64,000 nucleotides of DNA from a candidate division FCPU426 bacterium (GTDB lineage: Bacteria; Oederibacteriota; Muellerivitia; Muellerivitales; Muellerivitaceae), in assembly GCA_963719085.1 (NCBI GenBank), contig CAVRAL010000001.1, positions 512,001 to 576,000 on the forward strand, in the 5' to 3' direction. The position numbers and the translations under genes are program-made. A model generated the notes under the pieces. That model searched no databases and was not told the origin of the DNA. It worked only from the letters and a program-made list of their open reading frames with translations. Position 1 is the stretch's first letter. Each line of letters starts with the position of its first letter. This document shows positions 1-64,000 of the stretch, one piece after another.

Positions 1-2
1 CG

Positions 3-614
3 CTGGTGGCCACGACGATCGCGGAATATTTCCGGGACCGGGGCAAAAAAGTTTTGCTCATGATGGACTCAATTACCCGTTTCGCGATGGCGCATCGGGA
101 GGTGGGGTTGGCGATCGGCGAGCCGCCGACCACCAAGGGTTACACACCGTCGGTTTTCGCGGTTTTGCCCAAGCTTTTGGAGCGGGCCGGAAATACCGCC
201 CACGCGGGCAGTATCACGGGGCTCTACACGGTCTTGGTGGAGGCGGATGATATTAATGAACCGGTGGCGGACGCCTGCCGGGCGATTTTAGACGGACACG
301 TGGTGTTGTCACGGGAGTTGGCCACGCGCAACCACTATCCCGCGGTGGATGTTTTAAACAGCGTGTCGCGGGTCATGAATGATATTGTGACCCTGGAACA
401 CCGCCGGGCGGCGGCGAAGGTTCGGACGCTTTTGGCGTCTTTGAAGAATGTCGAGGACTTACTCTCGATTGGGGCTTATGTCCGGGGGACCAACCCCGAA
501 GTGGATGAGGCGCTCAAACGCAATGATGAGATGAACGGTTTCTTGAGACAGGAACAAAACGAATCCAGTTCGTTTCAAGAAACGACGACGAAATTAAAAG
601 CTTTTTTGAGCTAA
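3..614 (+). CDS. fliI: Flagellar export ATPase FliI (C-terminal part; 5' end outside window)
   Basis: Walker B region [56 protein letters not shown]; followed by fliJ. Confidence 0.95.
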
Positions 615-621
615 GGGGACC

Positions 622-1104
622 ATGGCGCGCGCTTTTTCGTTTCGTTTAGACCAAGTTTTGGGTTACCGGCGCCAGTTGGAAAATCTTTCGATCCGAAAGA
701 TGGCCCAGGCGCAGGGCCGCTGGATGAGTGTTCAAACAGCTTTGGAAGAGCGGAAGAATCAAAAGGACGATTTACGCGGTTGGTTTTTGGAAGAAGAGCG
801 AAAAGGCTCCTTTTTCGTGGAGCAGGCGGCCGGTTACACCGAATATTTAGATTTTCTTTCGGGGCAGGAAAAAAGTTTGCGGACGAAAGAGAAAAAGGCG
901 AAAGCGGAGATTGAGAAATGCCGTGAAGAGGTGGTGCGGGCCGCGCAAAAGCGCCGCTTGCTGGAGGGCTTGAGGGAAAAGCGCCTGTCGGCCCATCAGG
1001 CGGAAGTGTTGAAGGAAGAACAGGGCTTTTTGGACGAGCTTTCATCGATCGCTTTTATTCGCCGTGATCGGGCATCTCGTGCCCGGCGGGCGTTCGAGGT
1101 TTAA
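622..1104 (+). CDS. fliJ: Flagellar export protein FliJ
   Basis: N-terminal FSFRLDQVLGYR, coiled coil, LEGLREKR...EEQGFLDE; directly after fliI. Confidence 0.88.
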   Translation: MARAFSFRLDQVLGYRRQLENLSIRKMAQAQGRWMSVQTALEERKNQKDDLRGWFLEEERKGSFFVEQAAGYTEYLDFLSGQEKSLRTKEKKAKAEIEKCREEVVRAAQKRRLLEGLREKRLSAHQAEVLKEEQGFLDELSSIAFIRRDRASRARRAFEV

Positions 1105-1122
1105 TTTCGGGGAGGTGAGATC

Positions 1123-1947
1123 GTGGATTTAGCAACCGTTATCGGACTGGCTTTAGGTTTAATCGGAATTTTGGGCGGCGCCTTTCTGGAAGGCATTCCG
1201 TTTCAGCATCTTTGGGGTTTATCCGCTTTTATGATTGTGACGGTGGGAACCGCCGGCGCCACGATCATGAGCTTCCCGGCTGAGAATATGAAAGAATTTT
1301 TCCCGGTCTTGCGCAAGGCGTTTCAACGCCAAGAGCTGGATCCGGGCGCCATTGTCACCCAATTGGTCGGGTTCGCCACCAAGGCGCGCCGCGAGGGTTT
1401 GCTGGGGCTTGAGGAAGAATCGGAGACGGTCGCCGATCCCTTTTTGAAGAAAGGCCTGCAGTTGGTCGTGGACGGAACCGACATTGAAATGATCCGTAAT
1501 ATCATGGAGACGGACATCGCCTTTTTGGAAGCCCGCCATAAAGTCGGGGAAGCCATGTTCGGGACCTTCGGCGGATTCGCGCCGACCTTAGGGATCATCG
1601 GAACCGTTTTGGGTCTGGTGCACGCCTTAGGCGGTTTGAGCGCCAGCGCCGGGAATAATACGGACGCGATCTTGGAGGTTATCGGCGCTATCGCGACGGC
1701 CTTCATCGCCACTTTTTACGGTATTTCCTTGGCGAACATCTTCTTTTTGCCGATTTCGTTCAAGTTGAAACAAAACAACCAGCAGGAAGTTTTGCTTCGG
1801 GAAGTCATGCTGGAGGGAATTCTCTCGATCTCGGCGGGAGATAATCCCAGGATTGTGGAAGAAAAGCTGAAGGCTTTCTTGCCGCCCAAGCTTAAGATGA
1901 ACATGGAAGCTCAAAAAGACGCGGCCGCTGGGAAGGAACAACAATAA
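1123..1947 (+). CDS. motA: Flagellar stator protein MotA
   Basis: MDLATVIGL start, ARREGLLGLE, FAPTLGIIGTVLGL, GDNPRIVEEKL; GGAGG RBS. Confidence 0.95.
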   Translation: MDLATVIGLALGLIGILGGAFLEGIPFQHLWGLSAFMIVTVGTAGATIMSFPAENMKEFFPVLRKAFQRQELDPGAIVTQLVGFATKARREGLLGLEEESETVADPFLKKGLQLVVDGTDIEMIRNIMETDIAFLEARHKVGEAMFGTFGGFAPTLGIIGTVLGLVHALGGLSASAGNNTDAILEVIGAIATAFIATFYGISLANIFFLPISFKLKQNNQQEVLLREVMLEGILSISAGDNPRIVEEKLKAFLPPKLKMNMEAQKDAAAGKEQQ

Positions 1948-1983
1948 TGATTTCTCGCGAATCGCGCACACCAGGAGCCCGGC

Positions 1984-2772
1984 ATGCCTAAGCGCCGCAA
2001 AGGAGGGCATGAGGCCGGTTTGGAATTGGAATCCGGCGGTATGATGCGTTGGCTTTTGACTTACGCCGACATGATCACGCTTTTGCTGGCCCTGTTCGTC
2101 GTGCTTTTCGCCTTGTCGACGATCAACAAGGCCACGGTTTTGCGTATTGTGTTTGACCAGTTCCGCGCGGTGTTCGGCCCCATTCAGGGGAACATCACGG
2201 TGCTGCCCGCTCAATCGGCCAATCCGGGCGTTCACTATAAAGTGATTCCGGGGGAGCCGGAAGAAGGCGGCCCGGGCGGACCTAAAAAGCCCAATTCGCC
2301 CCCGACGGGCGATGAGAAGATGAATAAAATAGAAGTTGAGGCGCGTTCCTTGTTACAGCCCCAATTAGGGGCGAAAAAGGTGCTCATTCGCCGGGAAGCC
2401 CGCGGATTAGTGATCAGCTTATTGACGGATAAGGTTTTATTCGATTTAGGGGACTATCATTTAAAGAAAGAGATGCGGGAAGTCCTGAATCAAGTGTCGG
2501 TGGTGTTGAATCATTTCCCTGAAAACCAAATCGCGGTGGAAGGCTATACGGATGATTTGGCGGGGGGATCGGGTGGAATTTCGGATAATTGGCAGCTCTC
2601 GGCTTTGCGGTCGACTTCGGTTGTAGAATATCTAGTGACCGCGCGGGGGATCGATCCGAGCCGGTTATCGGCCGCCGGTTATGGGGAATATAAGCCTTTA
2701 GTCCCTAATATCAGTGAGGCCAATCGAAGGCTGAATCGCCGTGTGGATATTGTCATAATGAAGTTAGACTAA
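1984..2772 (+). CDS. motB: Flagellar stator protein MotB
   Basis: WLLTYADMITLLLALFVVL helix with conserved Asp; OmpA-like domain (NWQLSALR, GYGEYKP, NRRVDIVI). Confidence 0.95.
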   Translation: MPKRRKGGHEAGLELESGGMMRWLLTYADMITLLLALFVVLFALSTINKATVLRIVFDQFRAVFGPIQGNITVLPAQSANPGVHYKVIPGEPEEGGPGGPKKPNSPPTGDEKMNKIEVEARSLLQPQLGAKKVLIRREARGLVISLLTDKVLFDLGDYHLKKEMREVLNQVSVVLNHFPENQIAVEGYTDDLAGGSGGISDNWQLSALRSTSVVEYLVTARGIDPSRLSAAGYGEYKPLVPNISEANRRLNRRVDIVIMKLD

Positions 2773-2797
2773 TTCTTAAATTAATTCACGAGGAGGG

Positions 2798-3277
2798 ATG
2801 AAAATGGCGGATCAAACAGACAAGGGCACCCGGAATTTATTAAACCTGGCGGTGCTTTTAAGCGGCCTCTGCGTACTGGGGATCATCGGGTTGGCGCTCG
2901 GCGAGTACTTTTTATGGGCGGCCAAAGCGAAAAACCAGGAAACCAAGATCATCGAACAAAAACCCGAGCCCGGAAAAATTCTGGATTTGGGAAGCTTCAC
3001 CGTCAACCTGGCGGATGAGGACGCCTCCCGTTATGTGAAGGCGGAAGTTCAGATTGAGTACAGCCCGACGAACTTGGAATTGGATAAAGAGGTCCAATCG
3101 CGTGTTCCCCAGTTTCAGGACATGATCAACAGCCTGTTGGGGGACTATAAGGCCGACGAGTTATCCACCTCGGAAGGCAAAGAAAAATTCCGCCGGGATC
3201 TTCAACTGAAGATCAACGAAACGCTCAAGTTCGGCGCGGTGACCAACATCTTTTTGACTCAGTTCGCGATCCAATAA
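2798..3277 (+). CDS. fliL: Flagellar basal body protein FliL
   Basis: Single N-terminal TM, FTVNLAD...YVK, EGKEKFR..L..KIN, IFLTQFAIQ C-terminus; between motB and fliM. Confidence 0.92.
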   Translation: MKMADQTDKGTRNLLNLAVLLSGLCVLGIIGLALGEYFLWAAKAKNQETKIIEQKPEPGKILDLGSFTVNLADEDASRYVKAEVQIEYSPTNLELDKEVQSRVPQFQDMINSLLGDYKADELSTSEGKEKFRRDLQLKINETLKFGAVTNIFLTQFAIQ

Positions 3278-3300
3278 ACTAGTTAGGGAAGAAGGGTGTT

Positions 3301-4326
3301 ATGGATGATCTTTTATCGGACGGCGAAGTAAGCGCGCTGCTTTCTGAATTGGACGCCGGGATGACCGGGTCCGATTCCAGTGAAGCTTCGTCCAGCGGGG
3401 CCCCGGAAGCCGGAGTGACGTTGGATGAGCGCGGCCGCAAGATCAAAACCTATGATTTCAACCGGCCCAACCGGTTTTCCAAAGACCACATGCGCACGCT
3501 GGAAATGCTGCATGAGATCTTTTCCCGCGGGTTCACCGCGGCGGTGGCGGCTTATTTGCGCACGGTGGCCGAAATTAAAGTGGTGTCGGTGACCCAATTG
3601 CCGTTCCGGGAATACACCATGTCGCTTCCCCGGCCCGATTGTATTTTCGTTTTAAAGATGGAGCCTTTGGAAGGCTCCTTCCTCATGGAAATTAATCCGG
3701 AGCTGGTTTTGACTTTGATCGACCGCATCTTGGGCGGTCCGGGAAAAGCCCCAAACGCGGCCCGGGAATTGACCTTGATCGAGCAATCGGTCATTGAGAA
3801 AATCGTCAATCGGGGCATGGAAAACCTTCAGGAGGCTTGGCTCAAGGTCGGGCATTTTCAGCCCAAGCTCACCGGTTATGAAACCACGGCTCAATTCGTC
3901 CAGATCGTGGCGCCCAATGAGATCGCGGCGGTCATTGAATTTGAGGTGAAGATCAACGAAATCACCGGGAAAATGTCGATGTGCATTCCTTACGTGGTTT
4001 TGGAGCCCGTGATCGGGGATCTCTCCGCTCAAAAGTGGTTTACGGTCGGCAAGAAAGAATCCACCACCGAGACGGTCGAGAATTTGACCAAAGTCATGAA
4101 GGGAACGACGATCCCGATCGTGGCCCAAGTGGGCAAGACCCAGATTAATATCCGGGAATTGTTGAACTTGAAAGCCGGGGACGTGATCCGGCTGAACACC
4201 AGCCCGCACGCTGAAATTGAGATATTGATCGAAGGGTTGGTGAAGCTGAGCGGGCGCCCCGGCGTTTCCTCAAAAAAGAAGGCGATTCAAATTACCCGGG
4301 TTCATTCCCGGGAAAATATTTCCTAA
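3301..4326 (+). CDS. fliM: Flagellar motor switch protein FliM
   Basis: N-terminal LSDGEVSALL CheY-binding peptide, YDFNRPNRFSKDHMRTL, ELTLIEQ, C-terminal SpoA domain. Confidence 0.96.
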   Translation: MDDLLSDGEVSALLSELDAGMTGSDSSEASSSGAPEAGVTLDERGRKIKTYDFNRPNRFSKDHMRTLEMLHEIFSRGFTAAVAAYLRTVAEIKVVSVTQLPFREYTMSLPRPDCIFVLKMEPLEGSFLMEINPELVLTLIDRILGGPGKAPNAARELTLIEQSVIEKIVNRGMENLQEAWLKVGHFQPKLTGYETTAQFVQIVAPNEIAAVIEFEVKINEITGKMSMCIPYVVLEPVIGDLSAQKWFTVGKKESTTETVENLTKVMKGTTIPIVAQVGKTQINIRELLNLKAGDVIRLNTSPHAEIEILIEGLVKLSGRPGVSSKKKAIQITRVHSRENIS

Positions 4327-4338
4327 GACAGGAAGACC

Positions 4339-5289
4339 ATGTCGGATGTCCAGAAGCTGCAAGCCGTAGGCGCCTTGGCGGCCCAGGGAATGGGGGAAAC
4401 CCTTAATTCCTTGTTGGGGCGCGAGGTTCAGGTGCATTTTTCCAACGTGGAAGATATGCCGCCGGGGAACATCGCCGCGACTTTGGCGGGTTCTTATTTT
4501 ATGTCCAATTTTTCCGTGACGGGTTTTATCAACGGCTCCGCCGCCTTGATGGTCAAAGAAAAGGACGCCTCGATTATCGCGGACCTTTTGATCGGGCAGG
4601 ATGGAACCAACGCGCCTGAAAAAATGACCGAGCTTCATTTGTCGGCCTTCGGCGAGGTCGTGCATCAATTGGGGGAAGCGTTCGCCCAGGCCGTTCAAAA
4701 ATCCGGCGGGACGAAGATCGCTTTTCAGCCGAACCAAATGTCGTCCCAGGAACCCTCCGGTGTTGAGGCGTGGTTGAATCAGCTGGGCCCCAACGTGACT
4801 GTTTTTTCTTTTGGTCTTTCTTCGCAGGATTTGTTGTCGGGGGATATCTATTTTTATCTCCCTGAATCGACGGCTAGTCGGCTGGGCGATGGAGCAGGGA
4901 AATCGGCGGGTCCAAAACCGGCCGGTTCATTTCAACAAGGTGCGCCTCCGCAGGCCACCCCAACTCGGTCTGGAGGTGTTGTGATGCAACAATTAGAAAA
5001 TGAGTTTTCAGGTTCCGCCAAGGTCGGCGGGAATATCGCTTTGCTCATGGATGTGCCCTTGAAGTTGACGGTGGAATTGGGCCGCACGACCAAGTTGGTG
5101 AAGGAAATCCTGGCTTTGGCGCCGGGCTCGGTGGTGGAACTGGATAAATTGGCGGGGGAAGCCGTTGATATTTTGGTCAACGAGAAATTGATCGCCAAAG
5201 GGGAAGTGGTCGTGATCGACGAGAACTTCGGCGTTCGCATCACTGAAATTATTAATCCAGAGGAACGGTTAAACGCCGTTCAGTCCTGA
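4339..5289 (+). CDS. fliY: Flagellar switch protein FliY/FliN (CheC-like N-domain + FliN domain)
   Basis: C-terminal NIALLMDVPLKLTVELGRT...GEVVVIDENFGVRITEI; ~180-aa CheC-like N-terminal region. Confidence 0.85.
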   Translation: MSDVQKLQAVGALAAQGMGETLNSLLGREVQVHFSNVEDMPPGNIAATLAGSYFMSNFSVTGFINGSAALMVKEKDASIIADLLIGQDGTNAPEKMTELHLSAFGEVVHQLGEAFAQAVQKSGGTKIAFQPNQMSSQEPSGVEAWLNQLGPNVTVFSFGLSSQDLLSGDIYFYLPESTASRLGDGAGKSAGPKPAGSFQQGAPPQATPTRSGGVVMQQLENEFSGSAKVGGNIALLMDVPLKLTVELGRTTKLVKEILALAPGSVVELDKLAGEAVDILVNEKLIAKGEVVVIDENFGVRITEIINPEERLNAVQS

Positions 5290-5316
5290 TCCGACTGAAA
5301 CCGGTCCGGCTTTAGG

Positions 5317-5988
5317 ATGTCCACTCCTCAGCGTTTTTTTTTATTTCCCGGGTTGGTTTTATGCCTGCTTTTGGGGGGGCTCCAGCCCCGCGCTTGGGCC
5401 ATTGATTCTAACAGCGCTCTTTTTTCCCAAAACTCACCTCAAACCTCCGCCGTTTCCTCGCCGCAAACTTTGGCTTTGCCCGAAGCCACACCGAATCCCG
5501 CGCCAAGTTTTTTTTCCATTTTCGTGCGGCTCGTCTTAGCGCTGGGCATCACCCTGGGGCTTATTTACGCGACCGTTTGGGGTTTGAAGCTTATTTGGGA
5601 AAAACAGGGCTGGAACGTCAAGATTGACGAGGGCAAACCCATCCGGGTCCTGAACTCAATGCATTTGGGGCCCCGAAAAACCGTTCAAGTGGTGGAGGTG
5701 GGCAAACGCCTTTTGGTTTTGGGCGTGGGTCACGAGGAAGTGAATTGCTTGGCGGTCATCACCGAGCCGGAAGAAATTGACTCCATTAAGCAGGCCAGCC
5801 AAACGGCTTTCCCGCATCTGCTGCAGCGCGTGGTTCGCAAGCAAGAGGGAGTGACCCCGGATTCCGCGCCGGAGAAAGTGTTCGAGGAAAGCCGGCAAGT
5901 GATGGATGGCTACTTGAACAAATTGAAGTCGATTTCCAAAAGAAAAAAAGACAAAGACCAAGACGGCGGTGGCGCGGGTGAAAAGTAA
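5317..5988 (+). CDS. fliO: Flagellar biosynthesis protein FliO/FliZ
   Basis: TM followed by [29 protein letters not shown]; position before fliP. Confidence 0.88.
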
Positions 5989-6724
5989 GAAACTGTTTTT
6001 TTACGCGTTTCTATTTTTGATGGCCGCGGCGGGCGCCCAGGCCGCCGATGTTTCTTTCCCGACTATCCGCCTCGGCGTGGATCAGGCGAAGACTCCCCAG
6101 GATGTAGTGTTGAGTTTGCAGATTTTATTGATCCTTACCGTCCTCTCCCTGGCGCCGGCCATCCTGATCATGATGACTTCATTCACCCGGATCGTCATTA
6201 TTCTTTCCTTTTTGCGGCAGGGACTGGGAACCCAACAGGTCCCTCCCAACCAGGTTTTGGTGGGACTGGCCTTGTTTTTGACCTTCTTTACCATGCATCC
6301 CACTTTCGATCAAATCGATAAAACAGCCCTCACGCCTTATCTTCAAGGGAAGCTCAGCACGCCGGACGCTTTCGAGAAGGCGCAGATTCCTTTAAGGCAA
6401 TTCATGTTCAAACAAACGAGGGAAAAGGACCTGGCTTTGTTTGTGGCGCTTTCCAAGTCCAGCCGGCCCCGCACCCCCGATGATGTCTCGACCTGGGTCT
6501 TGGTTCCGGCCTTTGTCATCAGCGAGCTCAAAAAGGCTTTTGAGATGGGTTTTGTGATTTTCATCCCCTTTTTAATCATTGATATGGTGACCGCCTCCGT
6601 CTTGATGTCGATGGGCATGATGATGCTGCCGCCCGTCTTGATATCGCTTCCCTTTAAAATTTTGTTGTTCGTGATGGTGGATGGTTGGAACCTCATTGTT
6701 CGGTCGATTGTTTTAAGTTATTAA
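5969..6724 (+). CDS. fliP: Flagellar export gate protein FliP
   Basis: [48 protein letters not shown]. Confidence 0.98.
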
Positions 6725-6754
6725 GCGGTTCCCGCCGGGGGACAGGAGAAGCCT

Positions 6755-7024
6755 ATGTCCGTTGATTTTATCGCCGACTTGGCGAACCGAGCCCTGTTGG
6801 TGACCCTTCTGGTGTCCGCGCCCATTTTAGGGCTAGGGTTGGTGGTGGGGGTCTTGGTTTCCATTTTCCAGGCGGTCACCCAAATCCAGGAAATGACCCT
6901 TTCGTTTATCCCGAAAATCATCGCGATTTTTGTGGCCATTCTTATTTTTGGAAAATGGATGATGCTCATCCTGATGAATTTCACGTCCGATTTGTGGATC
7001 AACATGCCGACTTATTTTAAGTGA
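6755..7024 (+). CDS. fliQ: Flagellar export gate protein FliQ
   Basis: SIFQAVTQIQEMTLSFIPKI. Confidence 0.97.
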   Translation: MSVDFIADLANRALLVTLLVSAPILGLGLVVGVLVSIFQAVTQIQEMTLSFIPKIIAIFVAILIFGKWMMLILMNFTSDLWINMPTYFK

Positions 7025-7031
7025 GGCTCCA

Positions 7032-7817
7032 TTGCCCTTAAGTCCGTTTGATTTCAACTCGAAAGATGTGGTGGCTTTTATCCTGGTGTTGATGCGGGTG
7101 GCCGGCTTATTTTTGACTTCGCCCATTTTTTCCAGCGCCACGATTCCGGCGCAAGTGAAGGCGGCTTGGACCCTTTTGGTGGCTTTTATCATTTTTCCCC
7201 TGGTGGACACCAGTTCGATCTCCATGCCGGAACTGGGCATGCCTTTCGCGCTGGCCGTGGTGCGGGAGCTGATGGTGGGTTTTGTGGTGGGTTTGGGGGC
7301 CTATTTAATTTTTGTGGGCATCCAAATGGCGGGGCAGCTGATCGACATCCAAATGGGATTTGGATTGGTCAATGTGGTGGACCCCATTACCAGCACCCAG
7401 GTGTCGGTGATGGGCCAATACTATTACATGGTGGCGTTGGTTGTCTTTTTGGCGGTGGACGGCCATCACCTGTTGATTCGGGGGATCGTCCAAAGCTTTG
7501 ATTTGATTCCCTTGGGCCAGGCGCACTTTACGGCGGCTTTGACGGACAAAATGAACGGTCTTTTTTCACAGGTCTTTTTCATCGCTTTCAAGGTGGGGGC
7601 CCCGGTCATCGGCGCGCTTTTTATCACCAACTTGGCCTTGGGCATCATCGCCCGGACGGTCCCGCAAATGAACGTTTTTATCGTGGGGATGCCGCTCAAC
7701 GTGATGGTGGGTTTGACGGTGGTGGCGATGTCGATGAGTTTCTTTGTTTATGTTTTGCAGGACATGTATCACGGTCTTTACCGCGATATGGCGGTTTTAA
7801 TCCAGACGATGCGTTGA
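7032..7817 (+). CDS. fliR: Flagellar export gate protein FliR
   Basis: AGQLIDIQMGFG, DGHHLLI, ARTVPQMNVFIVGMPL. Confidence 0.97.
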   Translation: MPLSPFDFNSKDVVAFILVLMRVAGLFLTSPIFSSATIPAQVKAAWTLLVAFIIFPLVDTSSISMPELGMPFALAVVRELMVGFVVGLGAYLIFVGIQMAGQLIDIQMGFGLVNVVDPITSTQVSVMGQYYYMVALVVFLAVDGHHLLIRGIVQSFDLIPLGQAHFTAALTDKMNGLFSQVFFIAFKVGAPVIGALFITNLALGIIARTVPQMNVFIVGMPLNVMVGLTVVAMSMSFFVYVLQDMYHGLYRDMAVLIQTMR

Positions 7818-7824
7818 GGTAAGC

Positions 7825-8901
7825 ATGGCGGATCCGGCAAAAACTGAAAGGGCGACGCCCAAAAGGCGGCAAGAGGCGCGGGAACGCGGCCAAGTGGTCC
7901 GGTCCATGGAAGTCAACTCGGTCATCATCCTGATCGCGGCGCTTTTTACTTTTCGCTACGCCGGCCCCTACATGATGAAGACCATCGGCGATGTTTGGAT
8001 TTTTACTTATCAAAACATGATGTTGAGTTTTGGGATGGAAAATGTATACAGCTATGGTTTGTTTTTCGCGGGCCAAATCGTCCTTCTGATCGCCCCCCTT
8101 TTGGCGGTGGTTTTAATCGTCTCCTTGATCTCGAATTATCTGCAAGTGGGAGTCATGTTTAGTTTAAAACCCATGACGCCTAAGCTGAGCAATATCAGCC
8201 CCGCGACCGGGTTTGGCCGCATCTTTTCCCGCCGATCGGGTGTGGAGTTGGTCAAGGCGGTCTTGAAGATTGTCATCATCGGCTGGATCGCCTATGACGG
8301 GATCAAGGGAGCCCTGCCTCAGCTGGTGCCGGCCATGGATATGCCGGGCTCAGTCGCGGTCCAGTTTGTGGGCGGACTGGCCATGTCCATTTTGGACCAC
8401 ATTCTTTTCGCCTTGATCGCCTTGGCGATCTTGGATTATTTTTACCAACGATGGGAATATGAGGAAAGTTTGAAGATGACCAAGCAAGAAATCAGGGATG
8501 AGCTCCGCCAGTCGGAGGGCGACCCCCTGATCAAGGCCCGGATTCGCCAGCTTCAGCGGGAAATGGCCCGGCGGCGCATGTTTGAGGCGATTCCGCGGGC
8601 GGATGTGGTGGTGACCAACCCCACCCACGTGGCGGTGGCCCTGGAATATAAAGACGGCATGGGAGCCCCCGTGGTACTGGCTAAAGGGGAGCGGGTAATC
8701 GCCCAAAAAATCAAGGAAATCGCGCTAAAAAACAAGATTCCGATCGTGGAAAACCCCCCGATCGCCCGGGCCCTATTAAAATCCTGTCCGGTGGGGGCCC
8801 AGATTCCGGGAAACCTTTATGAGGCGGTCGCCGAGATTTTGGCCTTTGTTTATCGTATGAATAAAAAGCGCAATAGTACGACCCTTTCCGCCACGGTTTG
8901 A
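7825..8901 (+). CDS. flhB: Flagellar export protein FlhB
   Basis: KTERATPKR, MTKQEIRDE..QSEGDP, autocleavage motif NPTH. Confidence 0.98.
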   Translation: MADPAKTERATPKRRQEARERGQVVRSMEVNSVIILIAALFTFRYAGPYMMKTIGDVWIFTYQNMMLSFGMENVYSYGLFFAGQIVLLIAPLLAVVLIVSLISNYLQVGVMFSLKPMTPKLSNISPATGFGRIFSRRSGVELVKAVLKIVIIGWIAYDGIKGALPQLVPAMDMPGSVAVQFVGGLAMSILDHILFALIALAILDYFYQRWEYEESLKMTKQEIRDELRQSEGDPLIKARIRQLQREMARRRMFEAIPRADVVVTNPTHVAVALEYKDGMGAPVVLAKGERVIAQKIKEIALKNKIPIVENPPIARALLKSCPVGAQIPGNLYEAVAEILAFVYRMNKKRNSTTLSATV

Positions 8902-8991
8902 AAGACCGGTGGTTGAAAAAGGTTAAAGAAGAAAGCCGTAAATGACGCTAAAATAGCGGGCCATGTTCATTTAATCTGAACCGAGGAAAAA

Positions 8992-11076
8992 ATGCCGGAA
9001 GCGTTGGCTGCCCCAATTCAAAAGAACAACAGTGACCTGTTTTTCGCTTTCGCGGTGGTCATGGCCATCATCATGGTGGTCATCCCCCTGCCGCCGATTC
9101 TTTTGGATATTCTCATTTCCTTCAACATCACGATGGCTTTGGTCGTGGTGTTGATCACCATGTACACGTTGGAGCCGCTCCACTTTTCGATTTTCCCAAC
9201 CCTTTTGCTGATCACCACCTTGTTCCGTTTGGCCCTGAGCATCTCCGCCACCCGTTTGATCCTTTTGCACGGCAACGACGGGCCCCAGGCCGCTGGCCAT
9301 GTGATTGAGTCGATCGGGGCCGTGGTGGTCGGAGGGAGCTATTGGGTGGGATTCGTGGTTTTCCTCATCCTGATCATCATTCAATTCGTCGTGATCACCA
9401 GCGGTTCCCAGCGCGTGGCCGAAGTGGCGGCCCGTTTTACCTTGGATGCCATGCCGGGAAAACAAATGGCCATCGACGCGGATTTGAATTCCGGCTTGAT
9501 CAGCGATGATCAAGCCCGTCAGCGCCGCAAAGACGTCGAGCGGGAAGCGGATTTTTACGGAGCCATGGACGGAGCGAGCAAGTTCGTCCGCGGGGACGCC
9601 ATCGCGGCCATCATCATTATCATCATCAACGTGATCGGCGGTTTTGGCGTGGGACTCTTCAGCGGGGACATGACTGTCCCGGAAGTTTTGGAACGCTACA
9701 CGCTTTTATCGATCGGGGACGGTTTGGCCACGCAGATTCCGGCGCTGTTTCTTTCCATGGCCACCGGTATCGTGGTGACGCGCGCGGCGTCCGACAGCAA
9801 CTTGGGAACGGACTTGGTCCGTCAAATCACAGCCCAGCCTAAGGCCCTATGGATCGCGGCGGGCGTTTTGTTCGCCCTGTCACTGGTGCCCGGAATGCCT
9901 TTTTTAGCCTTCGCTTTTATCGCGGCGCTGACCGGTTGGCTGGCCTATACCATTGAAGCCACTACCCGCCGGGAAAAGGAGGAAGTGAAGAAAACCGAGG
10001 AACAGGTCGGTCAAGACAAAAGAAAAGAACCTGAAAATGTCTCTTCGCTCTTGCAAGTGGACCACTTAGAAATTGAAATCGGCTACAGCCTGATCCCCCT
10101 GGTCGATGAGGCCCAGGGCGGCGATTTGCTCGAAAGAATTACCGGCATCCGGCGTCAAATGGCGACCGATTTGGGTTTGGTGGTTCCCCCCATCCGCATC
10201 CGGGACAATATGCAATTACCTCCCTCTGAATATGTGATTAAGATTAAAGGGGTGGAAATCTCAAAGTGGAAAGTGATGTCGGGCCATTTATTGGCCATGT
10301 CTACGGGCCCCAATATGCCCGCGATTAAAGGGATTGAGACGAAAGAACCGACCTTTAACCTGACTTCTTATTGGATCACCGATGAGGAAAAAGCCGAGGC
10401 GGAGCAGGCCGGGTATACCGTGGTGGACGCCTCCACCGTCATCGCGACGCACCTCACCGAGATTATCCGCAATCAAGCCCATGAGTTTTTAACCCGGCAG
10501 AGCGTGGCGAAGCTGGTGGAGGGCGTCAAAAAAGAAACCCCGGCGGTGGTGGATGAAATCATCCCCTCGCAGTTGACGATCGGCGACCTGCAAAAAATAC
10601 TTCAAAATTTATTGAAAGAACATCTGCCGATCCGCGACATGGAAAGCATTCTGGAGTCCGTGGCCGATCATGTGCGCGAAACCAAGGACACCCAGCTTTT
10701 GACCGAATTCGCCCGCCGGGCGCTGTCGCGGTCGATCACCAAACTTTACCTTTCACCCGACGGGAAAATTTACTGCCTGACGCTTGACCCTAAGTTTGAG
10801 AAAACCATCCTGGATTCCATCCAAGCGGCTGAGAGCGGGAACGCCGCGGCGCTGGACCCCCGGCTGGTGCAGAAAATGTTCCGAAGCCTTTCCGCCGGAA
10901 TCGAAAAGATGGCCGGCGCCTCCCGGCAGCCTTTGGTTTTATGCTCGCCGGCGGTCCGTCCTTACTTTAAAAAAATGGTCGAGCGGTTCATCCCGCATTT
11001 AACCGTGCTTTCGTTCAGCGAACTTTTGCCCCGGACGGAGATTCAATCCATGGGAACGATTGAGGCCAACGAATGA
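8992..11076 (+). CDS. flhA: Flagellar export protein FlhA
   Basis: RVAEVAARFTLDAMPGKQMAIDADL, FYGAMDGASKFVRGDAIA. Confidence 0.98.
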   Translation: MPEALAAPIQKNNSDLFFAFAVVMAIIMVVIPLPPILLDILISFNITMALVVVLITMYTLEPLHFSIFPTLLLITTLFRLALSISATRLILLHGNDGPQAAGHVIESIGAVVVGGSYWVGFVVFLILIIIQFVVITSGSQRVAEVAARFTLDAMPGKQMAIDADLNSGLISDDQARQRRKDVEREADFYGAMDGASKFVRGDAIAAIIIIIINVIGGFGVGLFSGDMTVPEVLERYTLLSIGDGLATQIPALFLSMATGIVVTRAASDSNLGTDLVRQITAQPKALWIAAGVLFALSLVPGMPFLAFAFIAALTGWLAYTIEATTRREKEEVKKTEEQVGQDKRKEPENVSSLLQVDHLEIEIGYSLIPLVDEAQGGDLLERITGIRRQMATDLGLVVPPIRIRDNMQLPPSEYVIKIKGVEISKWKVMSGHLLAMSTGPNMPAIKGIETKEPTFNLTSYWITDEEKAEAEQAGYTVVDASTVIATHLTEIIRNQAHEFLTRQSVAKLVEGVKKETPAVVDEIIPSQLTIGDLQKILQNLLKEHLPIRDMESILESVADHVRETKDTQLLTEFARRALSRSITKLYLSPDGKIYCLTLDPKFEKTILDSIQAAESGNAAALDPRLVQKMFRSLSAGIEKMAGASRQPLVLCSPAVRPYFKKMVERFIPHLTVLSFSELLPRTEIQSMGTIEANE

Positions 11077-12275
11077 GAATAAAACGATACGAAGCGCCGA
11101 CCATCCAGGAAGCCCTCCAAAAAGTCAAAAAAGACTTGGGGCCGGAAGCCGTGATTCTTTACACCAAAACTTTCCGAAAAGGGGGAGTGCTGGGCATTTT
11201 TGGGAAGCCCATGGCGGAGATCACCGCGGGCATCGATTTGAACCTGATGGATGATGTGGCGAGGCGCAAAACCTCTTCTTCCGCGGGGATGATTGAAAGT
11301 CCGGAAACCATCCTTTTGAAATCGGCTGTCGCGCCTTCGTCTCCTTCGACCACGCCGCCGCTGGGGGGGGGCTTGGATCCGGCCCGCTCCAAGGTGCGCG
11401 CGCTTCAGCGGGAACTCAATGAGATGAAAACCTCGAGTTTGGCCGGGTCTTTGCGTGAGATGAATCCCATGGACAATTTGTCCCTGTTATCCGAGGCCTA
11501 TTCGAAGATCCGCAAAAAAATGGCGAAACAAGAAGTGGAGGATTTTCTCATCCAAAAAATCATCAAAGGAATGATGAGCGAAAAGGTGGATCCGGAAAAC
11601 GCTTCCGAGGTTCAGGATTGGGTTCAGCGGTTTGTGATGGGAACCATGAAAATCGCGGCGCCGGTGACTTTGGGCGGATTCCCCAAGGTTTTGGCCTTTG
11701 TGGGGCCCACGGGCGTGGGAAAAACAACGACTTTGGCCAAGTTGGCGGCCCGATTCAGCCTGATGGAGCGCAAAAAAGTGACCATGGTGACAGCGGATAC
11801 CTATCGAATCGCCGCCACGGAGCAATTAAAAACTTACGGCCGGATCATGGGGATTCCCGTGGAGGTTTGCGGCTCGGCGGAAGAGATTACCGATATTTTG
11901 AACCGTCATAAAAACATGGACCTGATTCTTTTGGATACGGCGGGGCGCAGTCCCTCGAATGAGAGCCAACTGGATGAGTTGAAAAAATTCATCGTGAAAA
12001 GCCAACCGGATGAAATCCATCTCGTTTTATCGGCGACCACCAAGTATTTCGACATGATTAAGATCATCGAGCGTTTTGGACTGGCGGTTCCGATCAACCG
12101 GATGATTTTTACCAAGCTGGATGAGACGAGATATTACGGGGCCTTTTTAAATTTGATGAATAATTTTCAAATCCCATTGTCTTATTGCTCGTTGGGACAA
12201 AATGTTCCGGATGATCTTGAAATTCCCGACGCCAAAACTCTTTCGGAACGGATTGTCAAAGCTTTGCTGGGCTGA
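11073..12275 (+). CDS. flhF: SRP-family GTPase FlhF
   Basis: GPTGVGKTTTLAKLAA, DTYRIAA, DTAGRS, TKLDET, GQNVPDDL. Confidence 0.97.
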   Translation: MRIKRYEAPTIQEALQKVKKDLGPEAVILYTKTFRKGGVLGIFGKPMAEITAGIDLNLMDDVARRKTSSSAGMIESPETILLKSAVAPSSPSTTPPLGGGLDPARSKVRALQRELNEMKTSSLAGSLREMNPMDNLSLLSEAYSKIRKKMAKQEVEDFLIQKIIKGMMSEKVDPENASEVQDWVQRFVMGTMKIAAPVTLGGFPKVLAFVGPTGVGKTTTLAKLAARFSLMERKKVTMVTADTYRIAATEQLKTYGRIMGIPVEVCGSAEEITDILNRHKNMDLILLDTAGRSPSNESQLDELKKFIVKSQPDEIHLVLSATTKYFDMIKIIERFGLAVPINRMIFTKLDETRYYGAFLNLMNNFQIPLSYCSLGQNVPDDLEIPDAKTLSERIVKALLG

Positions 12276-12291
12276 ACTTTAAGGGGGACTT

Positions 12292-13194
12292 GTGCAGGAT
12301 CAAGCCGAAAAGCTTCGACAATTGATGGGCACGCTTCAACCCAGCGCGCGCCCCGAGAACCCTTCCTTGACTCATGGCCAAGCGCGCGTCATCGCCGTGA
12401 CCAGCGGAAAAGGCGGGGTGGGTAAGAGCAACATCTCGGTCAATTTGGCCTTGCTGATGGCCCTCAAGGGAAAGAAAGTCCTTTTGGTCGACGCGGATAT
12501 GGGATTGGCGAACGTGGATGTTTTGCTCGGCCTAATTCCCCAATTCACCTTGGTCAATGTGTTGAACGGACAAAAAAAGCTTTCGGAGATCATCATTGAG
12601 GGGCCCTTGGGCATCCGTTTGGTGGCTTCGGGCTCCGGCGGGGTGCAGGAATTGGCGGACTTGAATGAGACTCAGCGGAATAATTTTTTACAATCGCTCT
12701 CCGACCTTCAAAGCGACGCCGATATCGTCCTCATCGATACGGGGGCCGGCCTTCACCGCAATGTTCTGGCTTTTGTGCTGGCCGCCGAGGAGGCGTTGGT
12801 GGTCACCACGCCGGAGCCCACCGCGCTTATGGACGCTTATGGCATGATCAAAATCGTTCAACGGGAAAAAAAGAACGCCGCAATCAAGGTGTTTGTCAAT
12901 ATGGCGACCAATCAACTGGAAGCCGATGAGGCGGGGAAGAAGCTGGTGATCCTTTCCAAACGTTTTTTAAATCTGGATATCCAATATCTGGGGTTCGCGC
13001 TTCGGGATATGGGCGTGGTTAAAAGCGTTCGGGCGCAAAAACCCGTGGTTCTTTCCAACCCGCTGAACCCTTTTGCGGTAAGCTTGTCCAGAATCGCCGA
13101 TCTTTTATTGTCCAAAGACGAAAAAGATGAAAATGTGAATTTGATTAATTTTTTCAAGAAAGTCACTCAAATTTTTGGCGGGAAAAACCAATGA
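12292..13194 (+). CDS. flhG: MinD-like ATPase FlhG/FleN
   Basis: MQDQAEKLR start, SGKGGVGKS, DADMGLAN, TTPEPTALMDAY; follows flhF. Confidence 0.95.
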   Translation: MQDQAEKLRQLMGTLQPSARPENPSLTHGQARVIAVTSGKGGVGKSNISVNLALLMALKGKKVLLVDADMGLANVDVLLGLIPQFTLVNVLNGQKKLSEIIIEGPLGIRLVASGSGGVQELADLNETQRNNFLQSLSDLQSDADIVLIDTGAGLHRNVLAFVLAAEEALVVTTPEPTALMDAYGMIKIVQREKKNAAIKVFVNMATNQLEADEAGKKLVILSKRFLNLDIQYLGFALRDMGVVKSVRAQKPVVLSNPLNPFAVSLSRIADLLLSKDEKDENVNLINFFKKVTQIFGGKNQ

Positions 13195-13610
13195 GCGATA
13201 AACCCAAAGGTCAAAAAAGACGTTTTGTGCGGCTGGACGTGGTTTTGCCGGTGAAATACCGCAAGTACACGGGTAATCCCATTTTCATCAGCAATTTTAA
13301 TGTGGGGCGCACCATCGATCTTTCCAGCGGCGGGATTAAATTGAGCGTCAGCCGGCCGATCCCGGTGGGGTCGAAATTGGATATGGAAATTGAGTTGGAT
13401 GATCAAACCGCTTCCTACGTTGTCGGCAAGGTGCTGGGCGGGGAAGACAAGGTGATTGACGGAATCGGCAGGAGAATCGAGAAAATCAATTTCGTGGAGC
13501 TTGATCCGGAAGCGCAGGACATGATCATGAAATTTATTTTCAACAACCAACGCAAACAAGTGCGGCAAAGCCTGAAGAAACCAGAGGTGGATAATGGCAA
13601 AAAAAGATAA
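13191..13610 (+). CDS. PilZ-domain c-di-GMP receptor
   Basis: RRFVR (RxxxR) and DLSSGG (D/NxSxxG) motifs. Confidence 0.88.
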   Translation: MSDKPKGQKRRFVRLDVVLPVKYRKYTGNPIFISNFNVGRTIDLSSGGIKLSVSRPIPVGSKLDMEIELDDQTASYVVGKVLGGEDKVIDGIGRRIEKINFVELDPEAQDMIMKFIFNNQRKQVRQSLKKPEVDNGKKR

Positions 13611-14004
13611 TAAGAACACATATGAGATCACCCGTGAAAGACCCACGGGTTCTTTCGGGCTTCTCTTATCCGGCGGCGCGGCCGGAACCGTCTTTTTGTT
13701 TTTAGTCACATTGTTGATCGGCGCCTACGCCGGCATCAGCTTGGATAACCTGATTTTTTACTTTTTGTTGTCCGGTTTCGCCGGATTTATTTTGGGCGCC
13801 GGGGTGACCTGGATCATCATCCGTTATTTTGGGGAGATCATCCATTTTTCAAGCCTGGTGCCTTCGGCTGCGGCCGCGGCAAGCCAGCCCGCCGAACCGG
13901 AGACGCCCATGGAAACCGAGCCGGTGGTAGAAGAGGGGAGCGAAGAAAAGGGGAAATCCGTGGATTATGTTTTCCCCGAATTTTCGCCTGAGAATCAGTC
14001 GTAA
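13594..14004 (+). CDS. Hypothetical membrane protein (2 TM, acidic tail)
   Basis: Overlaps PilZ gene, GAGG RBS, two hydrophobic helices, E/P-rich tail. Confidence 0.7.
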   Translation: MAKKDNKNTYEITRERPTGSFGLLLSGGAAGTVFLFLVTLLIGAYAGISLDNLIFYFLLSGFAGFILGAGVTWIIIRYFGEIIHFSSLVPSAAAAASQPAEPETPMETEPVVEEGSEEKGKSVDYVFPEFSPENQS

Positions 14005-14010
14005 ACGGAT

Positions 14011-14850
14011 ATGGCCTCGGCTGAAAAGAATGACGCGGTTTGGAAAAAGTTCTTAAAGGACAAAAACGCCAAGGACCGTGATTTTTTAGCCCGCTTTTAT
14101 TTTTTTTTAGTTGAGGCGGAAAGTCGAAGGCTTTTGGCCCGGCTTCCCTTGAAGGCTTATTGGGAAAAGAAGGATGATTTGGTTTCGGCGGGCTCCATCG
14201 GCCTTTTGCAGGCCTTGGATCACTTCGCGCCGCCCCCGGGGAAAGGCGCTTCGCCGGGACGGGCTTTCGAGGCTTATGCCCGATACCGCATCCGCGGGCA
14301 GATGGTGGATGAGCTCCGCCACATGGACTTCGCGAGGAGAAATTTAAGGAAACAAGAAAAAACGATTCAAGAAGCCAGGCGTAAACTGGAGCAAAAATTC
14401 GGGCGCGCGCCGTCGGAAGAGGAAATCGCCAAAAGTTTGGGAATGCCGCTGGACGAGCTTTACGATTTTGTGGCCGAGATCAACATGTTGAACCTTTTGT
14501 CCCTGGACGCCGAATTGGACGGTTCGGGGGGTGAAAAGGGAGCTTGGACCGATATATTGCCGGATCCCAAGGCCGAAAATGCCCTTGATAAAGTGGAGAA
14601 ACAAGAGAGAATTGAAATGGTGACGGAATCCTTGAAAAAGCTGTCGGATTCCGAGCAAAAAGTGCTTCAATTCTATTATTCCGAAAATTTAACCTTCAAA
14701 GAAGTCGGCCGGGTTCTAGGGGTGAGCGAGTCGCGGGTATGTCAAATTCATCATATGGCGGTTTTTAAACTACAGAAGAGTGTCGATGAAAGGCGGGAAC
14801 ATGACGGAGCCCAATATGGACGGCTATATAACCATCACCAACGAAAATGA
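14011..14850 (+). CDS. fliA: RNA polymerase sigma factor FliA/WhiG (sigma28)
   Basis: DDLVSAGSIGLLQAL, FEAYARYRIRGQMVDELR, LTFKEVGRVLGVSESRVCQIH; flagellar context. Confidence 0.93.
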   Translation: MASAEKNDAVWKKFLKDKNAKDRDFLARFYFFLVEAESRRLLARLPLKAYWEKKDDLVSAGSIGLLQALDHFAPPPGKGASPGRAFEAYARYRIRGQMVDELRHMDFARRNLRKQEKTIQEARRKLEQKFGRAPSEEEIAKSLGMPLDELYDFVAEINMLNLLSLDAELDGSGGEKGAWTDILPDPKAENALDKVEKQERIEMVTESLKKLSDSEQKVLQFYYSENLTFKEVGRVLGVSESRVCQIHHMAVFKLQKSVDERREHDGAQYGRLYNHHQRK

Positions 14851-16480
14851 CGGTGTGTATTTGACCGTTTTCCCCCCGCAGGGCAAAGGCATTAAGCCGA
14901 CCCTGGAAAGCGTCAAGCAGGAATTATCCAAGTACAAGATCGCGGTCGACAATGAAAGCTTTTTGGCGGCGTTGGTTGAGAAGTCCGCCGGTGTTCCCCA
15001 GAAAATATCCGGGGCCCAGAGCGCTTTGGGCCAAGACCAGATTTTTGTCGAAATTACCGACGACGAGATGATGTCCAAGGTGACCGTGGTTCCGCCCCAA
15101 AATGAAAAAGAGCATTTTGTGACCATTGATGACGTTCGGGAGGCCCTGCGGCGCAAAAATGTCACCTTTGGGATTGACGAGAACAAGATGACGGAATTGT
15201 CGGCGAAACTTTCGGCCATGGCCGCCGATAAAAATTTAAGCGAGCCGGTGGAGATGGAAGTGGCCTTTGGGACCCTGGTGAAGGACGGGGAAGACGGCCG
15301 GATCGATTATTTATATAAAACCGAGACGGCGGCGGTGGAAGCGGCCCCGGCTCCGGAAGAAACCGAGGACGGCCGCATTGATTACCGGGCCGCCCACCAT
15401 ATCGACAATATCGCCAAGGGCACTTTATTGGCGCGGAAAATCTCGGCGACCAAGGGGACGCCGGGAATGACGGTTACCGGTAAGGCCACCGAATCCCATG
15501 ACGGCAAAGAGATTGAGGTGGTGGCGGGCAAAGGCGTGGTGGTTTCCCCTACGAATAAGGATGAGTGGCTCGCCGATACGGATGGCCAGGTGATCGTTAA
15601 AGAGAACAAAATATCGGTCATGGCCTTGTATGAGGTGGCGGGCGACGTGAACTTTTCCACCGGAAACATCGATTTTGTGGGGACCGTCATTGTTCGGGGC
15701 GACGTGAAGGATGGATTTAAGGTTTTTGCCGGCGAGGATCTCATTATCAACGGAGTGGTAGAGGCCGCGGAGCTCAAGGCGAACGGGAAGCTGACCATCG
15801 GCGGTGGGGTCAGCGGAAGCGACCGGGCGAAAATCTCATGCCAGGGAGACGCCAACATCAAATACGTGCGCAACGCCCAAGTGGAAGTCGGCGGTGATTT
15901 ATCCACCGCGCAAGCCATCATGCACAGCAAGGTGACCGTGGGCCGAAAAGTGACGGTGGCGGGAAAAAAAGGCGTGATTGTGGGCGGCCAAGTGATCGCC
16001 GGGCAAGAAGTGAACGCCGCCTCCATCGGGTCCAATTTCGCCACACCAACGGAAATTATTGTGGGGGAAGCCCTGGGATTGCGCGATGAAATCCAAAAAA
16101 CGGAAGCCGAGTTGAAGGCGGCGGTTGAAAATCTTGAGAAAACAAAAAAAGGCCTGCAATTCCTCAAGGATCAACAGGCCAAGCTGGGGGGCAATCTTCC
16201 GCCGGACAAAAAAGAACTTTTAACCAAATTGACCAGGGCTCAATTCAAACTGATGGCGGACACCAAAAATTTCGCTGAAAAGCGCCAGGAACTGGAAAAG
16301 AAAGAACAGGAAGGTTCCGAGGATCGGCGCCGCCACGCCAAAGTCATGTGCCTGGGGGTGATTCATAATGGGGTGAAAATCACCATTAACAAGGCCTCCC
16401 GTCAAATCGCCGAAGAGTTAAAATACTGTACCTTGACTGAGTCCGATGGCGAAATAAGAGTGGGCCCTTATAAAGGTTGA
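14801..16480 (+). CDS. fapA: FapA / DUF342 family flagellar assembly protein
   Basis: GDVNFSTGNIDFVGTVIVRGDV beta-helix, GVIVGG, coiled coil; follows fliA; ATG at 14801 chosen (ORF open from 14780). Confidence 0.88.
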   Translation: MTEPNMDGYITITNENDGVYLTVFPPQGKGIKPTLESVKQELSKYKIAVDNESFLAALVEKSAGVPQKISGAQSALGQDQIFVEITDDEMMSKVTVVPPQNEKEHFVTIDDVREALRRKNVTFGIDENKMTELSAKLSAMAADKNLSEPVEMEVAFGTLVKDGEDGRIDYLYKTETAAVEAAPAPEETEDGRIDYRAAHHIDNIAKGTLLARKISATKGTPGMTVTGKATESHDGKEIEVVAGKGVVVSPTNKDEWLADTDGQVIVKENKISVMALYEVAGDVNFSTGNIDFVGTVIVRGDVKDGFKVFAGEDLIINGVVEAAELKANGKLTIGGGVSGSDRAKISCQGDANIKYVRNAQVEVGGDLSTAQAIMHSKVTVGRKVTVAGKKGVIVGGQVIAGQEVNAASIGSNFATPTEIIVGEALGLRDEIQKTEAELKAAVENLEKTKKGLQFLKDQQAKLGGNLPPDKKELLTKLTRAQFKLMADTKNFAEKRQELEKKEQEGSEDRRRHAKVMCLGVIHNGVKITINKASRQIAEELKYCTLTESDGEIRVGPYKG

Positions 16481-16607
16481 ACCCGCAATGGAGGGTAACC
16501 CGCTAGGGAGAGTTCGAGCGTGTAAGGCGGGTTAAGACTCGGTTGAGGTTTCGAGGTAGGCCGGAGCGAAGGGTAGGGCGGTTGAAGGCGATCCCAAGGA
16601 ATAAGCC

Positions 16608-17195
16608 ATGTTCTTTTTGATAGTTCAAACTCTTTTTGATGCGGTTCTTCTCGCCGCGATTGTTTTTATTTTTCATTTTACCAACCATGAAATGAGCAAA
16701 AAGAAGGAAGAGGCCGATTTACTCAAAGCCCTCCAAGTTCAGGAAATCAAGGACCAACTCCAAGAGCTTTTGATGACCCTCAAGCAACTGGGGAAGGAAG
16801 TCTCGGACGATATCCAGGCTCAAGTGATGGAGGCGGAATTGAAAACGGACCTCATCCGAAAAAGCACGGTTAAAATTCAACGGGACTTGAAAAAAACATT
16901 GGCGTTGGCCGAGGAAGTGAACATCGAGAAGAAACGGCTTGAGGAAAAAGTCGAGATCATCCGGATGAAGCCGAAAAATGAGCCCCGGGCGCCGTTGACC
17001 GCCAAAGGCGCCGAATCGACGGAAAATAACTTGGGAAACTTGTCCTTGAACGATTCGGATTTGGTCCGCCAAGTTTATCAGTTGGCCGACGCGGAGGTGG
17101 ATGTGGACTCGATTTCTAAAAAGACCCATTTGACCCAAGGCGAGATTCAATTGATATTGAATTTGCGCGGGAATCGTTTTTCGACCCCGAATTAA
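16608..17195 (+). CDS. Membrane-anchored coiled-coil protein with C-terminal HTH-like segment (DUF6115/DUF2802-like)
   Basis: N-terminal TM, coiled coil, VYQLADAEVDVDSISKKTHLTQGEIQLILNL. Confidence 0.6.
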   Translation: MFFLIVQTLFDAVLLAAIVFIFHFTNHEMSKKKEEADLLKALQVQEIKDQLQELLMTLKQLGKEVSDDIQAQVMEAELKTDLIRKSTVKIQRDLKKTLALAEEVNIEKKRLEEKVEIIRMKPKNEPRAPLTAKGAESTENNLGNLSLNDSDLVRQVYQLADAEVDVDSISKKTHLTQGEIQLILNLRGNRFSTPN

Positions 17196-17846
17196 ATGGA
17201 AAAAGTTGTCGCGGCCGCCGGCGGGAATTTTTCCCCAAATCCCTTGGGCGGGATTAAAAATTTAAGGTCAGTCGCCGCCGTCATCGAGAAAAACATCCGG
17301 CCCGGGCAATTTTGGGCCGCGCTTGAAAATGGGGAGCGAATCAAGGTTCATGGCGCCGCGGAATTGACCGTGGGCCAAAAAGTAACCGTGTTGATGCCGG
17401 GCCCCGCGAATGCGGACAGGGCCAAGGCCGCGACCCTTTTGGCGGAAAGCGGCCCTTTGGCCGACAAAAGCGCGATGGTGTGGACCGCGCTGCTTCCTTT
17501 TGATTTCGCCCCGGGGCCGGGAGGGGGTGTGGCGAAGCTTGAGGTTTTTGTCGAGAAAGTGAAAAGGCATTCCTTGGAAAAGGCGGGCCGGGCCAGCTAT
17601 TTGGTTTTTACGACCGATTTTGAAAATGGGGATACCTTGCAATGGAGTGTTTATCTCAAGGGTAAAAATATATCCTTGCAAATTTATTCCAGTGAAAAAA
17701 CGGCTCAGCGGCATGACATGGACAAGTTGTCGGGGGAACTCGAGAAGCGGCTTAAAAAGTTGGGGTTTGTTTTGACCGCGCCCACGGTGCGGTTAGTGAA
17801 GCCCTTTAAGATTCCCCAGGGGTTTCGCTTGAATGTGAGGGCTTAA
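17196..17846 (+). CDS. Hypothetical protein, possibly degenerate FliK-C-like partner of the FlhB-like protein
   Basis: Abuts neighbours; C-terminal beta-beta-beta-alpha pattern ending GFRLNVRA; upstream of FlhB-like gene. Confidence 0.45.
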   Translation: MEKVVAAAGGNFSPNPLGGIKNLRSVAAVIEKNIRPGQFWAALENGERIKVHGAAELTVGQKVTVLMPGPANADRAKAATLLAESGPLADKSAMVWTALLPFDFAPGPGGGVAKLEVFVEKVKRHSLEKAGRASYLVFTTDFENGDTLQWSVYLKGKNISLQIYSSEKTAQRHDMDKLSGELEKRLKKLGFVLTAPTVRLVKPFKIPQGFRLNVRA

Positions 17847-17847
17847 G

Positions 17848-18147
17848 TTGGGTCTTTTGGATCGGGCTAAAAAAAGGAAGATCTTTCGCAAAGCCGCGGT
17901 CGCGCTTCGGTACGATAAAAAGGCCATGCCGGCGCCGTTGGTTGTGGCCAAGGGACGCGGGGTAGTCGCTGAAAAATTAATCGAATTGGCCCGAAAAAGC
18001 GGGGTTCCGGTTTTGGAAGACCGTCTTTTAGTGGAGACATTGGACCAATTAAACGTGAATCAGGAGATTCCGCCTGAGCTTTATCAGGTGGTGGCCGAGA
18101 TTTTGGTGACGCTTTATAAAGCTGAAACCGGAATGCGAAAACAGTAA
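17848..18147 (+). CDS. FlhB C-terminal-like protein (EscU/YscU/HrcU family, YlqH/FlhX-like)
   Basis: AVALRYD...APLVVAKGRG..AEKLI, EIPPELYQVVAEIL. Confidence 0.92.
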   Translation: MGLLDRAKKRKIFRKAAVALRYDKKAMPAPLVVAKGRGVVAEKLIELARKSGVPVLEDRLLVETLDQLNVNQEIPPELYQVVAEILVTLYKAETGMRKQ

Positions 18148-18216
18148 ACTAGTAGATGGTCGTGGCGAGGCGTATCCATTAAACCAATTGTCCAAGGGCT
18201 TGTTTGGGCATGAAGG

Positions 18217-20334
18217 GTGACGAGACCGGTGAAAAAGGCAACTTTCTTGAAAGCTCACGGCAGGCTGTTTTTCCTGGGATTGGCGGTATTCCTTAATTTG
18301 GCCGCTTGGAGCCAGGTTTATGGCCAAGTCACCACCCAGACCCAGCCCATTTTTGGGCGAAAAGAGACTTTTGGCATAGGCCCCCGGGCGATTGGGATGG
18401 GCGGAGCTTTCACGGCTTTATCGGATGACGCTTCGGCGGTTTATTGGAATCCGGCGGGTTTATCCCAGCTTTCGTCTTACGAACTGGAACTTTCCGCCTC
18501 GCCGGTTAACTTCGACAGTCATTTCGGCTTCCCTTACTACTCCTCCATTCAGTTCGTCATGCCCATCGCCAAAGAAAACACCCTGGCCCTTTCCATGTTT
18601 CGCCCTTTTAATCCCCAACGGGACTATTTCGCGGGAAGCGGCTTGGGCTCGGCTGATACGGGGGAAGCCAGCTATATTATGAATCCTTCATTTCAAGAAA
18701 GTGAAATCATCCTGTCTTACGCCGCCCGGTTCACCACGCTTCAAAATTTCGCGGTGGGCGTGAATATCAAAAGGATCACCAATGATCCCTACTACATTAA
18801 ATATTTCGCCAATTCGGACGATTCTCAAGAGCCCGAAGTCGCCCAATCGCTGGCGAACGCCACGAGGGTCATCGGTTATGGAGTTGATATCGGATTACTT
18901 TATCGTATTCCAATCACCAAATATTCCGAGGAATTCCGTTTGGGGTTGGATCTGCGCGATTTGGTCAGCCGGGTGGATTATGTGAACGGTCTCGGGGTGA
19001 CAACGGTGGCTCCGGGCCCCGTTACGACGGTCGCTTATTCCGAGGGCGGCGGTTATGAAACCAATATCCCGACCGAAATTACCTTGGGATTGGCCTTAAC
19101 CAATCATTATTTCTTCCGCGTACGGAATGTCATGGCTTTTGACTATGACCAAATTTCGGATCCGCGGTTTGACGGCTCGGATAACACTTTCATCCGTTTT
19201 GGGACTGAGTTCTGGTTTTTCAACGATGTCCTGGGCGTTCGGGCTGGATACTCAACACCGGTCACCCGTCCGGGAACGATCAGCATGGGCTTGAGCTTCC
19301 GGAGTTTAGGCGGGGATTTTCAGGCGGACTTGGCTTATCTTTTGCCGGTCAGCCCAACCGCCGACGTCGCTTCAGGTTCGGCTATTGGTGTGTATAACGA
19401 GGGCGGGATTAATTTTGAGCCCTTCTACATCGGTCTGGATTACGCTTTTGGGGGCGGGCAAGAGCTTCCGCCGCCCAAGGTCAGCGCTTTCGTGAGGCCG
19501 GCTGCCTTTACGCCCGCGCAAGGGGAAAAGGCCACCTTTTTCTTGGACACGACGGAAGACGTGGACGTGAAAAAATGGAGCGTATTGATTTACGACTCGA
19601 ATAATCATTATGTCCGCGGTCTGCGCGGGGTGGGTTCGCCTCCGACCCAACTGGTTTGGAGCGGGGAAGACGATTCGTATCAACCGCTTCCGCCGGGAGT
19701 TTATACCTGGGCCTTTCAGGTGCAGGATGAGTTGGGCCATATCGGATCCACCGCCATCCAAACGGTTGAGATTTTAGCCGCGCCTCAAGCGCTCACCCGG
19801 GATCCGGCGAAACTTTTGGCGATCCGTCAACAACAGGCGGCATTGTTGGCCCAAGAGCGTCAAACCTTAAGCGCCTTGGCCCAGAAGAATTTAAACGACT
19901 TGCTGGGCGAGCCGACGCCGAACACGGCGACGGCCGCGGGAGTGGAACCCCAGGCCAATACCTTGACGCCGGAGGCCGGAGGGGTCCCCGTGATTGGTTT
20001 TACCAGTATTCCGCCGGAAGATGTTTTGAACGCCCACTTTGACAAGAACGCCAATGGGGAACCGGTGGTGGACGTGAGTTACCAATCCAAGCTCGATTAT
20101 GTGCCTTATATTTACCAAGAGGCCTCGGATGTCATTAAGGCCACGGTTAATTCAGTAGGAACTGGTTTAAAAGACATCCAAACTCGTGTATATTACGGTA
20201 AGAATGAGCTTTCTATCAGCACGCCTAGTGAAGCCGCCGCCAATTACGCTTCGGGAAAAATTAACCAGCTTCAGTTGATGCAGCTTTCGGAAATCGTTAT
20301 TAATGGCCAAAAGGTAGGTCCGAATGGTTATTAA
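18217..20334 (+). CDS. PorV/PorQ/UPF0164-like outer-membrane beta-barrel fused to FlgD-like Ig domain and unknown C-terminal domain
   Basis: Signal peptide; GIGPRAIGMGGAFTALSDDASAVYWNPAGL; amphipathic strands; then WSVLIYDSNNHYVR...LVWSGEDDSYQPLPPGVYTW. Confidence 0.8.
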   Translation: MTRPVKKATFLKAHGRLFFLGLAVFLNLAAWSQVYGQVTTQTQPIFGRKETFGIGPRAIGMGGAFTALSDDASAVYWNPAGLSQLSSYELELSASPVNFDSHFGFPYYSSIQFVMPIAKENTLALSMFRPFNPQRDYFAGSGLGSADTGEASYIMNPSFQESEIILSYAARFTTLQNFAVGVNIKRITNDPYYIKYFANSDDSQEPEVAQSLANATRVIGYGVDIGLLYRIPITKYSEEFRLGLDLRDLVSRVDYVNGLGVTTVAPGPVTTVAYSEGGGYETNIPTEITLGLALTNHYFFRVRNVMAFDYDQISDPRFDGSDNTFIRFGTEFWFFNDVLGVRAGYSTPVTRPGTISMGLSFRSLGGDFQADLAYLLPVSPTADVASGSAIGVYNEGGINFEPFYIGLDYAFGGGQELPPPKVSAFVRPAAFTPAQGEKATFFLDTTEDVDVKKWSVLIYDSNNHYVRGLRGVGSPPTQLVWSGEDDSYQPLPPGVYTWAFQVQDELGHIGSTAIQTVEILAAPQALTRDPAKLLAIRQQQAALLAQERQTLSALAQKNLNDLLGEPTPNTATAAGVEPQANTLTPEAGGVPVIGFTSIPPEDVLNAHFDKNANGEPVVDVSYQSKLDYVPYIYQEASDVIKATVNSVGTGLKDIQTRVYYGKNELSISTPSEAAANYASGKINQLQLMQLSEIVINGQKVGPNGY

Positions 20335-21970
20335 CCAAAAAACACTTGAACTCAAAAATACCTCAAAAGGGTTATTTTTGAGTTCCTCCTTTTTTAAGTG
20401 TTTTGTCTTGTTTTGTTTTTTCTCCTTGCTTCAAAGTCCCGCCTTCGCCGTATTCGACAAGGGGGGGATTTCGGGTATTGGGGCAAGGCCTTTGGGCATG
20501 GGCGGGGCCTTCACGACCGTCGCCGACTCCAGTGACGCGATCTTTTACAATCCCGCCGGGTTGATTCAGGTTTTGCGGCCTGAAGTTTCCGGGATGGGAG
20601 CGGTTCTTTTGAACGGAAAAGAAGACCTATTTGACTTGGCTTATGTTCAACCCTTCGCGGATCAGTTGGCTTGGGCCATTGCCATTCAAGACTTGGACGA
20701 CAATGGAGGCCCCTCGGAAGGCTCGGAAAGAATTTATTACGCCACCTTCGCCGCGCCTTTGGCGGTGGACAAATCATTTTCGTTTGGTTTGAACGTCAAG
20801 TTGTTGACGGTTGATTCTCCCACCCTGCCCAATTATTCCGCCAATGGGATCGGGTTTGACATGGGCTTTTTATATCATCTGCCCATTTTGGATCCGCGTT
20901 ATGGAAAGCGCATTAACATCGGTTTATCGGCCCAGGATTTGGACACCAACATCCAATGGCAGGATGGAAGCCAAACTAAAATTCCATTGGATGTGCGTGG
21001 CGGATTCAGCTACCAGTTCAACGATGATTTAACATTGGCCTGCGAGCTGGAGGATTTTGATGATCCGGATTTATCGACCCAAAGAACTCTTTTGCACGTG
21101 GGGCTGGAAGATTGGTTTTTTCAGGACCAATTGGGTTTACGGACCGGTTACAGCGAATTTGTGACGGAAGACGGCCAGTTTACGCTGGGGATCAGCTATC
21201 GTTCCCGGACCTGGGGAGTGGACTACGCTTTCATCGGTCATCCGCAATTCTTGGGTTCTTCCCACCGTATTTCGGCCAACTGGCGCTTCGGGGACACCTT
21301 TTTCGCCAAAGCCCAAAGTTTTATTCCCGAAGGCGTCGCCTCTTATGTTGAGGGGGACATCATTACGTTGAAATGGCTGGGTTCTCCCAGCGTTTCGGTG
21401 GACGGCTATAACGTTTATTTCAGCAAGACCACGGGCAGCGGCTATGTCAAAATTAACAAGAACCCCATCAAGACGACTTATTACGCGCTTCGGGGTTTGG
21501 AAAAAAACACCCAATATTATTTCGTCGTGACTTCGGTGACGGCCACGGTTCCCCCGGTGGAAAGCCAGTATTCGCGTGAGGTGGTGGCGATCACCACCGC
21601 GGCGCCCGGCGCTCCTGTGGTTGTTCAGAGCGACGTTCAAAACGAAGGGGTGATTGATATCGCCAAGCAATCCCAGATGGGGAATTTCCCCGATCCCGCG
21701 AAAAATGGGTTGCGGGGCTATAACATCTATTTCTCGGAAGTTTCCGGCGGGCGGTTTGACCGGGTTAACAACCAACCCATCGCGAATGTCCCGACCTATC
21801 TGGTCCGAAAGCTGAAAGTGGGCCAGCGTTATTTCTTTAAATTCACTTCCGTCGGAATGGACGGCTCGGAAAGCGTTCCGACGCAAGAGATCAGCTTCAT
21901 CGCCTTGCCTTACAGTACGGTGGTGCAGAGCGGCACCGCGAGCGTTCCCGCGGCGGGCGCGGCGCACTAA
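20324..21970 (+). CDS. PorV/PorQ-like beta-barrel fused to two fibronectin type III-like domains
   Basis: GIGARPLGMGGAFTTVADSSDAIFYNPAGL; LKW..SPSVSVDGYNVYFS..GLEKNTQYYFVVTSV and GYNIYFSEV..LKVGQRYFFKFTSV. Confidence 0.8.
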   Translation: MVINQKTLELKNTSKGLFLSSSFFKCFVLFCFFSLLQSPAFAVFDKGGISGIGARPLGMGGAFTTVADSSDAIFYNPAGLIQVLRPEVSGMGAVLLNGKEDLFDLAYVQPFADQLAWAIAIQDLDDNGGPSEGSERIYYATFAAPLAVDKSFSFGLNVKLLTVDSPTLPNYSANGIGFDMGFLYHLPILDPRYGKRINIGLSAQDLDTNIQWQDGSQTKIPLDVRGGFSYQFNDDLTLACELEDFDDPDLSTQRTLLHVGLEDWFFQDQLGLRTGYSEFVTEDGQFTLGISYRSRTWGVDYAFIGHPQFLGSSHRISANWRFGDTFFAKAQSFIPEGVASYVEGDIITLKWLGSPSVSVDGYNVYFSKTTGSGYVKINKNPIKTTYYALRGLEKNTQYYFVVTSVTATVPPVESQYSREVVAITTAAPGAPVVVQSDVQNEGVIDIAKQSQMGNFPDPAKNGLRGYNIYFSEVSGGRFDRVNNQPIANVPTYLVRKLKVGQRYFFKFTSVGMDGSESVPTQEISFIALPYSTVVQSGTASVPAAGAAH

Positions 21971-22001
21971 AAAGTTGATAAGAATCGAAACGGAGATTTA
22001 A

Positions 22002-22787
22002 ATGCCAAGTGGTTTATACATAGCGGCTTCAGGCATGAACGCGACGATGACACAGCAGGATGTTATCGCCAACAATCTGGCCAACGTCAGCACGGTGGGC
22101 TTTAAGGGCAACCGGGCCATTGACGCCGCTTTTCCGACCTACTTGATCGCCCGGATCAACGACCAGCACCTCAAGACGCCTGAAGGCAGCGTGGAACTTC
22201 GACCCAATATAGGGCTCATGGGCGGCGGGGTGATTCCGGTGGAGACGCCGGTGGATTACAGCCAAGGGTCCCGGGTGGAAACCCAAAATCCCGTGGACTT
22301 CGCCTTGACGGGCCCGGGCTTTTTCACCGTCATGAATCCGGACGGCAAGATTCTCTATACCCGGGATGGAAGTTTTAATCTGGACTCGGACGGCCGATTG
22401 GTGACCAAGGACGGGTTGCCGGTGATGGGCCATAACGGACAAATTTTCGTCGACGGAAAGAACCTGGTCGTGGATCAGCAGGGCAATATCACGGTGGATG
22501 GCAAGGCCGTGGACCAATTGTCAATTGTGCAAATTAAGAACCAAGACCAACTGGTGAAGGTGGGGCATTCCCTGTTTGAGGGCAATTCGGCGCTTCAAGT
22601 GACGAAATGGCCGGATAATATCCAGGTGCAGCAAGGCTTTTTAGAGCAATCGAACGTTAATTCGGTTGAGGAAATGGTTCATATGATCGATGTCACTCGG
22701 TCCTATGAAATGAATTCTCGGGTGGTTTCGACCTATGATAATATCATGGGCCAGGCGGCGTCCGAGATAGGGACGTTGAGGGTTTAG
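22002..22787 (+). CDS. flgF: Flagellar basal-body rod protein FlgF
   Basis: GLYIAASGM..QDVIANNLANVSTVGFK, YTRDGSF, LEQSNVNSVEEM; precedes flgG. Confidence 0.9.
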   Translation: MPSGLYIAASGMNATMTQQDVIANNLANVSTVGFKGNRAIDAAFPTYLIARINDQHLKTPEGSVELRPNIGLMGGGVIPVETPVDYSQGSRVETQNPVDFALTGPGFFTVMNPDGKILYTRDGSFNLDSDGRLVTKDGLPVMGHNGQIFVDGKNLVVDQQGNITVDGKAVDQLSIVQIKNQDQLVKVGHSLFEGNSALQVTKWPDNIQVQQGFLEQSNVNSVEEMVHMIDVTRSYEMNSRVVSTYDNIMGQAASEIGTLRV

Positions 22788-22806
22788 TTTTTTGAGCTGA
22801 GTTGTT

Positions 22807-22904
22807 GACGGCCGGACTGCTATGCGGAGGCCGTTCTTATCGCTGAACGATTGAGGCGATAAAAACATTCGCGGTTTTCCCGTTTCTTTCGGGAAAGTCG
22901 TGAA
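22807..22904 (+). ncRNA. Structured 5' leader of flgG (three hairpins; candidate cis-regulatory RNA)
   Basis: ACGGCC-GGA-CTGC-TAT-GCGG-A-GGCCGT; TTATCGC-TGAACGATTGAG-GCGATAA; 15-bp stem 22868-22882/22890-22904. Confidence 0.6.
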
Positions 22905-22919
22905 AATTTGGGAGGCACT

Positions 22920-23714
22920 ATGCAGTCACTGTACACGGCAGCCACGGGTATGGAAGCCCAGCAGATGAATATCGATACGATCGCCAATAATCTGGCGAAC
23001 GTCAGCACGACGGGCTTCAAAAAACAGCGGATCGATTTCCAAGATCTCCTTTATCTCAATTTGAAACCGGCCGGCACCCCGACTTCCCCGGAAACCAAAA
23101 CCCCGACTCCGATCGAAATAGGCGAAGGCGTGAAATCGGTCGCCACCGACCGCATTTTCACCCAGGGAAGCGTTCAGAACACTAACAATCCGCTGGACTT
23201 GATGATCTCAGGGAATAACGGATTTTTTAAAGTGACCCTGCCCAACGGCGACACGGCTTATACCCGGGATGGAACCTTCCACCAAGACGGTGATGGGAAC
23301 ATCGTCACCAGCAATGGTTATTATTTAGACCCCCAAGTGCAGATTCCCCAGGACACCAGCACAGTGACTATTAATCAGGTCGGCCAGATTTTCGTGACCC
23401 AATCGGGTTCGACGACCCAAACGCAAATCGGCCAGCTGGAAATCAGCAATTTCGTGAATCCGGGTGGTTTGCAATCCTTGGGAAGCAATCTTTATGAGTC
23501 CACTCCCGCTTCAGGGGAGGCCATTGACGGCACCCCCGGTAGCGCGGGATTTGGGAACGTCACCCAAGGGGCCCTTGAGGCCTCCAATGTGGACGTGGTC
23601 TCCGAGATGGTGAATTTGATCACGGCCCAACGGGCTTATGAAATGAACGCGAAAACAGTTTCCACGGCGGACGATATGTTGGCGACGGTCGCTCAGTTGA
23701 AACAGCTTCCGTAA
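22920..23714 (+). CDS. flgG: Flagellar distal rod protein FlgG
   Basis: SLYTAATGMEAQQMNIDTIANNLANV, FQDLLY, LEASNVDVVSEMVNLITAQRAYEMN; GGAGG RBS at 22911. Confidence 0.96.
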   Translation: MQSLYTAATGMEAQQMNIDTIANNLANVSTTGFKKQRIDFQDLLYLNLKPAGTPTSPETKTPTPIEIGEGVKSVATDRIFTQGSVQNTNNPLDLMISGNNGFFKVTLPNGDTAYTRDGTFHQDGDGNIVTSNGYYLDPQVQIPQDTSTVTINQVGQIFVTQSGSTTQTQIGQLEISNFVNPGGLQSLGSNLYESTPASGEAIDGTPGSAGFGNVTQGALEASNVDVVSEMVNLITAQRAYEMNAKTVSTADDMLATVAQLKQLP

Positions 23715-23723
23715 GCTAATCCC

Positions 23724-24713
23724 GTGACGCGGTCATTCGCTTGGCTTGTTTTAAGTCTTTTTGTTTTCGGGGCCCCCATGGCGCGGGCCCAGGAAAACCC
23801 GGCTGTTCAAGTTTTGCTGAGGATGCCCGAGAAGGCCTCCGTGATCGGCCCGGATGTGCGGTTGGGGGAGATCGCGGAAATCATCACCGCGGACAAGGCC
23901 CTTTCGGAGCGCTTATTGAGGCTGGTCATCGCCAAGGCGCCGCCGGCGGGCGATAAAATTTCCTTGGCTCAAGCCGCGGTGAAAGTGGCTTTGTACCGGG
24001 AGGGCTACGAACTAAAAACCTTTCAGTTCGCGGGCCCCGCGGTCACTGAAATTATGACCTCCAGCCAGCCTGTTTTGGCCTCTTCGCTGCTTCCGGAAGC
24101 GAAGGCCTTTGTGGCGGGCCAGTTGAAAGAGGATCCGGCGAATGTGGACGTCAAGTTGTCGACGGACGACAAAACCATCGTTCTTCCGTCGGGGGAAGTC
24201 ACGGAGCGCTTTTTACCTTCCTTTTCAGGCCAATATCAGGGGCTGGTGCTTCTGACGGTTCAATTGCAAGTGGATGGGCGGGAAGTGCGGGAACTGCCCT
24301 TGCGGCTGTCCGTGGATGTGATGCACCCGGTGGCGGTGACTAAAACCTCGGTTCAATCGGGGGATAAGTTTTCGACGGATAATGTCTCGCTGACGCGGTG
24401 GCCTCAAGCCAAGACGCCCCCGAACGCGATCCGGGATTTAAACGGGGTTTTGGGGCATACCTCCAGCGCGTATTTGGCCCCGGGCTCGGTGGTGGTGTTG
24501 AATGACTTATATGATCCCCCGGTTGTTCGCCGGGGAACGGAAATCAACGGGGTGATGGAACAAGGAAACGTGGAGCTTTCGGTTTTGGTGCGCGCGATTG
24601 AGGATGGGAAAATGGGGGATGTGATCCGGGTGGAAAACACCGATTCCCACAAGCTTTTGAAGGCGAAAGTTTTGGACGAAAAGACGGTTTTGATCGAGGC
24701 GGATAAATCATGA
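23724..24713 (+). CDS. flgA: Flagellar P-ring chaperone FlgA
   Basis: Signal peptide, VRLGEIAEI, SAF domain, PPVVRRG..AIEDGKMGDVIRVEN..S.K. Confidence 0.9.
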   Translation: MTRSFAWLVLSLFVFGAPMARAQENPAVQVLLRMPEKASVIGPDVRLGEIAEIITADKALSERLLRLVIAKAPPAGDKISLAQAAVKVALYREGYELKTFQFAGPAVTEIMTSSQPVLASSLLPEAKAFVAGQLKEDPANVDVKLSTDDKTIVLPSGEVTERFLPSFSGQYQGLVLLTVQLQVDGREVRELPLRLSVDVMHPVAVTKTSVQSGDKFSTDNVSLTRWPQAKTPPNAIRDLNGVLGHTSSAYLAPGSVVVLNDLYDPPVVRRGTEINGVMEQGNVELSVLVRAIEDGKMGDVIRVENTDSHKLLKAKVLDEKTVLIEADKS

Positions 24714-25321
24714 AGGGTTCTGACATGAGGACGATATTTTATTTGGCGGTTTGTCTGGTTTGCTGCGCGTCGGTTTTCGCTGATTCCCTCTATCCCATCG
24801 AGGGGAGCAGCAACTCCATTTACACCGAAAAACGCGCCCGCCGGGTCGGGGATGTGGTGACGGTCATCATCCAAGAGCAGGACAGCGCTTCCCAGGGCGT
24901 GACCAGCAACGACCAAAAGAACGCCAACGTGGGTTTTGGCGCGGGCCTGGGTTTTTTCAGCGGTTACAACAGCATCCCGACCCAAAATCAAGTGGGGGTG
25001 GGGGCCCAAAGCTATAATCAAGGCCAGGGTTCTTCCAGCCGGGCGTCCAACGTGACCGGGCAAATTACGGCTAAGATCATTTCCGTTTTGCCCAACGGTA
25101 ATTACATGATCAGCGGCGATAGCTATGTCGAAGTAAACGACGATAAACAGACCATCGAGCTGACGGGGGAAATCAGGCCGGATGATATCAGCAGCGAAAA
25201 TACCATTCCGTCCTCGCGCATCGCGAACGCTAAAGTGAAATTTACGGGAACGGGTCCGGCCTCCGAAGCGGCCCATCCGGGAATCTTAACGAGGATTTTG
25301 TCGTGGCTGGGTCTCTTTTAA
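24710..25321 (+). CDS. flgH: Flagellar L-ring protein FlgH
   Basis: KRARRVGDVVTVIIQE, VLPNGNYMISG, GEIRPDDISSENTIPSSRIANA. Confidence 0.93.
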   Translation: MKGSDMRTIFYLAVCLVCCASVFADSLYPIEGSSNSIYTEKRARRVGDVVTVIIQEQDSASQGVTSNDQKNANVGFGAGLGFFSGYNSIPTQNQVGVGAQSYNQGQGSSSRASNVTGQITAKIISVLPNGNYMISGDSYVEVNDDKQTIELTGEIRPDDISSENTIPSSRIANAKVKFTGTGPASEAAHPGILTRILSWLGLF

Positions 25322-25337
25322 TTCAGGGTGGTGAGGT

Positions 25338-26453
25338 GTGGGTGTGATTAAAAAAATAACGGTCTTGTTTTCGATTCTCGCGCTTTTCGGCGCTTCCGCG
25401 GCCCAGGCGGCCCAGGTCCGCTTAAAGTCCATCGCCAGCGTCAAGGGCGTAAGGGAAAACCAGCTCATCGGCTATGGTTTGGTGGTGGGTTTGCAGCAGA
25501 CGGGGGATACCCAGCGGGTGACCGCCACGCTTCAGAGCATCACTAATATGTTGTCCCAGTTCGGGATCGTGGTGAGCCCGGCCCAAATCCGGACTAAAAA
25601 CGTGGCCGCGGTCATGGTCACGGCCCAGCTGCCGGCTTTGGTGAAGTCGGGGGATAAGATTGACGTAACCGTTTCCTCCATTGGGGACGCCCAAAGTTTG
25701 CAGGGCGGCAACCTGCTCCTCACCCCCTTGCAGGGGCCCGATGGACAAGTTTACGCCGCGGCGCAAGGGGCCTTGGCGGTGGGCGGTTATAGCGATAACA
25801 CGGATGAACTTCCGCAGATTCAGGTGGATCAAACCAATGTGGGCCGGGTGCCGAACGGCGCCTTGGTGGAACGGGAAGTGCCTTCTTCTTACGTGGATAA
25901 CAACACGATCTCGATTCTTTTGGGCAAACCCGATTTCGGGCAGGCTTCGTTGGTGGTCCAGGCTTTGAATCAGCAGTTTGGGGAGGCCGTGGCGAAGGCT
26001 TCGGACGCGGACCAGATCGACGTCAAGATTCCTTTCAATTATCAAGACAATGTGGTGGATTTTGTGGCGGCGGTGGAAAACACCCAAGTCATGGCGGACT
26101 CCCCGGCGGATAAAGTCGTGGTGAATGAAAGAACCGGCACGGTTGTTTTAGGCCAGGATGTGCGCATTGACGCGGTGGCCATCGCCCACGGAAATCTTCG
26201 GTTGGTGGTGCGCGACACCACTCAAATCACGCACGACGCCGTTTTCGGCAAGGATGAGTTGACCCATACCACCACGATCACGACGGACAACGCCGATAAA
26301 AAAGGGAACTTGGTTGTTCTTCCGGATGGCGCGACTTTGATGGACGTAGTGACAGCGATCAACGCGGTGGGAGCTACTCCGCGGGATCTCATCTCGATTT
26401 TGCAAGCGGTGAAGGCCGCGGGCGCTTTGCACGCCGATCTTGAGATTATTTAA
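25338..26453 (+). CDS. flgI: Flagellar P-ring protein FlgI
   Basis: RENQLIGYGLVVGL, KNVAAVMVTA, VVVNERTGTVV, ILQAVKAAGALHADL. Confidence 0.97.
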   Translation: MGVIKKITVLFSILALFGASAAQAAQVRLKSIASVKGVRENQLIGYGLVVGLQQTGDTQRVTATLQSITNMLSQFGIVVSPAQIRTKNVAAVMVTAQLPALVKSGDKIDVTVSSIGDAQSLQGGNLLLTPLQGPDGQVYAAAQGALAVGGYSDNTDELPQIQVDQTNVGRVPNGALVEREVPSSYVDNNTISILLGKPDFGQASLVVQALNQQFGEAVAKASDADQIDVKIPFNYQDNVVDFVAAVENTQVMADSPADKVVVNERTGTVVLGQDVRIDAVAIAHGNLRLVVRDTTQITHDAVFGKDELTHTTTITTDNADKKGNLVVLPDGATLMDVVTAINAVGATPRDLISILQAVKAAGALHADLEII

Positions 26454-26468
26454 CGAGGGCCCCTCTAA

Positions 26469-26936
26469 GTGAACAACGCGATCGTACCAACTCAAATGAT
26501 GACTTCCGCGCTTCAAGCGTCTGATCCGGGTTTCAGCCTTTCGGGTTTTGGGAAGGCGTTCTCCATCAACTCGCCGTCGAACTTAGATAACCTTCAAAAT
26601 TATTTGTCGGGCGCTTCTTTGGGACATTCCTCGGTTTCCTTAAATTCGATCCGCCATTTAAACCCTTTGACGGGAACACCGACCTATTCCTCGGCGGATT
26701 TGAAAAAGGTGTCCCAAAACTTTGAGAGTATCTTTATGCGGATGATGTTCAAGGAAATGCGGGATTCGGTTCAAAAGTCCGATTTGTTCCCCGATTCCAA
26801 AACCATGGGTCTTTTCGAATCGATGTCCGATGACCAGCTTTCGGATACTTTATCCGCGGCGGGCGGCATCGGGCTGGGGAAGATGATCTACCAACAACTC
26901 CAACAAGTCACCGGTCCGCATCAAAAGACCGTCTAA
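26469..26936 (+). CDS. flgJ: FlgJ rod-binding domain protein (no muramidase domain)
   Basis: LKKVSQNFESIFMRMMFKEMR..GGIGLGKMIYQQL. Confidence 0.85.
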   Translation: MNNAIVPTQMMTSALQASDPGFSLSGFGKAFSINSPSNLDNLQNYLSGASLGHSSVSLNSIRHLNPLTGTPTYSSADLKKVSQNFESIFMRMMFKEMRDSVQKSDLFPDSKTMGLFESMSDDQLSDTLSAAGGIGLGKMIYQQLQQVTGPHQKTV

Positions 26937-27367
26937 TGAATCTGGCCAATTGCTCCAAATGCGGGAAAGTTTATTCCCCGGTTTCCGTTGACCGGACCCT
27001 CTGCCCGGCTTGCGTCAAAGAAGAGCAAGACAACTTCCTGAAGGTTTTCCATTTTTTAGGCTCCCAGCCCAGCGCCACCGCCCAGGAGATCTCCCAGGCA
27101 ACCGGGGTAGAACTGACTGAAATTTACCGTTATGTCAGGGAAAACAGGCTTCGCCTGGCCAAGACGGATACGGGGCTTCGTTGTGAGACTTGCGGAGTGC
27201 CGATCAGCCAGGGGAAAACCTGCGAAAATTGCAGGAAAAAGCTTTCCGCTGAATTAAGTAATGATATAGACAAATTTAAGCAAAATAGGCTTAAAATGCC
27301 CGAAAAGACCCCCGAAGTCCGTGACCCGAAGTATCTGAAAAAGTATCGTGACAAAGATGGCCGCTAA
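26936..27367 (+). CDS. YvyF-like flagellar operon protein (two Cys4 zinc ribbons)
   Basis: LANCSKCGK...CPAC, ISQATGV, CETCG...CENC; upstream of flgM. Confidence 0.85.
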   Translation: MNLANCSKCGKVYSPVSVDRTLCPACVKEEQDNFLKVFHFLGSQPSATAQEISQATGVELTEIYRYVRENRLRLAKTDTGLRCETCGVPISQGKTCENCRKKLSAELSNDIDKFKQNRLKMPEKTPEVRDPKYLKKYRDKDGR

Positions 27368-27426
27368 AATCCAACTCTTTAAACCTTTATAAGCTCCTGC
27401 CTTACCCGCCTTTCCTGAAGGTTTGC

Positions 27427-27453
27427 TCAAGTTTTTGGTTAATGGGTCGTTAG
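27427..27453 (+). promoter_or_regulatory. Candidate sigma28-type promoter for flgM
   Basis: TCAA-N15-GTCGTTAG (canonical TAAA-N15-GCCGATAA); same -10 recurs upstream of flgD. Confidence 0.6.
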
Positions 27454-27480
27454 GTTAACCAGCAAACTAAAGGAGTTCCT

Positions 27481-27771
27481 ATGCGTATCGATGGTTTTCA
27501 AAACATTCCGGCCATTCTTCAATCCACGAAGCCGGAAAAATCCGTGGCACCCGCTTCAACTGACGAAAAAAAACCGAGCGCCTCGGTTTCGCTCAGTTCA
27601 TTCGGGGAAGTGCTTCAATCGCTTCAACGCCAATCGGTTCAATCCACGCAAAGCCGTGAAAACCGGGTGGATGAACTTCAAAAACAAGTTCAATCGCCTG
27701 ATTTTAAAATCGACCACTCGGCTTTGGCCAGTCAGTTGATTGATTCGCAAATTCTCAACACGGGTTTGTGA
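27481..27771 (+). CDS. flgM: Anti-sigma28 factor FlgM
   Basis: 96 aa, SVSLSS, RENRVDELQKQVQSPDFKIDHSALASQL; before flgN. Confidence 0.85.
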   Translation: MRIDGFQNIPAILQSTKPEKSVAPASTDEKKPSASVSLSSFGEVLQSLQRQSVQSTQSRENRVDELQKQVQSPDFKIDHSALASQLIDSQILNTGL

Positions 27772-28262
27772 TGTCGAGCGATTTGTTTAAAGAGTTGGCG
27801 GATCGGATGAACGAGGAAGCGGAGTGTTACCGTCAACTGGTGGTTTTGGCGGGACGGCAAAAAGAGCTTCTGGTGGCGGCCCAAATTCAAGAGTTGCCCG
27901 TGAATGTTCGGTTGGAAGAAAAACAAGTATTTATCCTGGGGCCATTGGTGTCCCGTCGAAACGAGCTGCTGCAGGAAATCGCGAAGTCCCTGGGGATGAA
28001 AACCATGAGCCTTTCACAAGCGGTGGAAAAAGCGCCCGAGGATGTGGCGAAAAGGTTTCGGGAATCAGTCCTGGCTTTGGTTGACAGCGCGAAGCGCTTG
28101 GAGTCGGTCAATCAGGGAAACGACAAGCTTTTGAAAAACGCTTTGTCATACGTCAATTTTACTTTGAAAGCCATCTCGGCCGGCGGTCGTCCCGCGGTGG
28201 CGGCCCGCATGGACAAGGGCATCGAAAAACCGGCCTCGTCTTTTTTGAATCGAAAGGTTTGA
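27768..28262 (+). CDS. flgN: Flagellar chaperone FlgN
   Basis: Helical, LESVNQGNDKLLKNALSYVN; between flgM and flgK. Confidence 0.85.
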   Translation: MMSSDLFKELADRMNEEAECYRQLVVLAGRQKELLVAAQIQELPVNVRLEEKQVFILGPLVSRRNELLQEIAKSLGMKTMSLSQAVEKAPEDVAKRFRESVLALVDSAKRLESVNQGNDKLLKNALSYVNFTLKAISAGGRPAVAARMDKGIEKPASSFLNRKV

Positions 28263-28271
28263 GGAAACAAA

Positions 28272-30737
28272 ATGATTAACAGCTTCTTTGGGATCAACAC
28301 GACGCTCAACGGCCTTTTAACCCAACAGGCCGAGCAAAATGTTTTGGCCGACAATATCGCCAAGACGGGAAGCTACGTGGACGCCAACGGGTATGTGATG
28401 ACCACCGAGCAACAGCTCAATGTCACCCAGGGAGCGCCCTATATCCTCAACAGCTCCAACGGCAACTTGGCCATCGGAACGGGCCCCTTGCTTCAATCCA
28501 TCACGCGGATGCGCGACAGTTTTTTAGACAAACAAATTCAACAACAAAGCCAAATCGTCGGCAAGGAACAGGTGTTGTCGAATACCTTGTCCCAGATCCA
28601 GAATATCCTCAATGGAAGCGCGACTACCACTTTAGGCTACGCCATCACCCAGATGGGAAGCGCATTCTCCTCCTTGGCCGCGGCGTCCGGTACTTTGAAT
28701 ACGGATGTGGCCGCCGGAGCCCCGGCCGCCACCATTACGGCCGATCAAGCCAATGTGGCCGCGGCCCAGCAGGCGGCTGTGAACGCGGGTGTGGCTTTCG
28801 CCGCGATGGCGAACGGGCAATATTCCCAATTGAAAAACCTGCAGACTGATATGAATGATCAAATCCAACAAGACGTGACCAGCGTCAACAGTCTTCTCCA
28901 GCAGATCAACCAGGTCAACCAAGCCCTCTTGAACTCCCCCGGAAGCAACCAGAACGATTTGTTGGACGCCCGGGATTACGATATCACGCTTTTGTCCCGG
29001 CTCATGAATGTCAGCGCCAGCTACAGTGCCAATGGAACGGCTAACGTTTATCTGGGTGGTTTGGCCTTGGTGAATTCGGCGGGCGCCGCGATTCTTTCAA
29101 CTAACGTGGAGAATGGCCATAATCCCGGCCTGACGGACATCACGGTTCAATCGCCCCAAGGCACTTTCACCTTCAGTGATGCGTCCAGTACCATCACCAG
29201 CGGTAAATTGGGAGGGGATTTGCAGGCGCGGGATACGGTCATTGAGTCTTACCTGGAGCAAGTCGACCAGATTTCTTTTTCAGTCAGCCAGTTGGCCAAC
29301 CTCATTTATAGTTCGGGATACGACCCGACCAATAGCGCGACGGCGGCCTCGGGCACCGGAATTAATTTCTTCGTGGGCGGGGCCGTTCAAAGCCCCAACA
29401 CTTCCAATATCGCCCAGACCACCAATCCGGCGAACACGGCCATCGTCAATAATCCGGCGGTAAACCAGCCGCAATTAGGCGCTTCCGCCGCTGATATCAG
29501 CGTGAACGCCGCCTTGATCCAAAATAGCGGACACTTGGCCTATTCCAGCGCTTATGGGGCTTTTGTGAACAACGAAATCGCCCAAGCGATGAGCCAGCTT
29601 CCGAATCTTTTGACCAATAGTTTTGTCGCCAGCAATAAGAAGATTGGGACCAATGTCGACCCGGGAGTGACCCTTTCGACCGATGGGGCGACGGTCGCGA
29701 TGATCGGAACCGGTTCGATCAGTATTAATTCCAACGCCCCGGTTAATTATGACCCGGCCGTGGATACGATTTACAGCGTGTTGGCCGGGATTAATGCCAA
29801 CAATAATAATGTGACGGCTTTGTATAATTATAACGCCCAACAGGTTTTGATCTTTTCTACCGCACCCATCAACTTGAATGATTCGAACAATACGGATGGC
29901 TTTACCATTGGGACCCAGCTCACCGAGATATTGACCAGTTCGATCCGCATGAACAACGGGTTCGCTCCCACTGATCCGCAAATTGACGCGGCCACTCCGA
30001 TGGATTCGGTGCCCGCCAAACTTGGGATTCCGGTGCCTGTCCCTATTCCTTACACGGCTGGAAATCAGGCGGCTTTTCGGGTGACTCCTTCCACGACGGG
30101 TACTTTTGCCATCAACGGAATACCGATTTATACCCAATATCCCCCGCCGCCCACGCCCAACAATAGTCCTTACAGTTTCACCAATATCTCGCAGGCATTG
30201 AGCCCGACTTCAGCGAATACGCTTTCAGGGATTATTAACGAAATTGACGCTGCGGGAGCCGCCTATTTTCCGCTTCCGTTGGCCGCCTCTTTTAACAAAC
30301 AGACTCAGCAGTTTTCTTTGGCCTATGGCGCCGGGAGCAACGTTTTAACTCCCATTCAAGTCACGGATATTTCCGGCAACTTTTCGGTCTTCACCGGACT
30401 TAATGCGACCGTTTCGGCTTCCACCTTGGCTTCAAATCTAACCTCGCAGGTGACCGCTGGCGCACAAAACGCCAATACTTTATTTACCCAATCCAATGAT
30501 TCCTTGACCCAGTTGAACAACGAACAAGCCAATATCGGAACCCTATCCGCGGCTTCCGGATCAGGAACTCCCACGGCGGGAACGCCGGTTTCTTTGGTGG
30601 AGGAACAAGCTATGCAAGCCTTGGTGGCTTATAACGCTTCCTTGGAAATGTTGCAGATTCAGAACCAGATGTTCGCGGATTTATTGAACGTGGTGGCCCC
30701 GGTGCCGCCCTCTGGCGCGACGCCGTTTGTGCTTTAA
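28272..30737 (+). CDS. flgK: Flagellar hook-associated protein FlgK (divergent, enlarged)
   Basis: SITRMRDSFLDKQI, NDLLDARD..LSRLMNV, SGKLGGDLQARD, AYNAS..; follows flgN. Confidence 0.85.
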   Translation: MINSFFGINTTLNGLLTQQAEQNVLADNIAKTGSYVDANGYVMTTEQQLNVTQGAPYILNSSNGNLAIGTGPLLQSITRMRDSFLDKQIQQQSQIVGKEQVLSNTLSQIQNILNGSATTTLGYAITQMGSAFSSLAAASGTLNTDVAAGAPAATITADQANVAAAQQAAVNAGVAFAAMANGQYSQLKNLQTDMNDQIQQDVTSVNSLLQQINQVNQALLNSPGSNQNDLLDARDYDITLLSRLMNVSASYSANGTANVYLGGLALVNSAGAAILSTNVENGHNPGLTDITVQSPQGTFTFSDASSTITSGKLGGDLQARDTVIESYLEQVDQISFSVSQLANLIYSSGYDPTNSATAASGTGINFFVGGAVQSPNTSNIAQTTNPANTAIVNNPAVNQPQLGASAADISVNAALIQNSGHLAYSSAYGAFVNNEIAQAMSQLPNLLTNSFVASNKKIGTNVDPGVTLSTDGATVAMIGTGSISINSNAPVNYDPAVDTIYSVLAGINANNNNVTALYNYNAQQVLIFSTAPINLNDSNNTDGFTIGTQLTEILTSSIRMNNGFAPTDPQIDAATPMDSVPAKLGIPVPVPIPYTAGNQAAFRVTPSTTGTFAINGIPIYTQYPPPPTPNNSPYSFTNISQALSPTSANTLSGIINEIDAAGAAYFPLPLAASFNKQTQQFSLAYGAGSNVLTPIQVTDISGNFSVFTGLNATVSASTLASNLTSQVTAGAQNANTLFTQSNDSLTQLNNEQANIGTLSAASGSGTPTAGTPVSLVEEQAMQALVAYNASLEMLQIQNQMFADLLNVVAPVPPSGATPFVL

Positions 30738-30757
30738 AGACGAATAAGGAATAAACA

Positions 30758-33382
30758 GTGAAAAGCATCGCCGACATCCTAAGCGCGCTCTCCCAACCGC
30801 CCCAATCCTTGGGCGCTTCCCAAGGCGTGAAGCCGGTTTCGTCCAATTCGGATTCTTCCCAGAACGGAAGCTTCGCGAATGTGGTGAAGCAATTGAATTC
30901 CCAACCGGCCAATAACGGCTCCACGGTTTCTTCGGGAACGCCGGATAACTCAGGTCAAAATTCGAATGCGGCCCAGACGGCGTCGACATCGACACCGGGA
31001 TCGAGCGTCACCCAGGTGACGGCGTTCGACGCCATTGACATCCAATTTTCCGAAACCATCCAGAAAGGGCCTTCGGCCGATCAAAATCAAGTCCAGCAAT
31101 CCTTGGCGGGTTTGGCGACGGCTTTCCAACAGATGGTGGGTTTCCTGCTGTCCAATCCGGACGCTTCCGCCGATCAGGTCCAAAGCCAGATTGTGTCGGC
31201 GACTCAAGGGGCCATCACGCCCGCCGCGGCCAAGGCTTTGGTGGCCGCGGTGCAAGGATTTTTGCAATCCTTACCGCCGAGCCAAAAGAGCCTGCTTTCA
31301 GGCGAAGCCGCCCAGCAAAACCTTTTTAACCAGCTCTTTCAAGGGTTGGCGGCCGGCGTGGCGGCGGCGGGGAACAATAATAAGTCCAACCCGGGTTCGG
31401 ATGATTCGAGTGTTTCTGAAAACTTCAATTTGCAGATGGCTTTTGGAACCTCATCCTTGATTCAAACCGCCAATAGCGGCGCCTCGAGTTCAACCACCCA
31501 ATCGGGCTCGCAATTCTTTGGCGCGGATGTTTCCATGTCCGAGATCAACGACAACGAGATTCAAACTTCCATCACCAACGCGGTTTTGGACGCGGCGCCG
31601 TTAAGCGGCGGCTTGGCGGACTTGACGCAGCAAGAAGGACAACTTTTAACCAACCAGGCTCCACAAGGTTCGGGGGCGTCGCCGGTGACCGGACAGGACT
31701 TGGCGAATCTTTTAAACCAAGCGCAAGCCGGACAAGTGAGTTTAACTTCGTCCAATCAAAGCCAGCCGGCGCTTTCTTCGGATCAGCTCAATAAGATCGC
31801 CGCCATTGATTTCAACCAGATATTCAATTTGATGACTCAGAACGCCCAAAATCAAAATGCCGCCTTGACGCAGCCGGTGGCCCAAGCCGATACCTTGCAG
31901 GCGCCCACGCCGGGCTTGCCGTCGGTTTTAGGCTCATCCAATAGCCCGGCCATTCAAACGAGCATCTTGTCCACGCCGACCGTGGTGACCCTTCAGAACT
32001 TGGCGCCCCAGGCTTTAGCGCAGGGAACCTTTCCAACGGTCCAGCAGGCGGGTCTGATTAACCGGATTTTCCAAGAAATTTCCGCTTCCTTTAACGCGCC
32101 AGCCTTGGCCGCGCCGGCCCCGGCTTCCTTGACGGCGGCTTCAGTCGCGCCGGCCGCGAATTTGGGGAGCGGTAACCAGAACCAAGCAGTGGGATCCGGA
32201 TTAACGAACGAGGCCTCGTCTCAAGCCGCGTTGGACGCGGCGCCCCAGATTTTGAACTCAACGCCCGCTTCGGGTAACCCAAATCAAACCCAGGACACTC
32301 AAACTTTTCAGAATTTCCTTAGGTCGTCGGTTGTCTTTGACGCTGAAAAATTCACTTTTTCGGTGGATGAAGTGAACACTCCCGACCCAACGGCGGTCAG
32401 TTCGACCCCGGTGACCACGGGCGCGACGGTGAACAATCAGGTTCCGGCCACGCAAGGCGCCTTGCTTCCAACTAATTCACCGCAAAGCGGCTCACAACCC
32501 GCTCTCGGGACTATTTCGGCTCCCGCGGCGGTTGTTCCCTTGGCTTTAAGCACTCTGGCCCGGCCGGCGGCGGGGACAACGGTTAATGAGACGGTTTCCG
32601 CGGCTTCCATGTTCACCAATTCCGTGATAGCGGCCCAGACCGCGCGGCCGGTCGTAGCTCCGGGTCTTGAGACTGAAAATCTTCAGAATAATAACCAAGC
32701 CTTGCCCACGGATCCGAACGTTTCAGCGGTCCAATCCATCAATCCGGTCCTGGCCCAAGGTGTTAATTCGGTCACAACAGTGGCGGAGTTCGCGTCCATC
32801 AAAGATCAAGGGAAAACCCAAGACCCCTTGTCGGCCGTTGACAATTCATCCCAGTCCGCCGCGGATTCAGCCGCTTTGGCGGGATCGGGCACATTCTCAC
32901 AAGTCGTTCAAGCCAACAGCCAAACTCAAAACGCGCCAATCAACGCGGCGGGCATCATCCAACAGTTCGCCGAGCAGATTTCCCAACACGCCTCCCAGGT
33001 CCACACGGTTTCCCGGTTGAGTTTCCAATTGGTTCCGGAAAGTCTGGGGAAGGTGACCATTCAGGTGGCTTTGGTGGATCAATCGGTTTCGGCCCGGATC
33101 ATCGTTAATAATCAAGATGTTAAAGACGGGCTTCAAAATCACCTGGTTGATCTCAAGGCGGCCTTGAGCCAAGCGGGCCTCCAAATCGACCAATTGCAGG
33201 TCCAGATCCAGGGCGGATCGGCCAATCTATTGGCCCAGTATTACCAATACCAGCAGGAAGGCTCTTCTTATGGGTCTCCTGTTGGCAGTTTCTTGGGGCT
33301 TGGAACCCCTGAAAATGAGGAAAATACAGGGCTTTTGGGAGCGTTTTCCCAAAGAAACTCCCTGGTAAACCTGCTGGTTTAA
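30758..33382 (+). CDS. fliK: Hook-length control protein FliK (874 aa)
   Basis: Long low-complexity A/S/Q/T/N region, C-terminal FQLVPESLGKVTIQV...LKAALSQAGLQID; precedes flgD. Confidence 0.88.
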   Translation: MKSIADILSALSQPPQSLGASQGVKPVSSNSDSSQNGSFANVVKQLNSQPANNGSTVSSGTPDNSGQNSNAAQTASTSTPGSSVTQVTAFDAIDIQFSETIQKGPSADQNQVQQSLAGLATAFQQMVGFLLSNPDASADQVQSQIVSATQGAITPAAAKALVAAVQGFLQSLPPSQKSLLSGEAAQQNLFNQLFQGLAAGVAAAGNNNKSNPGSDDSSVSENFNLQMAFGTSSLIQTANSGASSSTTQSGSQFFGADVSMSEINDNEIQTSITNAVLDAAPLSGGLADLTQQEGQLLTNQAPQGSGASPVTGQDLANLLNQAQAGQVSLTSSNQSQPALSSDQLNKIAAIDFNQIFNLMTQNAQNQNAALTQPVAQADTLQAPTPGLPSVLGSSNSPAIQTSILSTPTVVTLQNLAPQALAQGTFPTVQQAGLINRIFQEISASFNAPALAAPAPASLTAASVAPAANLGSGNQNQAVGSGLTNEASSQAALDAAPQILNSTPASGNPNQTQDTQTFQNFLRSSVVFDAEKFTFSVDEVNTPDPTAVSSTPVTTGATVNNQVPATQGALLPTNSPQSGSQPALGTISAPAAVVPLALSTLARPAAGTTVNETVSAASMFTNSVIAAQTARPVVAPGLETENLQNNNQALPTDPNVSAVQSINPVLAQGVNSVTTVAEFASIKDQGKTQDPLSAVDNSSQSAADSAALAGSGTFSQVVQANSQTQNAPINAAGIIQQFAEQISQHASQVHTVSRLSFQLVPESLGKVTIQVALVDQSVSARIIVNNQDVKDGLQNHLVDLKAALSQAGLQIDQLQVQIQGGSANLLAQYYQYQQEGSSYGSPVGSFLGLGTPENEENTGLLGAFSQRNSLVNLLV

Positions 33383-33422
33383 GGGGTTTTTGAAGGTTTT
33401 AGCTTAATTTTTGAGTTTTTGT

Positions 33423-33449
33423 TAAAGTCTGTCAGAGTAATGTCGTTAG
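33423..33449 (+). promoter_or_regulatory. Candidate sigma28-type promoter upstream of flgD
   Basis: TAAA-N15-GTCGTTAG. Confidence 0.6.
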
Positions 33450-33474
33450 GAATTGAGAAGAAGGGGGTGAGTTT

Positions 33475-33885
33475 ATGGCAATACCTGGAGTAGGTAGCAG
33501 TGGAAGCGGCAATGCGGCTAATTCAACGACGGCTTTGGCGTCGGCTTCGAATCAGTTCGTTTCGGAGCAGACCTTTTTGCAATTGTTAGTCACTCAATTG
33601 CAGAATCAGGATCCGTTGAATCCGCAAGACGCGAGCCAGTTCGTGGCGGAACTGTCGAGTTTCTCCTCGGTTGAGCAATTGACGAGCCTGAGCACGAGCA
33701 TGGAAAGTGTTTTGGAATCGTCGGTGACCAACCTGATCGGAAAAACGGTGACGGTGGCCGACTCGACCAGCGCGCAAGGTTATGTCCAAGGGACGGTGAG
33801 CGCGGTTGTTTATTACTCAAATGGTCCCGCGGTGGATGTGAACGGAACGGCCTATCCGATTTCGGCTATTCAAAACGTTCAGTAA
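33475..33885 (+). CDS. flgD: Hook capping protein FlgD (short form)
   Basis: FLQLLVTQLQNQDPLNP..FVAELSSFSSVEQL, LIGKTV. Confidence 0.95.
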   Translation: MAIPGVGSSGSGNAANSTTALASASNQFVSEQTFLQLLVTQLQNQDPLNPQDASQFVAELSSFSSVEQLTSLSTSMESVLESSVTNLIGKTVTVADSTSAQGYVQGTVSAVVYYSNGPAVDVNGTAYPISAIQNVQ

Positions 33886-33933
33886 AAAGTAGTTAGGGTT
33901 TAACAGGCTTTAAAGAAGGGCGGGTGAGGACAA

Positions 33934-34344
33934 GTGGTTCAGCAAGTTAATTTTAATGACGCTTCCTTAAAACCGATGGATTCGGTGCAGAATCAGGCCC
34001 AGATCCAGATTTTGCAGCAGCAGGCCAGCAAGGCCGCGGAATCGGTTCAGTCGTTTACGGATGTGCTTCAAACGACCGTCAATCAGGGAACGGCTTTAAA
34101 ATTCTCCGCGCACGCGAAAGACCGATTGAGCTTACGCAATATCAATCTTTCGGCGGAGGACGTTTCCCGGATGACGGATGCCGTGAATAAGGCGGCGGCG
34201 AAGGGCGCGAAACAATCCTTGCTGGTTATGAACAACTTGGCTTTTATCGTCAGCGTCACCAATCGGACGGTGATTACGGCGTTGGACGATAGCAACATGA
34301 AGGAGAATGTTTTTACGAATATTGATAGTGCGGTAATTGTGTAA
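33934..34344 (+). CDS. TIGR02530 family flagellar operon protein
   Basis: LKFSAHAKDRLSLRNI, AFIVSVTNRTVITA, ENVFTNIDSAVI; between flgD and flgE. Confidence 0.92.
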   Translation: MVQQVNFNDASLKPMDSVQNQAQIQILQQQASKAAESVQSFTDVLQTTVNQGTALKFSAHAKDRLSLRNINLSAEDVSRMTDAVNKAAAKGAKQSLLVMNNLAFIVSVTNRTVITALDDSNMKENVFTNIDSAVIV

Positions 34345-34375
34345 CTTGCCGTTAGGAATTGTGGTGCAGTAAATA

Positions 34376-34429
34376 TCGGGCTGGACCTCTTAGAGGGGGC
34401 CCGAATCAGGGTTGGTGGATTACCAACCT
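34376..34429 (+). ncRNA. Structured 5' leader of flgE (candidate cis-regulatory RNA)
   Basis: TCGGGCT-GGA-CCTC-TTA-GAGG-G-GGCCCGA then GGTTGGT-GGATT-ACCAACC. Confidence 0.6.
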
Positions 34430-34449
34430 AATACTTCTAGGAGGACGTC

Positions 34450-36318
34450 ATGGGTCTCGAAGCAATGTATAGCGCGATTTCCGGTTTGCAGGGTGATAGC
34501 ACGTGGTTGGATGTCATTGGAAATAACATTTCCAACGTCAACACCACGGCTTACAAGGCGAGCCGTCTCGAGTTTTCAAACCAAATCAGCAACAACTTAA
34601 ACAGCGGCACCGGGGACGATCCGGCGGAAGGCCTCGGCGGAACCAATCCGGAGCAGGTCGGATTGGGTGTCAAGGTGGCTTCCATCGATACCTTGTTTAC
34701 CCAAGGCCAGCTCCAACAGACGGGTATCACCACTGATATCGCCATCACGGGCACAGGCTTCCTCGACGCGAAGGTGGGGGATACAACCTACCTGACGCGA
34801 GCCGGCAATTTGAACTTCGACAGCAATGGAAATTTGGTCGACCAAAACGGCGGCTTGATCCAGGGGTATACTGCTTCGCTCGAATATACTCAAACCACAG
34901 TCGACAACAACGTCCCTCTGGTTGTTACCTCGGCGAATTTGGTTTTGAACAATCAAAACCCGGGCAACATCAGCGACATCCAGATCAAGCCCGACATGGT
35001 AGTTCCGGCCAAAGCGACGACGGTCATGAATATCGCCGGCAATCTGGATTCGTTCCAGCAGGCTGATCAGACCGGAGGTATCCTGGACGTCGCTACGACC
35101 GCTGCGGGGCCTTTGTTGCCCTTTGTTGAAGCACCAGGTGTTACTACAAATGCGGCGGATTTGGTCATTGGTCCCGATGTTCGCGCAGGGGCTCCCGCAG
35201 GCGGGGTGGTTCTCCACCAAACTGGAAACCTTTCCACAGGAAATCCTGTGATCACGGGAGGGGGCGTGCCTTTGGCCACCGCTCGGACTACCAATACGTT
35301 TGCCTGGAATCAACAGCCACCTATTTCGCCAGCAACGGAAACGGTATCGACGGTTTATGATTCCTTGGGCAATCCTCATGAAATCACGACCCTCTATTAT
35401 CAGGTGAATGACTTAGGCGAGGCGGGTGTTAATAACCCGACGGCTGCGGGTCAGAGCCAGGCGGTTTACGCTTGGTATTCGTTTGATACGACGGGTGGCG
35501 TAGCTCCCTTTAGTGGCGCGGTAGTTCCCGCAGGTAGCAACGCTCCGGATTCGAATTTAGTCGGGGGAACCGGTATCGCGGAGGACTATACCCGCAATAC
35601 GGGCGATACCTATGTTGGAGATTTCTTGGTCTTCAACACCGATGGATCTTTGGCCACGACGGGCGGCGCGGATGTCACGGGCGCCAATGCGACCATGGTG
35701 CAAGCCAAAATTTACTTGCCGCCGGCTGATAACAACGCCGGGGTCGCGACTTTGCCTGCCAATTCTCCTTTGCCGACCATTGGTGCCAATATCACCCAAA
35801 TCGGTATGAATTTCGGTACCGCGGGTATTTTGGGAACTGGAGAGCGGGATGGCTTGTTCAGCGATGCGGAAGGAACCTTCCAAGTCGTGAACGGGGTCAA
35901 TACCTACGTGCCGAGCGATACCGCCACCGTGAAGTCGCAAGACGGATACGCGGACGGAACCTTGCAAAGCCTTTCCTTCGACAAGACCGGTACGATTCAA
36001 GGGGTCTTCTCGAACGGTAAGACCTTCGCTTTGGGCCAAGTGGTCCTCACCTCGGTCACCAACCAGGAAGGTCTCGAGAGTGTCGGGAACGGCTACTACA
36101 GCCAAACTGCCAGCTCGGGCCCGTCCTTCACGGGTTTGGCCGGTACGGACAACTTGGGAACAGTGGCGGGGAGCTCTTTGGAAGGGTCGAACGTCGACTT
36201 GACCGTGGAACTTTCCAACATGATCATCGCCCAACGGGGTTATGAATCGAACGCCCGGGTTATCTCGGTCGTCAATTCGACCTTGCAGACCTTGACGCAG
36301 TTGGGCCAAGGCTCTTAA
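34450..36318 (+). CDS. flgE: Flagellar hook protein FlgE
   Basis: DVIGNNISNVNTTAYK, TRAGNLNFD, VYDSLG, QDGYADG.L, LEGSNVDLTVELSNMIIAQRGYESN. Confidence 0.96.
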   Translation: MGLEAMYSAISGLQGDSTWLDVIGNNISNVNTTAYKASRLEFSNQISNNLNSGTGDDPAEGLGGTNPEQVGLGVKVASIDTLFTQGQLQQTGITTDIAITGTGFLDAKVGDTTYLTRAGNLNFDSNGNLVDQNGGLIQGYTASLEYTQTTVDNNVPLVVTSANLVLNNQNPGNISDIQIKPDMVVPAKATTVMNIAGNLDSFQQADQTGGILDVATTAAGPLLPFVEAPGVTTNAADLVIGPDVRAGAPAGGVVLHQTGNLSTGNPVITGGGVPLATARTTNTFAWNQQPPISPATETVSTVYDSLGNPHEITTLYYQVNDLGEAGVNNPTAAGQSQAVYAWYSFDTTGGVAPFSGAVVPAGSNAPDSNLVGGTGIAEDYTRNTGDTYVGDFLVFNTDGSLATTGGADVTGANATMVQAKIYLPPADNNAGVATLPANSPLPTIGANITQIGMNFGTAGILGTGERDGLFSDAEGTFQVVNGVNTYVPSDTATVKSQDGYADGTLQSLSFDKTGTIQGVFSNGKTFALGQVVLTSVTNQEGLESVGNGYYSQTASSGPSFTGLAGTDNLGTVAGSSLEGSNVDLTVELSNMIIAQRGYESNARVISVVNSTLQTLTQLGQGS

Positions 36319-36365
36319 GGGTTTCGTTAAAAGTTAAAAGAGGCCGAAAGGTTTCTTGCAGGCTG

Positions 36366-36406
36366 GAAAGGCGACGCCGGATAAAACCCGTCGCCTTTCT
36401 TTTTTT
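36366..36406 (+). terminator. Intrinsic terminator after flgE
   Basis: GAAAGGCGACG / CGTCGCCTTTC stem followed by T7. Confidence 0.85.
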
Positions 36407-36482
36407 AAGGTGAGGTAGAATAGAAGGGAAGATAAATTTTTTTATTGAACCCCGGGTCAACCGGCGGTGATTTGGGTGAAAA

Positions 36483-37406
36483 ATGAACTCTCGAAAAATC
36501 CTATTTCTTTTCGTGCTGCTTTTGGCGGGCGGTTGGGGTTGTAAAAACAACTCGACCACCTCTCCCAATTCGGCTCATCCCGTGGACTTTACGGTAGGCC
36601 AGTTCGGGTCCGGTTTTGACGATTTAAATGTTCCGGCCGGGATTGATGTCGATGGCTCGGATAATCTTTACGTTTCAGATTTTGGGAACAACCGCATTAA
36701 ACAATACAACTCAAACGGCACATGCTTGATGACTTGGAGTTCGGCGGCGGCAAGCGTGAGCAATGTGGCTGCCACTATTCAATCGCCTTATGGTTTGCGA
36801 TTGGACGCGGGAAGCAATGTGTTTGAGGTGGATAAAAATGGAAGGCAAATTCAGGAATTTTCCACCTTGGGCGTTTTCTCGAAGAAGTGGGCCCAGCCTG
36901 CCGGGGCCCTTTCGGCTTGGTTGGCGATCAATAAGACATCGGGGGACATTTATGTGACCGATGGGCCGAATTACGAAGTTCACCATTATGATAACGCCGG
37001 AAATTTAATCGGATCATTTGGGCAGCTCGGTTCAGGCCCCGCTATCGGGGATTTCGATGGAATCGGCGGCATCGCTATCGATTCTTCGGGCCAGGTTTAC
37101 GTGGTCGATGAGGGGTCGCGGCGCATTGAGATATTCACTGCGGCGGGAGCTCCGGTGACGGCTTGGAGTTTGGGAGTACGGTCCCCGGTCGGAGGAGTTC
37201 AGTTTGACCATTCGGGAAATCTCTGGGTGATGGATACGGATAATCAGACGATCCTGGAATTTAATTCAACGGGCACGCTGATCCAGACCTGGAAAAACCC
37301 GGAAGGGCAAGCGCAGCCAACCGATATCGCTTTTGACAGTACTGGGGCAATCTGGGTGAGTTACCAAGACACGGGGCAAGCTTTTCTGGTGAAATACGCC
37401 CATTAA
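36483..37406 (+). CDS. NHL-repeat beta-propeller lipoprotein
   Basis: Lipobox-like LLAGGWG-C; repeats PAGIDVDGSDNLYVSDFGNNRI, GGIAIDSSGQVYVVDEGSRRI, PTDIAFDSTGAIWV. Confidence 0.85.
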   Translation: MNSRKILFLFVLLLAGGWGCKNNSTTSPNSAHPVDFTVGQFGSGFDDLNVPAGIDVDGSDNLYVSDFGNNRIKQYNSNGTCLMTWSSAAASVSNVAATIQSPYGLRLDAGSNVFEVDKNGRQIQEFSTLGVFSKKWAQPAGALSAWLAINKTSGDIYVTDGPNYEVHHYDNAGNLIGSFGQLGSGPAIGDFDGIGGIAIDSSGQVYVVDEGSRRIEIFTAAGAPVTAWSLGVRSPVGGVQFDHSGNLWVMDTDNQTILEFNSTGTLIQTWKNPEGQAQPTDIAFDSTGAIWVSYQDTGQAFLVKYAH

Positions 37407-37460
37407 ATTAAGTGTGGCCGCCTTGGAGAAGAAGACAATCCCGTTGGAAGAGGTAATTCT

Positions 37461-37661
37461 GTGATCAAGGTAACCCGCTTAAACGGCCAAGAAGTTTATG
37501 TGAACGCCGATTTGATTCTTTTCGTGGAAAGCTCGCCGGAGACTATTTTGACCCTGGAAAACGGTAAGAAAGTCACCGTGAAAGAAACCATCCCGCAGGT
37601 CATCGATCGGGTGGTGGAGTTTAAGGCCAGATGTTTCCCCAAAGCCGTTAGTTCTAGTTGA
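37461..37661 (+). CDS. flbD: Flagellar FlbD/SwrD family protein
   Basis: MIKVTRLNG...NADLI..VE..PET.LTL.NGKK..VKE. Confidence 0.92.
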   Translation: MIKVTRLNGQEVYVNADLILFVESSPETILTLENGKKVTVKETIPQVIDRVVEFKARCFPKAVSSS

Positions 37662-37725
37662 GATAGCTAACTCGTTTTCCCTTTATAAATATTGCTTTTA
37701 AACCCTAAGGGCTTGCCCATTTTAA

Positions 37726-37754
37726 TTGCGTCAATTCCCATAAAGATTGATAAT
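37726..37754 (+). promoter_or_regulatory. Possible sigma70 promoter for surface protein/PorV-like operon
   Basis: TTGCGT-N17-GATAAT in AT-rich intergenic region. Confidence 0.4.
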
Positions 37755-37849
37755 GATAGTAAGATTCTTGCTAGGTTCATTTTATCCGCTCTCATAACGG
37801 TATCAGGTTTGGCGCCGCGAAATGAGGTCTTTTAAAGAGTTTCAAGGAG

Positions 37850-39331
37850 TTGTTCGTGAATCTTATTAAGACAATTGATCTGTTGTCGCCTGCCCGTCGG
37901 CTTTTACTTTTGTTTATTCCTTTTTTCTTTTTGGGTATTTCCCAATCCTTCGCCCAAGTAACAACTTATGACGATTTTCCGACGGGTGATTCGCCGGTCA
38001 GTAATTGGAGCGTTTCGACCGCGGGCGGGCCCTCAAGTTTTGGAGCGACGTTGGTGTTCGACACCGGCGGTGGACCTCCAGCGGATCCCGCGGCGGGAAC
38101 CGCTTCCAACGCGGCTCTTTCCTGTGTGGGCAATTGTACGGCGACCCAAAATGTGACACTGACCTTTTCCAATGCCGGGTCCACCGCTTTTCAAAATTTC
38201 GTGGCCATTGACGTGTATCCGGAAGGAACAGTCAACCAGGCTATCGCGATGTATGTCAGCGATGGATCAACCACCGTCCAAGCCCCGGCGAAAGACGCTT
38301 ATTATTGCCAGGGCGGGACCGAACTTCCGAGCGCGAACTGTATTTTTGGCCGTTGGAACACCGTTTATATTGACCTGACTTCTTCCGGATTGGCGAATAT
38401 TTCCACGGTTCAATTGGTAGTCATCGGCGCGAACTCTTTGGATGCCCAGCCGATTTTTTATGATTATCTGCGCGCTTGCACCATCAATCCGGCGGTGATC
38501 GCGGGTTGCATTACCCCGACGCCTTCGTTGACTTTTACGCCGACCGTGCCGCCGACAGCGACACGAACCCCGTCCCCTACGAAAACCCCCACGGTCACCT
38601 GGACCCAAACGCCCACGAATACTTTTACGGTGACCCTGACACCCACGGTAACCTTGACTCCTACGCCCACTGTGACTTTGACCAAAACCGTGACGCCGAC
38701 GATCACTTTCACCTTCACTCCGGTTCCAACCTCTACTCCGACCCAAACGCCGGTTCCCAGCTCGACCGCGACCAGTACCTTCACCATCAGCCCGACACCG
38801 ACCAAAACCTTCACCTGGACGCTGACCCCGACGCATACTCTGCCTCCGACCCTGACGCCCACCCTTTCACCGACCGTCACTTTGTCGCCGACTAAAACCG
38901 TGACTCAAACCCCGACTTTCACCATAACGATTTCACCGACCTTTACTCCCACCTTTACGCCGACGGTGACCCTGACGCGCACCAGCACCAACACGCCCGG
39001 ACCCACTGCGACCGCCACCCCCACTTGCCCCAGCCCCCTGTTTCCGAATCCCGTGGATTTCACCGTTGGGCACCGGCCCGTCCAATGCCCGGGTGCCAGC
39101 AATTGCGTGGTCTTTGATTGTTTAACCGCGGGCTCCACATTGAAGATCTACACCATCGCCTTGTCCCTGGTGCGCGAGTTTGATTCCACGGGAACGGTGG
39201 TCACCTGGGATGGATTAAACGGGGAAGAGGATCCGGTCGCGGCCGGCGTTTATTTCTATATCATCCAAGACCCGAAAGGAAACAGGACCATCGGGAAATT
39301 CGCGGTTTCGCACGCTAGGACGAATCCCTAA
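37850..39331 (+). CDS. Secreted protein: Cys-containing beta-rich N-domain, long Thr/Pro linker, C-terminal T9SS type-A CTD/FlgD-Ig-like domain
   Basis: Signal peptide ending SFA-Q; ~170-aa TPT repeats; LFPNP...TLKIYTIALSLVREF..VTWDGLNGEEDPVAAGVYFYII. Confidence 0.8.
   Translation: MFVNLIKTIDLLSPARRLLLLFIPFFFLGISQSFAQVTTYDDFPTGDSPVSNWSVSTAGGPSSFGATLVFDTGGGPPADPAAGTASNAALSCVGNCTATQNVTLTFSNAGSTAFQNFVAIDVYPEGTVNQAIAMYVSDGSTTVQAPAKDAYYCQGGTELPSANCIFGRWNTVYIDLTSSGLANISTVQLVVIGANSLDAQPIFYDYLRACTINPAVIAGCITPTPSLTFTPTVPPTATRTPSPTKTPTVTWTQTPTNTFTVTLTPTVTLTPTPTVTLTKTVTPTITFTFTPVPTSTPTQTPVPSSTATSTFTISPTPTKTFTWTLTPTHTLPPTLTPTLSPTVTLSPTKTVTQTPTFTITISPTFTPTFTPTVTLTRTSTNTPGPTATATPTCPSPLFPNPVDFTVGHRPVQCPGASNCVVFDCLTAGSTLKIYTIALSLVREFDSTGTVVTWDGLNGEEDPVAAGVYFYIIQDPKGNRTIGKFAVSHARTNP
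38513..39025 (+). repeat. Coding low-complexity Thr/Pro (T-x-T-P-T) repeat
   Basis: Degenerate repeats TPTVTLTPT, TPTFTPT, TPTKTFTWT. Confidence 0.9.
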
Positions 39332-39333
39332 TC

Positions 39334-40305
39334 ATGATCCCGACTTCTTCGCGCTTGCGCCGGATACTTATTTTTTCATTTTTTTTATCGCTCGGGTTCA
39401 ACCAACTCGCCCAGGCCCAAACCGGCGGCCGGAGCGCTTTCGAGTTTTTGAAAATTTCGCCATTCTCCCGCGCGGTCGGGATGGGGGAAGCTTATTCGGC
39501 GGTGGGTGATGATGTGGCGTCCATTCAATACAATCCGGCCGGTTTGGCCAGTATCTTAAACAACGAACTGGATTTCACTTATCTGTCGCTTTACCAGGGG
39601 GTCAATTTTGAGTCGGTGGCCGTCGCGGTCCCCTTGGAGACTCAGTTACCCGGGATCGGCGGCGTGGTGGCGGCCAATGTGAATATCGTCCAAGGCGGAT
39701 CTTTTCAGCGAACCGATGATTCGGGCAACCCGAACGGGACCTTTACGACGGGCGATGATATTGTGACCTTGGCTTACGCGAAGTCTTTTGGCATGGTTCA
39801 ATTGGGTGCTTCCGGAAAATTCATTCAACAGCAAATTGACACGGTCACCAACACCCTTTTCGCGGCCGACGCCGGGGTCGTGGTAACGCCTTCGTTTCCG
39901 GGGATGCGGGTGGGACTTTCGATTAAAAACATCGGGGCCCAAGACAACAGCGACTATGATTTGCCCATGATCTTGGACGCGGCGATTTCTTACCGCCGCT
40001 ACGAGCTTTTTACCTATCAGGACGACGGGGCCATCAGCGTTGAGACCGATTTTCCGATCCATCCGATCGAGGATCAGGTCGGAATGAGGGTCGGAGCCGA
40101 GTATAATTTTAAGTGGGTGGGAAGCCGGGCGACCTTGCGGATGGGCTATAAGTTTTTGGATCAGAATCTTTCGGGCACCGGGTTCACGGTGGGGGCGGGC
40201 TATTCTTTGGATTTGGACGGCGCCGTGGTTTTCCTGGATTACGCGTTCGCGCCCGAGGATGTTTTTGGGGTGTCGAACCGCCTTTCGCTTTCCACGAAAT
40301 TTTAA
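39334..40305 (+). CDS. PorV/PorQ family outer-membrane beta-barrel
   Basis: AFEFLKISPFSRAVGMGEAYSAVGDDVASIQYNPAGL; ends DYAFAP..FGVSNRLSLSTKF (terminal Phe). Confidence 0.85.
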   Translation: MIPTSSRLRRILIFSFFLSLGFNQLAQAQTGGRSAFEFLKISPFSRAVGMGEAYSAVGDDVASIQYNPAGLASILNNELDFTYLSLYQGVNFESVAVAVPLETQLPGIGGVVAANVNIVQGGSFQRTDDSGNPNGTFTTGDDIVTLAYAKSFGMVQLGASGKFIQQQIDTVTNTLFAADAGVVVTPSFPGMRVGLSIKNIGAQDNSDYDLPMILDAAISYRRYELFTYQDDGAISVETDFPIHPIEDQVGMRVGAEYNFKWVGSRATLRMGYKFLDQNLSGTGFTVGAGYSLDLDGAVVFLDYAFAPEDVFGVSNRLSLSTKF

Positions 40306-40317
40306 AAGGGTCAACGA

Positions 40318-41325
40318 ATGACCGCGAGGTTTTCCTTAATGAAAAGCGTTTTATTTTCGATTGCCCTATGTTTTTGGGCTTTTCAGGCTTTGGCCCAAGG
40401 CGTGGGAACGACCACGGGGGATATTTTAAAAATTAACCTGGGGGACCGGCCCGCCGGCATGGCGGGGGTTTATACGGCCATGGGGGACGACTCTTACTCC
40501 ATTGATTACAATCCGGCCGGATTGGCGCTTTTAAGATCCACGCAGTTGATTGTGCTGCACTTGGACAGCCTGGCCCAAATTCAATACGAGTATTTGACTT
40601 TCGCCACGCCTTTAGGCATCGACAATACGGTGGCGGCCAACTTGATTTACCGCCATATGCCGCCCATTGACAATAACAATGGAAATCCGGCGGTCAATGC
40701 GGACGATTTTTTGGCCGAAGCCACTTTCGCCCATGTCTTTTCGACCTCGTTAAGGGTGGGCGGGACGATTAAATTCCTCAAAAGTGATTTGGCGAACTAT
40801 ACGGCCTCCGCTTTTTGCGGGGACCTGGGGGTTCAATTGGATAAACTGCCCTATGGCATCCGGGTGGGTCTTGCGATCCAAAACCTGGGGCCGGGTATGA
40901 CGTTCGCGCCCCCGGGCACTTCGCCGCCGCCGAATACGCCTTCCGAACCCTTGCCCATGTTCATCCGTTTGGGGATTGGGACCCATCAGGTGATTGATTC
41001 GACCAAGGATTTAAATTTGGGCGTTGAGATTTTCAAGCCCAGCGACCAAAGCATCAAGGCGGCTTTTGGGGGCGAATTTTGGATTTTCCCCCAGCTGTTC
41101 GCGGTCCGCGCCGGATATAAAATTGAGAATTTTGGCTCCATCCCCTCGGACGCTTCCGCCAACGTTTTCCAGTATTACACCTTGGGCTGCACTTTGACGC
41201 GCCGTGTGGACGATAACGATTTTTCGCTCGACTTGGCCTACGACCCGGGGAATTTTGGCGAGACGGTGGAGGACACTTTTTCTTTCGCGCTCAACTTTAA
41301 GTTTAATGAATTCCGGATTTTTTGA
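40318..41325 (+). CDS. PorV/PorQ family outer-membrane beta-barrel
   Basis: ILKINLGDRPAGMAGVYTAMGDDSYSIDYNPAGL; GLAIQNLG; terminal Phe. Confidence 0.85.
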   Translation: MTARFSLMKSVLFSIALCFWAFQALAQGVGTTTGDILKINLGDRPAGMAGVYTAMGDDSYSIDYNPAGLALLRSTQLIVLHLDSLAQIQYEYLTFATPLGIDNTVAANLIYRHMPPIDNNNGNPAVNADDFLAEATFAHVFSTSLRVGGTIKFLKSDLANYTASAFCGDLGVQLDKLPYGIRVGLAIQNLGPGMTFAPPGTSPPPNTPSEPLPMFIRLGIGTHQVIDSTKDLNLGVEIFKPSDQSIKAAFGGEFWIFPQLFAVRAGYKIENFGSIPSDASANVFQYYTLGCTLTRRVDDNDFSLDLAYDPGNFGETVEDTFSFALNFKFNEFRIF

Positions 41326-41397
41326 CCCAAAGGCCGCCGGCGCGCTTTCGTCTTTCGAGTAAACTTTTTCAACCGGCTTCTTGATCCAAGGTACCAA

Positions 41398-41426
41398 TTG
41401 ACAAGCACCGCGTCCCTTGATAATCT
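41398..41426 (+). promoter_or_regulatory. sigma70 promoter for tRNA-Phe
   Basis: TTGACA-N17-TAATCT with extended -10 TG. Confidence 0.65.
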
Positions 41427-41483
41427 CGTCCCTCTTTTGAGGGCTTTTCGCCGTTATTTTGGTTTAAACTCCTCCTCTTGAAT

Positions 41484-41559
<76 letters not shown>

Positions 41560-41658
41560 TTTTTTCACGTTTTTCTCCCGCTGGCTCCGTCCGTGATGCG
41601 AGCGATCCGTTATAATGAATCCGCTGTTTGAGGCGAAGACTCACTTTTTGAGGTTTTT

Positions 41659-43047
41659 GTGAACCCGATCCCGGAAGACATCCTAAAGCCCTGCGACATC
41701 CGCGGTATTTACCCCAAACCCTTGGGCCCTGCACAGGCCTCCCAAATCGGCATGGCGCTTGGCGTTTTTGTGAAGCAATCGGGAAAAGGCAACATCAAAA
41801 TCGTGGTGGGATGCGACGCGCGGGAATCAGGCGAAATCCTCAAACGCAGCCTCTCCCGGGCATTGGTGGATTCGGGGCTCAAGGTTTATGAAGCCGGTTT
41901 GGTTTCCACCCCGCTTTTGGCTTTCGCGACCCGCCAGGTCGGGGCGGCGGTGGGGGTCATGGTCACCGCTTCCCATAACCCGCCCGAACACAATGGATTC
42001 AAGTTTTTTCCCTTGGGCGTTCCGGCTGGGATCCTTTGGCTCAACCAACTGTATGCGCTGATCCGGGCGGGCCAGTTCCGTAAAGGCGCCGGCGTGAGCG
42101 AAAAAAAAGATTTCCTGCCCGATTACCGAAATACCCTGGTGAACCAGATGGGCCGTCACTTTAAAGGGATCAAGTTGGTGGTGGACCCGGGAAACGGTGT
42201 TTCGGTTTTAACCGCGGCCCCGGTTTTACAGACCCTTCGGTGTGAGATCGATTGGCTGAATCCCAAGTTGGACGGACGTTACCCGGGCCGGGGGGCGGAC
42301 AGCGCGAACCCGATAGGGCTGGCGATGCTGGGAGAGCGGGTCAAAAAAACAAAATCCCAATTGGGCATCGCGTTTGACGGGGATGGGGACCGGATCAGTT
42401 TTGTGGATGAAAAGGGCCGCGTGGTTCCCAATGATTTGATGCTTTGCCTTTTCGCCCAATGGTTTCTTCCCAAAACCCGGCAGCCCAAGGTGGTGTTTGA
42501 CGCCAAATGCTCGGATTGGGTGGAGCGGGTGGCGCAGGAAGTCGGCGCGGAATCGATTTTGGAAAAATCCGGCCACTCCTACATCTTTGACCGGATGCGA
42601 AAAGAAAACGCGATTTTAGGCGGGGAAGACAGCGGCCACTTCTTTTTGCCGGGCGGGTTTCCCGGAGACGCCCTATTCGCGGCGTTGAAAGTTTTGGAAA
42701 TCCTTCAAAAAGAGCGGAAACAACTGTCCGAATTTTTTAAGCGTTATCCGGAAAGGGTTTCCACCCACGACGTGCGGATTCCTTTGGAGGCGGCGGCGGT
42801 GACGGCGATTTATGAGAAGTTAAAATCAAAGGCCGAAGGCCTGGGCGCCAAGGTTTCCACGGTCGACGGAGTTCGGGCCGTGTTTCAAGAGGGGTGGGGG
42901 ATCGCCCGGCGGTCGGTGACCGAGCAGGTTTTATCCCTTCGTTTGGAGGCCTCGTCTTGGCGGCGTTTGGAAGAGCTTGCGGGCCAATGGCTGCAGGAGT
43001 TCCCCGAGATTCAAGCGATGGTCCTCAAGAGCCGCCTGAGCGCATGA
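41659..43047 (+). CDS. Phosphomannomutase/phosphoglucomutase
   Basis: DIRG, TASHNP catalytic Ser, FDGDGDR metal loop, GEDSGH. Confidence 0.92.
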   Translation: MNPIPEDILKPCDIRGIYPKPLGPAQASQIGMALGVFVKQSGKGNIKIVVGCDARESGEILKRSLSRALVDSGLKVYEAGLVSTPLLAFATRQVGAAVGVMVTASHNPPEHNGFKFFPLGVPAGILWLNQLYALIRAGQFRKGAGVSEKKDFLPDYRNTLVNQMGRHFKGIKLVVDPGNGVSVLTAAPVLQTLRCEIDWLNPKLDGRYPGRGADSANPIGLAMLGERVKKTKSQLGIAFDGDGDRISFVDEKGRVVPNDLMLCLFAQWFLPKTRQPKVVFDAKCSDWVERVAQEVGAESILEKSGHSYIFDRMRKENAILGGEDSGHFFLPGGFPGDALFAALKVLEILQKERKQLSEFFKRYPERVSTHDVRIPLEAAAVTAIYEKLKSKAEGLGAKVSTVDGVRAVFQEGWGIARRSVTEQVLSLRLEASSWRRLEELAGQWLQEFPEIQAMVLKSRLSA

Positions 43048-43463
43048 TTTATTGCGTTTTTATCGGAAGCTTTAAAGACGCCCGCCTTTCCCAGTTGGTC
43101 CGCGAATACGGCAAACGCCTGGATCGGCTCTGGCCCGTCACGGTTATCGAACTAAAAGAAAACACCAAAGAGATCCTGAAATTCGTTGAATCTAAAAAGG
43201 GGCGGGCGACCCTGATCTCGTTGGACGCCCACGGCGAGTCATTGAATTCAGCCCAATTCACCAAAAAAGTCACGCAGTCATCGAAAGACCTTTATTTTTT
43301 TGGTTGGGGAGCCTCCGGGCCCGCGCCGGAAGTGGCCGCTCAGTTTGCCCAAAAACTCAGCCTTTCTCCCATGACTTTTTCCCATGAAATGGCCCGGGTC
43401 ATGCTGATGGAACAGCTTTACCGGGCGGGAGCCACGCTAAAAGGCCACCCTTACCCGAAATAA
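43044..43463 (+). CDS. rlmH: 23S rRNA pseudouridine-1915 N3-methyltransferase RlmH
   Basis: LSLSPMTFSHEMARVMLMEQLYRA..GHPYPK; ATGA overlap with upstream stop. Confidence 0.9.
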   Translation: MIYCVFIGSFKDARLSQLVREYGKRLDRLWPVTVIELKENTKEILKFVESKKGRATLISLDAHGESLNSAQFTKKVTQSSKDLYFFGWGASGPAPEVAAQFAQKLSLSPMTFSHEMARVMLMEQLYRAGATLKGHPYPK

Positions 43464-43557
43464 AATCCGGTAAGATGTCCTTGGTTTTGGAAGGGCCGGA
43501 GCCGGTTTGGGTTGGGCTGTCTGAGGAAAACCGCTGGAAGATGGATCAGGAGGGTTT

Positions 43558-44319
43558 ATGAAAATGACGCGAAAACAAATTTTCTATCCCGCTTTTTGCC
43601 TTTTGGCCTTTGCCATTCCGTTGGGCGGCCAGTGCCAAACCCTGGACGCGCCGGAACCGGTTCAATATGTTTTGGAGGACATTCAAGGTTCCGCTGTCCA
43701 GGTTTTAGAGACCGGGACCGATCAATGGGCGGCGGGTGAAGAAGGCGAGGTTTTGGAGTCGGGAGACGAACTCAAGGTGGGCGCGGACAGCCAAGCCACC
43801 TTGATGCTTCAATCCGATACCTCCGTTCTGGTGAGCGCCAACAGCGATGTCAAAATCGATCAAATCGCGGATAATCACAAGGGCGGTTTTTTCAGCCGGC
43901 TTAAAATAACCGCCGGACAATTATTGGCCGACGTGGTGAAGCATTTGGACGAAAGCCAATCGACCTTCGAGGTGGAGGCCAACGGAGTGGTTTGCGGCGT
44001 CCGGGGGACGGCTTTTGAGGTGAGCGCCCAAGGGGATGATGTGCAGACCCTGACCCATGAGGGAACCGTGGATGTCAAAACCGGCGGCCAGGATAATTGG
44101 GTGCGGGCGGGAAACGCCTTCTCTTTTCGAAAAGGACGATTCGCGGGACAGCGGCTTTTGGATCAAGAGGAAATGGGCCGTTTCGCCAAATGGCGTTCTT
44201 ACCGGGAACGCGTGTTTGAAAAACACCGGCAGCGTTTGGAAAATATCCGCAAGGGCGTCCGCCGGGCCTGGGTTCGCCGGGCCCATCGGCGCCGCTTGCG
44301 CCGGGAAATGAACCAATAG
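43558..44319 (+). CDS. FecR-domain exported protein
   Basis: Signal-like N-terminus, GD.LKVGADSQATL, FEVEANGVVCGVRGTAFEV, HEGTVDV. Confidence 0.8.
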   Translation: MKMTRKQIFYPAFCLLAFAIPLGGQCQTLDAPEPVQYVLEDIQGSAVQVLETGTDQWAAGEEGEVLESGDELKVGADSQATLMLQSDTSVLVSANSDVKIDQIADNHKGGFFSRLKITAGQLLADVVKHLDESQSTFEVEANGVVCGVRGTAFEVSAQGDDVQTLTHEGTVDVKTGGQDNWVRAGNAFSFRKGRFAGQRLLDQEEMGRFAKWRSYRERVFEKHRQRLENIRKGVRRAWVRRAHRRRLRREMNQ

Positions 44320-44367
44320 GATTTGGCGCGCCGTGGCTTTTTATAAGAAAACATCGTAGGATTTATC

Positions 44368-44394
44368 GAGAGGGCTTTAAGGCCCTCTCTTTTT
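44368..44394 (+). terminator. Intrinsic terminator after FecR-domain gene
   Basis: GAGAGGGC/GCCCTCTC stem + T5. Confidence 0.75.
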
Positions 44395-44415
44395 ATTTAT
44401 CAGGATAGGGAGTTT

Positions 44416-46470
44416 ATGAACGTTTCCGACCGGCTTTCCACGGTGGTCAAGGGTTTTAAAATTGAGAACCGGCCCCAGCAAAACGACATGGCGGAAGCCG
44501 TGGCCCAAACCCTATTCGAGGGCGGGGTTTTGTTGGCCGAGGCCGGGACCGGAGTGGGCAAAAGCTTCGCTTATTTGCTGCCGGCTTTAGAGCACGCCCT
44601 TCGCCGGGGCGGCCCGGTCGTGGTTTCCACCCATACCCTGACCCTCCAGGAACAGCTTTACCGCAAGGATTTGCCGATTGTGATCAAGGCTTTGGAGGCT
44701 GAGGGACTGGGGCCGATTCAAGCGGTGCTGATGAAAGGCCGGGGCAATTATCTTTCGAAGAGGCGTTTGAAACTGGCGGTTGAGTCCCGGCGGCAAATGG
44801 ATTTCGCCGGCGACAGCGGGGAGGTCATGAAGATCCAGGAATGGGCCTCGGACAGCTTGGAAGGCACGCTTTCAACCGCTGCCTTTCCGATTTCGTCCGA
44901 AGTGTGGACCGAGATTAAAAGCGATCCCTATCATTGCTTGGGTCCCCGCTGCGAGACTTATGACACCTGTTTTTATCATTCGGTCCGGCGGAAAGCCTAT
45001 AACACCCATTTGATCCTGGTCAATCACGCCCTGCTTTTGGCCGATTTGGCTTTGAAAATGGACGAGCAGCCTGGCGTTTTGCCTCCCTATGAGACGCTCA
45101 TTATCGATGAGGCCCATCACCTGCCGGCTTTGGCCGCGGAGCATTTGGCCACTTCGGTCACTTTCTCCGAATGTATGGGCTTGGTGCGCCGACTGCTTTA
45201 CGCTGACGACAAATCCAAAGAAGGTAAAAAAGGATTATTCGCCCTGATCCCGACCTCGGGCGCCGGGGAAGCGGTAATGGATTTTAGAAGCGGCGCGGAG
45301 CGGTTCTTTTCCTTATTAGGGGCGGCCCTAGGGGCTGAAACGGGATCGACCCGGGCCTTTAAATTGCCGGAAAATGCCCCGCCGCTGGAGATGTTGGCCG
45401 ATCCCATCCGCCGAATCGAAAACCTGCTGGAACTGGCCCAATCCTCCGCCACGACCGAGGAGTTGGAACTGGAGGCCAAGGGAACCCGGGAAGAATGCCG
45501 GGGACTGATTCAACGCTTATCTTATATTCTCGACCGGGCTTGGGATGAGGAAGCCTGTTATATCGTGGAACCCGATCCGGCGGCGCTGCGGCGGGGGGAA
45601 ATCCGCGCCGCCTCGGTGAAGGCGGTTCCCTTGGACGCCTCAGCCCTTATCCGGGAACATTTGCTTTCTTCGGTGAAGTCGGTGGTTTTCACCAGCGCGA
45701 CCCTTTCGGTGGGAAAAGATTTCTCCTATTTCAAACACGCCTTAGGTTTGGACGACGGGGAACTGGCGCTTCCGGTCCACACGCTCCAAGCCGGGTCACC
45801 CTTTAATTTTAAGAAGCAAGTCACGCTTTTTCTGCCCCGCTCCATGCCCCATCCCCGCAAGGAAGAGGCGAAATACAACGAGGCGGTGATCGACTATATC
45901 CGGGCTTCCCTGAAAATCTCCCATGGCAAGGCCTTCGTCTTATTTACCAGCTTTAAAATGCTTCGGTTGGTGGCGGAAGCCATTCGGCCGGACCTGGATA
46001 AAATGGGCATTACGCTTTTGGTTCAAGGCGAGGACGGCTGGGACCGCACCAAACTGCTCCAGGTTTTCCGGGAGGACATTCATTCGGTGTTGTTGGGGGT
46101 GAACAGTTTTTGGGAGGGGGTGGATGTTCCCGGCGAGGCGCTTTCCAATCTCATCATTACCAAACTGCCTTTCCAAGTTCCCGAAGGACCCCTGGTCGAG
46201 GCCCGGCACGCTCGGCTTAAAGAACAGGGAATGGAACCCTTCCAAGTCGAAAGCCTGCCGGAGGCGGTCTTGCGCTTAAAACAAGGCTTCGGCCGCTTGA
46301 TTCGAAGCGCCACCGATGTGGGAACGGTGACCATTTTGGACCCCCGTTTGACCAGCGAACGTTGGGGTAAAATATTTTTGAACGCTTTACCGGAGTGTGA
46401 AACCGTTTTTCTCTCAAAACCAGGGACGCCGGAAGCCGCGAAAGTTTCCCGAAGCGGTAAAAAGGGCTAA
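44416..46470 (+). CDS. dinG: DinG/YoaA family ATP-dependent DNA helicase
   Basis: Q motif [41 protein letters not shown]. Confidence 0.88.
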
Positions 46471-46513
46471 ATTGTTCGTTGAAGGGCCCCGGTTTACCTG
46501 TAAAATAAATTCC

Positions 46514-47578
46514 ATGCCGAAACCCAAGACGAAATTTCCCGAAACGCCGGTTCCGGAATTGCCGGAGCAAGCGCGTATAGTGGCCGCGGAAAAAGCGGTC
46601 GAGGAAGAGGAAAACTCCCTAAGACCCCAGCATTTAAGGGATTACGTGGGACAAAGCGCGTTGAAGGATTCCTTGGGGATCGCCCTGCAGGCTGCTAAAA
46701 AACGAAACGAAGCTTTGGAACACATGCTTCTGGCCGGGCCCCCGGGACTGGGAAAGACGACCCTGGCGTCGATCATCGCCAAGGAAATGGGGGTGAATAT
46801 CAGGCCGACCTCCGGGCCCATTATCGAGCGGGCGGGCGATTTGGCCGCCCTTCTGACCAATTTACAGCCTTACGATTTATTGTTTATCGATGAGATCCAC
46901 CGGCTTCCCCGGGCGGTCGAGGAAATTCTTTATCCCGCCATGGAAGATTTTCAGCTGGATATTTTGATCGGCAAGGGGCCTACGGCCCGCTCGATCCGGC
47001 TTCAACTGCCGCCCTTTACGCTGGTGGGCGCCACCACAAGGGCGGGAACGGTGAGCGCCCCTTTGAGGGATCGGTTCGGCCTTAATTACCGGCTTGAGTT
47101 TTACACGGACCAAGAGCTGACGGAGATTGTTAAACGCTCGGCGAACGTCCTTAAGATGACTGTTTCGCAGGAAGGCGCGGCGGAGATCGCCAAAAGGTCC
47201 CGCGGAACGCCCCGGATCGCCAACCGGCTCTTAAAGCGGGTCCGCGATTTCGCCCAGGTCAAGCGGCGGGGAGAAGTGGACGCGGAGGTGGCGGACGCGG
47301 CTTTGAAATTATTGGAAGTGGACGCCTTGGGGCTGGACCGGATGGACCGGCGCATTTTGTCTTGCGTGGTGGAAAAGTTCGCGGGCGGCCCGGTGGGGCT
47401 TGAGACCTTGGCCATCGCGGTGGGAGAAGAGTCGGAGACGGTGGAGGATGTTTACGAGCCCTTTTTGGTGCAGCTTGGTTTTTTACAGCGGACCGCCAGC
47501 GGCCGCAAGGCGACGGCGCTGGCCTATCAGCATTTAGGGTTAAATCCGCCCGCGGGGCAACAGGGGAGCCTGATTTGA
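46514..47578 (+). CDS. ruvB: Holliday junction branch-migration helicase RuvB
   Basis: [45 protein letters not shown]. Confidence 0.97.
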
Positions 47579-48837
47579 GAAAGAGCGACCGGCGGAACAA
47601 CATCCTGCTTCTTTATGGGGCCATCACGGCTTTCGGCATTTTTTTAGGTTTGGTTTTCCCCCTTTTAAACGAGCTGAAGACACCCAATCATTTTTGGTTT
47701 TACGCGGTTTGCGTGTCCTGCGGTATTTTCGCCGCCGCCTTGATCCTTTTAATCATCCAAAAGATCGTGTTGAAGCCCCTGGAAGAGTTTCTGGACGCCA
47801 TGGAAAAAGTCACCAAAGGGGATTTAAACGTCTCCATTCAGGGCCATTATTCAGGCGACTTCAACGCCTTGGCGCAGAACTTTAACATGATGATCGAGTA
47901 TTTGGGATCCTCCGTCATCCAACTTAAAAAAAGCTCGGAAGAAACCTTGGCGCTGGCCCAACAGCTGACCCAGACCATCCAGCAAATGCACGGGGCGACC
48001 GAGGAAGTCTCCTCCACCATCCAAAATATCTCCAAGGGCGCCGAGGAACAGGCCGCCAAGGTCCAGGACGCGTTTAATATTATCGATAAGATGGCGGGCA
48101 ACATCCAAACTTCGGCTGAGCAGTTGAGCAGCGCCGAAAAGGCCGTCTCGCGCTCGAAAAAGGCCTCTGAGGCCGGAAGCGAGGCGGTTCAAAAAACAAC
48201 GGCCCAAATGAACGCCATCCATGAGGTGGTCCAAGGCTCCGCGCGGGAAGTCAATGAGCTGGGCGCCCGGTCCAAGGCCATTGGGAAGGTGGTGGACGTG
48301 ATCACCCATATCGCCGACCAAACCAATCTTTTGGCCTTGAACGCGGCCATTGAGGCGGCCCGGGCGGGGGAATATGGCCGGGGTTTTTCCGTGGTGGCGG
48401 AAGAAGTGAAAAAGCTGGCGGATGGATCGGCGGAAGCCGCGAATCAAATCGCCGGGATGATTCGTCAAATTCAAAAGGAGATATCCTTGGTGGTGACCAG
48501 CATGAGCACGGGCGCGGAAAAGGTCACCGAGGGGTTAACGGTGGTGGCGGGGGCGGGGGACGCCTTGAGCGAGATTCAAAGCGCTTCCAACGAAGTCGTG
48601 ACCCAAGTACAGGATATTTCCGCTTCCTTTGAAAACCAAGCCGACCAAGCTTCCCGGGTGGTGGAGGCGATCACGAACATCGTGGCGGTTTCGGAAGAGA
48701 ACGCCTCGGCCACCGAGGAAATCTCGGCTTCCACCGAGGAATTAACGGCGTCGATGGAGTCCATGGTGGCCGCCGCCCGGCAGTTGGAAGGGGTGGCGGA
48801 CCGATTGAGACTGGCCTCGGCGAAATTCGGCGATTAA
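47575..48837 (+). CDS. Methyl-accepting chemotaxis protein (2 TM, HAMP, signalling domain; almost no periplasmic sensor)
   Basis: [37 protein letters not shown]. Confidence 0.95.
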
Positions 48838-48960
48838 TTAAATCGTTCAAACGCTTTTATTTTGCGGATTATTTTTTGTTGAAAAAAATCGGGATGTTTA
48901 TATATTCGATTTCCGGTTGGCGTGTTTGCCTCACTTTCAATTTAACTAAAGGCCCTACTC

Positions 48961-49905
48961 ATGATTGAAGTCAAAGACCTCGTCAAAAATTACGGCCCCT
49001 TCGCGGCCGTGGATAAAATCACTTTTTCAGTTCCCAAGGGAACCATTTTGGGGCTTCTGGGGCCCAACGGCGCGGGGAAAACCACCACCATGCGGGTCCT
49101 CACCACTTCCTTGCCGCCGACCGGCGGAAAAGCCATGGTGGCCGGCTATGACGTGGTGGAAGACGCCCAGGAAGTGCGCCGGCGTATTGGATATCTTCCT
49201 GAAATCCCGCCGATTTATTTTGAGATGACGCTCATTTCTTATTTGAAATTTGTGGCGGACATTAAAGAAATTCCGAAAGCGAAAAAAGCCAACCGAATCG
49301 GGGAAGTTTTGGAAATGATGGATTTGACTGACATCTCCAAGCGCCTGATCGGGCATTTATCTTTGGGCTACCGTCAAAGGGTGGGGTTGGCCCAGGCCTT
49401 AATCCATGACCCGGAAGTTTTGGTTTTGGACGAGCCGACCCGGGGATTGGACCCGAAACAAATATTGGAAATTCGAAAATTGGTTAAATCCCTCAGTGGC
49501 CGCAAAACCATCATCCTTTCCACACATATCCTGCCGGAAGTCGCCTCGACCTGCGACAACGTGGTGATCATTGACCGGGGTAAAGTGGTGGCGGCGGATT
49601 CGGTGGACAACTTATCCCAGCGCCTGACCGGCGGGAAAACGCTGGAAGTGGAAGTGAAGGGACCGGGCGCCGAGGTGGAAAAAGCGCTGGGCAAATGCGA
49701 GGGGGTCGCGGGTATCCGCGCCTTGGGCCGGGAAACCAAGGGTTTGAGCCGGTTTGAGCTGTCGACCGATGGGTCGCCGGAGACCCGGGAGGCGATTTTC
49801 CAATGCGTGGTCAAAAACAAATGGGTGCTCTATCAATTGAATCCGGTGGGGATGAGTTTGGAAGAAGTATTCGTGAAACTCACGACGAAAGAGGGGACGG
49901 CATGA
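48961..49905 (+). CDS. ABC transporter ATP-binding protein (GldA-like)
   Basis: GPNGAGKTT, LSLGYRQRVGLAQAL, LDEPT.GLDP, STHILPEV. Confidence 0.92.
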   Translation: MIEVKDLVKNYGPFAAVDKITFSVPKGTILGLLGPNGAGKTTTMRVLTTSLPPTGGKAMVAGYDVVEDAQEVRRRIGYLPEIPPIYFEMTLISYLKFVADIKEIPKAKKANRIGEVLEMMDLTDISKRLIGHLSLGYRQRVGLAQALIHDPEVLVLDEPTRGLDPKQILEIRKLVKSLSGRKTIILSTHILPEVASTCDNVVIIDRGKVVAADSVDNLSQRLTGGKTLEVEVKGPGAEVEKALGKCEGVAGIRALGRETKGLSRFELSTDGSPETREAIFQCVVKNKWVLYQLNPVGMSLEEVFVKLTTKEGTA

Positions 49906-50615
49906 GTTGGGATAAAATCTGGGCCCTGGCCAAAAAAGAAATTGGTTATTATTTCGCGTCCTTGGTGGGTTATGTGGTTCTGGCGGCTTTTTTCCTGGCC
50001 ACCGGAATTTTCTTTTCCTTGATTGTCTTGGGAAGCCGGCAAGCCACCATGGTTCCGGTCTTCCAAAATACGGTCATCCTGCTTTTGTTCCTGACTCCGG
50101 GCATCACCATGCGGTTGTGGTCCGAGGAAGAAAAGAACGGCACTTCGGAGCTTTTGCGCACCTCACCCCTCACCTTGTGGGAAATTGTCTTGGGTAAATA
50201 TTTAGGGGTTTGCGTGTTTTTTGGCGTCATGCTGGCTTCCACCTTGGTTTATTTGACCATTATCGCGGTGAATGGGAATCCGGACTGGGGGACGATTCTT
50301 AGCAGCTATATCGGTTACATCCTGATCGCCTTGTCTTTTTTCGCGCTGGGCCTGTTCGTTTCAACCTTGAGCGAAAACCAGATCGTTTCCATGGTGCTGA
50401 CCTGGGTGCTTCTTTTGGTGCTGTGGGTCATGGGGGCCGCGGGCAACCTGGTGTCTGGCCCGGCCGGCGACTTTTTAAAATCACTTTCCATTTCCGGGCA
50501 GACGGATGATTTTTTTAAAGGGGTGGTCGATTTGACCCACCTGCTTTATTTCATGAGCCTGATCTTCGTGGGTTTGTTTTTTTCCGTCAAAGTCCTTGAA
50601 AGCAAGAGGAGCTAA
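49902..50615 (+). CDS. ABC-2 permease (GldF-like)
   Basis: AKKEIGYYF, TMRLWSEEEKNGTSELL.TSP..EIVLGKY. Confidence 0.9.
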   Translation: MSWDKIWALAKKEIGYYFASLVGYVVLAAFFLATGIFFSLIVLGSRQATMVPVFQNTVILLLFLTPGITMRLWSEEEKNGTSELLRTSPLTLWEIVLGKYLGVCVFFGVMLASTLVYLTIIAVNGNPDWGTILSSYIGYILIALSFFALGLFVSTLSENQIVSMVLTWVLLLVLWVMGAAGNLVSGPAGDFLKSLSISGQTDDFFKGVVDLTHLLYFMSLIFVGLFFSVKVLESKRS

Positions 50616-50617
50616 CC

Positions 50618-52237
50618 TTGAAAAGCACCGGATTTTTATCGCAAGCGCGACTTTATAACCAGCCGGTTTTAATCGGCGGGATCGCTTTGGTGGCGGTAGG
50701 TTTATTGGGAATGTTGATCTTTAATTCCACGACTTGGTGGGGATTGGTTTTGACGTTGTCAGGGGTCGCGGCGCTGGCTGTTTTTTTGGCCGCCAATCTG
50801 GCCAATGTGAAAGAAATCGGCCGCAAGCGGAGCACCCAGGTCCGGGCCAATTTGTCCCTGGTCGCGGTGGCCGTGGTGGCCATTGTGATCACCTTAAATT
50901 ATATCGTGTCCCGGCATCCGGTCCGGTTTGATTGGACGTCCAATGGGGTCAATACCCTGGCGTCCCAGACCACGGATGTTTTGAAGGGTCTCAAACAAGA
51001 CGTGAATGTGACCATGCTAATTTCGGGGAAACATACCAATCCCCAGATCGGCATGCAGATCGGCCGGGCCCAGGAACTGCTGGAAGAGTACGGCAAGTAT
51101 TCCACCAAGTTCCACTTTAAAGCCGTGGACGTGGATAAAAATCCCGTGGAAGCCAAACGCCTGGATATCCATGAGTACAATACGGTGGTTTTTGAGAGCG
51201 GGGACAACCGCAAGGACGTCTTGCAGCGGGATTACATTACCTACGCTTTCACCGGACAACAGCCCACGGCGAAATTTGAGGGCGAGTCGGCTTTTACCTC
51301 CGCGCTTTTGAAGATGAGCGATACCTCGCATCCCGTCTTTTATTTCACCACCGGCCACGGGGAGCGGGACCGCAGTAATCCGCAAGGGGACGGGTTGAAC
51401 ACCTTCCAGGAGATGCTTCAAAAAGAGAATTACGATATCCGGGATTTGAACCTATTATCCGCGGGGAAAATTCCCGATGACGCGGCGGTGATCGCCATCC
51501 TGGGGCCGGGCCATTCTTTTCAGCCCTCCGAGATTGCGCTCCTGAAAGAGTTCGTGAAAAAAGGGGGCAAGATCGTGGCCATGGTGGATCCGGCGATGAA
51601 CTCCGGGCTGGAGCCTCTTTTTAAGGATTTTGGCGTGAAAATGGGAAATGATTTGGTGGTGGATACGATGAGCTTCGCCCCCCAGGATCCCCGGGCGGTT
51701 ATTCCGCAATATGAATCCCATCCGATTGTCTCCATGCTCGCGGACCAACGGCTGGTCACAATCCTGCCTTTTAGCCGCAGCGTGGGAAAAACCGATCCGG
51801 GCTTAAAAGGCGCCACGGCCACGGTTTTAATGCAAACCACCGACAAGGGATTTGGGGATACGGATTTAAAAGACCGGGCCTTGAAATATCATCCCGGGCT
51901 CGACCTCAAGGGCCCCGTTCCCATGGCGGTGGCCGCCGAATGGACCCTGCCCGACAAACCGGATACGACGGCCCGGTTGGTGGTTTTTGGAAATTCGACC
52001 TTTGTGACCAATCAAATGGTTCAAGCGCCCGGAAACATCGATCTGGGACTCAACAGTTTCAGCTGGGTTTTGGGGGACACCAATAAGATTTCCATCCATC
52101 CCAAAGAAGATGAGGCCCGGGTTTTGAACCTCTCCAACGTGGGCACGGCCTTCATCAGCTATTTGACCATTCTGGTCTTGCCGGGGGCGGTTTTGGTGGC
52201 CGGGAGCGTCATTTGGTGGCGCCGCCGCTCCTTATGA
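50618..52237 (+). CDS. GldG-family ABC auxiliary component
   Basis: RFDWTSNG..TLA.QT..VL, YFTTGHGE, C-terminal TM ending WWRRRSL. Confidence 0.88.
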   Translation: MKSTGFLSQARLYNQPVLIGGIALVAVGLLGMLIFNSTTWWGLVLTLSGVAALAVFLAANLANVKEIGRKRSTQVRANLSLVAVAVVAIVITLNYIVSRHPVRFDWTSNGVNTLASQTTDVLKGLKQDVNVTMLISGKHTNPQIGMQIGRAQELLEEYGKYSTKFHFKAVDVDKNPVEAKRLDIHEYNTVVFESGDNRKDVLQRDYITYAFTGQQPTAKFEGESAFTSALLKMSDTSHPVFYFTTGHGERDRSNPQGDGLNTFQEMLQKENYDIRDLNLLSAGKIPDDAAVIAILGPGHSFQPSEIALLKEFVKKGGKIVAMVDPAMNSGLEPLFKDFGVKMGNDLVVDTMSFAPQDPRAVIPQYESHPIVSMLADQRLVTILPFSRSVGKTDPGLKGATATVLMQTTDKGFGDTDLKDRALKYHPGLDLKGPVPMAVAAEWTLPDKPDTTARLVVFGNSTFVTNQMVQAPGNIDLGLNSFSWVLGDTNKISIHPKEDEARVLNLSNVGTAFISYLTILVLPGAVLVAGSVIWWRRRSL

Positions 52238-53610
52238 AAAACTTCAGCTCTTCCTTCATCCTGATCGCGGTGGCCCTTCTTTTAGGCGCCTATGTCTTCT
52301 TTTTTGAGCGGGGGCCGGTTAAAAAAGAAGAAAAAAAAGACAAGGTTTTCACCCAGTTTGTCGCGGACGACGTGAAAGAAATCAAGCTTCATCAGCCCGC
52401 CGCCCGGGAGCCGTTGATTGATATCCAAAAAGACAAAGACGACCATTGGCAGATTTTAGCTCCGCTAAAACTGAAGGCCGATGAGGCCGTGATGCGGGGA
52501 GTTTTGATGAATGTGGGCGACATGAGCCCGGAGGATACCCTGGATCATCCGGATGAGCTGGCGGATTACGGTCTCAATACAGGGGCCGCCCAGGCCGATT
52601 TTATTTTTAAAGACGGAACCCAGCAGACCTTGATGATCGGTGATAAGGACATTTCGGGTTCTTCCGCCTATGTGAAACCGGCGAATCAAACCAAAGTTTA
52701 TCTGGTGCCCTCTTACGTGACCGATAATTTCGCCAAATCGGTCGACGACTTTCGGGACCATTCGGTCATCGAGACTGATTTGGTCCAAGCGGACCAGATT
52801 CGGATCACCCATGGCGCCAAGACCCTGGAATTGAAAAAAGACAAGGACAACAACTGGAGTTTGACGCGCCCCGCGGCCGGAAAGGCCGATCCGATGAAAG
52901 TGCGCGATGTTTTGACCGCGGCCAATGACTTGAAGATTGACAAGTTTGAAACGGACCACCCGACGGACCTTAAAATTTATGGTTTGGCCTCGCCCAGCGC
53001 CATTTTGGAAATCGGCTCGTCCCAAGCCGCCGCCAAGGAGCAGGTTCTTTATCTGGGGAGGGATAAGCTGAAAACCACCGATGTCTTCGCCCAATTAAAA
53101 GGACAGAGCGCGGTTTTTTTACTTCCCCAAAGTTTTGAAAAGAGTTTGGACCTAAAACCCAATGATTTTAAAGATAAGACCTTGCTTCAATTTGACGCCA
53201 GCCGGGCCACCCGACTGACGGTTTCCCATAATGGGAAATCGATCGTTTACGTGAAAGACGCTCAGGGGCGCTGGCAATCCCTGGGACGGGATAAGGCCAA
53301 TGACGAAGGCAGCGGCGTTTTGAGTCAATTGGCGCTTTTGACGATCGCCGACTTTTCCGCGGACCGCTCGAAATCAGGGTTGAAACATCCCGCTTATTCA
53401 GCCGAAGTGACTTTTGACGACCAAACGGCCCATCACTATCAATTTGGCAACCGGGATCAGGATAAAATTTATCTCACGGCTAATTTTGGCCCAAAGGGTA
53501 AAAGCCCGGAAGTTTATTTAGTCTCGGCGAGCGTGGCCGCTCCTTTGGAGACTATTTTTAGCGCGCCGGTGAAGGCTTCCGCTCCGCCGTCGCCGACCCA
53601 CGCGCCATAA
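52234..53610 (+). CDS. DUF4340 domain protein
   Basis: N-terminal anchor, repeated W....P....AD / YGL..P motifs; follows GldG-like gene. Confidence 0.82.
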   Translation: MKNFSSSFILIAVALLLGAYVFFFERGPVKKEEKKDKVFTQFVADDVKEIKLHQPAAREPLIDIQKDKDDHWQILAPLKLKADEAVMRGVLMNVGDMSPEDTLDHPDELADYGLNTGAAQADFIFKDGTQQTLMIGDKDISGSSAYVKPANQTKVYLVPSYVTDNFAKSVDDFRDHSVIETDLVQADQIRITHGAKTLELKKDKDNNWSLTRPAAGKADPMKVRDVLTAANDLKIDKFETDHPTDLKIYGLASPSAILEIGSSQAAAKEQVLYLGRDKLKTTDVFAQLKGQSAVFLLPQSFEKSLDLKPNDFKDKTLLQFDASRATRLTVSHNGKSIVYVKDAQGRWQSLGRDKANDEGSGVLSQLALLTIADFSADRSKSGLKHPAYSAEVTFDDQTAHHYQFGNRDQDKIYLTANFGPKGKSPEVYLVSASVAAPLETIFSAPVKASAPPSPTHAP

Positions 53611-53650
53611 CCAACTGGTGATTTATCCGTGATTTGTTTATAGTTGGCCC

Positions 53651-54424
53651 ATGCCCAAACGCCCACCGGATCCGCCCCGCCGTTTTACCGACCATTTGAC
53701 CGAACTGCGACGAATGATGATTCGGTTGGCGGCGGCCTGTTTCATCGGCGTGGTGGCGGCCTTTTTAAAATCAGATTGGCTTTTTTCGGCTTTGCTTTAT
53801 CCCTTCACCCAAATTCTGGCGAAATATCCATCCCTGCAGGCGAAGGTTCAAACTTTGCAGACCCTCACGCCGGTGGAAGCCTTTATGGTCAACATGAAGC
53901 TGGCCACGATCGTCGGGCTGGTTTTGGCGTCTCCCTATATTTTGCGGGAAATTTGGGCCTTCGCGGTGCCGGCCTTGAAGCCGACCGAGAGGCAGGCGCT
54001 GCTCATTGTTTTTAGTTTGGGATTATTTTTTTTCGCCGGCGGGGTTTTGTTCGGCTATTGGGTGGTAATTCCCCTGGCGCTCGAGTTTTTGATGAAGTAC
54101 AACCTGAGCTTTCATTTCACGCCCCAATGGACCTTGGAAGGATACTTTAATTTTGTGATGAACTTTTTGCTGGTTTTCGGCCTGGTTTTTGAGCTGCCTT
54201 TGATTTTGGCCGCTTTGGTCAGTATCGGCATCGCGACGCCGGCCTTTTTGGCCCATAAACGAAAACACGCCATTGTGGGCATCTTTATCGTGTCGGCTTT
54301 TTTGGCGCCCAGCGCCGACCCGGTGACCCAAACGATTGTGGCGGTGCCCCTTATCCTTCTTTATGAGGTGGGAATATGGCTTTCATACTTGGCCATGCGC
54401 CAGAAAACGAATTCCTTGCCCTAA
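53651..54424 (+). CDS. tatC: Twin-arginine translocase subunit TatC
   Basis: DHLTELRR, WAFAVPALKPTER, FGLVFELP, DPVTQ..VAVP..LLYE. Confidence 0.95.
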   Translation: MPKRPPDPPRRFTDHLTELRRMMIRLAAACFIGVVAAFLKSDWLFSALLYPFTQILAKYPSLQAKVQTLQTLTPVEAFMVNMKLATIVGLVLASPYILREIWAFAVPALKPTERQALLIVFSLGLFFFAGGVLFGYWVVIPLALEFLMKYNLSFHFTPQWTLEGYFNFVMNFLLVFGLVFELPLILAALVSIGIATPAFLAHKRKHAIVGIFIVSAFLAPSADPVTQTIVAVPLILLYEVGIWLSYLAMRQKTNSLP

Positions 54425-54441
54425 GGGTTAAAGCGCCTTCG

Positions 54442-54470
54442 TTGACATTTGAATTCTAAGACCCCATAAT
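54442..54470 (+). promoter_or_regulatory. sigma70 promoter for transaldolase
   Basis: TTGACA-N17-CATAAT. Confidence 0.75.
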
Positions 54471-54512
54471 TTAATGAACACTACATATCCCCTAGGGATA
54501 GCGGAGGCTGTC

Positions 54513-55172
54513 ATGAAATTTTTCTTGGATACGGCTAATTTGGATGAAATCAAGCAGGGTGTGGCCATGGGTTTGGTGGATGGCGTGACCACGAACCCAT
54601 CGTTGGTGGTGAAGGAACAAGGGGTGGATTTTCACACCCGCATTAAGGAAATTTGCGCCGTCGTCAACGGCTCGGTTTCGGCCGAGGTGACGGCGGTCGA
54701 TTTTGACGGCATGATGAAGGAAGGCCACACGCTGGCCAAGCTGCATGACAATGTGACAGTGAAGGTTCCTTTGATCCCCGAAGGCTTGAAGGCTTGCCGG
54801 GCTTTAAGCCAAGAGGGAATCAAGGTCAACGTGACCTTGTGTTTCTCCGCCTCCCAAGCGCTTTTGGCCGCGAAAGCCGGAGCGACTTTTATCAGCCCCT
54901 TCGTGGGGCGTTTGGACGATATTTCCCAAGACGGCATGCAATTGATCAAAGATATCAAGCTTATCTACGACAATTACGGTTTCAAGACCCAGATCCTGGC
55001 GGCCTCCCTGCGCCATCCCATGCACATCGTGGAATCGGCGAAGGCAGGAGCCCATGTGGGAACCATGCCCTTTGGCGTTTTGAAGATGCTCTTCAACCAC
55101 CCCTTGACCGAGAGCGGCCTCAAGAAGTTTTTGGCCGACTGGGAAAAGACGAAGGAAGCTCAGAAGAAATAA
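54513..55172 (+). CDS. fsa: Transaldolase / fructose-6-phosphate aldolase family
   Basis: [44 protein letters not shown]. Confidence 0.95.
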
Positions 55173-55194
55173 GCCGCTCAAAAGACTGGGTTTG

Positions 55195-55227
55195 AAAAAA
55201 GGCGGTCTTCGGACCGCCTTTTTTTTT
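55195..55227 (+). terminator. Intrinsic (likely bidirectional) terminator
   Basis: A6-GGCGGTC-TTCG-GACCGCC-T9. Confidence 0.92.
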
Positions 55228-55246
55228 CCAGCCAGAAAGAAGTCCG

Positions 55247-55474
55247 ATGCCTGATTTTTCATCCCTGGGGAAAAGTTTGCTGGTTTTGGGATTGGGGTTA
55301 AGCCTGATCGGAACGGCTTTTCTATTTTCCGAGAAAATCCCATGGTTGGGCCGGTTGCCCGGTGATTTTCGGGTTGAAAAGGGCGGCGTCTCCTTTTATT
55401 TTCCCTTGGCTTCCTGCCTATTGGCTTCGGTTTTGTTGTCCTTTTTCGCATGGGTTTTCTCGAAAATTAAATGA
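55247..55474 (+). CDS. DUF2905 small membrane protein
   Basis: LGRLPGDF......FYFPLASCLL.S. Confidence 0.9.
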   Translation: MPDFSSLGKSLLVLGLGLSLIGTAFLFSEKIPWLGRLPGDFRVEKGGVSFYFPLASCLLASVLLSFFAWVFSKIK

Positions 55475-56667
55475 AAACATTTTTCATCGCCTGTTTCCTC
55501 GCGGGAACCCTGGCCGGATGCGCTGAAATAAAGCCGGCCTCCGATCCTTTTTTTATTTCCGATACCCCCGCCCCGTCGAACCAATCCCTGGATTCGGGCG
55601 AGCCCCATCCCCGCATTCGAGTGGCCATCCTGGTGCGCCAATCCAGCGTCCATTTGTCCGCTCCTGAGTCTTTTGTTTTGACCGGTTTTTCCCTGGAAGG
55701 AACGCCCGAAGCCGGGGATTCCCATACCCAGTCTTTTCAAGACATCACCTTGACCACCAATCAAATCGACGGGAAACAAGCCTTGTTGACGCCGATGGGG
55801 GAGGGGCAAATCGAGGTGGATCATGAGCCCTACCGCGGTTCGATTGAAATTTTGGACAATGGGGACGGAACCCTGACGGTGGTGAATGACGTGGATCTGG
55901 AAGATTACGTCATGGGGGTCGTGGCGGGTGAGGTCCCCAAAAACTGGCCTTTGGAGGCCCTGAAGGCCCAAGCCATCGCGGCGCGGACTTTCGCGGTTTT
56001 GAAACATCAGGAAGCGATCCGTTCCGGAAGCCCCTATGACCTTGAAAATACCTCTTTGTTTCAAATGTACAAGGGCTCGGGAACCATCAACGATAATATC
56101 CGTCAGGCGGTCGTGGAGTCGGATGAGGAAATTATTACTTATGACAATCAACCCATAGAGGCGTTTTTCCATTCCAATTGCGGCGGGGAAACTTCCGGGT
56201 CCATGAGTGTTTGGAGCCAGGACAAACCCTATCTTCAACCGGTGATTTGTGATTATTGCCGCGGCGGCTCGCATTTTCGCTGGACGGCTGAAATTTTAAT
56301 TAAGGATATGGTCCGGGACTTAAGGGCGGCCGGCCTTAAAATCGGGGATGTGGCGGGGCTAAAAGTTTTGTCACGGGATGACAGCGGGCGCATTTCGGTT
56401 TTAGGCATCCTGGACGCGGACGGGGAATTGAAAAGCATGAAATCGAACGCCTTTCGCATGGCCCTGGGACCGGATCTCATCCGCAGCACCCGGTTTGAGG
56501 CCCAAGTTAAGAATGACCGGATTGTTTTCAACGGGTTAGGCTGGGGCCATGGGGTGGGAATGTGCCAAGAAGGCGCTTGCGGGATGGCGTTGAAAGGGTA
56601 TAACGCCTATGAGATTATCCGGCACTACTACCGGGGGGTATTGGTGGAAAAGTTGAGGGCGCATTGA
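55471..56667 (+). CDS. SpoIID/LytB-family lytic transglycosylase lipoprotein
   Basis: Lipobox LAGC; LEDYVMGVVAGE, EALKAQAIAART, GWGHGVGMCQ.GA. Confidence 0.92.
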   Translation: MKTFFIACFLAGTLAGCAEIKPASDPFFISDTPAPSNQSLDSGEPHPRIRVAILVRQSSVHLSAPESFVLTGFSLEGTPEAGDSHTQSFQDITLTTNQIDGKQALLTPMGEGQIEVDHEPYRGSIEILDNGDGTLTVVNDVDLEDYVMGVVAGEVPKNWPLEALKAQAIAARTFAVLKHQEAIRSGSPYDLENTSLFQMYKGSGTINDNIRQAVVESDEEIITYDNQPIEAFFHSNCGGETSGSMSVWSQDKPYLQPVICDYCRGGSHFRWTAEILIKDMVRDLRAAGLKIGDVAGLKVLSRDDSGRISVLGILDADGELKSMKSNAFRMALGPDLIRSTRFEAQVKNDRIVFNGLGWGHGVGMCQEGACGMALKGYNAYEIIRHYYRGVLVEKLRAH

Positions 56668-57701
56668 AAACCAGCCTGTTTCACTACAATCTTCCGGCGG
56701 AGTTGGTGGCCCAGCGGCCCCTGGCTCAGCGGGACGCTTCGCGTCTATTGGTTTTGGACCGTAAAACCGGCCGGGTCACCCACAGCCGGGTGAAGGATCT
56801 GGCGCATTGGCTTTTGCCCGAGGACTTGTTGGTGTTGAACCAGACCAAAGTCATCCCAGCCCGGCTTTGGGCCGAAAAAACGGAGACCGGGGCCAAGATT
56901 GAGATTTTCCTGTTGCGGCGGACCCGCCCGGAGGACCCTTACGAATGGGAGGCGCTGGTTTCCCCGGCCAAAAGAATTAAAGGCAATCCCATCCTCAAGA
57001 TCCATCCCAAGGGCGAAGCCGCGATTTTAGAGCCGCTGGGGGAGGGGCATTTCCTCATCCGGCTCAATAAGACCGGTTCGTTTCAAAAATTCCTCGCCCA
57101 AGCGGGGCATATCCCGCTGCCGCCTTATATCCACCGCGCGGATGGGGCCGCGGATTGGAGCCGTTACCAAACGGTGTTCGCCAAGACTGAAGGCTCCGTG
57201 GCGGCCCCCACGGCGGGGCTTCATTTCACCCAAAAATTATTCGCGGATTTGAAAAAAAGAGGGGTGCGGACCGCGCCGGTCCTCCTGCATGTGGGCCTGG
57301 GGACTTTTTTGGGTGTTTCGTCCCCGGATACCGAGGACCATGTGATGCATCCGGAAAGATTCCAGATCAAGGCCCCGGCGATCCGGGCCATCGAACGGGC
57401 GCGGGAAAAAGGCGGGCGGGTGATCGCGGTGGGTACCACCGTGGTTCGAACCTTGGAATCGGCGGTGGACGCCCGCGGGGTTTTAACGGCCCAAGAGGGG
57501 GAGACCCGCCTTTTCGTCACGCCCGGCTACCCTTTCCGGGCCATTGACGCCCTTTTCACTAATTTCCACCAATCCGAATCCACGCTTTTGATGTTGGTCT
57601 GCGCATTCGCGGGCCGGGAAAGGGTTTTGGCCGCCTACGAGGAAGCGATCCGGGAAAAATACCGTTTCTTTTCCTATGGGGACGCCATGCTGATTTTGTG
57701 A
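56664..57701 (+). CDS. queA: S-adenosylmethionine:tRNA ribosyltransferase-isomerase QueA
   Basis: PLPPYI, GSVAAPTAGLHF, LHVGLGTF, TNFH, YRFFSYGDAM. Confidence 0.97.
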   Translation: MKTSLFHYNLPAELVAQRPLAQRDASRLLVLDRKTGRVTHSRVKDLAHWLLPEDLLVLNQTKVIPARLWAEKTETGAKIEIFLLRRTRPEDPYEWEALVSPAKRIKGNPILKIHPKGEAAILEPLGEGHFLIRLNKTGSFQKFLAQAGHIPLPPYIHRADGAADWSRYQTVFAKTEGSVAAPTAGLHFTQKLFADLKKRGVRTAPVLLHVGLGTFLGVSSPDTEDHVMHPERFQIKAPAIRAIERAREKGGRVIAVGTTVVRTLESAVDARGVLTAQEGETRLFVTPGYPFRAIDALFTNFHQSESTLLMLVCAFAGRERVLAAYEEAIREKYRFFSYGDAMLIL

Positions 57702-57748
57702 AAGGATTTTTAAAATAAAAGGCATTTAGCAATGATGCCGCGGGGCAA

Positions 57749-57858
57749 CGCCGCTCTCGCTTGACCCCTCTGTGGGAGAGCGGTGTGGACGAAGATAAAT
57801 GCGGATTAGCAGTGAAGCGAATGAAGGATTTTTTCACCGGCGTCCATCCGCGTTTATC
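57749..57858. repeat. Two imperfect inverted repeats between convergent queA and globin genes
   Basis: CGCCGCTCTC/GAGAGCGGTG (57749-57785) and GATAAATGCGGAT/ATCCGCGTTTATC (57794-57858). Confidence 0.6.
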
Positions 57859-57879
57859 AATGCGAAACATTTCGGGATT

Positions 57880-58311
57880 CTAGGCTTTGTTGACCATCCA
57901 GGCGGAAAATTCGCCTAAGAATTTTTTAAAACCTTCCAAATGCTCCGGCGGGAAATGATATTTCGAATCCGCCTTTTCCAGGACGCGGCTGAAGCAATCC
58001 AGCCAAATCTTTCGGGCGACCTCATCGATCTCGAAAGGCAAGTGGCGGGCCCGCATCCGGGGCGGGCCGTAGGTTTGGGCGTAAAGAGGCGGGCCGCCCA
58101 AGAGCGTCACAAAAAAGAGGGCTGACTTTTGGGAAGCCTCTTCCATGTCCGGGGGGAAAAGCGCCCGTATTTCTGAATTTCCAAGTTCCTGGTAAAAATC
58201 CGACAGCATCCGAAAAATATTTTCTTGTCCCATTTTCTGGTATATTTCGGGGCTGGGCGGTTGGCCTTGAGGACCGCCGGGCGGCGTATAAATCGGGCTT
58301 TCGCGCTCCAT
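57880..58311 (-). CDS. Group II truncated haemoglobin (GlbO-like)
   Basis: B10 FY, LGGPPLY...GPPRMRARHLPFEI (proximal His), G8 Trp in KIWL. Confidence 0.9.
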   Translation of the reverse strand: MERESPIYTPPGGPQGQPPSPEIYQKMGQENIFRMLSDFYQELGNSEIRALFPPDMEEASQKSALFFVTLLGGPPLYAQTYGPPRMRARHLPFEIDEVARKIWLDCFSRVLEKADSKYHFPPEHLEGFKKFLGEFSAWMVNKA

Positions 58312-58379
58312 TGTGATTTCTTCCTTGGGCCACTCAATTTGGAAAACAAGGCATTTTAGGCTGGAAAGGGAATGGAAGA

Positions 58380-60584
58380 ATGAAAAAAGCGCCGGTTGGT
58401 TTATGGTTCGCTTTGGCCCTTTTGGGGGTTTGGGTTTGCTTCCATTTCAGGGTTTTGTTCGAGGGTCGAAATTTCGTTTATATGGACGCCAGTTGTTTTT
58501 TTTATCCTTTGTGGAGTTGGGGAGCCAGGGTTTGGAATGGGGGCCACATCCCGCTTTGGAATCCGGACGAGGCCTTTGGTTTTCCTTATTTTACCGACCC
58601 GGAAATGCTTTGTTGGTATCCCCCGAAGATTTTGTTTTACCGTTTGTTTTCCGAAGGGGCGGCGTTTAAATATTTGGACCTTCTTCATTATTTGTGGTTT
58701 TTGGCGGGTTTTTGGATTCTCGCCCGAAAAAGAGGTTTTGGGGAATGGCCGATTTGGATTGGTTCCTTAGTCGTTGGGTTTTCCTTTGTGATGGTGGGTT
58801 TAAGTACTTGGGCGCAGGCGATGTTTTTCGCCGCCACTTGGATTCCTTGGGTTTTTATCGCCGCCGGGATGGCGTGGGAAGGGGAGCGGGGCGGCCTCTT
58901 GTTTTTTTCCCTTTGTTCCGGACTGCAATTGTCCGCGGGCTATCCTGTTTACGCCTATCTGACCCTTTTCGCTCTTTTCGCCGAAAAGGCCCTCGAGGCC
59001 GCGCTCCGATGGAATGAAAACCGTAAAAAATTCTGGCGGGGACTGTGGGGTTTGGGAGCGGGAACGACTTTGTCAGTCTTATACAATTTGGTTTGGATCC
59101 TTCCGTTTTTAGAGTTTTCTCCCGTCAGTAATATCGGCCGTCGGTTGGAACTGGCCTCAAGCCTTGGAGTCTCGAATCTCGCCACTTGGGTGAACCCCTT
59201 TTTTTGCGGCCATCCTTTTTTTGACCATGATTCCACCCCCTACTCGGTGACGGTTTATTTTATGGGGCTGCCGGTGGTTTGTCTTATTCTCTGGGGATTG
59301 GCCAAACGGCGGTTGGGCGGGCCTTTGGTTTTTTCATTTTTTGTTTTTTTAATCTTGAGCCTGGGAAAAACAGCCGGGGTGGGGGAATGGTTGAAACATT
59401 TTGTCCCGGGCTATGGGTGGGTGGCTCGATCGGGTTACTGGATGCCCGTGCTGTGCTTTTTCGCGTCTCGGCTGGTTTTGGAGGCGGTCCAGGCTTTTCT
59501 GGAGAAACACCGGGACCAACGCGTGGATTGGACCTGGTGGCTCATTTCTTTAACCACGGTTTTGACGGCTTTGGCGCTGGGTGTGCCTGATGATCTTTCT
59601 TCCTTTTGGGTTTGCGCTTTCTGCCTTTTGGCGTTGGGGTTCAGGAAGATTCCGCCTTTGGGACAAGGGTGTTTATTGACCGGCGCGGTGTTTTTTTCGC
59701 TCGCGCCGGTCGCGTTAAACCTTCATTTCACGCTTCCTCAATCTTATTACGATGACAAACCGCCGATGGCCCAGGCGTTGGGGGGGCCGGGCCGTCTTTT
59801 TGAGACCCCGGAGTTTGTCGACGCGAATCGCGCGATCTCGGGCCGGGATATGAACGATGTTTATGAAAAATTCAAGCAAACCCTCTTGCCCAATTGGCCG
59901 CTACAATTTGGGATGGAGCAGACTTCCTTCAATAATACGATATTTTTGACCGAATTCCTGCGCTGGTATTTCGCGCCGATGGAAGCGGACGCGTCTTCCC
60001 GAATGAAATTTATCGATTACTTGGGGGGGCGGTACATCGCGGGTTCGGGGGAGTATTCGGGCGCCCAAACGATAAACGCGACTCCCTTGGCGTCTGTTTG
60101 GGAAAATCCGGGCGCTTTTCCCAAATGGTTTTCGGTTTCCAAGGCCTTGCCCCAAGGGGAGTGGGACGCGGATTTTAAGGCCATGGAAGGACCGGGTTTT
60201 AATTTTAGCCGCGATTGTTTTGCGGGTGACCCCGCCACGGCAGGGCCTTATACCCGGCGGGAAGTCCGGCTCGCGGGCTCCACGGCGGACCGGATTGAAT
60301 TGGAAGCCCCGGGAGACGGGCGGGCGCTTTTAGTTTCAAGCGAACTGGCTTATCCCGGATGGCACGCCCTCGTGGACGGAAAAAAACGGCCCTTGGAAGT
60401 GGTGAACCACAGTTTCCGGGGATTGGTTTTGGAAAAAGGCGAGAGCCATGTGATCCTTGATTATTCGCCGGTCTCTTTCCGGTTGGGTATGTTTTTATCG
60501 CTTCTGATGGTGTTTGTTTGGATTGGGTTGCTGTTTGAATTCTTTGTTTCGGGAGCCTCGCGACATGGCCGTTCACGAGTTTAA
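58380..60584 (+). CDS. YfhO-family (GT-C-like) polytopic membrane protein
   Basis: D...FYP, GHIPLWNP...GFP, many TMs, C-terminal LVSSELAYPGWHALVDG...G..HV.L.Y.P. Confidence 0.85.
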   Translation: MKKAPVGLWFALALLGVWVCFHFRVLFEGRNFVYMDASCFFYPLWSWGARVWNGGHIPLWNPDEAFGFPYFTDPEMLCWYPPKILFYRLFSEGAAFKYLDLLHYLWFLAGFWILARKRGFGEWPIWIGSLVVGFSFVMVGLSTWAQAMFFAATWIPWVFIAAGMAWEGERGGLLFFSLCSGLQLSAGYPVYAYLTLFALFAEKALEAALRWNENRKKFWRGLWGLGAGTTLSVLYNLVWILPFLEFSPVSNIGRRLELASSLGVSNLATWVNPFFCGHPFFDHDSTPYSVTVYFMGLPVVCLILWGLAKRRLGGPLVFSFFVFLILSLGKTAGVGEWLKHFVPGYGWVARSGYWMPVLCFFASRLVLEAVQAFLEKHRDQRVDWTWWLISLTTVLTALALGVPDDLSSFWVCAFCLLALGFRKIPPLGQGCLLTGAVFFSLAPVALNLHFTLPQSYYDDKPPMAQALGGPGRLFETPEFVDANRAISGRDMNDVYEKFKQTLLPNWPLQFGMEQTSFNNTIFLTEFLRWYFAPMEADASSRMKFIDYLGGRYIAGSGEYSGAQTINATPLASVWENPGAFPKWFSVSKALPQGEWDADFKAMEGPGFNFSRDCFAGDPATAGPYTRREVRLAGSTADRIELEAPGDGRALLVSSELAYPGWHALVDGKKRPLEVVNHSFRGLVLEKGESHVILDYSPVSFRLGMFLSLLMVFVWIGLLFEFFVSGASRHGRSRV

Positions 60585-61710
60585 ACTTATCGCCAAGGAC
60601 GGGAAAACATCCGCCCGGGCGGGTCTTTTGACCCTGCCCCACGGGGAAATCAAGACCCCTTGTTATATGCCCGTGGGGACCCAGGCTTCGGTGAAGGCGC
60701 TTTCACCGGAGGATGTGCTGGCGTGCGGGTCGGAGATTCTTTTGGCCAATACTTATCATTTGATGCTGCGGCCGGGCGCGGACCTTTTGGAAAAAATGGG
60801 CGGTCTTCACCGGTTTATGCATTGGGATAAGCCCATCCTGACCGATAGCGGGGGCTTTCAAGTTTTCAGCCTGGCGGACCTACGCAAAATTACCGAGCAA
60901 GGCGTTGAGTTTCAATCCCACCTCGACGGGCGTAAATGCGAGTTGACGCCGGAAAGCGCGACCCAAATCCAGCACAAAATCGGAGCCGACATCATCATGG
61001 CTTTTGATGAGTGCATTCCGTATCCCTCGCCCGAGGATTATGTGGAACAATCCGTGGACCGCACCAGCCGCTGGGCCCAGCGCTGTTGGGAAACCCACCG
61101 CCAAAGCGGACGGGAAAAGGCGCAATCGCTTTATGGAATCGTGCAAGGGGCCAACTTTCCCCATTTGCGGGAAAAAAGCGCGAAGGCCCTTTTGGCTTTG
61201 GATTTTCCGGGTTACGCCATTGGGGGTGTGTCGGTGGGTGAGCCTAAGGCCAGTATTTACCGGGTGGTGGAACAAACGGCGCCTTATTTGCCCGCGCACA
61301 AGCCCCGGTACTTGATGGGGGTGGGGACTCCGGAAGATCTTTGGGAATGCGTGGAACGGGGTATGGACATGTTTGACTGCGTGATGCCCACCCGAATCGC
61401 CCGCAATGGAACGGCCCTGACCCGAAAGGGAAGGGTAATTTTAAAGAACGCCCAATACGCGCAGGATGAGCGTCCTTTAGATGAGTCCTGCGGTTGTGAG
61501 TGCTGCCGCCACTATAGCCGGGCTTATTTACGGCATCTTTTTCAGGCCGAGGAGCTTTTGGTGTTGAGGCTGGTCAGCCTTCACAATCTTCGGTTTATGA
61601 CGGAAATTTGCGAGACGATGCGCGCGGCGATCGAGCTGAATCGGTTTTCAGAGGCCAAGCGGGAATTTATGGCCCTGTATTTCGATTCGCCGGCCGGGGC
61701 CCAAGGGTAA
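60565..61710 (+). CDS. tgt: tRNA-guanine transglycosylase Tgt
   Basis: MPVGT, LANTYHL, TDSGGFQVFSL, YLMGVG, DMFDCV.PTR, CxCxxC..H zinc site. Confidence 0.97.
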   Translation: MAVHEFKLIAKDGKTSARAGLLTLPHGEIKTPCYMPVGTQASVKALSPEDVLACGSEILLANTYHLMLRPGADLLEKMGGLHRFMHWDKPILTDSGGFQVFSLADLRKITEQGVEFQSHLDGRKCELTPESATQIQHKIGADIIMAFDECIPYPSPEDYVEQSVDRTSRWAQRCWETHRQSGREKAQSLYGIVQGANFPHLREKSAKALLALDFPGYAIGGVSVGEPKASIYRVVEQTAPYLPAHKPRYLMGVGTPEDLWECVERGMDMFDCVMPTRIARNGTALTRKGRVILKNAQYAQDERPLDESCGCECCRHYSRAYLRHLFQAEELLVLRLVSLHNLRFMTEICETMRAAIELNRFSEAKREFMALYFDSPAGAQG

Positions 61711-61789
61711 AATTTTCCCACCCGGACTAAAAGTATCCGGTCGCCGCTCCCCGAAGCCGCTGATTTGGCCTTTTTAAGGGGTTTTTAAC

Positions 61790-61805
61790 TGGCACGGCAT
61801 TTGCT
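61790..61805 (+). promoter_or_regulatory. sigma54 (-24/-12) promoter
   Basis: TGGCACGGCATTTGCT, exact TGGCACG-N4-TTGCW match. Confidence 0.8.
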
Positions 61806-61817
61806 TTTTATAGACGC

Positions 61818-63605
61818 ATGAACACACTGTCCGCTTCCACCATCGAAAACTTTCTGCCGAACGGGAACCTCCCCCCTTTAGCCTCCGGCTTTTCCAGCCG
61901 GAAAATCACGCTTGGCAAGCGGGATATTCTGGCTTGTTTTCGCTCCTTGGTCCTCTTGGTTTTGCTCGTTCTTCTTTTTTTTAACGACCAGAATGGGGAG
62001 GCTTTATCCGATCCCAAGGCCTATTGGTTGATCGGCGCGTTTTTGGCCACCATCGCCGGCATGTTCCTCATCAAGACCCAATCCTTCGAGAATAAAATGG
62101 TTTTGCCCGGCTTTTTTCTGCTGGATACCTTTTTTATTACCGGCGGCATTTATTTAACGGGTGTGACCGACACGGACTTGTTCCTGATCTTTTTCATCAC
62201 GGTTTTCATCTCGGCCCTTTCCCAGGACATCAAAAGTGTTTTCGGGGTCGCGATCGTTTCTTGCGCGCTTTACGCTTTTCTCCAATATAAAACCACCGGT
62301 GAGTTTTTTTCCGAGGATACGGCCCTTTTGGTCCGGTTTCCCTTTCTTTTCGTGGCCGCCGCCATGAGCGGTTTTATCGCCATGGAAGGGAAAAAAGACA
62401 AAGAGGAAAAGAACCATTTACAAGCCATGAACCGCTTCCTGGCCGAACAAGCCGATTCATCCACCTCCAAGCTTTTGGAAACCAACCGCCGGCTCAAGAC
62501 GCTTTTGGAATATCACCATTGCATCCTCTCGTCGTTGAAAACCGGGGTGATTGTGGCCCGGCTGGATGGGACTGTTCGTACCTTCAATTCGGGGGCCCGG
62601 GAAATCACCGGATTCGTGGAAGCGGAGATGGCGGATCGGAAACTGGAGGACTTGCCGGTAAATTTGGAGCCGGTCGCCCGGGCTTTGCAATTGACGCTTC
62701 AAGAAGAAAAGGGCTGCCTGCAGGATCATTTGGAAATCAAGACGGCCCGTTCGGAAGCCGTGCCGGTCACGTTGGAAACTTCCGTTTTGAAAGGCGGCAA
62801 CGGCCAGGTGTTGGGGGCCATCGCCACCTTGAAAGACACGTCCCTTTTACACCAAATGGAAACCCAGCTTTTGCGCGCCGAGCGTCTTTCGGCCTTGGGC
62901 GAGATGGCCGCCGGGGTGGCCCATGAGATTAAAAATCCTTTGAACGCGATCATGGGTTTTTCCAAGCGTCTTTCGGCCAAGATTGAGGAACCAAGCCTCA
63001 AAAAATACGCCGATATTATCGTGGATGAAGTTCGCCGCATGGACGCCACCATCAATGATGTCCTGGAATACAGCCGGCCCGACCGCGTGAGCAAGGAGCC
63101 GGCCGACATTCATAAAATCTTGGAAGAAACCGTGGTCTTTTTGGGCGAGAAACTGGAGAAGGCGGGAGTGGAGGTGAAACAGGAATTTGACGCCGAGGTT
63201 CCCCTGGTTTCCCTGGATTTGGTCAAGGTTCGGCAAGTGGTTTTAAATTTGGTGCTGAACTCCATCCAGGCGATGGACAAAGGGGGGCGGATTACGCTTC
63301 GCACCCGGGTGACGGAAGGTGTGGCGCCGGAATCGGGCGCTCAAAATGAGGCGCTTGTTTTTCAACGGTTGTTTCTCAAACAAAAGATGGTATTGGTTTC
63401 AATCACGGACACGGGATGCGGCATCCCGAAAGAAAATATGGCCAAGCTGTTCCACCCCTTTTTCACGACCAAAATCACGGGAACGGGATTGGGCCTTTCG
63501 ATTTGCCACAAAATTATCGCCTCGCATGGCGGGACGCTGGATGTTCAAAGCGTGGTCGGGCAGGGAAGCACGTTTATGATTTACCTTCCTCTCGGGGAAG
63601 AATAA
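61818..63605 (+). CDS. Membrane PAS-domain sensor histidine kinase (PilS/AtoS-like)
   Basis: Multi-TM N-domain, PAS (FNSGAREITG), H-box AHEIKNPL, N box, DTGCGI, FTTK, GTGLGL. Confidence 0.93.
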   Translation: MNTLSASTIENFLPNGNLPPLASGFSSRKITLGKRDILACFRSLVLLVLLVLLFFNDQNGEALSDPKAYWLIGAFLATIAGMFLIKTQSFENKMVLPGFFLLDTFFITGGIYLTGVTDTDLFLIFFITVFISALSQDIKSVFGVAIVSCALYAFLQYKTTGEFFSEDTALLVRFPFLFVAAAMSGFIAMEGKKDKEEKNHLQAMNRFLAEQADSSTSKLLETNRRLKTLLEYHHCILSSLKTGVIVARLDGTVRTFNSGAREITGFVEAEMADRKLEDLPVNLEPVARALQLTLQEEKGCLQDHLEIKTARSEAVPVTLETSVLKGGNGQVLGAIATLKDTSLLHQMETQLLRAERLSALGEMAAGVAHEIKNPLNAIMGFSKRLSAKIEEPSLKKYADIIVDEVRRMDATINDVLEYSRPDRVSKEPADIHKILEETVVFLGEKLEKAGVEVKQEFDAEVPLVSLDLVKVRQVVLNLVLNSIQAMDKGGRITLRTRVTEGVAPESGAQNEALVFQRLFLKQKMVLVSITDTGCGIPKENMAKLFHPFFTTKITGTGLGLSICHKIIASHGGTLDVQSVVGQGSTFMIYLPLGEE

Positions 63606-63625
63606 AGCTGAAAGAGGAGATCGTC

Positions 63626-64000
63626 ATGGAATCGAAAAAGTTCACCATTTTGTTGGCGGAGGACGAAGAGGCTTCACGCTTGCTTTATACCGAGGAATTG
63701 GAAGAGGCGGGTTTCAATGTTTTGACCGCGGCCAACGGGCTCCAAGCGCTTGGCATTCTGGAAGACGTGAAGGTTGATCTTTTGATGACCGACATCAAAA
63801 TGCCGGACATGCACGCCCTGGAATTGATTCCCCGGGTCCGTGAGGAGCATCCCCATCTTCCTATTTTGGTGGCTTCGGCTTTTAAGGGCATGGAAGATGA
63901 TTTTGCCTTGAAGGGCTGCCGGATCCAGGGATTTTTCACCAAGCCTGTCAACCTGGACGCGCTCAAGGCTGAGATGGTCAGAATTTTAGAATCCCAAGCG
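63626..64000 (+). CDS. Response regulator receiver protein (runs off window end)
   Basis: Read from the sequence (absent from ORF track): MESKKFTILLAEDE...DLLMTDIKMP...VASA...TKP; GAGGAG RBS. Confidence 0.9.
   Translation, partial: MESKKFTILLAEDEEASRLLYTEELEEAGFNVLTAANGLQALGILEDVKVDLLMTDIKMPDMHALELIPRVREEHPHLPILVASAFKGMEDDFALKGCRIQGFFTKPVNLDALKAEMVRILESQA

Follow-up and report, generated by a model that had tools for sequence, protein, structure and literature searches.

Introduction

The leader of the hag mRNA from B. subtilis is a flagellar mRNA leader bound by CsrA. CsrA sites with an apical-loop GGA and A-rich surroundings follow the consensus CANGGANG, and CsrA bridges distances of 10–63 nt. 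The flg-Rhizobiales RNA motif, which precedes flagellar genes and is a candidate for a structured cis-regulatory RNA, is known from comparative genomics only. In MS2/PP7-type coat-protein operators and in other bulged-hairpin translational operators the protein reads the shape of the RNA and a few bases. Intercistronic stabilizer or processing hairpins and EAR represent structured RNA in a long intergenic gap of a long co-directional operon, and intercistronic hairpins giving differential stability are well known, for example from the pap and puf operons. FlgG forms the distal rod and FlgE the hook of the flagellum, both in copy numbers far above those of their operon neighbours. In Salmonella structures about 24 copies of FlgG are found versus 5–6 of the other rod proteins, and FlgE is present in about 120 copies. 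To our knowledge, little is known about the post-transcriptional setting of such ratios in long flagellar operons beyond the control of flagellin by CsrA/FliW and a few sRNAs.

According to a study on C. jejuni, co-immunoprecipitation with CsrA enriches many flagellar mRNAs (among them flgE 68-fold and flgG2 44-fold, and also flgI and flgH). CsrA binds GGA in hairpins and at Shine-Dalgarno sequences, its sites can lie in 5' UTRs or between the genes of polycistronic mRNAs, and an A-rich context, (C/A)A(A/T)GGA, is reported for them (PMC4894983). In the flaA, flgI and flgE leaders treated in that study, a hairpin presents an unpaired GGA upstream of a GGA-containing Shine-Dalgarno sequence (PMC4894983). 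A comparative study lists CsrA/FliW among the genes co-occurring with flagellar genes across bacteria (PMC13277936). The c-di-GMP-I element (GEMM, RF01051), which other bacteria carry in front of flgB, flgC and flgG, is described as a pair of neighbouring hairpins, of which the first contains a conserved internal loop of 3 nt (PMC1950547).

Here we analyse hairpins that precede flgG and flgE in a stretch of 64 kb, referred to as the window. As in the CsrA-bound leaders, flagellar genes are concerned, the sites are located in a 5' UTR or between cistrons, and a hairpin presents an unpaired GGA upstream of a GGA-containing Shine-Dalgarno sequence. In contrast to these leaders, the GGA is part of a 3x1 internal loop and not of an apical hexaloop, its flanks are CC/CU-GGA-C and not A-rich, the stems are frozen in sequence, rod and hook genes are the targets instead of flagellin, and no csrA is found in the 64-kb window. 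Compared with GEMM the element is much smaller, has neither a GNRA tetraloop nor a receptor, and gives no match to the covariance model at an E-value of 10 or better. It stems from a lineage different from that of the flg-Rhizobiales motif, and no Rfam family matches either leader. Like the MS2/PP7 operators it is a short hairpin near the ribosome-binding region, with a small loop and a bulge that contains purine, but it belongs to a cellular flagellar operon, the bulge is a GGA opposite a purine, and the start site lies outside the hairpin. Like intercistronic stabilizers and EAR, the flgG element precedes a gene needed in higher amount; unlike them, its first hairpin (hp1) is frozen in sequence, recurs in a promoter-proximal 5' UTR and lacks an Rfam match. 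The candidate RNA motif is new, and the kind of element is already known. A selected leader hairpin shared by exactly flgG and flgE would be a direct handle on subunit ratios and could point to a new regulator. The weight of this finding is limited by the narrow uncultured lineage, by the number of four genomes, and by a candidate partner and an expression effect that are only proposed.

Results and Discussion

Layout of the leaders

The window was compared with three syntenic relatives (L001–L003, all of them MAGs), which were obtained from a scan of genome contigs (66 pattern matches, 3 confirmed loci). All four genomes are uncultured and belong to two clades. L002 stops before flgE; hence, flgG was compared in four genomes and flgE in three. 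The following features were assigned in the window.

22807–22835, plus strand: hp1 of the flgG leader, in the flgF-flgG intercistronic spacer (GACGGCC-GGA-CUGC-UAU-GCGG-A-GGCCGUU)
22837–22862, plus strand: hp2 of the flgG leader, a covarying 7-bp stem with a conserved loop of 10–12 nt (GAAYGAUNGA)
22863–22867, plus strand: A-rich single-stranded tail after hp2 of the flgG leader (AAACA; UAAAAAC including the stem end), assigned by direct reading of the sequence and not by statistics
22868–22904, plus strand: hp3 of the flgG leader, a 15-bp hairpin ending 6 nt 5' of GGAGG (22911–22915)
22910–22922, plus strand: Shine-Dalgarno sequence GGGAGG (22910–22915) and ATG (22920–22922) of flgG, read from the sequence
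34348–34355, plus strand: -10 element GCCGTTAG of a sigma-28-like promoter of flgE; L003 has a good -35 element and the window a degenerate one
34376–34404, plus strand: hp1 of the flgE leader (UCGGGCU-GGA-CCUC-UUA-GAGG-G-GGCCCGA), with unpaired GGA at 34383–34385 and an unpaired G opposite
34409–34429, plus strand: hp2 of the flgE leader, a covarying stem with the loop GGAUU in two of three genomes and UGAUU in the third (L003)
34430–34452, plus strand: A/U-rich tail (34430–34438), Shine-Dalgarno sequence AGGAGGA (34439–34445) and ATG (34450–34452) of flgE
36366–36406, plus strand: intrinsic-terminator-like hairpin with an 11-bp stem followed by T7, which closes the flgE transcription unit

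A preliminary description of this DNA had claimed folds in front of flgG and flgE. These are present in the sequence as described, including the 15-bp hairpin 6 nt before GGAGG, and the layout of the two hp1 copies is indeed identical: an outer stem of 7 bp and an inner stem of 4 bp are separated by an unpaired GGA on the 5' side and by one purine on the 3' side, and the loop has 3 nt. The length of the flgG outer stem had to be corrected, since with 7 bp it is one pair longer than claimed. In the flgG copy the unpaired GGA occupies positions 22814–22816 and the unpaired purine is an A.

The flgG element is intercistronic and resides in an unusually long spacer, which comprises 132–165 nt in all four genomes, while neighbouring genes overlap or are at most 16 nt apart. 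A sigma-28 promoter inside this spacer was considered and rejected, because the position weight matrix scores (6.4, 6.1, 8.6 and -0.5 bits) are background compared with 23.8–27.3 bits for real sites. For flgE a short transcription unit with its own sigma-28-like promoter and terminator is predicted. The leaders of flgM and flgD, whose promoters are of this type too, are short and lack structure, and this makes the flgE leader special. An A-rich single-stranded tail 3' of hp2 is present in both leader types. A leader peptide encoded at hp1 of flgG was also rejected, since L002 carries AAG and flgE has no such start. In the other three flgG leaders an AUG is located in or beside the hp1 loop and, by reading of the sequence, opens a frame of 10 codons in the window and L001 and of 29 codons in L003.

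Folding, strand and chance expectation

RNAfold recovers the hairpins of both leaders in the minimum free energy (MFE) and centroid structures, and each hp1 folded alone yields -14.2 to -17.4 kcal/mol. The GGA of hp1 is unpaired in both kinds of fold, with pairing probabilities of 0.01–0.38 in the four flgG leaders. G.U pairs are present, and the fold of the plus strand is stronger than that of the minus strand in six of the seven hp1 copies; for the whole leaders the values are -45.4 versus -32.4 and -33.8 versus -25.0 kcal/mol. Whole-leader z-scores against shuffled sequences are mixed (flgG: -2.83, -3.27, -1.80 and -1.08; flgE: -0.66, -1.30 and -2.50). A strict descriptor of the layout, written after both sites had been seen, matches the two hp1 sites and nothing else when both strands of the 64-kb window are searched; in 200 dinucleotide shuffles it gave a mean of 0.09 matches and never reached two (0/200). 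With a loose descriptor 5 matches were obtained versus 4.2 expected.

Conservation among relatives

The element is found at the same place in all relatives that cover the site (3/3 for flgG, 2/2 for flgE). In hp1 of flgG, 25 of the 26 non-loop positions are invariant across the four genomes, compared with just 26 of 149 shared fourfold-degenerate sites in flgF and flgG, for which the pairwise identity is 35–53%. The hp1 loop is free to vary (UAU, GAAU, AAA, AAU). This conservation of hp1 is far beyond neutral and a stronger argument than the chance statistics. For flgE, hp1 is retained in all three genomes. In L003 a 2-nt insertion extends its inner stem to 5 bp with a loop of still 3 nt, U-A replaces a U.G pair, and the purine opposite the GGA is an A instead of a G. 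The neighbouring hairpins of the flgG leader vary more freely in sequence. In hp2 all 28 pair cells from four genomes are paired, with two of seven pairs altered on both sides and one on one side. The sequence of hp3 is different in every genome, and the hairpin is retained in four of four MFE and three of four centroid structures. Thus, the conserved sense-strand RNA structure that had been postulated directly upstream of both flgG and flgE is kept in the relatives, and we consider it very probable that the leader element is a real RNA element under selection on the sense strand.

Relation between the two hp1 copies

Both types of hp1 have GGAC and a GGC/GCC core in common, and their stems differ but nevertheless pair. 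Across the types every one of the 66 pair cells holds a standard pair, and both sides are altered in 5 of the 11 pairs, whereas sliding the 3' partners out of register lowers the pairing to 30–65%. The observed pairing percentage and covariation score were matched by one of 500 shuffles. Thus, the covariation claimed between the copies does exist, but it is confined almost entirely to the comparison of the two paralogous types, and 10 of the 11 hp1 pairs are constant among the flgG orthologues.

A shared motif had been proposed as well. This holds for the layout and the pairing stems, but not for a covariance model built from the four flgG copies (R2), which did not retrieve the flgE hp1 with default filters. 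With filters off, the flgE copy scored 9.8 bits (E-value 3.4, rank 12 of 35), although a model trained on near-identical sequences has little power. The designation of the flgG and flgE copies as the same motif rests therefore on their layout. A model built from all seven copies (R1) revealed no third hp1 site in the window and L001–L003 (119,576 bases, both strands): the 12 matches at an E-value of 10 or better include the seven training copies (39.5–44.6 bits). The next-best match (61884–61902, minus strand, 20.5 bits) lies within a histidine-kinase gene and lacks the inner hairpin.

Comparison with known RNA classes

At the gathering threshold, the sole Rfam 15 match in the 64-kb window was a tRNA. 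At an E-value of 10 or better, both leaders gave only chance matches to snoRNA, miRNA and CRISPR families with 12–15.5 bits, and the c-di-GMP-I, c-di-GMP-II and EAR families matched neither leader. A prior description in Rfam, which would have removed the novelty of the motif, is thus not found, and the open-access texts that were searched yielded no description of a hairpin shared by flgG and flgE leaders.

A K-turn is defined by tandem sheared G.A/A.G pairs that come immediately after a 3-nt bulge. By this sequence rule hp1 is neither a K-turn nor a K-loop, because its GGA bulge is directly followed by a C-G pair. The K-loop-like nature suggested for hp2 of flgG has to be abandoned as well: its loop would allow tandem GA/GA pairs, but a single nucleotide lies on either side in place of a 3-nt bulge. 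hp1 was furthermore rejected as an intrinsic terminator or attenuator since flgE has no U-tract; neither hp1 appears in the terminator scan. The sequence 3' of hp1 is UUCUUAU in flgG (UUCUCAC in L002 and L003) and AUCAGGG or AAAAAGG in flgE.

A possible trans-acting partner

We propose that hp1, hp2 with its GAU-containing loop and the A-rich tail may constitute a lineage-specific cis-regulatory module of the sense strand of the mRNA leader, located 5' of the strong Shine-Dalgarno sequence in both flgG and flgE. Within it, hp1 would display the invariant unpaired GGA opposite a single purine. For flgE the module would be part of the 5' UTR on a sigma-28-type transcript dedicated to this gene, for flgG it would lie in the long flgF-flgG spacer. 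As the most likely of the mechanisms considered, hp1 could serve as the docking site of a trans-acting RNA-binding regulator, which would change translation initiation or mRNA lifetime of two high-copy axial proteins. The leader hairpins probably tune the expression of flgG and flgE. A control of the rod/hook stoichiometry, as put forward in the preliminary description, might be surmised solely from the identity of the two genes. Both the binding of a trans-acting protein to hp1 and the direction of its effect are inferred by us tentatively; this reading may well be correct but leaves considerable room for doubt.

CsrA, in concert with FliW, would be the leading candidate, as a GGA-binding dimer that could bridge the upstream GGA and the GGA of the Shine-Dalgarno sequence; we regard this particular assignment as doubtful. 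In its favour, part of the gene order at this locus, yvyF-flgM-flgN-flgK according to the family assignments, agrees with a Bacillus locus that extends further into fliW-csrA. As in CsrA sites, the GGA of hp1 is unpaired and displayed by a stem-loop. However, it is located in an internal loop and not in an apical loop with A-rich context, and its flanks are CC/CU-GGA-C in all seven copies. An apical GGA occurs only in hp2 of flgE, where the loop is GGAUU in two of three genomes and the GGA is gone in L003 (UGAUU). The distance to the GGA of the Shine-Dalgarno sequence, which is trivially expected there, amounts to 57 nt for flgE hp1, 23 nt for flgE hp2 and 97 nt for flgG hp1. Both stem arms of hp1 are near-invariant, which is more than a protein reading the loop needs. 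Neither csrA nor fliW was found in the 64-kb window, where a Pfam search of selected open reading frames, including small ones of at least 50 amino acids, gave no CsrA match.

Alternative explanations

The hairpins could also fulfil a structural role independent of any factor, by uncoupling flgG from flgF translation, by shielding the A/U-rich ribosome-binding region against pairing with sequence 5' of it and/or by flanking an endonuclease site in the A-rich tail. Cleavage would then result in different lifetimes of the downstream (flgG and following genes, flgE) and upstream mRNA and would set the stoichiometry without a dedicated regulator. The long flgF-flgG spacer in all four genomes amid overlapping or close genes, the retention of hp3 as a hairpin but not as a sequence, and the A-rich tail after hp2 in both leader types are in line with this role. 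A purely structural hairpin, however, should drift or covary like hp2 and hp3, whereas hp1 is almost frozen; the GGA, the purine and the layout recur in the flgE 5' UTR, where upstream uncoupling is unneeded; and about 14 nt or more separate hp1 from the predicted 5' end of flgE, whereas a 5'-terminal stabilizer would sit at that end. We consider this role a realistic possibility, albeit a rather unlikely one. That each hp1 is frozen in a gene-specific sequence would be accounted for by a self-contained switch, in which the 5' half of hp1 pairs instead with the initiation region of its own gene (CCUCUUAGA with the Shine-Dalgarno region UCUAGGAGG in flgE, GACUGC with GCAGUC at codons 1–3 in flgG). 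With hp1 formed the ribosome site would be free, with hp1 melted it would be closed, and temperature, a ligand or a protein would choose between the two states. The complementarity in flgE extends over 10 bp in both the window and L001. In L003 it has 11 bp and one bulge, and there the insertion in hp1 accompanies an inserted A beside the Shine-Dalgarno sequence. The alternative fold is the MFE structure of the L001 flgE leader (forced alternative versus hp1 fold: -34.7 versus -34.4 kcal/mol in L001, -31.0 versus -33.9 kcal/mol in the window), and in flgG the forced alternative lies 1.6–4.7 kcal/mol above the MFE in all four genomes, each of which retains GCAGUC. On the other hand, the duplex energies are only marginally better than those of shuffled hp1 (fraction of shuffles at least as good: 0.33, 0.03, 0.05 and 0.07 for flgG; 0.05, 0.07 and 0.04 for flgE; the orthologues are non-independent), the alternative is 9.6 kcal/mol worse for flgE of L003, the two genes differ in the target (Shine-Dalgarno sequence in flgE, start codon in flgG), and a CCUC/GAGG stem resembles an anti-Shine-Dalgarno sequence by construction. 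Such a switch appears improbable.

A compact two-hairpin aptamer of a small-molecule riboswitch would recall the description of GEMM with its two adjacent hairpins and the conserved 3-nt internal loop in the first (PMC1950547), and a PilZ-domain gene lies within the cluster. A processive-antitermination RNA of the put/EAR type would enable RNA polymerase to read through a very long flagellar operon, all flagellar genes being co-directional over about 37 kb. Both are very improbable, since no Rfam family including c-di-GMP-I/II and EAR matches at an E-value of 10 or better. Furthermore, the hp1 loop consists of 3–4 variable nucleotides and is not a GNRA tetraloop, no conserved pseudoknot or junction was seen in the alignments, and flgE with its promoter and terminator forms a short separate unit. 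At the DNA level, the near-palindromes might bind a dimeric transcription factor, with the RNA folds being incidental. Both arms are frozen in sequence around a variable centre, as in operators, and a conserved zinc-ribbon protein of the YvyF family, encoded at the locus, has a central stretch that, from reading of the alignment, resembles a helix-turn-helix. Nevertheless, half-sites and spacing are unlike (N15 in flgG versus N17 in flgE), the asymmetry of 3 nt versus 1 nt is conserved, a DNA palindrome would be mismatched at the G.U positions, the adjacent hp2 and hp3 covary as RNA, and the flgG spacer contains no promoter above background. A DNA operator is hence extremely improbable.

Returning to the preferred reading of hp1 as a protein-binding site, the partner could also be a dedicated new RNA-binding regulator of the axial proteins instead of CsrA, for example the YvyF-family protein or FlhF; this we regard as quite improbable. 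By recognizing the internal loop of GGA and purine, it would set the rod-to-hook ratio. In another role it might direct the flgG and flgE mRNAs to the export gate, with translation being coupled to type III secretion. FlhF, the second candidate for such a regulator, is SRP-like. The gene of the YvyF-family zinc-ribbon protein, a family of unknown function, lies 4 kb downstream, and the protein is conserved at each of the four loci; its AlphaFold model, calculated from an alignment of four sequences, is poor (pLDDT 61.1, pTM 0.38).

Hairpins in the flgG and flgE leaders

The plus strand of the window holds a single large cluster of co-directional flagellar genes (families by Pfam and NCBIfam).

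Cluster genes, leader hairpins (hp1–hp3, from RNAfold) and sigma-28-like motif sites in the window, in order
+, fliI (partial), fliJ, motA, motB, fliL, fliM, fliN, fliO, fliP, fliQ, fliR, flhB, flhA, flhF, flhG, PilZ-domain gene
14011-14850, +, fliA
+, FapA, free-standing FlhB C-terminal-like gene, two PorV/PorQ-like genes
22002-22787, +, flgF
22807-22835, +, flgG-leader hp1
22837-22862, +, flgG-leader hp2
22868-22904, +, flgG-leader hp3, 15 pairs
22920-23714, +, flgG
+, flgA, flgH, flgI, FlgJ rod-binding gene
26936-27367, +, YvyF-family zinc-ribbon gene
27427-27453, +, sigma-28-like site, flgM
+, flgM, flgN, flgK, fliK, flgD
33423-33449, +, sigma-28-like site, flgD
33934-34344, +, TIGR02530 'flg_new' gene
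34348-34355, +, sigma-28-like site, flgE
34376-34404, +, flgE-leader hp1
34409-34429, +, flgE-leader hp2
34450-36318, +, flgE
+, NHL-repeat gene, flbD

The sequences and folds given for both leaders in the preliminary description were borne out by reading the sequence and by RNAfold. The flgF-flgG spacer of 132 nt forms three hairpins, and hp3 ends 6 nt before GGAGG, as described for the 15-bp hairpin. Both hp1 show the proposed common layout. An outer stem of 7 bp and an inner stem of 4 bp, the latter capped by a 3-nt loop, are separated by an unpaired GGA on the 5' side and by a single unpaired purine on the 3' side. For flgG, the outer stem agrees with the earlier account but is one pair longer (seven); this seventh pair is G.U in the window and the syntenic relative locus L001, and A-U in the other two such loci, L002 and L003. 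The K-loop-like label was dropped, as neither hp1 nor hp2 fits the K-turn or K-loop rule. A terminator reading of hp1 was rejected for flgG and flgE alike.

Whole-leader stability against shuffles is uneven across genomes, with z-scores of -2.83 (window), -3.27 (L001), -1.80 (L002) and -1.08 (L003) for flgG, and of -0.66, -1.30 and -2.50 (window, L001, L003) for flgE. In the flgG leader, the hp1 loop together with the first inner-stem G creates an AUG that opens a 10-codon frame (22829-22861), whose UGA stop lies in the hp2 loop. The window, L001 and L003 share this AUG (with 29 codons in L003); L002 has AAG.

Conservation of hp1

A strict descriptor of the layout, drawn up after both hp1 copies were known, matched only these two sites on both strands of the window; 200 dinucleotide shuffles gave a mean of 0.09 matches and none reached two. 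A looser descriptor found 5 sites against 4.2 expected, and 80 of 200 shuffles reached 5. We regard the comparative sequence data as the decisive evidence that hp1 exceeds chance. A genome scan with FlgI reduced 66 pattern matches to three confirmed syntenic MAG loci (89, 79 and 77% FlgI identity) with identical gene order; L002 stops before flgE, so that the flgE leader was compared in three genomes. All four genomes have the flgG hp1, and outside the loop they agree at 25 of 26 positions; the sole variable one retains its pair. The loop varies (UAU, GAAU, AAA, AAU). Among the fourfold-degenerate sites of flgF and flgG common to the four genomes only 26/149 are invariant (pairwise identity 35-53%). 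This rate predicts some 4.5 invariant positions among 26; simple arithmetic, assuming independent sites, puts the chance of seeing 25 at the order of 1e-17. The spacer upstream of hp1 and the entire hp3 have diverged past alignment. For flgE, the window and L001 have the same hp1 sequence. In L003 a 2-nt insertion extends the inner stem to 5 bp with the loop still 3 nt, and of two G-to-A changes one converts U.G to U-A and the other replaces the unpaired G by A. The conserved leader is real and strongly selected. L002 (7376-7412) and L003 (7375-7415) have additional GC-rich sequence after the flgF stop codon and ahead of hp1.

Are both hp1 one motif?

The seven hp1 copies, four from flgG and three from flgE, were placed on a gap-consistent alignment (A4). 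Each of the 66 cells holds a standard pair, and both sides have changed in 5 of 11 pairs. When 3' partners were shuffled, the observed pairing percentage and covariation score were reached in 1/500 trials and the number of doubly changed pairs in 28/500; sliding the partners lowered pairing to 30-65%. The covariation claimed earlier is almost wholly between the flgG and flgE types; within the flgG orthologues 10/11 hp1 pairs are invariant. The seven copies have in common the GGC/GCC of the outer stem, GGAC, a C-G pair closing the loop and a 3'-side GG. A covariance model built from the four flgG copies, which as near-identical training sequences make this a weak test, missed the flgE copy with default filters and scored it at only 9.8 bits (E 3.4, rank 12/35) with filters off. 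Nonetheless, the case for one motif rests on the layout of the two hp1 rather than on detectable homology. A seven-copy model found no further hp1 in the 119,576 bases of window and loci.

By direct reading, the resemblance seems to reach past hp1. The second hairpin has a GAU-containing loop in both leaders (GAAYGAUNGA in flgG, GGAUU or UGAUU in flgE) and is followed by an A-rich, UAAAAAC-like tail, which in flgE runs directly into the Shine-Dalgarno sequence; in flgG, hp3 intervenes.

Transcription context

The plus strand of window and loci carries 12 copies of the 8-mer G(C/T)CGTTAG. Of these, 11 are in the leaders of flgM (4/4 genomes), flgD (4/4) and flgE (3/3), and nine sites have TCAAGTTT, TAAAGTCT or TAAAGGTT 11 nt upstream. 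The motif, TCAAGTTT or TAAAGTYT, N11, G(C/T)CGTTAG, precedes these three genes in all covering genomes (L001 6950, 13016 and 13918; L002 12278 and 18384; L003 12115, 18450 and 19418; plus strand). It resembles the sigma-28 consensus, and fliA is also in the cluster. To our knowledge, FliA-type promoters on hook genes are unusual outside spirochaetes. A precedent is the sigma-28-like promoter of the Treponema denticola fliK(tap1)-flgD-flgE operon (PMC12878829).

On a position weight matrix built from the nine sites, these same sites score 23.8-27.3 bits and the L001 flgE site 14.8 bits. The window flgE promoter has a perfect -10 and a degenerate -35 within the upstream ORF; in L003 an insertion of ~60 nt between the upstream stop codon and the promoter (19371-19433) supplies a much better -35. 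Immediately downstream of flgE, a strong terminator-like hairpin (36366-36406; 11-bp stem, -19.8 kcal/mol) is followed by T7; because of its 12-nt loop it was missed by a consensus terminator scan. With its own predicted sigma-28-like promoter, a leader of ~87 nt containing hp1 and hp2, and this hairpin, flgE forms a separate transcription unit. The flgM and flgD leaders, with the same promoter type, have only ~25 nt and are unstructured. Promoter scores in the flgF-flgG spacer are background (6.4, 6.1, 8.6 and -0.5 bits; ranks 112 to 3412 of 716,736), and we therefore take the flgG element to be intercistronic.

Function of the leader element

A DNA operator would be one rival reading of the leaders. 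Among the flgG orthologues, two of the seven hp2 pairs changed on both sides and one on one side with all cells paired, and flgE hp2 covaries too. The hp3 hairpin is retained despite four unrelated sequences (MFE in 4/4, centroid in 3/4 genomes), and G.U pairs are present in hp1 and hp3. The plus-strand fold of hp1 beats the minus-strand fold in six of seven copies and equals it in one; whole leaders give -45.4 vs -32.4 and -33.8 vs -25.0 kcal/mol. All seven copies retain the 3 vs 1 asymmetry of the internal loop. These features jointly favour an RNA on the sense strand over a DNA palindrome. That this RNA has a selected, cis-acting function is argued by its conservation, its strand, its position near strong Shine-Dalgarno sequences and its difference from the flgM and flgD leaders.

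A less likely rival reading is a riboswitch or antitermination element. No Rfam family matched either leader, a check raised in the preliminary description, which rules out c-di-GMP-I/GEMM and other curated flagellar motifs; GEMM, described upstream of flgB, flgC and flgG, consists of two neighbouring hairpins and has a 3-nt internal loop (PMC1950547). Searches of open-access literature gave no account of the shared hairpin. The element is a new candidate cis-regulatory motif of familiar kind, seen so far in four genomes, which belong to two clades of an uncultured lineage. Another rival is a self-contained switch, with the hp1 5' half pairing with the initiation region of the same gene. Its appeal is that it would account for the frozen, gene-specific sequences, but its signal is only marginal against shuffles. 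The hairpins could also have a factor-independent insulator or processing role. In hp1, the GGA is invariant and the opposite purine (G or A) is kept in all copies; these constant unpaired bases, with stems frozen far past pairing needs, suggest that hp1 is read by some factor and not merely folded. The favoured reading is that hp1 is a site for a trans-acting protein, with a probability somewhat below even.

Among factors that read GGA in flagellar mRNAs, CsrA with FliW is the best known. In C. jejuni, CsrA co-IP enriches flgE (68x), flgG2 (44x), flgI, flgH and also flaA, and CsrA binds hairpin GGAs and the Shine-Dalgarno sequence, between cistrons too (PMC4894983); CsrA/FliW also co-occur with core flagellar genes across bacteria (PMC13277936). 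The case against CsrA is substantial. The hp1 GGA lies in an internal loop flanked as CC/CU-GGA-C, its distance to the Shine-Dalgarno GGA is 97 nt in flgG and 57 nt in flgE, and the sole apical-loop GGA (flgE hp2) is absent in L003. The window contains no visible csrA, nor fliW, flgL or a flagellin gene, and small ORFs of at least 50 aa outside the large ones gave no CsrA match in Pfam. CsrA is the leading candidate reader by analogy, though as the specific factor it is therefore rather unlikely. The proposed post-transcriptional control of rod and hook is plausible but only partly supported, namely as to a conserved leader RNA.

Other features of the cluster

The NHL-repeat beta-propeller gene (36483-37406) lies between flgE and flbD. 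In certain eukaryotic proteins this type of domain binds RNA, but nothing here links the gene to the leaders. A single tRNA gene downstream of the cluster (41484-41556, 72.3 bits) is the sole Rfam gathering-threshold match in the window. A free-standing 99-aa protein (17848-18147) matches only the FlhB C-terminal domain (TIGR00789), full-length flhB being encoded separately (7825-8901). The YvyF-family protein (TIGR03826) adjoins flgM on its upstream side, as in Bacillus, and is kept in all four loci (55-78% identity). A helix-turn-helix-like segment lies between the two zinc-ribbon halves (CxxC...CxxC) of this protein, and its AlphaFold model is poor (pLDDT 61). Four paralogues of the PorV/PorQ family, type IX secretion-like outer-membrane barrels, lie inside or flank the cluster (18217-20334, 20324-21970, 39334-40305, 40318-41325); L001-L003 have the pair upstream of flgF in syntenic position.
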